Part shown: positions 1 to 20,973 of the stretch, one piece after another
Layout of the letters: every line of letters begins with the position of its first letter
How positions within the stretch are numbered: position 1 is the first letter of the stretch
Made by a program: the position numbers and the translations under genes
DNA from: a virus
Lineage: Duplodnaviria; Heunggongvirae; Uroviricota; Caudoviricetes
Length of the DNA: 20,973 nt
Virus record (IMG/VR): IMGVR_UViG_2778261696_000009
Coordinates: 1-20,973 of that record
Reading direction: 5' to 3' (one strand)
Notes under the pieces: generated by a model
Database searches by the model: none
What the model was told of the DNA's origin: nothing
Seen by the model: the letters and a program-made list of their open reading frames with translations, nothing else

Positions 1-411
1 ATGCCTGCCCCCGTCGTCCTGATCCTTGCGGCCGGGCGTGGAGAGCGCTTTCTCGCCTCCGGGGGAAATACCCATAAGTGTATCGGCTGGCGTCAGTCCC
101 CGGAGGTTGCGCCTTATCGCTGGCCATTTGAAGAAAACGGGAGAACTTTCGACCTTGCGATTGAACCGCAGATTACGACTAATGATCTGCGTCTGATGTT
201 GAGGCTGGCTCTTGCCGGCGGAGGAATAACAATTGCCACTCAGGAAACTTTCAGGCCATATATTGAAAGCGGTAAGCTTGTATCGCTGCTTGATGACTTT
301 CTTCCACAATTTCCGGGCTTCTATCTGTATTTCCCACAGCGTCGCAATATTGCACCAAAGCTCCGCGCCCTGATTGACTACGTCAAAGAATGGCGGCAGC
401 AATTGGTTTAA
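1..411 (+). CDS. LysR-family transcriptional regulator, C-terminal fragment (5' end lies outside the window)
   Basis: ORF open from the window edge to a stop at 409-411. The C-terminal stretch (ITIATQETFRPYIESGKLVSLLDDFLPQFPGFYLYFPQRRNIAPKLRALIDYV) looks like the tail of a LysR substrate-binding domain. The first ~40 codons may be frame artefact. Likely host chromosome flanking the inserted DNA. Confidence 0.55.
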   Translation: MPAPVVLILAAGRGERFLASGGNTHKCIGWRQSPEVAPYRWPFEENGRTFDLAIEPQITTNDLRLMLRLALAGGGITIATQETFRPYIESGKLVSLLDDFLPQFPGFYLYFPQRRNIAPKLRALIDYVKEWRQQLV

Positions 412-536
412 ATAGCTGCACCTGCACTGCCTGATGTCAGAACAGTATTTTGATGAATTGCCAAGGTTACAATGGCACAAATGCGGCACAGGAGGAAACG
501 TGGTGTATTTAAATATGGGGTAACTCTTTGATTTTA

Positions 537-553
537 ATGGTGCGATAATAGGA
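537..553. repeat. Candidate attL core: left copy of a 17/18-nt direct repeat (ATGGTGC-GATAATAGGA) flanking the P4-like element
   Basis: ATGGTGCGATAATAGGA at 537-553 recurs as ATGGTGCCGATAATAGGA at 8653-8670, with a single 1-nt indel. One copy lies just outside the crr end and the other just outside the integrase end, as expected for att sites of an integrated element. Confidence 0.4.
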
Positions 554-612
554 ATGAATATTAAAAGTTAAGACATTGATTTATAATAGATTATTATATT
601 CAAAAAATATAA

Positions 613-633
613 CTATACACATATCTATACACA
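613..633. promoter_or_regulatory. Tandem CTATACACA(T) motifs, candidate integrase arm-type binding sites (left end)
   Basis: CTATACACAT at 613-622 and CTATACACA at 625-633. The same 10-mer occurs at 8532-8541 and inverted at 8488-8497, next to the integrase start. Four copies sit inside the element ends, between the candidate att core and crr or int. Confidence 0.35.
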
Positions 634-670
634 CTGCGCGCATCGCTTGTTTTTTACACAATTAAAAGTA

Positions 671-977
671 AGAAAAAAGTTTTTTTTCGAAAGAACTGTT
701 CACACTGTTCACCTTTCTTTTGTCTCCTTTTATTTCAGAGTGATAGGTGGTGAATAATGGGTGAAGGGTGAACATTCGATTCTTCACCTCCGGCATTCTG
801 CCGGTGTGACTCATACCGGTGATTAATCCCCCATACTGAAATCACACAGGGAGAAAAAAAAGTTTTTTTTGATTTGATTGTTCACACTGTTCACCTTTCG
901 TTTTTCTCTTTTAATTTCAGTGTGATAACGGGTGAATACACGGTGAAGGGTGAACAGTGGATTGTTCACCTTCGGGG
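671..977. repeat. crr-like cis replication region: two ~125-bp direct repeats (671-800 and 851-977), each with TGTTCACC-type iterons in both orientations
   Basis: Both units start with an A-run/T-run (AGAAAAAAGTTTTTTTT) and share near-identical sequence. Exact TGTTCACC octamers at 706-713, 888-895 and 963-970; reverse complement GGTGAACA at 767-774 and 949-956; near-iterons TGTTCACA at 697-704 and 879-886. Located directly downstream of the alpha gene, as recalled for P4 crr. Confidence 0.75.
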
Positions 978-986
978 AATTCAGGG

Positions 987-1013
987 ATAAAAAAAGACCG
1001 GCAGATGCCGGTC
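987..1013 (-). terminator. Rho-independent terminator downstream of alpha
   Basis: On the minus strand: GC-rich hairpin GACCGGC-(4-nt loop)-GCCGGTC at 996-1013, immediately followed by a run of 7 T (plus-strand A-run 989-995). It sits 17 nt after the alpha stop. Confidence 0.6.
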
Positions 1014-1029
1014 AGATGAGTCATGATGG

Positions 1030-3363
1030 TCAGGTTGTCGCAGGGTCGTCACATTTTGGCAGCCAGTCGCCGTAGCTTTCCTCTTTCAGCGTCAGGTTGG
1101 TCTGTATCCCCTGTTTGGTATGGCGCTTCTCGTAATTCAGTCCGTATTCCTTCAGCATCACCGGCAGCCCCAGCCCGAACATTTTCAGACTGAGTACATT
1201 CCGGTAGCCGTTTGCCTCCATGTAGGCCAGATAGGCGTGATAGAGGTATTTACGGTAATTGCGCGGGATGATACTGGCGTTCCCCATATACATGCCGCTG
1301 GTCTGCGGCAGGGTTTCCAGATAGCCGATAAAATCAAACGTCGGGTCGGCATCCCGTTTGATGTTCAGCGCCTCGTATGAGTTCTGCTGGGACTGAAGCA
1401 GTGACCGGGCGAGCATCGGGTCGCTGAACTTCTGCATCAGGTGACGCACGATGACCGCCAGCTCGCGGGTGATTTTGTCCTTAAGCTGCGGGTCGCGCTC
1501 CTGCGGGGCTATCTGTTCCGGGAAGTGAATAATCACCCGCCGGCGTGACACGCCGCCGCTGCGGTCGGTGAAGCGCATCGGGTTATTGTTCACGGCCAGA
1601 ATTACCGCCGGGATATGCGTGGAGTATGCATCCCGGTATTTCGGGTCAACGGACACCGCATCGCCGCCGGTGATGGCCTTGAGTCCGGCACCGTCGCCGC
1701 TCCATTTTTCCTGGTCCGGCAGGCGTATCAGTGAGAAGCCAGTTAACGCGGCACGTTCACGCGGGGATTCCAGCGTCTCGATGGTGGCCGACGTGGCGTT
1801 ATCCTCCCCGGCCAGCAGGGTGGCTATTTCGGCCATGATACTTTTGCCGCTGCCGCCGGGACCGGTCACCTCCAGAAAGAGCTGCCAGTCGTAGCGGTTT
1901 GCCAGCACCATAAACAGTGCGGCCAGAATCACGTCGCGTTTTTCCGCACGACCACCGGCGGCACGGTCAAGCCAGCGCCAGAACGCGGGGGCGTGGGTTT
2001 CCAGCGTTTCCCCTTCCACCGGCGGGGTGAAATCCACATCGCACAGGGTGCGCATCCAGTGTGACGGACTGTGCGGGTGGAACGTGCCGCTCTGCGTGTC
2101 GAGCACGCCGTTACGAAAGCCAATCAGGCGGCGGGAGGGGGCTTCCTGCTGCGGAATAATCAGCTTCAGGGTGTCCACCACGGAGGCCACCTTCCCGGAG
2201 GAGAACGGCGCGCGCAGACGCTGAAACAGCCCGGCCACATCCCGGGCAAAGTCCTGTGGCGGCAGCACCTTCCAGACACCATTTTCATAGCGGGACAGAA
2301 GCTGGCCGTTGGCATCGACCGCGAGCGCCTCGCCGTAATGCTCATAGATACGCATGGCCTTTTCGCTGGTACTCATGGCGGAAAACTCCGCTTCGCTCAT
2401 GGTGTCGAACGGGCTTTCAGCCGGTGGCCGGATGGCATCATAAATGGCCTTACGGGTGGCTTCCCCGCCGTACTGCGTGAAGGCATCATTCCAGTCACCG
2501 AAGACCGGCGGCAGGGCAACAACACCTTCACACGCATCTGCGGCTGCGGCGGCTTTTGTCTGGCCGTCACCGCTGAGGTCACGGTCAGCAGCAAGGACAA
2601 TCTGACAGGCCGGATGCTTCTGCCGGGCAAGGCTGGCCAGAGAAAGGAGGTTCACGGAAGAAAGCGCCACCATCACCGTTTCACCGGTCAGGTGATGCAC
2701 GGTAAGTGCGGTCGCGTATCCCTCCGCTATCCACAGACGTTTTCCGGCCTGATTCTGTCCTTCAAGGGTGTGACAGGTGCCCCTGACCTGTCCGCCTTTC
2801 AGGGTGCGCTTACGGCCGTCAGCGCTGATTAACTGAAGGTTAACCAGTTCGCCGCTGTCGTCATACAGTGGCACCACAAGGTCACCGGCGCACCAGCTCA
2901 CGCCACCGGCTCTGTGTGTGCCGGTCAGCATCCGGCATTCCCGGCCGGGAAAACCCTTGCGGGTCAGGTAGGCGTTACCGGTTCCGGGACGGGTTTTCGC
3001 CATCAGGGTTTGTGCCAGTGCGGCGGCGTTCTTCCGGGCAGCGTCTGTTTCAGCACCGGCGGCGGCCGTCACTGCCGGGTCAGCCGGGGGCAGACAGCCG
3101 GTCACGGCAGCCACCTTTGCGGCCGCGTCGGACGGGGAAACACCAAACACCTTTTCAACCAGTTTCAGGCCGTCACCGGCACCACACTGATTGCAGTACC
3201 AGGTGCCGCGCCCCTCCCTGTCATCAAAACGGAAGCGGTCACTCCCGCCACAGACCGGACAGGGCTGATGACGGTTTTTCAGCACCTGAATCCCCAGCGC
3301 CGGGAGAATACGCGGCCAGTGGCCGAGCGCATGGCTGACGGTGGCGGTTACGTTCATTTTCAT
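1030..3363 (-). CDS. alpha: P4-type alpha protein: bifunctional DNA primase / helicase / origin-binding replication protein
   Basis: 777-aa ORF, the length recalled for P4 alpha. N-terminal zinc-binding motif (CPVCGG...CNQCG), Walker A P-loop (GPGGSGKS) mid-protein, and a C-terminal domain upstream of the TGTTCACC iterons it would bind. AAGGAG RBS 8 nt upstream of the ATG. GC-rich. Confidence 0.9.
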   Translation of the reverse strand: MKMNVTATVSHALGHWPRILPALGIQVLKNRHQPCPVCGGSDRFRFDDREGRGTWYCNQCGAGDGLKLVEKVFGVSPSDAAAKVAAVTGCLPPADPAVTAAAGAETDAARKNAAALAQTLMAKTRPGTGNAYLTRKGFPGRECRMLTGTHRAGGVSWCAGDLVVPLYDDSGELVNLQLISADGRKRTLKGGQVRGTCHTLEGQNQAGKRLWIAEGYATALTVHHLTGETVMVALSSVNLLSLASLARQKHPACQIVLAADRDLSGDGQTKAAAAADACEGVVALPPVFGDWNDAFTQYGGEATRKAIYDAIRPPAESPFDTMSEAEFSAMSTSEKAMRIYEHYGEALAVDANGQLLSRYENGVWKVLPPQDFARDVAGLFQRLRAPFSSGKVASVVDTLKLIIPQQEAPSRRLIGFRNGVLDTQSGTFHPHSPSHWMRTLCDVDFTPPVEGETLETHAPAFWRWLDRAAGGRAEKRDVILAALFMVLANRYDWQLFLEVTGPGGSGKSIMAEIATLLAGEDNATSATIETLESPRERAALTGFSLIRLPDQEKWSGDGAGLKAITGGDAVSVDPKYRDAYSTHIPAVILAVNNNPMRFTDRSGGVSRRRVIIHFPEQIAPQERDPQLKDKITRELAVIVRHLMQKFSDPMLARSLLQSQQNSYEALNIKRDADPTFDFIGYLETLPQTSGMYMGNASIIPRNYRKYLYHAYLAYMEANGYRNVLSLKMFGLGLPVMLKEYGLNYEKRHTKQGIQTNLTLKEESYGDWLPKCDDPATT

Positions 3364-3377
3364 GGTGTTGTTCTCCT

Positions 3378-3626
3378 TCAGTGCAGTACCGGCGCTTTTA
3401 TGTGACGGGCACAGAGTTCATCCATCACAACCAGCCCGAGAAAGGACAGCGACGGCGCGGCCTTCAGGGGGCCGGATTCCATTAAATCTTCCAGCAGGGC
3501 ACAGGCTATCTGACGCCCTTTTTCCTCACCGTGCTGGCGCAGATAAAAGCCCTCCAGCTCAGCGGCGATGGCCGCCTCCAGTGACTCAAGGGTGAGATGC
3601 GGGTAGCGGTGCTGACGTTCGCACAC
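3378..3626 (-). CDS. Small protein in the epsilon position, directly upstream of and co-oriented with alpha; identity unverified
   Basis: Stop lies 14 nt upstream of the alpha ATG and overlaps the alpha RBS, suggesting co-transcription. The start is uncertain: GTG at 3626 has no obvious RBS and internal ATGs exist. Called by position only. Confidence 0.35.
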
Positions 3627-3716
3627 GGTCAGCCAGGCACAGGCGACAGCGCGACGGTAAAGGGCAGCGCGTAAGACGGGCGGTACCGCGATTCACTGAC
3701 GTCAGCCTCCGGCAGT

Positions 3717-3998
3717 ATGAAACGCCCGAAAAGAATGCTTGTTACCGGATATTGTTGTCGGAGATGTAAAGGCCTTGCACTGTCAAGAACATCGCGGCGT
3801 CTGTCTCAGGAAGTCACCGAGCGTTTTTATGTGTGCACGGATCCGGGCTGTGGTCTGGTGTTTAAAACGCTTCAGACCATCAACCGCTTCATTGTCCGCC
3901 CGGTCACGCCGGACGAACTGGCAGAAAGCCTGCATGAAAAACAGGAACTGCCGCCAGTACGCTTAAAAACACAATCATATTCGCTGCGTCTGGAATGA
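3717..3998 (+). CDS. delta: Ogr/Delta-family zinc-finger late-gene transcriptional activator (single-domain)
   Basis: Cys4 pattern CRRC...(x22)...CTDPGC, with SRTSR and RFIVRP segments that align by eye with phage P2 Ogr (C..C...ARTSR...KERY.QC....C...RYIVKP). 93 aa as called; an alternative start is the ATG at 3735. Confidence 0.8.
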   Translation: MKRPKRMLVTGYCCRRCKGLALSRTSRRLSQEVTERFYVCTDPGCGLVFKTLQTINRFIVRPVTPDELAESLHEKQELPPVRLKTQSYSLRLE

Positions 3999-4071
3999 GG
4001 GCTGCCGGTTAACACCGGCCGTCGCCGCACACCGTATTTTTATTCTTCAGCATGATGAGAAAGAGATAACG

Positions 4072-4644
4072 ATGGAAAGCACAGCCTTACAGCAGGCCTT
4101 TGACACCTGTCAGAATAACAAAGCAGCATGGCTGCAACGCAAAAATGAGCTGGCAGCGGCCGAACAGGAATATCTGCGGCTTCTGTCAGGAGAAGGCAGA
4201 AACGTCAGCCGCCTGGACGAATTACGCAATATTATCGAAGTCAGAAAATGGCAGGTGAATCAGGCCGCCGGTCGTTATATTCGTTCGCATGAAGCCGTTC
4301 AGCACATCAGCATCCGCGACCGGCTGAATGATTTTATGCAGCAGCACGGCACAGCACTGGCGGCGGCACTGGCACCGGAGCTGATGGGCTACAGTGAGCT
4401 GACGGCCATTGCCCGAAACTGTGCCATACAGCGTGCCACAGATGCCCTGCGTGAAGCCCTTCTGTCCTGGCTTGCGAAGGGGGAAAAAATTAATTATTCC
4501 GCACAGGATAGCGACATTTTAACGACCATCGGATTCAGGCCTGACGCGGCTTCGGTGGATGACAGCCGTGAAAAATTCACCCCTGCGCAGAACATGATTT
4601 TTTCGCGTAAAAGTGCGCAACTGGCATCACGTCAGTCTGTGTAA
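4072..4644 (+). CDS. psu: Psu (polarity suppression protein; capsid decoration / Rho antagonist) of P4-like satellites
   Basis: 190-aa ORF, the length recalled for P4 Psu. Directly downstream of the delta-like gene as in the P4 sid-delta-psu operon (no sid here). GC-rich, helical-looking sequence. Confidence 0.8.
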   Translation: MESTALQQAFDTCQNNKAAWLQRKNELAAAEQEYLRLLSGEGRNVSRLDELRNIIEVRKWQVNQAAGRYIRSHEAVQHISIRDRLNDFMQQHGTALAAALAPELMGYSELTAIARNCAIQRATDALREALLSWLAKGEKINYSAQDSDILTTIGFRPDAASVDDSREKFTPAQNMIFSRKSAQLASRQSV

Positions 4645-4680
4645 AATTCCCCGAAAATCCGCCCGTTTTTACTGAAAAAA

Positions 4681-4710
4681 GCCATGCATCGATAAGGTGC
4701 ATGGCTTTGC
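4681..4710 (+). terminator. Possible terminator hairpin after psu
   Basis: Inverted repeat GCCATGCA-(9-nt loop)-TGCATGGC at 4681-4705, followed by TTT. Modest intrinsic-terminator features. Confidence 0.35.
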
Positions 4711-4735
4711 ATGCGTTTCCCTGCCTCATTTTCTG

Positions 4736-4763
4736 CAGACCGCGCCATTCCCGGCGCGGTCTG
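4736..4763. other. Perfect 11-bp GC-rich inverted repeat (CAGACCGCGCC / GGCGCGGTCTG) with a 6-nt loop
   Basis: Seen directly at 4736-4746 and 4753-4763. Not followed by a T-run, so not a classical terminator. Lies in the psu-cos interval, so it could be a packaging- or protein-binding element. Confidence 0.4.
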
Positions 4764-4808
4764 AGCGTGTCAGTGCAACTGCATTAAAACCGCCCCGCAA
4801 AGCGGGCG

Positions 4809-4827
4809 GGCGTGGCGGGGGGAGCAT
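4809..4827. other. Degenerate cos-like site (P2/P4 cohesive-end-like)
   Basis: GGCGTGGCGGGGGGAGCAT matches the recalled P2/P4 cohesive end GGCGAGGCGGGGAAAGCAC at most positions. It sits where cos lies in P4 (after psu) and coincides with the sharp GC-rich to AT-rich transition. Confidence 0.4.
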
Positions 4828-4902
4828 TGCGCGCTAAGGCTGATATTATAATTTTCTTTAATTCTATTTGGTATTTTGGCTTTATTCGTCAGAAGGAACG
4901 TT

Positions 4903-4937
4903 TAGAAATAGACCACTACAATGGATTGTAGCGGTCT
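4903..4937 (-). terminator. Terminator-like hairpin downstream of the int-RT-partner gene string
   Basis: 12-bp stem AGACCACTACAA / TTGTAGCGGTCT (one mismatch) with loop TGGA at 4910-4937. On the minus strand it is followed by ATTTCTAAA and begins about 10 nt after the partner-gene stop. Confidence 0.45.
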
Positions 4938-4946
4938 GCATGATAT

Positions 4947-5687
4947 CTAGCGTTGCATTTCAGTTACTATGAAATTTTCTTCTGTAATAGAATTCATTAT
5001 CTCAAAGTACAATTCTTCAGGTTGAATAAACGCCAACTCTTTGCAAAGGTTGACAATGGTATCACTATAAGTGATACCCATCCGAGGATTGAAAAGCTCA
5101 AATCTCTTGATGTTTCTTTTGTTTTTTGAGTAAAAGTTTAAAGTGAAATATATTAGCACCTGTCTAAGATCGTAAACACTAAACTTCCTATCTCCTGATT
5201 TTATTTCCACAAGAACATTTGAATAATAAATATCGCCATATGAATTATTTATTACTCCGCATCCATCGAATTGTGGAGACACTTCAATTTGGTTTTCCAT
5301 TCCATATCGAGACAAAATGTTTCTTGCTATTTCCCTTATGGCATTGTACTCAACCATGCTTAAGGGTAGCTTGAAGTTAGAACCGTAAGCGAACCGCTGT
5401 AGATATTCTTTTGTTTTTTCAAAAACAACCTGAAAATCAGCATTATGGAAGATATCATGTGCTGAAAGAATATTTCTGTCTAACGAATCATTCTGTATTG
5501 CCCTATATAAATTAAATGCGCACTCATTAACAAAGACGTTATTTGACCTATTAGCGCAGTCATCTAGAGGAGGATAAACGTCCTCGATGAGACTGCCGTT
5601 AATGATGCGTATGAAATTATTAGCATTTGGAAGCAATTGATTCCAAAATGAAGTGAATTTTCGAGAAAACGTTAATTCAGATATCAT
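4947..5687 (-). CDS. Partner protein of the reverse transcriptase (246 aa, unknown family; possible nuclease-like effector)
   Basis: AT-rich ORF whose ATG overlaps the RT stop as ATGA (5684-5687). No family recognised by eye. Contains GDIYYSNVLVEIKSG, i.e. D-x9-E-x-K in a hydrophobic beta-like context, weakly reminiscent of a PD-(D/E)xK nuclease core. Confidence 0.7.
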   Translation of the reverse strand: MISELTFSRKFTSFWNQLLPNANNFIRIINGSLIEDVYPPLDDCANRSNNVFVNECAFNLYRAIQNDSLDRNILSAHDIFHNADFQVVFEKTKEYLQRFAYGSNFKLPLSMVEYNAIREIARNILSRYGMENQIEVSPQFDGCGVINNSYGDIYYSNVLVEIKSGDRKFSVYDLRQVLIYFTLNFYSKNKRNIKRFELFNPRMGITYSDTIVNLCKELAFIQPEELYFEIMNSITEENFIVTEMQR

Positions 5688-7312
5688 AGCGCATCCTCAA
5701 GATTTCTTGCGGTATGCCTTTTACTTGCCCAATCCCTGTAAATCACCTCTACAAAGTTGAATGTTTTCTTATTATGCTCTCTCCAGTGCCGTCCTTCATC
5801 ACCTAAGATGTAACTGGAAACGATCAATAGTCTTCTCTGCAACGGATGCATTGCAGAGAAATTTTTTTTGATATCAGAAAGCCATGCGTAAGAATTAATT
5901 TTTGCCATTGACTGTGTAACTATGTTCTTGACTAAGATGCTTTCTGGATTGTTATTGTATATTTCACTAAGGATTAGGGTGGATTTTTCTGAATTTTCTT
6001 TTGAGAGCATTCGGGCTACATAGGCTAAGTTGAGCTCAGTACTCAAAATATATGAATCTTGTTTAATTAGTGCAGTTATTTTATCAAGAATAATATCTTT
6101 GGTTTCTGTGCTTAATTTTTGCCAGTTGGAGTTAGCTACTTGAATTATAGTTGTAAATATTGGATATAACTCATGCAAGTTATTAAACATTACTTTGAAA
6201 GCACTACTTATTATTTCATCTGATGTTGCTGAGAATGCCTTTATCAAATGCTTGCTAAAAGATTGGTTAATTTTTGATTTTTGTAACTCACTACTCAGCA
6301 TAGCTAACAAGTCAAAATCTTTTAAAGATTCCTTTATCTCTTCATATTCCTCTATCGCATTTGCTGAGTAAGGATCGAATCTTATAGGAAGACTCATAAA
6401 TTTAGCCTTCATAGGAGATTCTTCATCTTCATCATTACCATGCAACTTAGCTTTAGTTACTGAAAGGAACTCTTCTTTAGTAACAATATTGGTTTTTTGT
6501 TTCTGTAAAGTTAGCCCTTCATTTTCCATCAGTTTTTTACTAAGCAAAGTTAAAATCTTATGAGCATCCTCTCTAGAGTTACAAAAAATAACAAAGTCGT
6601 CGACATAACGCTTATAGTTGATTCTATTCATAGACAATAATTTATCAATAGAATCTAGAGCTAGTTCTGCTAATATTCTAGAGGCAGGACATCCAACTGG
6701 TACTCCATATGATTTTGTTTCACTAAATGTCTGTAGTAATTTCTTGATTTTCCCAGAGTAATCTTTATTGGGGTCGACTCTATCTAACGCATTTTCTAAA
6801 CGGTGGTGATAAATACGCGGATAGAAATCTGCTATATCGCATGTAAGTACATACTTTATTTCATCGTTAGAACATTCAGAGATACTGTCTTCTTGATATT
6901 TTCTCCAAGAGATCTCTTTATCAAAAAGAGAACCATCAGCAAGGTTTGGTTTAAAGCGATATGAATAAACCTGCGTTTTAGTAGATCTATTCCTTTCAAT
7001 ATCATCAGCGATTTTTAAAACTAACCCAAGAAAAAAAGCATTCCAGAATGGATCAATTTGGGTCGCCCACCTGTAACCATAATAACCAATACTTGAAAAG
7101 CTATTAATTATGTTTGGTGGAATCTCGATCCTTTTATTTTCAAAGTCATTAAATGTTTGCATTAATGCAGTTTTTACTTTCTCCTTATCATCTTCAAATA
7201 ACCGACTTTCAAATGGGTAAGGGAAAATATCTGTATCGCCGTGCTTTATAATATTTTCCAATGCAAGCTCAAAGCAATTTTCTAGTTTACTACTATCAAA
7301 CTCGTTACTCAT
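5684..7312 (-). CDS. Reverse transcriptase (Abi/DRT-like defence-associated RT: N-terminal RT domain plus ~250-aa C-terminal helical domain)
   Basis: RT palm motifs in canonical order: LTCDIADFYPRI (motif A-like), GVPVGCPASRILAELAL (motif B-like), YKRYVDDFVIF (motif C, YxDD box). The C-terminal half has no RT motifs and contains GRHWREH (R-x4-H). The ATG overlaps the integrase stop (AATGAGTAA) with AAGGAG 7 nt upstream. AT-rich. Confidence 0.85.
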   Translation of the reverse strand: MSNEFDSSKLENCFELALENIIKHGDTDIFPYPFESRLFEDDKEKVKTALMQTFNDFENKRIEIPPNIINSFSSIGYYGYRWATQIDPFWNAFFLGLVLKIADDIERNRSTKTQVYSYRFKPNLADGSLFDKEISWRKYQEDSISECSNDEIKYVLTCDIADFYPRIYHHRLENALDRVDPNKDYSGKIKKLLQTFSETKSYGVPVGCPASRILAELALDSIDKLLSMNRINYKRYVDDFVIFCNSREDAHKILTLLSKKLMENEGLTLQKQKTNIVTKEEFLSVTKAKLHGNDEDEESPMKAKFMSLPIRFDPYSANAIEEYEEIKESLKDFDLLAMLSSELQKSKINQSFSKHLIKAFSATSDEIISSAFKVMFNNLHELYPIFTTIIQVANSNWQKLSTETKDIILDKITALIKQDSYILSTELNLAYVARMLSKENSEKSTLILSEIYNNNPESILVKNIVTQSMAKINSYAWLSDIKKNFSAMHPLQRRLLIVSSYILGDEGRHWREHNKKTFNFVEVIYRDWASKRHTARNLEDAL

Positions 7313-8489
7313 TCACATTCTCCTTAATAAAAATATAATCTGAATACCACTGCATCATATCACGGCGTTTATCAATATATTGAGCATGATTATACGTACC
7401 TCTAATATTATTCTTATCTATATGAGCAAGCTGTATTTCTATCCAAGCCGAATCATATCCTTTTTCGTGGAGGATAGTAGATAAGGAATGTCGAAATCCA
7501 TGACCAGTAAGTTTTCCACCATAACCAATACGCTTGATAACTTGGTTAATACTCGCCTCACTCATAGGCTTGTTCGGATCGTTCCGCCCCGGAAAAACAT
7601 AACTATACTTCCCTGTCATCATCTTGAGTTCATTTAGCAAATCTAACGCTTGAGTCGACAAAGGCACAAGGTGTGATCTGCGCATTTTCATCCTTTCAGC
7701 AGGAATTTCCCAAATAGCGTTATCTAAATCAAATTCTGACCATAATGCCGCACGTAATTCGATGGTTCTAACACCTGTAATCATGAGCAATTTCGTGGCA
7801 ATCAGGACAAGCCGACTTCCGGTATATCCGTTTAAGGCGCGAAGAAAATCAGGTATCTCATTAGCCTTTAAGAACGGGAAATGATTTGATTGGTGTACAT
7901 TGAGGGCGCTTGAAAGATCCGCAGCAGGGTTAAACTCAGCCCTTCCAGTAGCAATGGCATAGCGGAAAACTTCTGAGCATCGCTGCCGAACTTTGCGCAT
8001 TTTTTCTAATGCACCGCGCTTTTCGATTTTACGCAGCACATTAAGCAGTTCTAGCGGTTTAATCTCTCCCACTGGCCTTGTTCCCACATAAGGAAAAATG
8101 TCGTTCTTAAACGCTTCCATGATGTCTGATGCATATCCCGCCGACCATTTGGTAGACTTCTGTTGATGCCACTCTCTGGCTATCTTTTCGAAGGCGTTCT
8201 CTGACTCTGTTTGCAGAGCCAGCTTTTGCTCTTTTCGAACCTCACTAGGGTTCTTTCCTTCTGCCACAAGTTTTCGAGCTTCATCACGACGGGAACGAGC
8301 ATCAGCAAGAGTGATCGTTGGGTAAACACCAAGCGAGATCATTTTGGGTTTACCGGCATAGCGATAACGAAATCGCCAGCTTTTACTTCCATTTGGCTCT
8401 ACAAGTAAAGACAACCCTTGCCCATCCCCAAGTGTATAGGCTTTAGCTTCAGGTTTAGCACGGCGAATCTGCATATCATTTAGGGGCAT
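7305..8489 (-). CDS. int: P4-type tyrosine integrase (site-specific recombinase)
   Basis: 394 aa. N-terminal arm-binding-like region, then a tyrosine-recombinase catalytic region with R (LMITGVRTIELRA), HGFRHSLST (H-x-x-R) and a C-terminal RGTYNHAQY tyrosine region. Located at the element edge next to the candidate attR. Confidence 0.9.
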   Translation of the reverse strand: MPLNDMQIRRAKPEAKAYTLGDGQGLSLLVEPNGSKSWRFRYRYAGKPKMISLGVYPTITLADARSRRDEARKLVAEGKNPSEVRKEQKLALQTESENAFEKIAREWHQQKSTKWSAGYASDIMEAFKNDIFPYVGTRPVGEIKPLELLNVLRKIEKRGALEKMRKVRQRCSEVFRYAIATGRAEFNPAADLSSALNVHQSNHFPFLKANEIPDFLRALNGYTGSRLVLIATKLLMITGVRTIELRAALWSEFDLDNAIWEIPAERMKMRRSHLVPLSTQALDLLNELKMMTGKYSYVFPGRNDPNKPMSEASINQVIKRIGYGGKLTGHGFRHSLSTILHEKGYDSAWIEIQLAHIDKNNIRGTYNHAQYIDKRRDMMQWYSDYIFIKENVNE

Positions 8490-8541
8490 GTGTATAGAAT
8501 TCCAAAATCGAACAGGAACATATACATAATCCTATACACAT
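8488..8541. promoter_or_regulatory. Int-proximal CTATACACAT motifs (one inverted copy overlapping the int start, one direct copy), candidate arm-type sites and int promoter region
   Basis: ATGTGTATAG at 8488-8497 is the reverse complement of CTATACACAT; a direct copy is at 8532-8541 and a related ACATATACATA at 8519-8529. Same motif as at 613-633. Confidence 0.35.
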
Positions 8542-8652
8542 TTAGTACTGGATTCTACTGGAAAGTTATGGACTAATACGAACAGTAAAAACAAAAAATC
8601 TTTTATAAAACAGTGCGGTTATGGATAAATACGGATGTTTGAAGAAGTGGAG

Positions 8653-8670
8653 ATGGTGCCGATAATAGGA
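8653..8670. repeat. Candidate attR core: right copy of the 17/18-nt direct repeat
   Basis: ATGGTGCCGATAATAGGA at 8653-8670 versus ATGGTGCGATAATAGGA at 537-553. It lies ~165 bp beyond the int start. Confidence 0.4.
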
Positions 8671-8727
8671 GTAAAACACTCGATTAATCTCGTGTTAATG
8701 CCATCACCTACGACCATTACTAATTGA

Positions 8728-10092
8728 TTGAATCTTATAGAAAAATCATCATTTTCTATGCGTCACAATCAATTTTCACATTACAAACGCTCCGACACTT
8801 TAGCCGGAGATTTTATGAGATACAAGCCTAACCAATACTTAATCTGTGATTCTTACGGTAACTACTATTTAAGGATCACGCTGCCTGTGTATATGCAGCC
8901 CTTTTTTGAAGGAAAAAGGACGTTTGTCAGAAGTCTACACACAAGTAATCTTCGTGTTGCACGTAGAAAGCGTGATCAGATTGCAGATGAATACCATTGC
9001 TTACGGGAGAGTGTTGCCCCTGTAAACAGCACAATAGAAAACACGCTGGAACTGTTACGCAGTAAGGCTAAATACGCCAAAACAGCTACCAGAGTGCAAG
9101 ATACAGCGTCTTCGTGTCCGTCATTGCTTAAAATTCTTGAAATCTACCTGACAATTAACAGCACGAAGAAGAAGCCAGCCACTTTAGCTAAGGCAAGAAA
9201 AGCGGTAGAGATGTTTCTCTCCTACCGTAAAAAGCCTGATATTGCATTGCAAGATGTAAGCCGCACCACTGTTACAGGCTGGATTGAACACATGCAAAAA
9301 ACTCTTTCACAACAATCAATTGCAAATTATATCAGTCCAATGGCCCAGCTATGGGAATTAGCTTCATCACGTTACCACGATGCGCCAGAAAGGGCGCTCT
9401 CCCCCTGGCGAGGGCATAGGCTTGATGTGGCACAAAGTAGAGAGAGCTACGAGGCATTTTCTAACAAAGAGCTATTGCAGGTGTTGCAAGTATTTTCCGG
9501 TAATTCAGCAGAAAACAAAGAAATGACGGCTTTGTGTCTTATCGGTTTATATACAGGTATGCGGATCAATGAGATAGCAAGTCTCACAATAGACGATGTG
9601 AAAGAGATCGAAGGTGTGCTGTGTTTTGAAATCACACAGGGAAAGACGAAAGCTGCGGCACGTGTTGTGCCTGTGCATAACCTTATCACTCCGTTGGTGT
9701 TGTCGCTGCGTGAAAAGCCTCACAATGGCTTTTTGTTCTATCACGCCAGCATTACAGAACGTGCTGACGGTAAACGCTCTACGTGGCATACACAACGATT
9801 TACAAGAGCTAAACGAAAGGCTTTAGGGGAAAAGGGAACAGAAAGGAAAGTGTTTCATTCTCTGAGACACGGAGTAGCACAGCTTCTTGATCGAAATCAA
9901 ATTCCAGAAGACAGGATCGCCCTTCTCCTGGGCCATACACGCGGCAATACAGAAACATTCCGCACATATAGCAAAAATGCAGCTTCTCCAATAGAGCTTA
10001 AAAAATATATTGAGCTTTTACGCTACCCTGAAATAGAGAAAGGCTTATCAATCAATAAAAAATCAAATTTAAGGCGTAAAACAACGCTATAG
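8728..10092 (+). CDS. Second tyrosine recombinase / phage-type integrase (likely true start at ATG 8815)
   Basis: C-terminal catalytic signatures: YTGMRINEIASL (R), HSLRHGVAQLL (H-x-x-R), LLGHTRG and FRTYSK (Tyr). The in-frame ATG at 8815 has a GGAG RBS 5 nt upstream. Divergent from the P4-type int. Confidence 0.8.
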   Translation: MNLIEKSSFSMRHNQFSHYKRSDTLAGDFMRYKPNQYLICDSYGNYYLRITLPVYMQPFFEGKRTFVRSLHTSNLRVARRKRDQIADEYHCLRESVAPVNSTIENTLELLRSKAKYAKTATRVQDTASSCPSLLKILEIYLTINSTKKKPATLAKARKAVEMFLSYRKKPDIALQDVSRTTVTGWIEHMQKTLSQQSIANYISPMAQLWELASSRYHDAPERALSPWRGHRLDVAQSRESYEAFSNKELLQVLQVFSGNSAENKEMTALCLIGLYTGMRINEIASLTIDDVKEIEGVLCFEITQGKTKAAARVVPVHNLITPLVLSLREKPHNGFLFYHASITERADGKRSTWHTQRFTRAKRKALGEKGTERKVFHSLRHGVAQLLDRNQIPEDRIALLLGHTRGNTETFRTYSKNAASPIELKKYIELLRYPEIEKGLSINKKSNLRRKTTL

Positions 10093-10172
10093 ACGTAATA
10101 AAGAGGCTTCAATATAGACTGATGCCTCTTTTATGATTATCTCGTTACAGAGCGTTTCATAGGCGTTTAAGG

Positions 10173-10850
10173 CTATTGTTTAAATACTGGCGTTACAACG
10201 TCTTGCCCTGGGCTTTTTTGATTTTTCTGTTCTGTTGTATTTACCTGCATTTTAACCTGGCCTCCTACAGATTTATTTGGTGCTGTTTTTACCGCAATTG
10301 CGCTTGTAGTTGCTTTAGAGACAAGACGGATTTGCTCAAAATCAAGAGTAAACAATAGGCTTTCGCTTGCTTCTTCTTCGTAAGACATGCCAACTAACAC
10401 AACGTTGTCATAATTTTTTAACTCAGTGACAAGTAGGAAAGGTTGGCGACTGTCCATCAACTGATTTAGGTATTCAAGCATAAGCATACGTCGATTGCCG
10501 TTAATTCCAGCATTCTTAATCATATCAGGATTGAGCTTCAATACGGTTTCAGAGATACGCCCTTGTAATGTGAACTTGTTATTCCGTATTTGAACATGAT
10601 CACTAACTTCTGATCCTGATTCGACGGCATAGCTTGTAACGTCCGCATTTCTGCTAACTTTCGTCGATTCCACGCTATCAAATGATAATGCCTGGTAGTC
10701 ATTGTAAGCAGCATTTGCACCACTGCCGAGATTAGAGGTAATGATCGCAAAGCCGTTACCCCCTTTGGTTGTTCTACCGTTGCTATCGTTGCTTGTGCTG
10801 TTGATTTTCGCCTCAGTCGGGCGACCAATGGTTAACGGACCCATTGCCAT
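10173..10850 (-). CDS. Hypothetical protein (225 aa), last gene of the structural-looking operon
   Basis: ORF with AAGGA RBS upstream of the ATG at 10850; Ser/Thr/Asn/Gly-rich N-terminus. Follows the 613-aa gene on the same strand. Function not recognisable by eye. Confidence 0.5.
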   Translation of the reverse strand: MAMGPLTIGRPTEAKINSTSNDSNGRTTKGGNGFAIITSNLGSGANAAYNDYQALSFDSVESTKVSRNADVTSYAVESGSEVSDHVQIRNNKFTLQGRISETVLKLNPDMIKNAGINGNRRMLMLEYLNQLMDSRQPFLLVTELKNYDNVVLVGMSYEEEASESLLFTLDFEQIRLVSKATTSAIAVKTAPNKSVGGQVKMQVNTTEQKNQKSPGQDVVTPVFKQ

Positions 10851-10897
10851 AATTTGTAATCCTTATTTAAGGGGGCTAAACAGCCCCACAGTGATGA

Positions 10898-12739
10898 TTA
10901 ATAGGTTGACCCGCCTGACATAACACCCAGCGTTAATAGCTTGCTAAACTCAGCGGAGGATGCCTTTGATTTGAAGTCGATAAATTCGCTCAATCGTCCG
11001 GTGTCTGATTCGATAGTTAGCGGCACTTCTGCATTTACTTGTAATTCTGGATTGAAGTTAATAACAGGTGCAAAGGTGTAAGAAGGAGCCTTGAAAGCTT
11101 GTTGTGCTGCACTCTGTTTCAGATTTGCAATGTTTTGTCCTTCGAGACTGTATTGATTTACAGCCTGCGCCCCACCTACCGTTTCTTCTGGCATAAACCA
11201 GCTTTTAATAGTGTTAACCAGGGAATTGCTGTTATCTGGCTTAGTTGTTCCGGTGCCAGCGCCTTTATATTGATCAGGAGTGAGATTAGAAAGATTCTGC
11301 TTCATTCCTTCGTTAGATAGTGGCGGTGCATCCCCTAAATTCTTCTGAATAGCTTCCGTCTTCTCGTCGTTTTTCATCAGCCAGTTGATTGTTTTCATTA
11401 CGGCGTTAACCAATCCGCCGATAGCCTCGCCTAATTTGGTAAACATTGGCAGCATTGCAACCATGCTCTTTTTAAACTCTTCAATCACTTTCGGATCAAG
11501 AGATTTCATAAAGCCATCAACAAAGGCGATCCCTTGTGAGTCAGAAAGCCCACTAAGTGCATTATTCAGTTCACGGAATTTAATAACGCTTTCCTGTTGT
11601 GCCTGTGTTACCCAGCGCCCTGATTCTCGTTGTTCTCGTGCTGATTGTTCCACTTCTTTAGCGGAGCGTGTCCAGTATTTAGAGGTGAGCATCAAATCAT
11701 CAGCCAGATCTTCCAGACGACTACCGATTTGTGCATCTGAATAGCCTTTCTTCACCATTCCCTGAACTGCTTTACTAACCAGACCAGCCGGATTATCAGC
11801 AAAGTCTTTTAGATCCTTTTTAGTTAAGAATCCTTCATTCATTAAAGTATTGATGCCGCTATCGCCGCCCTTCCATTCACCTTTGCCTGTTTTTTTATCG
11901 ACTACATATTCAGCCTCATCATAGCTTTTGGTTGCACGCTCACGCACATCTTTCATCTGATCGAGATACTTACGTTTACCTTGATCCCCCATCATTGAAT
12001 CAACGCCGTTTTTGTAGGCCCATTGCTCAATATTGTTCATCTGGTTAACGTCTACACCGCCCAGCTTCGCACGGCTATACAATTCACCCAGCGTTTCAGC
12101 ATTCGCAAAGCTGTTAGTAACAAATTCAGAGGCTTTGCTCATAGCCATATACGTAGCGCCAGCGCCTAAGCCACCCAGCATAACAGCCGCAGCACCGCCG
12201 CCAATACTCCCGCTACCCTTAACAGGTGCATAGGCTTTAGCGTGAGCGTTACGATTGCCATTAATCTTACGTTGTTGCTGTTGTAGGCGTTTCATTTGGC
12301 TATTCATACGTGCCAGACTAATAGCTCCTCTTTCATATTGGAGGGCAATTTCTCTAGCCTGTGCAATAGCTTTATATTGTTCCGCTACAGAAAGGCGGTG
12401 CAATGCACTAATGCTTGATCCAACGTCTAACAGTTTTAAGTCTGCCTTCTCTTTGCGTGCTGCCAGGGCTTTTTGTTCTCTTGCAACTACACGTTGAGCG
12501 GCTAATTGTGCTTTAGCATTGGCTTTATCTGCCTGTGCTTGCTTTTTAGCAATATCGTCTACGTCTTTTTTTGCTTTAGAAGTTGATTGTTTATGTGTCT
12601 TAACACGCAATTCTATATCTTTCACCGCCGCCATTTGTTTACGAAGTTTTTCTACTTCTGCTTTTGCTTTCTCTAATGATGGTCGATCAACCTGGAAGGT
12701 GACAACGTTTGATAAGCGGCTGACGTTAAGTTCTAACAT
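10898..12739 (-). CDS. Large coiled-coil / glycine-rich protein (613 aa), tape-measure-like or scaffold-like
   Basis: N-terminal ~150 aa strongly charged Lys/Ala/Gln-rich heptad-like sequence, then a Gly-rich hydrophobic segment (GSGSIGGGAAAVMLGGLGAGATYMAMS). This architecture is typical of phage tape-measure or internal virion proteins; the assignment is tentative. Confidence 0.6.
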   Translation of the reverse strand: MLELNVSRLSNVVTFQVDRPSLEKAKAEVEKLRKQMAAVKDIELRVKTHKQSTSKAKKDVDDIAKKQAQADKANAKAQLAAQRVVAREQKALAARKEKADLKLLDVGSSISALHRLSVAEQYKAIAQAREIALQYERGAISLARMNSQMKRLQQQQRKINGNRNAHAKAYAPVKGSGSIGGGAAAVMLGGLGAGATYMAMSKASEFVTNSFANAETLGELYSRAKLGGVDVNQMNNIEQWAYKNGVDSMMGDQGKRKYLDQMKDVRERATKSYDEAEYVVDKKTGKGEWKGGDSGINTLMNEGFLTKKDLKDFADNPAGLVSKAVQGMVKKGYSDAQIGSRLEDLADDLMLTSKYWTRSAKEVEQSAREQRESGRWVTQAQQESVIKFRELNNALSGLSDSQGIAFVDGFMKSLDPKVIEEFKKSMVAMLPMFTKLGEAIGGLVNAVMKTINWLMKNDEKTEAIQKNLGDAPPLSNEGMKQNLSNLTPDQYKGAGTGTTKPDNSNSLVNTIKSWFMPEETVGGAQAVNQYSLEGQNIANLKQSAAQQAFKAPSYTFAPVINFNPELQVNAEVPLTIESDTGRLSEFIDFKSKASSAEFSKLLTLGVMSGGSTY

Positions 12740-12773
12740 GCTAATTGTTTCCCTGTATTATGATTGTTGTTTA

Positions 12774-12971
12774 TTATTGTTTTTTAGAGCAATAGTATTG
12801 AATTGCTTCGAAAGTGCTGCACCCAGTCTGAAAGACACGCTGGCGCACATTATTTGCATCAATTTCTAAAAGGCGGCAAAGCGCCGATGTGTTTATAACT
12901 GATTCCTCGCTAATAGCTGCCAGTTCTTTTACAGCCTTAAGAATAAAGGATTGTGAGTTTTCTGTATTCAT
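12774..12971 (-). CDS. Small hypothetical protein (65 aa)
   Basis: ORF between the capsid-like and 613-aa genes on the same strand; weak RBS; no recognisable motif. Confidence 0.35.
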   Translation of the reverse strand: MNTENSQSFILKAVKELAAISEESVINTSALCRLLEIDANNVRQRVFQTGCSTFEAIQYYCSKKQ

Positions 12972-13122
12972 TGGTTTTCTCTCACATATATATTTTTATT
13001 TGGGTTTGTAGACAGTAGAAAAACAAAAAGGGCAAAGAGATTCGTTACTGTATTTGCGCCTACAGGTTAGTTAATCCCTTTACCCTTATTGCCCCGATGG
13101 GGAATCGTCTATTAACGCTTTA

Positions 13123-14154
13123 TTACGCAGCAGATCCGAAGATGATAGCTTGCGGAATGTTGTTTACTGGCAGATAAGATGTCTCAGTAACCACAGATGG
13201 GAATTGGAATTCATCCTTGATTAGATATTGGTGATGCAACACGGCATCTTGACCTAACTCAGCATGACGCACACCAACGCCGCTATGAAGCTGGTAACAC
13301 TGTGCCGCTTTATCCATTACCGGAACAATTGCGAAACCGTTCTCTCCGATGTGAGCAACAATCTCAGGAAACATTGACACATCAATAACAGTGATCCCAC
13401 CAATCTGGAAAGAGTCATAGGCTGGGTTAGAATCAACCATACGGGTAAACAGGGCCGTAGCACTCGCATCGCCTGCATATTTCACCATGTCACTGATCAG
13501 CGGGTTAGATGACAAACCATCAGCAGCAGTGCCAGCAGCAAAGATAATTACACCAGTTCGCTTTGCAGCAAGACCAGACCCCAGCTTTTCACTCTGTAAG
13601 CGCACCGCTTTACGAATAGCAAGGAACGGGTTAACAGTAGTCGATGCAAAGTCGATAGCGGGTACCGTGGTTTTAGCCTGACCGTCGAGGAAGTCGAGAT
13701 CACCTTGTCCGGCATATTCAGATTCAACTTTCAGGCCCAGCAGCGCGGTAATCAGATCCACTTCAACACGGTTTGCGTGTGAACGGTAATGAGCCTCAGA
13801 GAAATCATTAACCGCTACCAGCATAGCATCAGAACGGTTTGGATATTGGCGGCTGTATTGTTCCAGGTCACGAGAAGTAACAGCGTTAATACTGCCGACG
13901 TGTTTCATCTGGAAAAGTTTGTTTGACCATTCCTGACGTTTAGAGGCGTTCCAGTCGCTTTGAGCGTAAGGCGAGGTTTCCCCAGCTACCTGCACAAACT
14001 GATCAATCAGGTCGGTAAGAAGAATGCTGTTTTCTGTATGATATTGCACATCGAACAGATCGAGATTAGTAATCAGGGTATTAAGTGCATTCTCATAAGC
14101 AAATGGAGTTACTACCGCAGTATTAACGCCAAAATATGTTGATAAATCATTCAT
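13123..14154 (-). CDS. Putative major capsid-like protein (343 aa); identity tentative
   Basis: Strong RBS (AAGGAAA, 8-nt spacer). Size and position immediately after a ~127-aa decoration-like gene mirror the lambda-type D-E (decoration, major capsid) arrangement. No direct sequence match could be verified by eye. Confidence 0.55.
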   Translation of the reverse strand: MNDLSTYFGVNTAVVTPFAYENALNTLITNLDLFDVQYHTENSILLTDLIDQFVQVAGETSPYAQSDWNASKRQEWSNKLFQMKHVGSINAVTSRDLEQYSRQYPNRSDAMLVAVNDFSEAHYRSHANRVEVDLITALLGLKVESEYAGQGDLDFLDGQAKTTVPAIDFASTTVNPFLAIRKAVRLQSEKLGSGLAAKRTGVIIFAAGTAADGLSSNPLISDMVKYAGDASATALFTRMVDSNPAYDSFQIGGITVIDVSMFPEIVAHIGENGFAIVPVMDKAAQCYQLHSGVGVRHAELGQDAVLHHQYLIKDEFQFPSVVTETSYLPVNNIPQAIIFGSAA

Positions 14155-14168
14155 TATTATTTTCCTTG

Positions 14169-14552
14169 TTAAGTCGTAGGGATCGCAAGTTCTTCATAAC
14201 CAGCAATTACAAAGCCGAGAGATTGCAGTTTTGCAATAACACTTGCCTTTTCCATGCTGTTAAATTCAATCCCATCTTCAGCCAGAATAACGAAAGTAGG
14301 ATGTGCAACCACTACGCTTTCCTGTCCTTCATAAGCCGGTTCAACTACTACGTGAGCAATATCAGATGCGGTTGTTGCTTTGGTGCCATCGGCTTTCAGC
14401 AAAGCCCCGACAATAAGATCGTCAGTGAGAGGTGAAGCCAGTTTGACGAGGCGATCTTGCAGCACTGGATCAGCAGCGTAAGCTACTACCTTACAGCGTG
14501 AACGGGAGTTATCCGCATTCACTGCTTTTAATTTTCCATATGGGTTAGCCAT
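14169..14552 (-). CDS. Putative head-decoration-like / small structural protein (127 aa); identity tentative
   Basis: RBS AAAGGAAAA embedded in the end of the upstream small gene (tight coupling). Ala/Val/Gly-rich beta-looking sequence; size and position are consistent with a capsid decoration protein. Confidence 0.5.
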   Translation of the reverse strand: MANPYGKLKAVNADNSRSRCKVVAYAADPVLQDRLVKLASPLTDDLIVGALLKADGTKATTASDIAHVVVEPAYEGQESVVVAHPTFVILAEDGIEFNSMEKASVIAKLQSLGFVIAGYEELAIPTT

Positions 14553-14556
14553 AAGA

Positions 14557-14754
14557 TTATTTTCCTTTCAGTTGTTTAATTTTAGATTTAAGGGCATCAG
14601 CAAGACTAACCGCATCAGCCGATTTAAATAATTGAGCAGTGGTAGAACGAAGACTTTCGGGAGTAACTCCCAACAGTGCGGCAACCTTAATGAGGTTTTC
14701 ATCACTAACAATCATCGTTTCCCCGTCTTTGCTGATAATCATTTCTTGTTTCAT
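14557..14754 (-). CDS. Small protein (66 aa from ATG 14754; the track calls a TTG start at 14796), first gene of the structural-looking operon
   Basis: ATG at 14754 is preceded by AGGAAC. Its stop overlaps the RBS of the next gene. Confidence 0.45.
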   Translation of the reverse strand: MKQEMIISKDGETMIVSDENLIKVAALLGVTPESLRSTTAQLFKSADAVSLADALKSKIKQLKGK

Positions 14755-15738
14755 AAATAATGTTCCTGTTAGTGCCAGACAAATAAAAAGCCCCAATGCC
14801 GTAAGAGGTTAATTCTGACCAGCAAAGGGGCTTTAACGTGCGGGCAATTACATAATTGATAAGTTAAACTATAAGAGGATTAAACATATCAGCAAATACA
14901 CTTTTTAAATATACTTGATGATATGCTTAAAGGGTGAATAGATACTCCTGAAAACATGCTCTTAGGAAAACATGCGGAATCAATCAGGAATATCTATTCG
15001 GGGCGCGGTGGCCAACCGCTATCTTTCATGGTGTGGATGCACCAGTCAGATTTTAAGGAATCACTATTCCAATCTACTCACAGATTAAATTTTTAATAAT
15101 GATTAACTACACCAACAGTAATCTACCGTTTCAGAAAATCGTTTTTACAACCAAAGCTTATAGATCCGCATTCTATAAAACCCGTTTTGCTATCAATATT
15201 TCCAAAGTTTATTGCACCATTCTTAGCTAAACTCTCTCTGCTTGCGGCTAACGCTATGCAGATGATTGTTTTTGACAACAACTTAATAGATTATTCTGTT
15301 ACTAACTTCTGTCATTAAATAATAGTTTAATGATGTTAGTAAATAGTTATAAAATATAACTATCAGTGTAAGGCTCTTTAATGTTTTCTGACAAAATAAG
15401 GAGCTTTAGGATAAGCATAGATGAAAAATAATAGCGGGAAGGGCAAGGAGATAACACCTACCCGCTTTTATCAAAATTAAGCACAATGCCTAACAACATT
15501 CATCAACACAACGTAGAAACAATCAACAATCAAAGAGGGAGTTATGATTATTCTAAAACTTCTTGAGAGATGGAAGGTAATATTTGTTAGAGGTTAATGC
15601 CACTCAACCTTTGAGGCTATCACCTTCCATATGCAGGGATTTATGACAGTAGAAGGATTAACACCAACTAAAATCTTTTTATCTACCCCTAAAATTATTA
15701 TATAACAAAATCATTATAAATGCAAATAATTTTCATTA

Positions 15739-16038
15739 TCATTTAGAGAAAATAGCACTTTTTGCTAAATCATCTACTAATTGCTGAATCTCTTCACTTG
15801 CAACCTTTAACGTGGTGGCGATGTCTGTGATGATTTGATTACACTGTTTTGCATCGTCCTCTGATACGCTCACCAGAGAGATAAAATCGTCAAGGCTTAC
15901 ATTCACCTTCATTAAGCTAATAACGCATTGAGAGAGCGTGTAATCGCATAAATCTGAATAGGCTTGATTTATTCTTGTTTGTAGTGAGATAGTCAGATCT
16001 AAAAGTTGTTCCATTGCATTGCTAATATCTTCTTCCAT
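15739..16038 (-). CDS. Small hypothetical acidic protein (99 aa)
   Basis: ATG overlaps the stop of the upstream gene (TAATG); AAGGAG RBS 9 nt upstream. Last gene of a minus-strand string of small ORFs. Confidence 0.5.
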   Translation of the reverse strand: MEEDISNAMEQLLDLTISLQTRINQAYSDLCDYTLSQCVISLMKVNVSLDDFISLVSVSEDDAKQCNQIITDIATTLKVASEEIQQLVDDLAKSAIFSK

Positions 16039-16240
16039 TATGCGTATTCTCCTTGTAATGCATCATTAATCATATTCAATACGATGTTAAAAGGTGTCTT
16101 GAGCGTCAGCACTTCATCACGGTAACGCTCTAATGCTTCGTAGTCTTCTGTTTCTTTTGCCAGCCGAATTAACTCTGCATAGTTTTTTGCATCAGACAGG
16201 ATCATCTGAAATAATTGTGTTTCTTGAATATAGCCAATCA
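16038..16240 (-). CDS. Small hypothetical protein (67 aa from ATG 16240; the track extends to 16283)
   Basis: ATG at 16240 has an AGGA-containing RBS (AAAAAAGGAAAAATAATG); the upstream ATG at 16283 has none. Stop overlaps the next start. Confidence 0.5.
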
Positions 16241-16298
16241 TTATTTTTCCTTTTTTGAATATTTTCATTGGGCGCTTATACATACACCCATCATTTTA

Positions 16299-16682
16299 TT
16301 AGTTAGAACGTTTGTTAGAAGCTAATGTATCTTCTAAATGAGCCATCAGATCGACTTCCGATGCACCACCTACACAATTATTGAAAGCGTTAAATCCCAA
16401 AAAATGATGATAGGAGCTAAACCCTAAAAGCTGCCAACGTTTCAGAGTGCCATCAGAAATGATAGTTTGTTTTCTTGTTCTTGGGCGAAAGTAAACGCCT
16501 GGCATTGATTGGATTATTTCTAATTCTTCATCACTTAATTCAGGGGATTCTGTTTCAAGAATAAAGATTATCTCTTCCCCTGGAATTTCGTTATTGGTGT
16601 GTGTCGGTGGACGTTGTCTTTTTGAATTGAAATTACTGTTTTTTTCAATACGTTTTAAGTTGTTCTTTTTCTTTCTTCCCAT
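16299..16682 (-). CDS. Hypothetical protein (127 aa) with a highly basic N-terminus
   Basis: RBS AGAGGGA upstream of the ATG. N-terminus MGRKKKNNLKRIEKNSNFNSKRQRP is Lys/Arg-rich, suggesting a nucleic-acid-binding tail. Confidence 0.5.
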   Translation of the reverse strand: MGRKKKNNLKRIEKNSNFNSKRQRPPTHTNNEIPGEEIIFILETESPELSDEELEIIQSMPGVYFRPRTRKQTIISDGTLKRWQLLGFSSYHHFLGFNAFNNCVGGASEVDLMAHLEDTLASNKRSN

Positions 16683-16779
16683 TTTTCCCTCTTTTTATGT
16701 GGATTATAAAAACTGGACGCCATTGTTACGATGAATATCGCCATAAATGCATTTGCCATATGTATTGCCCGATCTGTTG

Positions 16780-17049
16780 TTATTGATTGTTTGTGAGAAA
16801 CAATTCAAAATCTTTGTTTAATTTCAAAAGACGAAATGTAGTGCTGTTAATCCCTTCATAATCCAGCACACCGAACGATGTAAAATGATTTAACCAATGA
16901 TTTACGTGTTGTGCGCTGTAGCCGCCTAAACTACAAAAGCTAACCACTGTCGGTGGTGAAAACTCTATGTCCAAAATAGCTTTTAAAATGTTGTATCCGC
17001 TTTCAGTTATTTCAATAGTTTTGTTTCCTATAGTGATGTTATAAGTCAT
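16780..17049 (-). CDS. Small hypothetical protein (89 aa)
   Basis: AAGGAG RBS 7 nt upstream of the ATG; immediately downstream of the winged-helix gene. Confidence 0.5.
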   Translation of the reverse strand: MTYNITIGNKTIEITESGYNILKAILDIEFSPPTVVSFCSLGGYSAQHVNHWLNHFTSFGVLDYEGINSTTFRLLKLNKDFELFLTNNQ

Positions 17050-17058
17050 TTATTCTCC

Positions 17059-17727
17059 TTAGAAGGGTAGTGAATCATATATTGTGCTCTCACTTTTGAG
17101 ATCAATTATCAAAGAGTCAAAATCATTTTCACAAAGATAGATATTCTTTGAATCTAATGCTCGTTTTACAAAATCTTCTGTTTCTTCGTGCGGTGGTTTC
17201 TTCTTATCAAGGGAAAGAAGCCAAGTAAAAATTTCGGGCCGCTCAGGGAACTCTGGCTCTTGTGTTTCTTCTTCAACGATGATTTCGGAAACATTCAATA
17301 TTTCATTAGATTCGTCTTCTTTCTCAGAAGGATCAGGTAGTGATGACTCTCCAGGGGGAGTAATATGTGCATCTGTGAATGGTAATGCTTTATAGAGTGA
17401 TGTTTGCCCGTCCCGAGCCTCTACAGAAAGAACTCCCATATCAACAAACATATTTATAATATTGCGAACCTGGCGATCACTAACCATTCCAATATTAGAT
17501 AATGTTTTTTGAGTGGCGTAACATTCTTGCCCTTGTTCATTGAATCCAGCTATATAGCTATAGATTTCAACGGCTGGCAGTGTAGCGGTGTATTCATTAC
17601 CTGACGGTGAGAACCACTTTTTAAACATCTTCAACCACTGCTCAACGACTACATATTTTTGTTTACCATCTTTCTGATTTAGACATTTGGCTTTCGCTTC
17701 GGCAATTGTTTTGATATTTTTGATCAT
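17059..17727 (-). CDS. Winged-helix DNA-binding protein, replication-initiator / replisome-organiser-like (222 aa)
   Basis: AAGGAGG RBS 6 nt upstream of the ATG. Central segment QKTLSNIGMVSDRQVRNIINMFVDMGVLSVEARDG looks like a winged HTH of Rep/DnaD-type initiators, followed by an acidic C-terminal tail. Confidence 0.6.
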   Translation of the reverse strand: MIKNIKTIAEAKAKCLNQKDGKQKYVVVEQWLKMFKKWFSPSGNEYTATLPAVEIYSYIAGFNEQGQECYATQKTLSNIGMVSDRQVRNIINMFVDMGVLSVEARDGQTSLYKALPFTDAHITPPGESSLPDPSEKEDESNEILNVSEIIVEEETQEPEFPERPEIFTWLLSLDKKKPPHEETEDFVKRALDSKNIYLCENDFDSLIIDLKSESTIYDSLPF

Positions 17728-17851
17728 TTAGTTCCTCCTTTGTAAGGACTGTAATTAGTAATTCATTAACAAGTTTTGGAATTGATTTCCCTTCTGCCTT
17801 TGCACGATTTAACAACGCGTTATAAGTTGCAGAATCAAAATTAATATTCAT
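17663..17851 (-). CDS. Ribbon-helix-helix (CopG/Arc/ParG-like) DNA-binding protein
   Basis: N-terminal SATYNALLNRAKAEGKSIPKLVNELL fits a beta-strand plus two helices RHH signature. GGAGAAGGAG RBS upstream. The 3' 65 nt overlap the start of the downstream gene. Confidence 0.55.
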   Translation of the reverse strand: MNINFDSATYNALLNRAKAEGKSIPKLVNELLITVLTKEELNDQKYQNNCRSESQMSKSERW

Positions 17852-17874
17852 TTGGTTTTCTCCTTCTCCTGTTA

Positions 17875-18057
17875 TTATTCTTTCTCTGCTCCTGCCTTAC
17901 GCAGTTCATCAATAATTTTTAGTGCATCGTCAAAACATTTTTCACGCTCTGGATAACCACAGCGTCGCGCTGTGTTCCTATTCATTCTTACCCTAAAGCG
18001 GTTGATCTCACCACGTTTCCAGGCTTCAACTACATCTTGAGAAGTGAAATACTTCAC
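17875..18057 (-). CDS. Small protein (60 aa), first gene of the regulatory operon (GTG start)
   Basis: GGAGG RBS 7 nt upstream of the GTG at 18057; candidate sigma70 promoter ~115 nt upstream. Confidence 0.45.
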   Translation of the reverse strand: MKYFTSQDVVEAWKRGEINRFRVRMNRNTARRCGYPEREKCFDDALKIIDELRKAGAEKE

Positions 18058-18180
18058 TAATTAACCTCCTATTCTATTTGGTTAAAAGAAAAAGACACCT
18101 TGCAAGCCTCTTGGGCTTCAAAGTGCGGTGCATTGGTTTAATTATTTAGAGGATAGGAATGTTTTCCTGTCCCTAATATT

Positions 18181-18209
18181 ACTTTACCATAACTAAAGGC
18201 TTTTGTCAA
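18181..18209 (-). promoter_or_regulatory. Candidate sigma70 promoter for the minus-strand regulatory operon (TTGACA-N17-TAAAGT)
   Basis: On the minus strand: -35 TTGACA (plus 18204-18209), 17-nt spacer, -10 TAAAGT (plus 18181-18186). A dyad AGGAA-N4-TTCCT at 18155-18168 lies just downstream and could be an operator. Confidence 0.35.
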
Positions 18210-18542
18210 CCCCCGCCCATAAAATATTGATCATTTTTCAGTATGTTATGATTTTGCTTAGCAATTCGTGCTCTTCTGTGTGATGCTATTCTTCCTTATT
18301 CTCTAAAACGCGTTCTAACGAGGTTTTGATAAAAACAATACATTCCCTTATGTAATGACAGTTTAGCTCGCCAGAGGTTTATTTAAGGGGCTTATTTTGT
18401 ATTTGTTAGGTATATGAAAAGGAGATGATAGATAAACTCTAATTTCAGACACCTTATAAAATACCTGTAAAGCTCCTCAGAAGCTCTATAATGAGCTAAT
18501 CTATTACCGCTAAGGTTTCCCTGCCTTATATACGTTTAGCTC

Positions 18543-18809
18543 GCCTACGGCTTGATTTAAGCGGTAGAAACTTATTTAACCTTCAACTACTAAAACCATT
18601 CTTTCTTTTTTGTTTGTTGTTGGTTGTTGTCTGTGTCTATGTGCTAACATCGCTAACGCGTAGCACACAAGGTTATTGCACTCGTCAGAGTATTGCACAA
18701 TAGATTTTCTCTTAAATAGATTGATGATCGTTAGATTGGCGTAAGCCTCATCAATGGAACTATTGAAGCGCACAGCGCAAGACTATTTAGCCTTACGCAA
18801 GCCGTAGGC
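18543..18809. repeat. Perfect 12-bp inverted repeat pair (GCCTACGGCTTG / CAAGCCGTAGGC) flanking ~240 bp
   Basis: GCCTACGGCTTG at 18543-18554 and its exact reverse complement at 18798-18809; flanking bases extend the match imperfectly. A related direct repeat GTTTAGCTCGCC occurs at 18361-18372 and 18534-18545. Confidence 0.5.
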
Positions 18810-18893
18810 TATTTGCACATAGTAGATTACATATTCGTTGTGAGCGGCATTAGCGAACATAGATCTACTAACTAACATCAACAAACAAAAACT
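18607..18893. repeat. Imperfect ~55-bp inverted repeat pair (TTTTTGTTTGTTG... arms)
   Basis: 18607-18660 versus the reverse complement of 18836-18893: the first 13 nt are identical (TTTTTGTTTGTTG), then partial identity including CTATGT and CGCTAA. Confidence 0.4.
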
Positions 18894-19040
18894 ATGTGTT
18901 ATGACAAGCAGTCTAACGACTAACACTCTAACTTGTGCAAGGTTCTGGCGAATGCCAATAGATTAAGGGTATAATTATTCTTATAAAGATAAAAAAGAAT
19001 TATATTATATAGTTTAATTGTAGTTTAATTATAGTATTGT

Positions 19041-19140
19041 CGGAAATCATTTCCTAGGTGATAGGAACTCATTTCCTAGGTAGGTAGGAAACCACTTCCA
19101 CGGTTATTTCCTAAATAGATCGGAACTCATTTCCCAGGTG
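19041..19140. repeat. Iteron array: 4-5 tandem ~22-bp repeats with a palindromic core GGAAATCATTTCC
   Basis: Units at 19041-19060 (cGGAAATCATTTCCtaggtg), 19063-19082 (aGGAACTCATTTCCtaggta), 19086-19105 (aGGAAACCACTTCCacggtt), a partial unit at 19106-19118, and 19121-19140 (cGGAACTCATTTCCcaggtg). Each carries the dyad GGAA-N5-TTCC. Confidence 0.6.
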
Positions 19141-19646
19141 TTATTTATACTTATCGGGTATCAGACTTGATAGGGGTAGCTCACAGTGACCTACCGTTAC
19201 ATCCAATCATCACATAGCATCTGTGCAATGATCTTCTAAAAGTGTTTCTTGCTACCAAAATTAAACATCTAAAACAGGCTTAAATTCAATGTAATTGATG
19301 ATTAATCCCTGTGTAATTCCTACGTAAAAATCCAATGAAAAGTAGCTTAAAAAGTGCAATGTTAGCTTTCTTCACTTTTACATCACTTTCGCAAAGCCTT
19401 GTGTAATACGGCTTACAGAGCACTATCAGAAATTGTTGATTAAAAATCAATCTATTATTTGTCGAACAAGTTTCCTTTAATGCAACAAAAAATTATTTTT
19501 TCAAAATAAACACACTATTTAATAGCTTGCTAATTTTACCAAAATGTAACTACATGATTCTCATGCAAGACGTGTAGTGATAAAGCAGGCTAAATCACCA
19601 CACTAAAAACCTTCGAATTTCGTAGTGAAAAAAGTCCTTTACACAC

Positions 19647-19689
19647 CTAATCAACACGATCAATAATCACTACACACAAATCAACACAG
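19647..19689 (+). promoter_or_regulatory. Direct AATCAACAC repeats immediately upstream of the serine recombinase gene
   Basis: AATCAACAC at 19649-19657 and 19679-19687, with ATCAATAATCAC between. Position suggests a promoter/operator or recombinase binding site. Confidence 0.3.
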
Positions 19690-19696
19690 AAGGAAA

Positions 19697-20254
19697 ATGA
19701 AAATGGCTAATATTGGATACATTAGGGTATCGACTGTGCAACAAAACACAGACCGTCAATTAGCTGGAGTAACTCTTGATAAAGTCTTTGAAGATAAAGC
19801 GTCAGGCAAGAACACTCAGCGCCCACAGTTTGAGGCAATGATGAACTATGTGCGGGAGGGTGACGTGTTACACGTCCATAGTATTGATCGCCTTTGTCGT
19901 AATACAGCCGACCTTCTGGCAACGGTTGAGCAATTAACAGAGCGCGGCGTGTCTGTGCATTTCCATAAAGAAGACTTTAAGACAGGGAAGAACTCTCCCG
20001 CAGGGAATATGATGCTCACAGTGCTTGCAGCAGTGGCACAAATGGAACGTGAAATGATGCTTGAGCGGCAGCGTGAGGGGATCGCCGCAGCTAAGGCCGC
20101 TGGACGTATAGCAAAACGTGGTAATGGAAAAGCAATTGATCGAGCGGGAATTGTTGCCGCTCTCGCGAATGGTGGATCAATTCGGAGCGTAGCAAAAGAT
20201 TTCAGTGTCAGCACACAGACGGTGCAACGTATCAAGAAAGAGCAGGAAGCGTAA
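19697..20254 (+). CDS. Serine recombinase (resolvase / DNA invertase family)
   Basis: N-terminal IGYIRVSTVQQNTDRQ contains the catalytic Ser in the Y-x-R-V-S-T context typical of resolvase/invertases. C-terminal GGSIRSVAKDFSVSTQTVQRIKK is an HTH. ~185 aa. The more likely start is the second ATG at 19703 (AGGA RBS). Confidence 0.85.
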   Translation: MKMANIGYIRVSTVQQNTDRQLAGVTLDKVFEDKASGKNTQRPQFEAMMNYVREGDVLHVHSIDRLCRNTADLLATVEQLTERGVSVHFHKEDFKTGKNSPAGNMMLTVLAAVAQMEREMMLERQREGIAAAKAAGRIAKRGNGKAIDRAGIVAALANGGSIRSVAKDFSVSTQTVQRIKKEQEA

Positions 20255-20490
20255 TGCCTCCTGATATTTGAGAATTGTCGCTGCGTGGACCTGACGCCGC
20301 TGATCTTCGCGTTAAACATTGATCACGTCTGCGCCGATTTCAGAGAAAAAGACAGTAACTGAACTCACTATGAAGGCTAAACGTATCTTTACACTTGATG
20401 AAAACGTTCAAAAAACAACCTAACCCCAAAATTCAACAAATTGCAACACATTGTTTTTTAAAAGAAAATTAAATCTACATCAAATATTGG

Positions 20491-20519
20491 TTGACGTAGA
20501 TTGAGGTGAATAGTAGACT
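20491..20519 (+). promoter_or_regulatory. Candidate sigma70 promoter (TTGACG-N17-TAGACT)
   Basis: -35 TTGACG at 20491-20496, 17-nt spacer, -10 TAGACT at 20514-20519; ~75 nt upstream of the small ORF at 20596. Confidence 0.35.
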
Positions 20520-20595
20520 ATTAGGGTAAATTACCATCCTTGTAACATCATTTAATGCATGTTCTAATCTTCCTATCGTAAAACCGGAGGAAGTT

Positions 20596-20754
20596 ATGCA
20601 TTTACTTTCAAAACATCTTCACACTATTCACTTTCTCGTTATTGATGTATTCGTTGTGGCTATTAGTTACCGCATTTGCATCGCTTCCAGTGAAGAGATG
20701 GACGCTGTTGCAATTATTGCTCAAGCAATGGCGATGTTAACTAAACGACTTTAA
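20596..20754 (+). CDS. Small hydrophobic protein (52 aa), below the ORF-track size cutoff
   Basis: ATG preceded by GGAGG at a 6-nt spacer. Product MHLLSKHLHTIHFLVIDVFVVAISYRICIASSEEMDAVAIIAQAMAMLTKRL has a hydrophobic, possibly membrane-spanning core. Confidence 0.4.
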   Translation: MHLLSKHLHTIHFLVIDVFVVAISYRICIASSEEMDAVAIIAQAMAMLTKRL

Positions 20755-20820
20755 TAATTTCACTATCAGGTGCATAAACACATCTTTGATCGCTGGATGT
20801 GTTATGCGCCTACTGGTGGT

Positions 20821-20973
20821 TCAATCCTTAAGCCATTTCAACTCACTAAGGAGTTTTCTTTCTTCGTTCTCTCGCTGTTTACGCTCTAGCCAGGCTTTTC
20901 CTTCTGGCGTAGACAGGAACTTACGAGCGTGAATCTTGCGGTTATTACGTTTGATAGCTGCAATGTTTTTCAT
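20821..20973 (-). CDS. Small basic protein (at least 50 aa); ATG at the window edge, may extend beyond the window
   Basis: Minus-strand ORF: MKNIAAIKRNNRKIHARKFLSTPEGKAWLERKQRENEERKLLSELKWLKD, stop at 20821-20823. Upstream context is not visible. Confidence 0.3.
   Translation of the reverse strand: MKNIAAIKRNNRKIHARKFLSTPEGKAWLERKQRENEERKLLSELKWLKD

Follow-up and report, generated by a model that had tools for sequence, protein, structure and literature searches.

A predicted structured, untranslated leader RNA that may gate the capsid and tail genes of a satellite-like island in Escherichia coli

What does a mobile element keep in almost 1 kb of DNA without any sizeable open reading frame (ORF), placed directly in front of its structural genes? 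This question is raised by a gap in the window analyzed here (the whole stretch of 20,973 nt), which consists of E. coli chromosome around an integrase-bearing, satellite-like island of ~11 kb. A first-pass annotation had described 14797-15738 as an AT-rich interval without ORFs of 60 aa or more, situated between the regulatory and the structural operons, and had suggested that it may host a noncoding RNA (ncRNA), an origin or a packaging site. The absence of ORFs was borne out, the largest ones being 52 aa (15123-15281, minus strand) and 46 aa (14956-15096, plus strand), and the placement was right. Using the PGAP start codon (ATG) of the downstream gene, the true gap extends over 14755-15738 (984 bp) and also lacks ORFs of 60 aa or more. 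Its GC content of 0.34-0.37 agrees with the label AT-rich, but the adjacent early genes (16001-19000) are equally so (0.35-0.38).

Both genes bordering the gap are encoded on the minus strand. The last early gene (15739-16038) encodes an acidic helical protein of 99 aa, and its stop codon abuts the putative leader promoter described below. Family searches gave no family assignment for this protein and did not support the label "transporter" that it carries in public records. On the other side, the first late gene (65 aa, 14557-14754) opens a capsid/tail operon, in which it is followed by genes for a 127-aa protein, a major capsid protein (MCP)-like protein of 343 aa, another protein of 65 aa, a TMP-like protein of 613 aa and a Dit-like protein of 225 aa. 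The MCP-like protein belongs to the lambda gpE type (PHROG 29; in relatives, Pfam Phage_cap_E) and had no protein match in the phage database. Neither a terminase nor a portal is encoded by the island.

Conservation and noncoding character of the gap

We found the island in 290 of 5426 complete E. coli genomes (about 5%) and in at least nine further enterobacterial genera, and an IMG/VR search for relatives of the gap returned E. coli copies only. In 271 E. coli genomes, the gap has a length of ~960-1005 bp and never carries an annotation. Every relative has an ORF-free stretch of about 0.45-1 kb at the same position; it spans 485-740 bp in Citrobacter, Kluyvera, Buttiauxella, Phytobacter and Scandinavium as well as in Raoultella, Klebsiella, Cronobacter, Enterobacter and Pluralibacter. 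In position, the interval is thus conserved among related elements of E. coli and the other genera. Conservation is most pronounced in the 5' half of the predicted leader, an untranslated stretch of ~470 nt (15221-15692, minus strand; folding z-score -4.8) in which eight diverged E. coli copies share 96-99% mean pairwise identity, compared to mostly 50-77% for the flanking genes. These first ~470 nt are the most conserved part of the island, and the gene of the 99-aa protein belongs to the same conserved block.

We considered whether the interval is decayed coding sequence, junk spacer or a home of small proteins only. A 17-aa ORF on the plus strand (15545-15598) with a good Shine-Dalgarno sequence and further ORFs of 36-52 aa would fit small proteins; however, one-base indels in the conserved part break the 17-aa ORF and a 19-aa ORF in otherwise near-identical copies, and six-frame similarity between lineages hops across frames and strands. 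Both observations argue against coding, and we regard the interval as noncoding. A length kept in 271 genomes, the highest identity of the island in the 5' half and covariation that supports RNA helices (see below) likewise speak against decay or mere spacing, which makes this explanation highly improbable.

Promoter, terminator and helices of the predicted leader

Directly after the stop codon of the 99-aa gene, we identified a candidate sigma-70 promoter on the minus strand (15697-15726) that consists of a -35 element TTTGCA (15726-15721), an 18-nt spacer and a -10 element TATAAT (15702-15697); it matches the consensus at 10 of 12 positions and points in the direction of the proposed transcript, which is predicted to start near 15690 (UAGGGG...). 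This promoter aligns with TTGACA-N17/18-TAnnAT promoters of relatives (10-11 of 12 positions); 23 of 27 cluster representatives, including 22 family members, have one at the corresponding place. In 58 of 79 leaders, a GGG lies at constant spacing from the -35 element, and the stretch 15711-15745 is the only one with blastn similarity to other genera. The -35 element is overlapped by an AT-rich, operator-like 19-mer, GATAATGAAAATTATTTGC (15714-15732, minus strand), which matches the Fur-box consensus at 15 of 19 positions and whose function is uncertain. Promoters of the window type and of Citrobacter L011 score 15-16 of 19 for this consensus, compared to a null maximum of 13 inside leaders; in its place, TGAATAA-N2-TATTCA palindromes are present at -45 to -25 in other genera.

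At the opposite end of the gap lies an intrinsic terminator (14781-14834, minus strand), a stem-loop followed by a U-tract on the transcribed strand. Its stem is formed by AAAGCCCC (14834-14827) and GGGGCUUU (14794-14787) and is followed by UUAUUU, its 32-nt interior allows extra pairing, and 26 nt separate its end from the first late ATG. A simple terminator scanner overlooked it because the loop exceeds 8 nt. In 68 of 69 distinct relatives, the 170 nt upstream of the first late gene contain a terminator hairpin with U-tract; these hairpins comprise 28 different stem pairs and lie 11-114 nt before the first capsid-module gene. We found no promoter-like site between the terminator and the first late ATG. 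As a side observation, the leader of the early operon (18230-18060) resembles the late leader in places, including CCGCACNTTNAAGCCC at both terminators; these similarities are individually non-significant (E ≥0.5).

The first-pass annotation had pointed to a 9-bp inverted repeat within the gap. The repeat exists, with its second arm, ACCTTCCAT, at 15622-15630 as described, whereas its first arm, ATGGAAGGT, lies at 15570-15578 instead of 15571-15579. We estimate that a perfect 9-mer repeat within 60 nt arises by chance about 0.2 times per 1 kb, and the 9-bp repeat alone is therefore weak evidence. It gains significance because it belongs to a longer stem that is conserved via compensatory changes. 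The arms extend to 13 nt (15570-15582 and 15618-15630) and are 92% complementary as DNA, and their sole mismatch becomes a G·U pair in minus-strand RNA. The resulting helix P2 (15570-15630, minus strand) is a 13-bp stem, AUGGAAGGUGAUA paired with UAUUACCUUCCAU, with internal loops GCCUCAA and CUCUAACAA and an inner hairpin; the structure folds with -24.8 kcal/mol (z = -4.3), and none of 200 shuffled sequences was as stable. A second E. coli lineage (L031, L055 and L056) carries GAAAGCGGGGUAG and CUGCCUCGCUUUC at the P2 position. Across the alignment, 100% of cells in the P2 stem are paired and both sides have changed in 10 of its 13 pairs. A covariance model built from window-type sequences only found the second lineage at E = 4e-6. 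MAFFT combined with RNAalifold on the two E. coli lineages missed P2 because MAFFT had put the replaced arms out of register, and we used an in-register alignment (A4) and a model-based alignment; a second MAFFT run lost register on the 3' hairpin described below, too.

The repeat is one of many helices and is better seen as P2 of a leader of ~0.9 kb than as a stand-alone element. Helix P1 (15634-15691, minus strand), in which 15691-15685 pair with 15640-15634, encloses the conserved loop motif UUAAUCCUUCU; 96.7% of its cells are paired and both sides changed in three pairs. The motif AATC(A/C)CTTC occurs within the first ~95 transcribed nt of 43 of 79 unique leaders. For the P1 and P2 domain as a whole, 96.6% of cells are paired, a share that falls to 36-53% when partners are slid; of the 37 pairs, 18 have changes on both sides. 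Further downstream, an internal hairpin AGCGGG...CCCGCU (15421-15466), read from the sequence and folded, is flanked by an A-tract and, on its opposite side, a U-tract. It resembles a bidirectional terminator, and a shorter RNA of ~270 nt is therefore possible.

Toward the 3' end, an allelic hairpin (14936-14999, minus strand) combines a 16-bp outer stem and a covarying inner stem with the invariant apical loop UCCUAAGAG. Its stems are wholly different in three alleles, which fold with z from -4 to -8; pairing holds in 94.8% of cells, compared to 31-48% with a slid partner column, and 8 of 16 pairs changed on both sides. A near-palindromic hairpin with 24-nt arms (14880-14930, minus strand) separates it from the terminator. 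The sequence CCTAAGA is found on the sense strand of 37 of 79 leaders and its complement in one. A preference of CCTAAGA for stem-flanked positions was rejected, with a mean of 5.0 bp compared to 4.6 bp at random positions. Since such stems are no commoner there than at random positions, we claim only the long E. coli stems.

Strand, family membership and DNA-level functions

Folding z-scores across the structures range from -4 to -8, and one helix in the relatives shows double changes in 7 of its 10 pairs. Both strands fold far better than shuffled sequences (z near -5), and thermodynamics can therefore not assign the strand. Read as minus-strand RNA, the mismatches within the stems are G·U pairs, where plus-strand RNA would have A·C; the energy of the consensus fold amounts to -386 kcal/mol on the minus and -344 kcal/mol on the plus strand. 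Analysis of covariation and structural conservation across homologs, as proposed in the first-pass annotation, gave covarying stems in two E. coli lineages, but the model of the P1 and P2 domain (R1) did not find other genera. Two or three deep lineages underlie the covariation of the window-type RNA, which so reflects few independent events. Searches of other genera with the E. coli gap (blastn and nhmmer) recovered only a 38-nt promoter block. Because R1 misses these genera, the putative homology across genera rests on position, motifs and the promoter/terminator frame; common to them are the position, this frame, the starting GGG, the AAUC(A/C)CUUC motif and the CCUAAGA loop.

We also weighed a function at the DNA level, in which the interval would be a cos/pac site that a helper terminase recognizes for packaging, an origin of replication or a series of palindromes bound by proteins. 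Inverted repeats are indeed numerous (23 pairs), folding z-scores are strongly negative on both strands, and the block is near-identical in all E. coli copies, as a site matched to a helper terminase would be. The island lacks terminase and portal, so a packaging signal must exist somewhere on it. However, pairing is maintained through G·U pairs of one strand, an asymmetry that DNA palindromes would not tolerate, and in every genus the region is bounded by a promoter and a terminator. The packaging site and the origin that had been suggested for the gap found no support: the lambda cosN sequence GGGCGGCGACCT occurs nowhere in the window and blastn of the conserved block against 50,697 phage records gave no DNA match, and 14700-15800 contains no tandem iterons, an iteron array of four copies with 22-35 bp spacing being located elsewhere, beside an AT-rich stretch at 19040-19143. 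We thus consider a DNA site quite unlikely. Of the functions suggested at the outset, the ncRNA is the one that agrees with the promoter, the terminator, the covariation and the strand-specific G·U pairs.

A putative gate in front of the late genes

Taken from the arrangement of these elements, our preferred explanation, which we hold to be probable with modest confidence, is a long, structured and untranslated leader RNA on the minus strand that ends in a terminator and renders the late genes conditional on antitermination. The transcription unit would comprise ~0.9 kb, from about 15690 down to 14781. By default, RNA polymerase arriving from the leader promoter or by read-through from the early operon would halt at the terminator, and the MCP-like, TMP-like and Dit-like genes would be made only when termination is overridden. 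The folded leader would carry the signals for this gate of conditional termination and antitermination; candidate factors are host Nus proteins at a boxA-like site, an island protein (e.g., the one of 127 aa) or an antiterminator of a helper phage. The predicted untranslated RNA, with a promoter of its own and a terminator before the capsid and tail genes, would probably be an on/off gate for them, although we infer both RNA production and regulated read-through from the DNA. If this reading is right, a widespread mobile element is controlled from this gap, and a constitutive promoter, a long folded leader and a terminator would explain how structural genes stay silent until a helper phage arrives. 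It would also extend boxA-type signals to satellite-like elements and add one more large structured RNA to the short list of enterobacteria.

Alternatively, the RNA could be a stand-alone structured ncRNA acting in trans, for example an immunity RNA (as P4 CI or P1 c4), a decoy or sponge for the helper or an RNP scaffold; the terminator would then merely end the RNA, and control of the late genes would be a side effect or achieved by other means. Its own strong promoter and terminator are as one would expect of such an RNA, which could also be released as a ~270-nt species at the terminator-like hairpin 15466-15421, and the invariant apical loop motifs UCCUAAGAG and UUAAUCCUUCU and a conservation of the 5' 470 nt beyond the need of a simple leader would suit it as well. 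However, we found no match to C4/CI or any other Rfam family and no complementarity to a target: TCTTAGG is absent from the sense strand of the window leader, and its copies in the window lie only at 14960 (plus strand, as the complement of the loop) and 5802 (minus strand). Moreover, the terminator is always located just before the late operon with no promoter in between, as a gate acting in cis predicts. We therefore regard the trans-acting RNA as unlikely.

The gating leader that we favor resembles the lambda PR'-6S RNA-tR'/Q system, in which a strong promoter likewise yields a short noncoding transcript that ends at a terminator directly before the head/tail operon, whose genes then depend on read-through; the island has the same order of a predicted promoter and an intrinsic terminator just upstream of its late structural operon. 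The lambda PR'-tR' leader has 194 nt, whereas that of the island spans 0.45-0.9 kb, is heavily structured and contains conserved internal motifs. A Pfam search of sixteen island ORFs other than the integrase and the recombinase returned no antiterminator, Q included, and a helper-encoded Q may act instead; we recognized neither a Q-binding element nor a sigma-dependent pause, and sequence alone cannot reveal either. The HK022 put RNA is also a folded leader that acts in cis, where it modifies RNA polymerase to read through downstream terminators; put comprises ~70 nt in two stem-loops, which the island leader exceeds by an order of magnitude. To our knowledge, no nut, put or PR'-tR' leader comes near a length of 0.5-0.9 kb. 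The P4 CI and P1/P7 c4 RNAs share with it that an untranslated leader of a satellite or phage controls premature termination into downstream genes, but the Rfam C4 model had no hit, we identified no complementary repeats of the seqA/seqB/seqC type, and the genes gated on the island would be structural rather than replicative.

A further or altogether different role is hinted at by the 96-99% identity across the first 470 nt. It is conceivable, though rather doubtful, that the leader represents a class of large structured RNA that is uncatalogued and specific to this island family, with a length of 0.45-0.9 kb, five or more covarying helices, the invariant loops UCCUAAGAG and UUAAUCCUUCU and duties beyond those of a passive leader. 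Such an RNA machine might sense the helper or recruit Nus factors to yield terminator-resistant polymerase, and it could also act in trans on the helper. ROOL and GOLLD match it in size (0.5-0.9 kb), in the number of their conserved helices and in being located on mobile elements; in contrast to these, the island RNA is always a leader between promoter and terminator before an operon. Searching Rfam 15 (including C4/CI, ROOL and GOLLD) with the 20,973-nt window and eight related loci gave no hits at the gathering threshold and chance-level hits only (E > 0.5). Rfam holds no such RNA, and our literature searches found no description of the island, its family or its leader.

The rrn leaders (boxB-boxA-boxC) and the lambda N/nut system have in common with the relatives a boxA core in an untranslated transcript together with a hairpin, which in the relatives covaries: their core GCTCTTTA, at about +190 to +270 from the predicted start, is followed by this hairpin and GTCAGAC. 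The 8-nt core is present in 28 of 79 unique leaders, with positions 9-11 deviating from the boxA consensus GYTCTTTAANA (PMC5725501). In L011, the flank of boxA echoes the rrn leader, and the hairpin is followed by TCAGACAATCT..CGAAGAT. The positional counterpart of this module in the window is a degenerate boxA-like segment, AAAGCUCCUUAUUUUGUCAGAAAAC (15384-15408, minus strand). A proper boxA was not found on the sense strand of the window, where the best match, GCTCCTTA, agrees with the core at 7 of 8 positions and continues with TTT; the hairpin between the boxA-like segment and GUCAGA is absent, and most E. coli alleles read GUCCGA, not GUCAGA. As reported by Stringer 2020 in the form cited in PMC7862264, boxA shields long untranslated transcripts, among them rRNA and CRISPR arrays, against Rho. 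We rejected the proposal that a sense RNA rich in G and poor in C escapes Rho, as G exceeds C in only 22 of 79 leaders. Complexes of the rrn type act mainly on Rho-dependent termination, not on intrinsic terminators.

As regards a lambda N-like mechanism, the window leader has no boxB hairpin after its boxA-like segment, and the loop of the relatives' hairpin is CCGUUAGG, which we take not to be a lambda-type boxB loop. The 127-aa protein has a basic, disordered N-terminus and a poor AlphaFold model (pLDDT 55); its assignment as N-like was not supported by Pfam, PDB, PHROG or PADLOC searches, the first three of which gave no match for it. Finally, the window contains a perfect boxA core, GCTCTTTAA(TG), on the plus strand (15373-15383), which is preceded by a 9-bp hairpin (15343-15363) but by no good plus-strand promoter. 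It resembles the rrn leader sequence GCTCTTTAACAATTTATCAGACAAT.

The gap and the island that carries it

The ORF-free interval between the early genes and the capsid/tail genes (the gap) extends over 14755-15738 when the downstream gene starts at its annotated ATG, and an ORF scan bore out the first-pass annotation, which had reported for 14797-15738 that no ORF reaches 60 aa. The interval had also been described as AT-rich, which agrees with its GC content of 0.34-0.37, but the neighbouring early genes are similar in this respect. The gap sequence alone matched 282 E. coli genomes, with at least 80% of the gap covered in 271 and a length of about 960-1005 bp among the matches listed; no annotated feature lay beneath any of these E. 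coli matches. When eight diverged copies were aligned, positions 15221-15816 were 96-99% identical, except for one 50-nt segment at 15667-15716 (90%), whereas the flanking genes, including the capsid-like gene, were mostly 50-77% identical; no part of the island is thus better conserved than this non-coding stretch and the adjacent 99-aa gene. The 3' part of the gap (14755-15220) varies, with distinct alleles. A coding or pseudogene reading is disfavoured, because single-base indels within the conserved part disrupt a 17-aa ORF (15545-15598) and a 19-aa ORF (15421-15480) and because the similarity hops between frames. The 99-aa gene (15739-16038), the last early gene, encodes an acidic helical protein labelled 'transporter' in many public records, a label unsupported by our family searches; the gene is nearly invariant except at 15817-15904, where it varies.

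The window is 100% identical to the chromosome of E. coli EC12, adjoining thrW/proA, and contains two mobile elements, at 1030-8489 and from 8728 to about 20300. The second, an approximately 11-kb island holding the gap, was present in 290 of 5426 complete E. coli genomes. Its plus-strand integrase gene is followed by a minus-strand run encoding Dit-like (Pfam, E = 1e-27), tape-measure-like (PHROG, E = 3e-34), 65-aa, capsid-like, 127-aa and 65-aa proteins, then by the gap, seven small early genes including one for an HTH protein, a second gap and a serine recombinase gene. The capsid-like protein matches PHROG 29, its relatives match Pfam Phage_cap_E, and tblastn returned no match to it among 50,697 phage records. 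Since neither terminase nor portal is encoded on the island, we infer that it is satellite-like. To our knowledge it lies outside the P4-like, PICI, cfPICI and PLE satellite families, and literature searches did not find a description of it. The gene set, joining an integrase to Dit-like, tape-measure-like and lambda-gpE-like capsid proteins and lacking terminase and portal, is unusual.

Related loci were collected from several sources by profile search with the capsid-like protein: from GTDB (Citrobacter, Buttiauxella, Kosakonia, Phytobacter, Kluyvera, Scandinavium and Raoultella), from NCBI and Logan assemblies (Klebsiella, Cronobacter, Enterobacter and Pluralibacter, together with a second lineage of E. 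coli in which the capsid-like protein shows 56% identity) and from 80 metagenome contigs. Gene order was identical in all fetched relatives, and all carry an ORF-free stretch from the 99-aa-like gene to the small gene heading the capsid module. The length of this stretch is 485-740 bp in the other genera; in the second lineage of E. coli it is about 870 bp. The 92 upstream regions formed 18 sequence clusters.

Structure and strand of the predicted leader

The suggestion of a non-coding RNA in the gap was supported and can be made more specific: a structured leader on the minus strand, with a terminator. The 9-bp inverted repeat pointed out in the first-pass annotation is real, although its first arm lies at 15570-15578, one base from the position reported, and its arms extend to 13 nt (15570-15582 and 15618-15630). 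It constitutes helix P2 (15570-15630) of the leader's 5' domain, which also contains helix P1 (15634-15691). The P2 stem pairs AUGGAAGGUGAUA with UAUUACCUUCCAU in the window, including one G·U pair, and GAAAGCGGGGUAG with CUGCCUCGCUUUC at the equivalent position in the second E. coli lineage, including two, with the internal loops (A)GCCUCAA and UCUAAC retained; three P2 versions have a common folded shape (z -3.4 to -4.3). A covariance-model check, which had been proposed earlier, found the second E. coli lineage at full length and on the sense strand (E = 4e-6 to 2.5e-5) with a 133-nt model of P1 and P2 built from only four window-type sequences. In the P1+P2 alignment, which was fitted to this model and holds only two deep lineages, 96.6% of cells are paired versus 36-53% with a slid partner column, and both sides have changed in 18 of 37 pairs. 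All 13 P2 pairs are always paired, ten of them with changes on both sides.

Compensated pairing was likewise observed in the variable 3' half, where a hairpin at 14936-14999 has three alleles. Their outer stems, of 13-16 bp, differ completely, their inner stems are CAUG/CAUG, GGGGC/GCCUU and UUGGC/GCCAA, and the apical loop, UCCUAAGAG, is invariant. The in-register alignment of this hairpin has 94.8% of cells paired versus 31-48% when slid, with both sides changed in 8 of 16 pairs. In other genera, a long hairpin shows double changes in 7 of 10 closing pairs. Of 79 leaders, 37 have CCUAAGA loops on the sense strand, and the complement of this motif was found in one. Regarding the strand, the non-Watson-Crick pairs of the P2 and 14936-14999 stems are G·U on the minus strand and A·C mismatches on the plus strand, and the consensus folding energy is -386 kcal/mol (minus) versus -344 kcal/mol (plus); thermodynamics alone does not separate the strands (z -4.8 minus, -5.5 plus).

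Promoter, terminator and boxA signals

Directly past the stop codon of the 99-aa gene lies a promoter-like sequence, TTTGCA-N18-TATAAT (15726-15697, minus strand). TTGACA-type promoters matching 10-11 of 12 positions occupy the homologous place in 23 of 27 cluster representatives (22 family members and L020, a distant Yersinia match), 58 of 79 unique leaders have a GGG at a constant distance after the promoter, and blastn alignment of the gap between E. coli and Citrobacter is confined to the promoter block. At the other end, the window terminator stem pairs AAAGCCCC (14834-14827) with GGGGCUUU (14794-14787), followed by UUAUUU, and the terminator ends 26 nt upstream of the late ATG at 14754. 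A hairpin with a U-tract lies at most 170 nt from the first late gene in 68 of 69 distinct relatives, with 28 different stem pairs. No promoter-like site was found between terminator and late genes in the window.

These data fit a gate of promoter, leader and terminator before the capsid/tail genes. Transcripts from the leader promoter would end at 14781, as would those from the early operon, which is not closed by a terminator ahead of the gap, and the capsid and tail genes would then need read-through of the terminator. The logic is that of lambda PR'-6S-tR'/Q, and in relatives the gate carries nut- or rrn-like signals. We classify the type of control as an already known one, termination/antitermination of a late operon; the RNA that would carry it is new to Rfam 15, in which neither the window nor eight relatives matched a known family. 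An additional or alternative role, for example as a trans-acting RNA, is possible given how large and how extremely conserved the 5' domain is. The other roles suggested for the gap fared less well: an origin is disfavoured by the absence of iterons, repeats lying instead at 19040-19143, and a packaging site by the absence of a lambda cosN and of similarity to any of 50,697 phage records. A candidate for the factor acting at the gate, the 127-aa protein (basic N-terminus, predicted disordered), had no match to anything known.

The nut- or rrn-like signals of the relatives include GCTCTTTA, present in 28 of 79 unique leaders, all from non-E. coli genera, about +190 to +270 relative to the predicted start. 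Next come a hairpin with a covarying stem (CATTCA/TGAATG, CTCAAAC/GTTGAG, CTTATAA/TTATAAG) and loop CCGTTAGG, and then GTCAGAC. Judged by its sequence, GCTCTTTA is a boxA core (consensus GYTCTTTAANA; PMC5725501). E. coli genomes contain the rrn leader sequence TGCTCTTTAACAATTTATCAGACAATCTGTGTGGGCACTCGAAGATAC at a median of seven places each, about 100 nt upstream of 16S rRNA in one copy examined, and the Citrobacter locus L011 is an obvious echo of this leader, reading TGCTCTTTAC-hairpin-TCAGACAATCTCGAAGAT. According to Stringer 2020, as cited in PMC7862264, long untranslated transcripts are kept from Rho termination by boxA. On its sense strand, the window-type leader has only AAAGCUCCUUAUUUUGUCAGAAAAC, with 7 of 8 boxA core positions and no hairpin, and most E. 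coli alleles read GUCCGA at that boxA-module site. A perfect core, GCTCTTTAA, is located at 15373-15383 on the plus strand, opposite to the leader, with a perfect 9-bp hairpin (15343-15363) before it and, after it, TTTTCTGACAAAAT, which is similar to the rrn leader. No plus-strand promoter was found for this core; an antisense transcript from the region is possible.

Several further elements were observed along the leader. Overlapping its -35 element, 15714-15732 agrees with the Fur-box consensus at 15 of 19 positions; window-type alleles and Citrobacter L011 score 15-16 of 19, against a maximum of 13 in background segments. In other genera this place is taken by TGAATAA-N2-TATTCA palindromes. 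Midway along the conserved part, a hairpin AGCGGG...CCCGCU at 15421-15466 is flanked by an A-tract and a U-tract; it resembles a bidirectional terminator and could give a shorter RNA of about 270 nt. The 13-mer AUUAACCUCU(U/A)AC is found both inside the terminator hairpin (14801-14813) and in the P2 3' internal loop (15586-15598), and CCUCUAA also occurs in the early leader (18152-18146); these may represent a shared recognition motif.

The second gap and the P4-like remnant

A second ORF-poor gap spans 18058-19696. Four iteron-like repeats of 22-24 nt with the core GGAAATGAGTTCC lie at 19040-19143 and adjoin a very AT-rich stretch (18975-19040); the two together resemble an origin of replication or an array of operators. 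At the start of the early operon (18080-18215, minus strand), a promoter (TTGACA-N17-TAAAGT) with a predicted, late-leader-like transcript start UAGGGA precedes a short leader and a terminator-like hairpin, GAAGCC/GGCUUGC with a U-tract, just upstream of a 60-aa gene. CCGCACNUUNAAGCCC is found upstream of both early and late terminators with 14 of 16 matches, but by itself this similarity lacks significance (E about 2).

The element at 1030-8489 is a P4-like satellite remnant with primase, psu and integrase genes; its hotspot holds a DRT type 8 defence pair. The pair lies at 4947-7312 (minus strand), between psu and integrase, and consists of a 542-aa reverse transcriptase (PADLOC Drt8, E = 5e-166) and a 246-aa PD-(D/E)xK partner (PADLOC RTasPDDEXK, E = 5e-69).

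Follow-up and report, generated by a model that had tools for sequence, protein, structure and literature searches.

Four small orphan genes in the distal early operon of an Escherichia coli thrW island, most likely a phage satellite, as candidate helper-takeover or late-switch factors

The window analysed here, a stretch of 20,973 nucleotides, contains four small open reading frames (ORF1 to ORF4) that raise the question of what they do for the mobile element that carries them. The first-pass annotation had described a tightly coupled group of 89-, 127-, 67- and 99-aa proteins with strong ribosome-binding sites, directly following a winged-helix gene in the same orientation among the early genes of a mobile element, and had suggested anti-defence proteins, toxin-antitoxin pairs or host-takeover factors. 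The description is borne out: all four frames are present on the minus strand (Table 1), a Shine-Dalgarno-type sequence precedes each of the four starts, and 10 nt separate the stop codon of the 222-aa winged-helix gene from the start of ORF1. In the TAATG reported at the junction of the last two genes, the stop codon of ORF3 overlaps the start codon of ORF4 with one base common to both. The very basic N-terminus noted for the 127-aa protein corresponds to a computed pI of 11.6 for residues 1-34 of ORF2, and ORF4 is acidic as stated (pI 4.05), as is ORF3 (pI 4.3). The start preferred for ORF3 is also that of RefSeq; a start at 16283, taken from a mechanical ORF call (81 aa), has no Shine-Dalgarno site.

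Table 1. Features of the island in the window. The starts of the four ORFs, with the motifs ahead of them, were read from the sequence.
Feature	Positions	Strand	Remarks
Tyrosine integrase	8728..10092	plus	far end of element
Tape-measure homologue (613 aa) and tail-tube initiator homologue (225 aa)	10173..12739	minus	Phi92_gp134, Phi92_gp135
Head module	13123..14754	minus	65-aa gene, 127-aa gene, 343-aa major capsid protein
T2, terminator-like hairpin and U-run	14785..14843	minus	-25.6 kcal/mol, z = -3.5; directly upstream of head genes
Structured non-coding block	14940..15071	minus	about 130 nt, conserved; three hairpins, compensatory changes
T1, intrinsic-terminator-like hairpin and U-run	15425..15466	minus	-17.9 kcal/mol, z = -3.3
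Sigma-70-like promoter	15697..15726	minus	TTTGCA-18-TATAAT; 13 nt after ORF4 stop
ORF4	16038-15739	minus	99 aa, acidic, probably a helical hairpin; ATG 16038, AGGAG ahead
ORF3	16241-16038	minus	67 aa, acidic, helical; best start ATG 16241, AAGGA ahead
ORF2	16682-16299	minus	127 aa; ATG 16682, AGAGGG ahead
ORF1	17049-16780	minus	89 aa, pI 5.4; ATG 17049, AAGGAG ahead
O-like/DnaD-like winged-helix protein	17059..17727	minus	222 aa; HTH_36, phrog_270
RHH-like ORF	17663..17851	minus	62 aa; DNA 98% identical to Justusliebigvirus gene
First gene of early operon	17875..18057	minus	60 aa; conserved across element family

Of 5426 complete E. coli genomes, 292 have the block of ORFs at 60-100% identity, and strains that carry the element include EC12, MS1718, B7A and O104:H4 C227-11. 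All four ORFs are annotated as CDS in RefSeq, comparison of alleles in pairs gives a median dN/dS of 0.29, 0.19, 0.12 and 0.51 for ORF1 to ORF4, respectively, and relatives of ORF2 are present in other genera; thus the ORFs are real beyond chance, and all four are coding genes under purifying selection.

The element that carries them is integrated at thrW of the E. coli chromosome and measures 12-13 kb (about 12.8 kb from the integrase to thrW, the tRNA-Thr end of the element lying just outside the window). The profile of its capsid protein matches Phi92_gp124 over the full length (E 8e-25), capsid relatives carry PF03864, and the 127-aa protein of the head module matches a phage ORF directly upstream of the phage capsid gene with E 0.01. 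The tape measure and the tube initiator match their phi92 counterparts with E 4.5e-22 and E 7e-54, and tblastn of the tail genes against 368 phage records, mostly of Stephanstirmvirinae type, gave matches at 38-40% identity. Patches of the island DNA are 93-98% identical to Stephanstirmvirinae phages. The GC content is 0.36-0.40 in the element, compared with 0.376 in the phage and 0.47 in the island next to it. Searches of the element ORFs with Pfam and PHROGs turned up no portal, protease or terminase and no set of sheath or baseplate genes. Judged from its gene content, the element is most likely a satellite, a parasite of lytic myophages like phi92 and phAPEC8: it is integrative, falls in a size range of about 10-15 kb, has an integrase and an incomplete set of virion and packaging genes, and is linked to a helper through the gp124, gp134 and gp135 homologues and the near-identical DNA patches. 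The only hint of helper-dependent induction, packaging or transfer is that its relatives include circularly permuted contigs of 12-14 kb. No satellite answering to this description, or dependent on these phages, turned up in the literature searched, and a satellite of this kind is apparently undescribed. The Sp1 element at thrW of O157 Sakai, a lead that was rejected, is an unrelated lambda-like remnant, the early genes of which were reported to be mitomycin-induced (PMC2669165).

Because they belong to the early operon of an island with its own phi92/phAPEC8-type capsid and tail-core genes, the four genes are probably tools of a phage parasite, and the best reading is that ORF2 to ORF4 act as helper-takeover or late-switch factors of the satellite. 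The probability that the four ORFs are the distal early operon of a thrW satellite and work by a takeover or late-switch mechanism is put at about 0.4. Of the earlier suggestions, that of takeover factors is kept, with the amendment that the likely target is a phi92/phAPEC8-type helper phage, which lay beyond the reach of that annotation.

The proteins themselves are conserved orphans without known relatives. Searches of Pfam, PHROGs, NCBIfam and PADLOC with all four yielded sub-threshold noise only. Concatenated ORFs found no homologue by tblastn in 50,697 phage genomes and, among plasmids, matched only copies of the same element; PDB profile searches with the ORF1, ORF2 and ORF4 families gave no match, and neither did the ORF1, ORF3 and ORF4 profiles against a full Justusliebigvirus proteome. 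Two singleton weak matches of distant ORF4-position proteins to that proteome gained no support from profiles and were set aside, and the name "transporter" that NCBI gives to ORF4 has no backing match in any family library searched. Nowhere in the searches made was there a homology or fold link of the four proteins to a transcription, packaging or helper protein.

The four ORFs form the distal half of the early operon, after the 60-aa, RHH-like and O-like winged-helix genes. The RHH-like ORF, which has no RefSeq annotation in this allele, matches the VEcB proteome with E 1e-31, and the DNA of part of the 222-aa gene shows 93-94% identity to a Stephanstirmvirinae early gene. The 222-aa protein is a probable replication initiator by its matches to replication-initiator PHROGs, and its C-terminus, read from the sequence, resembles an SSB tail (...DSLPF). 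In lambda, P, ren and nin follow O, and the ORFs, directly downstream of the winged-helix gene and co-transcribed with it, might likewise be replication accessory proteins, acting at the element origin to load or modulate a helicase or replisome of the host or the helper; in the relatives L004 and L006, a helicase-like protein of 485-492 aa precedes the slot of the ORFs, and ORF4 has a very weak NCBIfam match to the psi subunit of Pol III (E 1.6e-4). That match, at 21 bits, is far under the cutoff of 162, and the psi reading was dropped because it did not recur when the PDB was searched with the ORF4 profile; none of the ORFs matches a loader, primase or helicase family; and in the relative L027 a tube-initiator-like gene stands between the winged-helix genes and ORF2-ORF3-ORF4, so that this triad goes with the leader and head genes rather than with the initiator. 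A replication role is unlikely on this evidence.

Comparison with the relatives also separates the triad from ORF1. The order ORF2-ORF3-ORF4 is kept in E. coli, Serratia, Winslowiella and metagenomic relatives, with ORF3 lost in some; ORF2, the core member of the triad, and the gene in the ORF4 position are fixed in all relatives across genera, while ORF1 and ORF3 vary in presence, and the stop/start overlap from ORF3 to ORF4 is retained throughout the element family. The triad always lies between the O-like initiator gene and a leader with a strong promoter and then terminators, followed by the element's own capsid genes. ORF1 is a small winged-helix-like protein and an accessory, dispensable member of the group: it is missing from some E. 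coli elements, many of its database copies are truncated, and its homologues in L004 and L006 have 85 aa (50% identity) and 87 aa (29% identity), respectively. ORF3 has weak but consistent homology to its positional counterparts in L033, L032, L026, L004 and L006, and is absent from L003, L012, L020 and the Serratia-type relatives, the last of which keep the ORF4-position gene. ORF4, of which all 138 clusters at 90% identity are from Escherichia, is fast-evolving and mosaic, with a polymorphic number of (ELS)n repeats in mid-protein; such fast evolution is what a protein in conflict with a partner would be expected to show.

Small early genes of this kind, two of them acidic (pI 4.1-4.3), one highly polymorphic under relaxed constraint, and two of them variably present, could be anti-defence or host-takeover cargo that blocks restriction, CRISPR, other immunity or host functions to the benefit of the element or its helper. 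Anti-defence genes usually occupy variable cargo slots, a poor fit to an ORF2 and an ORF4-position gene that belong to the core of every relative; this family has its variable cargo in another interval, that from the integration site to the early operon, and 50,697 phage genomes hold no homologue. The acidic fraction of ORF4, about 17%, is well below that of classic DNA mimics such as Ocr. Gene order marks ORF2-ORF3-ORF4 as a conserved core feature and not a variable cargo slot, and so does not support a cargo-type role; anti-defence is improbable.

A helper-takeover or late-switch role draws attention to the leader between ORF4 and the head genes, in which a promoter, T1, the conserved structured block and T2 follow one another (Table 1). 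The block has 17 pairs, 6 of them with double changes, and these covarying hairpins are downstream of the first terminator. It has no match in Rfam, and a covariance model did not find the motif in distant relatives, the block being seen only in E. coli-type elements. L031, L032 and L033 have a strong promoter at the analogous position and terminators before the head genes, so that the succession of promoter, terminators and head genes is found in four lineages that cannot be mutually aligned. The leader has no T4-type late promoter (TATAAATA) and no boxA on the gene strand, and phage DNA similarity revealed no mimic of cos, pac or a terminal repeat in the non-coding regions.

The same stretch bears on a morphogenetic role, in which ORF3 and ORF4, alone or together with ORF2, would act in the manner of a scaffold or set capsid size, steering the capsid protein of the element or the helper into small capsids, as Sid, CpmA/B and TcaP do. 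An element of 12-13 kb beside a 150-kb helper must need a much smaller capsid, and short acidic helical proteins made in a coupled ratio adjoin the head module. The promoter and two terminators nevertheless stand between the ORFs and the head genes, the ORFs are co-transcribed with replication and regulatory genes, the two head-module types, which are very different, are not matched by ORF allele types, and scaffold or decoration proteins are better sought among the small genes that the head module itself has ahead of its capsid gene, making this role quite improbable. A type II toxin-antitoxin pair of ORF3 and ORF4 that stabilises the island has in its favour the small size of the two genes, the one base common to stop and start, and their place on a mobile element. 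It is highly improbable: searches of Pfam, NCBIfam and PADLOC (E <= 0.01-0.1) gave no match to a toxin, antitoxin or toxin-antitoxin family, neither of the two acidic, helical proteins has a DNA-binding antitoxin domain, and ORF3 is lost from some otherwise intact elements and from Serratia-type relatives in which the ORF4-position gene stays, a departure from strict co-inheritance and a single-partner loss not expected of such a pair.

ORF2 consists of an Arg/Lys-rich N-arm (residues 1-34), an acidic beta-alpha-beta core with the motif SPxLSxEExxII..GVYFKPRxR, and a C-terminal helical module with the motif WQxLGFxSxxHYxGW...DxDL. The basic character of the arm is conserved (MGRKKKNNLKRIEK here, MGRKERNxLxRIER in relatives), and the family is narrow and dedicated, with 36 representatives among 1.84 billion proteins. 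Structure prediction, which had been proposed as a check, was run on ORF2 and gave an AF2 model (pLDDT 78) that matched no known fold. The C-terminal module aligns with phi92 gp076 (phrog_15807) with an hhalign probability of 91.3% over only 34 columns, and hmmsearch with the ORF2 family finds gp076 with E 4e-4 in a proteome of 1770 sequences; the common C-terminal module of about 35 residues reads GF-x4-H(F/Y)-x-G(F/W)L...G(Y/F)DVD(V/L)L. The phage protein has 82 aa, lacks both the basic arm and the SPxL..GVYFKPR core of ORF2, and adjoins nrdA in the phage nucleotide-metabolism cluster; gp076 is itself without known function. ORF2 alleles do not co-vary with those of the head module or the initiator. 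A Q-type antiterminator is not indicated, there being no Q fold, nor a small terminase or Rpp-like packaging redirector, for which there is no terminase match in Pfam or PHROGs and no fold match.

The anatomy of the region is similar to that of the lambda late switch (N/nut, Q/pR'-tR'): regulatory small genes end the early operon, and a constitutive-looking promoter, a short leader with intrinsic terminators and the structural genes follow. The N-arm of ORF2, putatively RNA-binding, recalls the arginine-rich motif of N, and the leader holds conserved hairpins. ORF2 differs from N and Q in having no homology or fold match to either, and the arrangement differs from that of N in that a correctly oriented boxA is lacking, ORF2 does not come first after a promoter, and the hairpins come after the first terminator.

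Under a helper-takeover or late-switch reading, infection by the helper would bring on expression of the early operon. ORF2 would be an adaptor, its Arg/Lys-rich N-arm binding nucleic acid while its gp076-like C-terminal module engages the partner of gp076 in the infected cell, and ORF3 and ORF4, made in a fixed ratio, would form a small acidic complex with a protein of the helper or the host as its target. The triad might then take the element from replication into late (capsid) expression, or divert helper functions to the satellite. It is a doubtful, more specific proposition that the triad is a new helper-takeover or late-switch module in which ORF2, as a gp076 mimic with a nucleic-acid-binding arm, permits read-through of the leader terminators into the satellite capsid genes, in what would be the first described satellite family of phi92/phAPEC8-type lytic coliphages, with its own capsid, tape measure and tube initiator. 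The late genes of the element could also be driven wholly by helper factors.

Among known satellites, the PLE of Vibrio cholerae, a satellite of the lytic myophage ICP1, is likewise an integrase-bearing chromosomal island with an early operon full of small orphan proteins, and the island described here, too, appears tied to a lytic myophage. The small orphan ORFs of PLE turned out to be helper-hijacking factors. No sequence homology of the four ORFs to PLE genes was found in the searches made, host and helper family differ, and PLE, unlike this element, is not known to have a major capsid protein, tape measure or tube initiator of its own. The relative L006 carries a CapR-domain protein, a further likeness to PLE. 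The cf-PICIs of Enterobacterales are likewise satellite-sized islands that carry an HK97-fold capsid gene and would form small capsids; they are reported to encode all proteins for small capsids and DNA packaging and to take only tails. This element differs from cf-PICIs in lacking portal, protease and terminase while having tape-measure and tube-initiator homologues, and in structural genes that derive from phi92-type lytic phages. A satellite with capsid and tail-core proteins and no portal or terminase is a gene content not found described in the literature searched.

Phages of the phi92/phAPEC8 group (Stephanstirmvirinae) are widely isolated, and their use in therapy and in the biocontrol of pathogenic E. 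coli is under trial. Diverged versions of their capsid, tape-measure and tube-initiator proteins are encoded by an island in about 5% of complete E. coli genomes. The effect to be expected of such an island is that it either parasitises phi92/phAPEC8-type phages or blocks them, and both bear on host range and on the outcome of therapy. The four orphan genes, above all the triad of ORF2 to ORF4, are the obvious candidates for sensing or redirecting the helper, and thus offer a small, defined set of targets for experiment.

ORF1 to ORF4 are tightly coupled, conserved early-operon genes of an E. coli chromosomal island built on phi92-type capsid and tail-core genes. All four are real genes: RefSeq annotates each as a coding sequence, many E. 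coli chromosomes carry the four-ORF block at 100% identity, and 292 of the 5426 complete E. coli genomes have it at 60-100% identity. The first-pass annotation had described the block correctly (coordinates, Shine-Dalgarno (SD) sites, the TAATG in which the ORF3 stop overlaps the ORF4 start, and basic or acidic character), leaving the strand unstated. The pI is 11.6 for residues 1-34 of ORF2, 4.3 for ORF3 and 4.05 for ORF4, and 10 nt separate the stop of the 222-aa winged-helix gene from the start of ORF1. The 67-aa form of ORF3, which is also the RefSeq annotation, is favoured because AAGGA precedes the ATG at 16241.

Features of the island in the window, in order along the early and late genes
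Feature	Position	Strand	Description
Island gene 1		minus	60 aa
Island gene 2		minus	62 aa, RHH-like
Island gene 3	17059-17727	minus	222 aa, O-like/DnaD-like winged-helix
Island position 4, ORF1	17049-16780	minus	89 aa; SD AAGGAG
Island position 4, ORF2	16682-16299	minus	127 aa; SD AGAGGG
Island position 4, ORF3	16283/16241-16038	minus	81 or 67 aa; SD AAGGA before ATG at 16241
Island position 4, ORF4	16038-15739	minus	99 aa; SD AGGAG
Island position 5			940-bp non-coding gap
Sigma-70-like promoter	15726-15697	minus (gene strand)	TTTGCA-18-TATAAT; 13 nt past ORF4 stop
Terminator-like hairpin and U-run	15466-15425	minus (gene strand)	z = -3.3
Conserved block	15071-14940	minus (gene strand)	~130 nt; structured, non-coding
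Second terminator-like hairpin and U-run	14843-14785	minus (gene strand)	z = -3.5; directly before head genes
Island position 6		minus	three head genes, 65, 127 and 343 aa
Island position 7		minus	65-aa gene
Island position 8		minus	613-aa gene
Island position 9		minus	225-aa gene
Integrase	after 225-aa gene	opposite strand

Among 9-15 distinct alleles from the fetched loci, the pairwise median dN/dS is 0.29 for ORF1, 0.19 for ORF2, 0.12 for ORF3 and 0.51 for ORF4, and therefore all four are under purifying selection, with ORF4 the least constrained; the capsid, tape-measure and tube-initiator genes of the island give 0.05-0.20. No significant match to any of the four was found in Pfam, PHROGs, NCBIfam or PADLOC, and tblastn detected no homologues in 50,697 phage genomes and, among 72,556 plasmids, two copies of the same element only. 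Relatives of ORF1 and ORF4 in a large protein collection are confined to Escherichia. The four proteins are true orphans. The name 'transporter', attached by NCBI to many copies of ORF4, is unsupported by any library searched.

In complete genomes the block lies within a ~12.8-kb island that extends from tRNA-Thr (thrW, adjoining proA) to a tyrosine integrase; here the island spans 8728-20973 and runs on to thrW past the end of the window. The GC content of the island (0.40) and of the four ORFs (0.355) is near that of Stephanstirmvirinae phages (0.376) and far from that of the P4-like satellite inserted behind the island in this window (0.47). The latter (1-8489) carries a DRT8 defence system, consisting of a reverse transcriptase (5684-7312) and a PDDEXK partner (4947-5687), both on the minus strand, in a slot held by a retron St85 system in strain GPEC874. 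Upstream of the early operon, 1.6 kb (18057-19697) contain no convincing ORF or phage DNA match, and the counterpart in strain HN257 (L002 11486-13654) is likewise unannotated. The C-terminus of the 222-aa initiator-like protein reads ...STIYDSLPF and that of its relative in the related element L031 reads ...DEEYILPF; by eye, these acidic-hydrophobic-PF tails resemble the C-terminal tip of SSB.

The late genes are diverged copies of phi92 virion proteins: the 225-aa protein matches the tail-tube initiator Phi92_gp135 (E 7e-54), the 613-aa protein matches the tape measure Phi92_gp134 (E 4.5e-22), and the capsid-family profile matches Phi92_gp124 over its full length (E 8e-25). By tblastn, 368 phage records, most of them from phAPEC8/phi92-type Stephanstirmvirinae, contain homologues of the tape measure and initiator, with identities of 38-40%. 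High-identity phage DNA forms two patches in the island, shared with Stephanstirmvirinae-type phages only, at 17315-17632 within the winged-helix gene (93-94% identical) and at 17699-17865 in the RHH gene (98% identical); such patches point to recent exchange. They match early genes of the phages Mt1B1_P17, muut, inny, PaulScherrer and VEcB, in which the counterpart of the winged-helix gene encodes 328 aa and combines two O-like wHTH repeats with an endonuclease domain. Among the island ORFs, Pfam and PHROGs reveal no portal, protease, terminase, sheath or baseplate set.

Members of the ORF2 family occur in E. coli, Serratia liquefaciens, Winslowiella iniecta and metagenomes, and the gene order is the same in every contig long enough to judge: a winged-helix initiator or helicase-like protein, the ORF2 family, usually a 65-76-aa gene, and a 100-142-aa, mostly acidic gene are followed, after a gap of 480-900 nt, by genes of 65-88 aa and 116-128 aa, a Phage_cap_E capsid gene, genes of ~65 aa and ~615 aa, usually a tube-initiator-like gene, and the integrase. 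ORF3 has weak but consistent homology to its positional counterparts (E 2e-11 to 2e-3), and the counterparts of ORF4 are barely homologous. The one-base stop/start overlap between these two positions is retained in four relatives (L004, L006, L032 and L033), which favours synthesis of ORF3 and ORF4 in a fixed ratio and probably a complex of the two. Because of the conserved order and the absences of ORF1 across relatives, the family core comprises ORF2 and an ORF4-position gene, whereas ORF1 is dispensable; ORF3 is core in one subfamily. The island has relatives L002, L004, L006, L028 and L031-L033, and relatives occur in Serratia, Winslowiella and metagenomes. The distant relatives L004 (GCA_009819915.1, a 14.3-kb contig) and L006 (SRR10378058, a 12.4-kb contig) assemble as 12-15 kb contigs that are circular permutations of the integrated form; their tape-measure and early-operon ends are joined, an arrangement suggestive of an episomal or excised state. 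L006 lacks the integrase and carries genes with CapR and Imm_superinfect domains.

ORF1 is an accessory small winged-helix-like protein with homologues in E. coli-type elements only; it is missing from loci L020 and L024, and truncated forms make up about half of its database clusters. ORF4 forms 138 clusters at 90% identity, Escherichia throughout, and its alleles are mosaic, with variants in the N-terminal, middle and C-terminal parts and a varying number of ELS repeats between its two predicted helical halves. This pattern and the dN/dS of 0.51 are what one would expect if the partner of the protein were changing as well. The ELS variation is a short in-frame tandem-repeat polymorphism near residue 57 (region 15860-15880), where the window has none of the tripeptides and other copies have three to four.

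A profile search with ORF2 recovered 36 cluster representatives only, among 1.84 billion proteins. Family members are 60-135 aa long, except two proteins of 327 and 1,223 aa that match the profile weakly, in several short stretches. Their common plan is a variable, always Arg/Lys-rich N-terminus, then SPxL(S/T)xEExxII, GV(Y/F)(F/Y)KPRxR and (K/R)WQxLGFxSxxHYxGW...DxDL. When every stop-to-stop segment of a complete Justusliebigvirus genome (1770 in all) was searched, the ORF2 profile gave a single match (E 4e-4), an 86-aa ORF that is phi92 gp076, located between nrdA and gp077 (phrog_15807, of unknown function); profiles of ORF1, ORF3 and ORF4 gave none. By hhalign, residues 82-114 of ORF2 align with residues 44-79 of gp076 at a probability of 91.3% over a short span of 34 columns. 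This similarity, the only outside link that any of the four has, fits an island built partly of diverged helper-phage parts. ORF2 allele types neither co-vary with initiator alleles nor track the two very different E. coli head-module types, and therefore give no clue from co-evolution.

The ~130-nt block of the leader gap is kept in elements whose proteins are only ~50% identical. RNAalifold predicts 17 pairs, six with compensatory double changes, and the G-U pairs fit RNA of the gene strand. The block comprises three hairpins, with counterparts at L004 11708-11845 and L006 11232-11366; it has no match in Rfam, and its covariance model matches E. coli-type elements only. The gaps of the three distant relatives L031, L032 and L033 cannot be aligned with that of the window, and each has a near-consensus promoter directly behind the ORF4-position gene and, right before the head genes, an intrinsic terminator. 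This conserved order of promoter, leader and terminator ahead of capsid genes is like the lambda late switch, an analogy suggesting that late expression may need read-through or activation by ORF2-ORF4 or a helper protein.

With low confidence, ORF2-ORF4 may be read as the takeover or late-switch module of the island, in which ORF2 would be an adaptor joining a basic arm to a gp076-like module and ORF3 would pair with ORF4 in a coupled acidic complex. The earlier general proposal, that these small early genes serve their mobile element in some takeover-type role, is supported in part. Rival readings make the ORFs replication accessory proteins, anti-defence proteins or scaffold-like morphogenetic factors. 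A toxin-antitoxin pair, also offered by the first-pass annotation, is the least supported, since Pfam, NCBIfam and PADLOC give no family match, ORF3 and ORF4 are both acidic, and ORF3 is lost in places where the ORF4-position gene persists.

With fair confidence, the gene content suggests a satellite of phi92/phAPEC8-like lytic myophages; a satellite, or failing that some parasitic island, is the most economical account of that content, and from it we infer helper-dependent induction and packaging. E. coli elements have two alternative head modules (65-69, 118-127 and 342-343 aa; window 13123-14754 versus L017 6164-7774), whose capsid proteins are ~19% identical and whose flanking leader, tape-measure and tube-initiator genes are >90% identical; each module may be matched to a different helper. 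No account of an island of this kind turned up in the searchable literature, which is no proof of novelty. The main interest of the four orphans is their location in an apparently undescribed family of satellites encoding a capsid and tail core, whose supposed helpers are therapeutically relevant lytic coliphages.

Follow-up and report, generated by a model that had tools for sequence, protein, structure and literature searches.

The closest described counterpart is PLE of Vibrio cholerae, an integrative satellite of the lytic myovirus ICP1. The RepA_N domain of PLE co-varies with the origin iterons and the C-terminal domain is conserved, as shown experimentally (PMC8263062). Odn of ICP1 is a T5orf172 nuclease with an N-terminal domain that copies RepA (42% identical) and cuts the PLE origin only when the iterons are present; swapped modules or restructured iterons allow PLE to escape (PMC8263062).

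The locus described here lies on an island of Escherichia coli, in a window of 20,973 nt (the whole stretch of DNA that was analysed). Like PLE, the island is proposed to be an integrative satellite of a lytic myovirus. In both systems an N-terminal domain changes together with a non-coding, semi-palindromic iteron array, and the C-terminal half is conserved. Replicon modules are swapped and iterons restructured in both. As in Odn, a copied binding domain is joined to a T5orf172/GIY-YIG nuclease, kin to homing-endonuclease-like genes of the phage. The differences are as follows. The partners are V. cholerae and ICP1 there, E. coli and, as predicted from sequence, Stephanstirmvirinae here. Iteron units are about 30 bp long and of two module types in PLE, 22–23 bp and of five types here. 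No Pfam RepA_N match is obtained here (nearest, HTH_36). Odn copies a domain at the identity given above, whereas the E. coli phage proteins have two tandem domains of different specificities, 88–100% identical to island proteins. Capsid-like and tail-like genes and multi-array composite loci occur in the E. coli islands.

Three further systems are comparable. In phage lambda, O owes its specificity for the origin to an N-terminal winged helix and brings in the helicase loader through its C-terminal part. The lambda origin has about four dyad-containing iterons by an A+T-rich tract, and N-domain and origin are exchanged between lambdoid phages. PHROG 'O-like' families match weakly here. The lambda origin lies inside the O gene, whereas the present array is non-coding and about 1.3 kb off; no P-like or DnaC-like partner gene occurs here. 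The initiators of SaPI/PICI satellites differ in specificity from island to island, and their cognate iterons are found on the flanks of an A+T-rich region. Their Rep is a helicase paired with a primase, unlike the 222-aa protein of the present locus, which has no NTPase domain and belongs to an island without a primase. Iteron plasmids (RepA_N of pSK41 and pTZ2162; RepA/RepE/pi) share winged-helix initiators, direct repeats of about 22 bp and an A+T-rich unwinding element. The present element differs from them in being chromosomally integrated, in the lack of DnaA boxes near the array (searched at 18058–19696) and in the lack of the array from all PLSDB plasmids.

Integrated element and gene content

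The window is chromosomal DNA of E. coli and agrees with strain EC12 at 100% identity. Two islands are carried in tandem at a tRNA-Thr gene. The first, a P4-like satellite, carries an integrase, a primase, psu and a DRT8 defence pair. The second carries the repeat array. Its att core has another copy about 600 bp past the window end; the 21-bp repeats bound the second element, which is therefore about 12.9 kb long. Features of the second element are the following.

8652..8672, unstranded: att core, 21 bp, GATGGTGCCGATAATAGGAGT, repeated at the 3' end of tRNA-Thr.
8728..10092, plus strand: tyrosine integrase of the second element.
10173..12739, minus strand: two tail-related genes (225 aa; 613 aa, tape-measure-like).
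13123..14154, minus strand: 343-aa major-capsid-like protein.
17059..17727, minus strand: 222-aa initiator-like protein.
17362..17640, minus strand: coding sequence of the type A winged helix.
17663..17851, minus strand: 62-aa protein of ribbon-helix-helix (RHH) fold.
17875..18057, minus strand: 60-aa ORF, first gene of the operon, kept in all types.
18146..18176, unstranded: imperfect palindrome just downstream of the operon promoter, kept in all types.
18181..18209, minus strand: operon promoter, sigma-70-like, TTGACA-17-TAAAGT with TG, kept in all types.
19697..20254, plus strand: serine recombinase, invertase/resolvase type.

The operon encodes the 60-aa, 62-aa and 222-aa proteins in that order. 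Several small ORFs are also present in the island; its small proteins gave no match in PADLOC. Variants of the 343-aa protein from related loci match Pfam Phage_cap_E; tblastn of the protein against 50,697 phage records gave no match. The best phage homologues of the 225-aa protein (53%) and the 613-aa protein (30%) are in coliphages of about 145–151 kb, including Stephanstirmvirinae (e.g. inny). No terminase-sized or portal-sized gene is in the ORF list of the element, and no helicase or primase was recognised in it. An integrase and att repeats without a full set of virion and packaging genes are among the marks of a phage satellite. The second element, about 12.9 kb in length, resembles such a satellite rather than a plasmid.

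Region 18000–19700 is matched in some part in 734 of 5,426 complete E. coli genomes, and over at least 80% of its length in 186. The element is absent from K-12, where only the yagP flank is common. Identification of the island as a remnant of the K-12 prophage CP4-6 was rejected; YagK (208 aa) is unrelated. Among metagenome contigs, six bear the array, all without terminal overlap or attP-type junction, and neither an excised nor a circular form was detected. Nearly all IMG/VR matches are predictions of prophage type made on isolate genomes; they do not represent virion DNA and so give no evidence of packaging. The island is apparently undescribed: no paper describing the E. coli system was found in a full-text literature search.

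Repeat array and the winged helix that changes with it

Tandem units of about 22 bp with a GGAA-N5-TTCC dyad had been predicted, and they are borne out. In a pattern search of the window the dyad is exact at 19042, 19064, 19087 and 19122. These four perfect dyads form units of 22–23 bp spanning 19042–19143. Five matches occur in the window against 0.33 expected, and five were reached in none of 100 shuffles. The period is 22 bp by TRF; a repeat search gives a 24-nt unit in four copies at spacings of 22, 23 and 35 bp. The unit exceeds the dyad, reading GGAAMYCAYTTCC, then YAGGT or ACGGT; the repeats are thus direct, each with a dyad inside. The 35-bp spacing, and the 'four to five units' of the original prediction, are explained by a half unit, TTATTTCCTAAATAGATC, that fills the gap. 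The array and its surroundings are composed as follows.

18960..19040, unstranded: A+T-rich tract, 80–95% A+T, with TATAGTTTAAT 2.5 times inside.
19042..19063, plus strand: iteron 1 (type A), dyad GGAAATCATTTCC followed by TAGGTGATA.
19064..19086, plus strand: iteron 2, GGAACTCATTTCC followed by TAGGTAGGTA.
19087..19103, plus strand: iteron 3, GGAAACCACTTCC followed by ACGG.
19104..19121, plus strand: the half unit, also kept in the type A loci L016 and L037.
19122..19143, plus strand: iteron 4, GGAACTCATTTCC followed by CAGGTGTTA.
19155..19204, plus strand: single units of other array types, E CGGGTATCAGACTTGATAGGGG, D TAGCTCACAGTGACCTACC and a B half site GTTACATCC.
17778..17790, unstranded: fifth type A dyad, GGAATTGATTTCC, within the 62-aa ORF, its distance to the downstream start of the 222-aa gene being about 50 bp.

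The array is in non-coding DNA. The non-coding region is 1.6 kb long, and no ORF of at least 40 aa overlaps the array. The 80-bp A+T-rich tract is the left flank of the array cassette, is kept in other loci and is a candidate DNA-unwinding element. The single units at 19155–19204 are relics or extras from cassette exchange. The fifth dyad differs in one of 13 bases from iteron 1 on the opposite strand; all type A loci have it, as does the phage copy. An Rfam search of 17900–19750 gave nothing credible. Two matches to the IHF consensus are located 150–280 bp to the right of the array.

Related loci were collected from the E. coli genome collection, by exact-protein look-ups and from IMG/VR; a scan of GTDB genomes with the 222-aa protein gave two loci. 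The architecture is the same throughout. The N-terminal part of about 120 residues is of five mutually unrelated winged-helix types (A–E). The acidic linker and the C-terminal half are conserved across types, with one alternative C-domain. Arrays are cassettes at the same position between conserved flanks, with a period of roughly 22–23 bp in all types and the following motifs.

Type A: GGAA-N5-TTCC.
Type B: GTAAC-N5-GTTAC.
Type C: TTCTGT-N11-13-ACAG.
Type D: TAGYTCACAGTGACCTACCCCC.
Type E: TATCAG-N4-TGATAGGGG.

Every related locus with a type A protein has the type A array, in two to five copies. The cognate motif is the commonest, with at least two copies, in 47 of the 48 distinct loci (as high in 0 of 10,000 label shuffles); the loci are related to each other, and the real weight of the co-variation therefore rests on about six independent protein/array pairs. 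An A-like protein of Klebsiella, 70% identical, is accompanied by a related but shifted dyad, GGCAATGATTACC, with a period of 23 bp. Two loci with a type D protein, L016 and L062, are composite, with five to seven D, four A, two E, one C and three to four B units. L065, also with a type D protein, has no motif. The original prediction had named the neighbouring winged-helix protein as a possible reader of the array, and this choice is supported by the joint change of array and N-domain types across the 48 loci. Specific recognition of the array by the 222-aa protein, through its type A winged helix, is very probable.

The RHH protein, named beside it as a binder of the array, fares otherwise. 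It is confined to type A loci; types B–E share one small protein of 55/56 aa, which goes with four different arrays. Binding of the array as a partition centromere by the RHH or winged-helix protein, stabilising an episomal form, would agree with the RHH fold, with the centromere-binding protein ParG as top structural match and with the frequent occurrence of repeat arrays in centromeres. It is highly improbable. The fold-match E-values are weak (0.3 and above), the small protein is constant in types B–E while the arrays differ, the element is integrated and has an integrase and att repeats, and no gene of ParA, ParF or ParM type is found among its ORFs or in the RefSeq annotation. The replication or partition capacity that had been predicted for the second element is thus retained in its first half, replication being the best reading, and given up in its second, with no ParA-like gene present.

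A res-like or hix-like site for the adjacent serine recombinase is scarcely credible. The 185-aa gene of invertase/resolvase type starts about 550 bp downstream, and res sites consist of several dyads. The identical recombinase, WP_001273869.1, accompanies arrays of types A, B and C, which argues that the array is not its site. Arrays are kept in relatives in which an unrelated 183-aa gene replaces the recombinase. The 13-bp dyads are too short for dimer sites of serine recombinases; res and hix sites are longer. An invertible recombinase segment, considered for some loci, was rejected; the apparent inversion is the different 183-aa gene.

The 222-aa protein consists of an N-terminal winged helix (type A, about aa 30–122), a disordered acidic linker (128–160) and a conserved C-domain of three helices. 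The mean pLDDT of the AlphaFold model is 72, with about 90 in the winged helix (about 30–120). The C-terminus is YDSLPF. C-termini across the loci are YDS(I/L)PF or DFDIPF, and that of E. coli SSB is ...DFDDDIPF; both C-domain families end in an acidic residue, then (I/L)PF. The SSB tail is a docking peptide for many replisome proteins. The likeness suggests that the initiator-like protein recruits replisome proteins by mimicry of the SSB tail.

The winged helices match replication-initiator, O-like and DnaD-like families of PHROGs; the score of the island protein is 3.6e-6, and the double-domain protein of phages reaches 5e-17. Pfam Phage_rep_O is matched by the phage chimera only (E = 0.014). 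In a Pfam scan of the 222-aa protein at E <= 0.1, HTH_36 alone was found (23.3 against a cut-off of 25); RepA_N (PF06970) was not matched. NCBIfam and a PDB sequence search gave nothing useful for this protein. Fold comparison gave weak matches (E about 0.03), for the most part to generic winged helices and in many cases to MarR-type regulators. Among them are the RepA_N initiators 4pql and 4pt7, which are no stronger than the generic winged helices, and 4ro3 of V. cholerae, which we take to be the N-domain of PLE RepA.

The MarR-type matches, and the name 'transcriptional regulator' given by NCBI to relatives, would suit an operator array, with the 222-aa protein as a master repressor or activator that controls a promoter or RNA in the 1.6-kb non-coding region. 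Co-variation proves cognate binding only, not replication, and the fifth dyad is just upstream of the start codon of the 222-aa protein. This alternative is nevertheless unlikely. The array has no promoter-like site of its own; about 850 bp separate it from the promoter of the operon and about 500 bp from that of the recombinase. Profile matches are to replication initiators. The A+T-rich tract and the SSB-tail-like C-terminus would be left unexplained. At the operon promoter itself, a dyad at 18155–18168 had been taken as a sign of autoregulation. The dyad exists; it reads GGAA-N4-TTCC and is the centre of the larger imperfect palindrome. It is identical in L018, which has a type D protein with an unrelated N-domain, and the palindrome is constant across protein types, which speaks against autoregulation and against the operator reading.

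Replication is the best reading of the array because of the co-variation, the adjoining A+T-rich tract and the matches to initiator families. The locus combines several non-coding direct repeats, each of about two helical turns, with an A+T-rich region beside them and a cognate predicted initiator whose N-domain type tracks the iteron type; these are features of an iteron origin. The array is likely to have origin function, to judge by these predicted features.

Chimeric nucleases of Stephanstirmvirinae

Chimeric proteins with island-type winged helices are encoded by the lytic Stephanstirmvirinae muut, inny, BI-EHEC and Mt1B1_P17, of about 146–151 kb. They are 321–332 aa long and consist of two winged helices and a C-terminal nuclease. 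Positions 17372–17632 of the window are 93.5% identical in nucleotides and 89% in amino acids to part of the chimeric nuclease genes of these four phages. The winged helices are 88–100% identical to island N-domains of types A, B, C and E. Three chimeras compare with the island types as follows.

Mt1B1_P17: first winged helix of type C, 100% identical over 104 aa, a stretch that reaches into the island linker, and 99% in nucleotides; second of type A, 88%.
inny: first winged helix of type B, 92% over 126 aa; second of type A, 89%.
muut: first winged helix of type E, its first 114 aa identical on reading both sequences, and by alignment 88% over 139 aa (blastp, with a gap) and 95% over 430 nt; second of type A, 89%.

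The nuclease domain occupies the C-terminal part of about 100 residues. It matches Pfam MUG113 (22.5 bits against a cut-off of 22.3), T5orf172 weakly (E = 0.03) and a PHROG endonuclease family (2e-18). It is related to T5 genes and to putative homing endonucleases of ICP1. A T5orf172/GIY-YIG domain, together with a binding domain homologous to the initiator-like N-domain of the islands, is part of what characterises a nuclease of Odn type.

Other phage links were found. Stretches of island DNA shared with Stephanstirmvirinae are 93–99% identical. The gene just upstream of the nuclease gene, muut_153, encodes a protein 100% identical to the 55-aa protein of the islands. The nuclease is sporadic, being conserved at 95% or more in only six phage records. 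In the nuclease-free Justusliebigvirus PaulScherrer the same slot is occupied by a 62-aa gene, bas60_0101, to which the 62-aa gene of the island is 98% identical in nucleotides. The array is matched in none of the phage records; in the muut genome there is neither an array of any of the iteron types nor a complete type A unit.

Five copies of GGAAACCAYTTCC in muut were considered as operators read by the shared winged helix. This was rejected, and the resemblance is probably coincidental. Every one of these sites is part of a GGCGGGAAATGGTTTCCCGCC hairpin that closely follows an early promoter; the idea was dropped because PaulScherrer, without the winged-helix nuclease, has the same hairpins, six in number.

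The phage nuclease attacks the array with a probability put slightly above even, by analogy with Odn. It might also, or instead, act against sibling phages as an ordinary homing endonuclease, since bas60_0101, the alternative allele at the nuclease locus, contains a type A dyad.

The array would be a target for a nuclease likewise if it were a packaging site, since a pac-directed nuclease would also cripple a satellite. The 222-aa protein would then be small-terminase-like, with a winged helix, an oligomerisation region and a partner-binding tail, and pac-like or cosB-like repeats would steer the packaging motor of the helper to island DNA. Small terminases recognise repeated sites by means of an N-terminal winged helix (lambda Nu1/cosB). 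The island is without a terminase. Packaging is a very unlikely function of the array. No terminase profile is matched in Pfam or PHROGs, and initiators are matched instead; an A+T-rich tract by direct repeats of two helical turns is origin-like, and the tail is SSB-like.

Proposed replication of the island and its significance

As a whole, the explanation of the array as origin iterons of a satellite-like island of about 12.9 kb, contested by phage nucleases, is considered fairly likely. The following course is proposed. The type A winged helix would bind the four and a half units of 22–23 bp, each semi-palindromic unit probably taking a dimer, as the co-variation suggests. Binding would open the adjoining 80-bp A+T-rich tract; the anatomy of the locus points to this step. 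The C-terminal half, with its acidic linker and the D-x-(I/L)-P-F ending, may recruit replisome proteins of the host or of the infecting phage. As DnaA boxes are lacking near the array and neither a helicase nor a primase was recognised in the island, proteins of the host or of a helper would be needed for replication. Replication of the element probably takes place when Stephanstirmvirinae infect the cell, phages with which it has tail-gene homologues and the nearly identical DNA in common. A satellite lifestyle with these phages as helpers is suggested by sequence comparison and held to be rather more probable than not. The chimeric nuclease would be guided to the iterons and would cut the origin, as Odn of ICP1 does that of PLE. 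By the same analogy, the exchange of N-domain and iteron cassettes among islands would be the route of escape.

A broader proposal is made only tentatively, at somewhat below even confidence. The islands, a widespread family of about 13 kb, may form an undescribed E. coli counterpart of the PLE/ICP1 conflict, parasitising Stephanstirmvirinae, with at least five interchangeable cassettes of initiator domain and iterons, nucleases in which two captured origin-binding domains allow simultaneous attack on two origin types, and an initiator that mimics the SSB tail to recruit the replisome.

To our knowledge, ICP1 and PLE of V. cholerae are so far the only documented case of origin-directed nucleases and of swapped replicon modules. 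The phages involved here (muut, inny, Mt1B1_P17 and the BASEL phage PaulScherrer) are already kept in laboratory collections. The system is a natural series of matched sets, five DNA-binding domains with their sites. Dual-domain nucleases and loci with several arrays side by side suggest steps of an arms race not seen in Vibrio. In phage therapy, the islands could explain strain-specific failure of Stephanstirmvirinae. If the explanation is true, a further family of satellites would be added for large lytic coliphages, and E. coli would provide the second independent case of origin-directed attack, which would make it a general route of phage counter-defence.

Island genes and the shared att site

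The P4-like satellite adjoining the island carries a DRT8 defence pair, located between psu and integrase, the usual P4 hot spot. The pair consists of a 542-aa reverse transcriptase (PADLOC Drt8, 5e-166) and a 246-aa PD-(D/E)xK partner. One 21-bp tRNA-Thr fragment is the point from which both integrase genes diverge, so the second island shares its att site, in tandem, with the P4-like satellite. The sole match of the 343-aa capsid-like protein is a PHROG major-head family (5.5e-5). No match by tblastn against 50,697 phage records. In related islands the corresponding position is taken by another protein, 342 aa long, that matches Pfam Phage_cap_E.

Genes and att site in the window
4947-7312 (-), DRT8 defence pair
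8490-8727, divergent integrase genes and tRNA-Thr fragment
13123-14154 (-), 343-aa capsid-like protein

Non-coding features and composite loci

The imperfect palindrome lies directly downstream of the operon promoter and is kept in every island type. It likely serves as an operator, the shared regulator perhaps being the 60-aa protein or the small RHH-like one, or else forms a 5' hairpin in the RNA. Long imperfect inverted repeats are densely packed in a further segment, which folds better than shuffles on both strands (z = -2.6 and -3.0) and gives no match in an Rfam search. The gap inside the island contains no ORF of at least 60 aa, and related loci keep it as a gap.

Non-coding features in the window
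14800-15738, gap of about 940 bp
18146-18176, imperfect palindrome
18530-18960, inverted repeats (examples of pairs: 18607-18628/18870-18891 and 18543-18554/18798-18809)

Arrays of types D, A, E, C, D and B occur together round an A+T-rich tract, with a type D initiator-like protein, in the composite island loci L016 (2718-3190) and L062. These loci could be multi-specific origins, phage-nuclease decoys or recombination scars.

Island-derived genes and early hairpins in phages

Island-derived genes occupy a single phage locus, a hot spot flanked by muut_152/bas60_0102 and muut_155/bas60_0100. One allele has just the 62-aa RHH gene, the other a 55-aa gene (100% identical) together with the chimeric nuclease. 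It is the allele without nuclease that contains the type A dyad (GGAA-N5-TTCC), which fits the expectation for a homing-endonuclease target.

Hot-spot locus in phages
L002:3416-4633, muut
L015:2468-2653, PaulScherrer
L003:3668-4654

The GGCGGGAAATGGTTTCCCGCC hairpin is conserved in Justusliebigvirus phages at small early genes, about 8-10 nt past sigma-70-like promoters and about 25 nt ahead of start codons. It is found in phages with and without nuclease alike and probably forms a 5' stem-loop or serves as an operator.

Hairpin sites
muut (loci L004-L006), 66500, 67359, 69368, 71677, 72256
PaulScherrer (locus L041), 6 sites

C-terminal tail and psi-like match

The initiator-like protein has two families of C-terminal domain, unrelated to each other, and both terminate in an acidic residue followed by (I/L)PF. 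Variants are YDSLPF, DFDIPF and FDPIPF, and the E. coli SSB tail, DFDDDIPF, is similar. The 99-aa island protein matches the DNA polymerase III psi subunit weakly (E = 0.016 in Pfam and 1.6e-4 in NCBIfam, the latter far under the cut-off), over one common segment in both libraries.

Proteins compared
15739-16038 (-), 99-aa protein
17059-17075, tail of the 222-aa protein (compared also in proteins P0016 and P0112 and island loci L016 and L017)

The psi-like match may be a chance resemblance. Chi is the partner of psi and binds the SSB tail; the match is suggestive because the initiator-like protein has an SSB-like tail. Judged from its sequence, this tail may recruit the replisome by mimicking a docking peptide.
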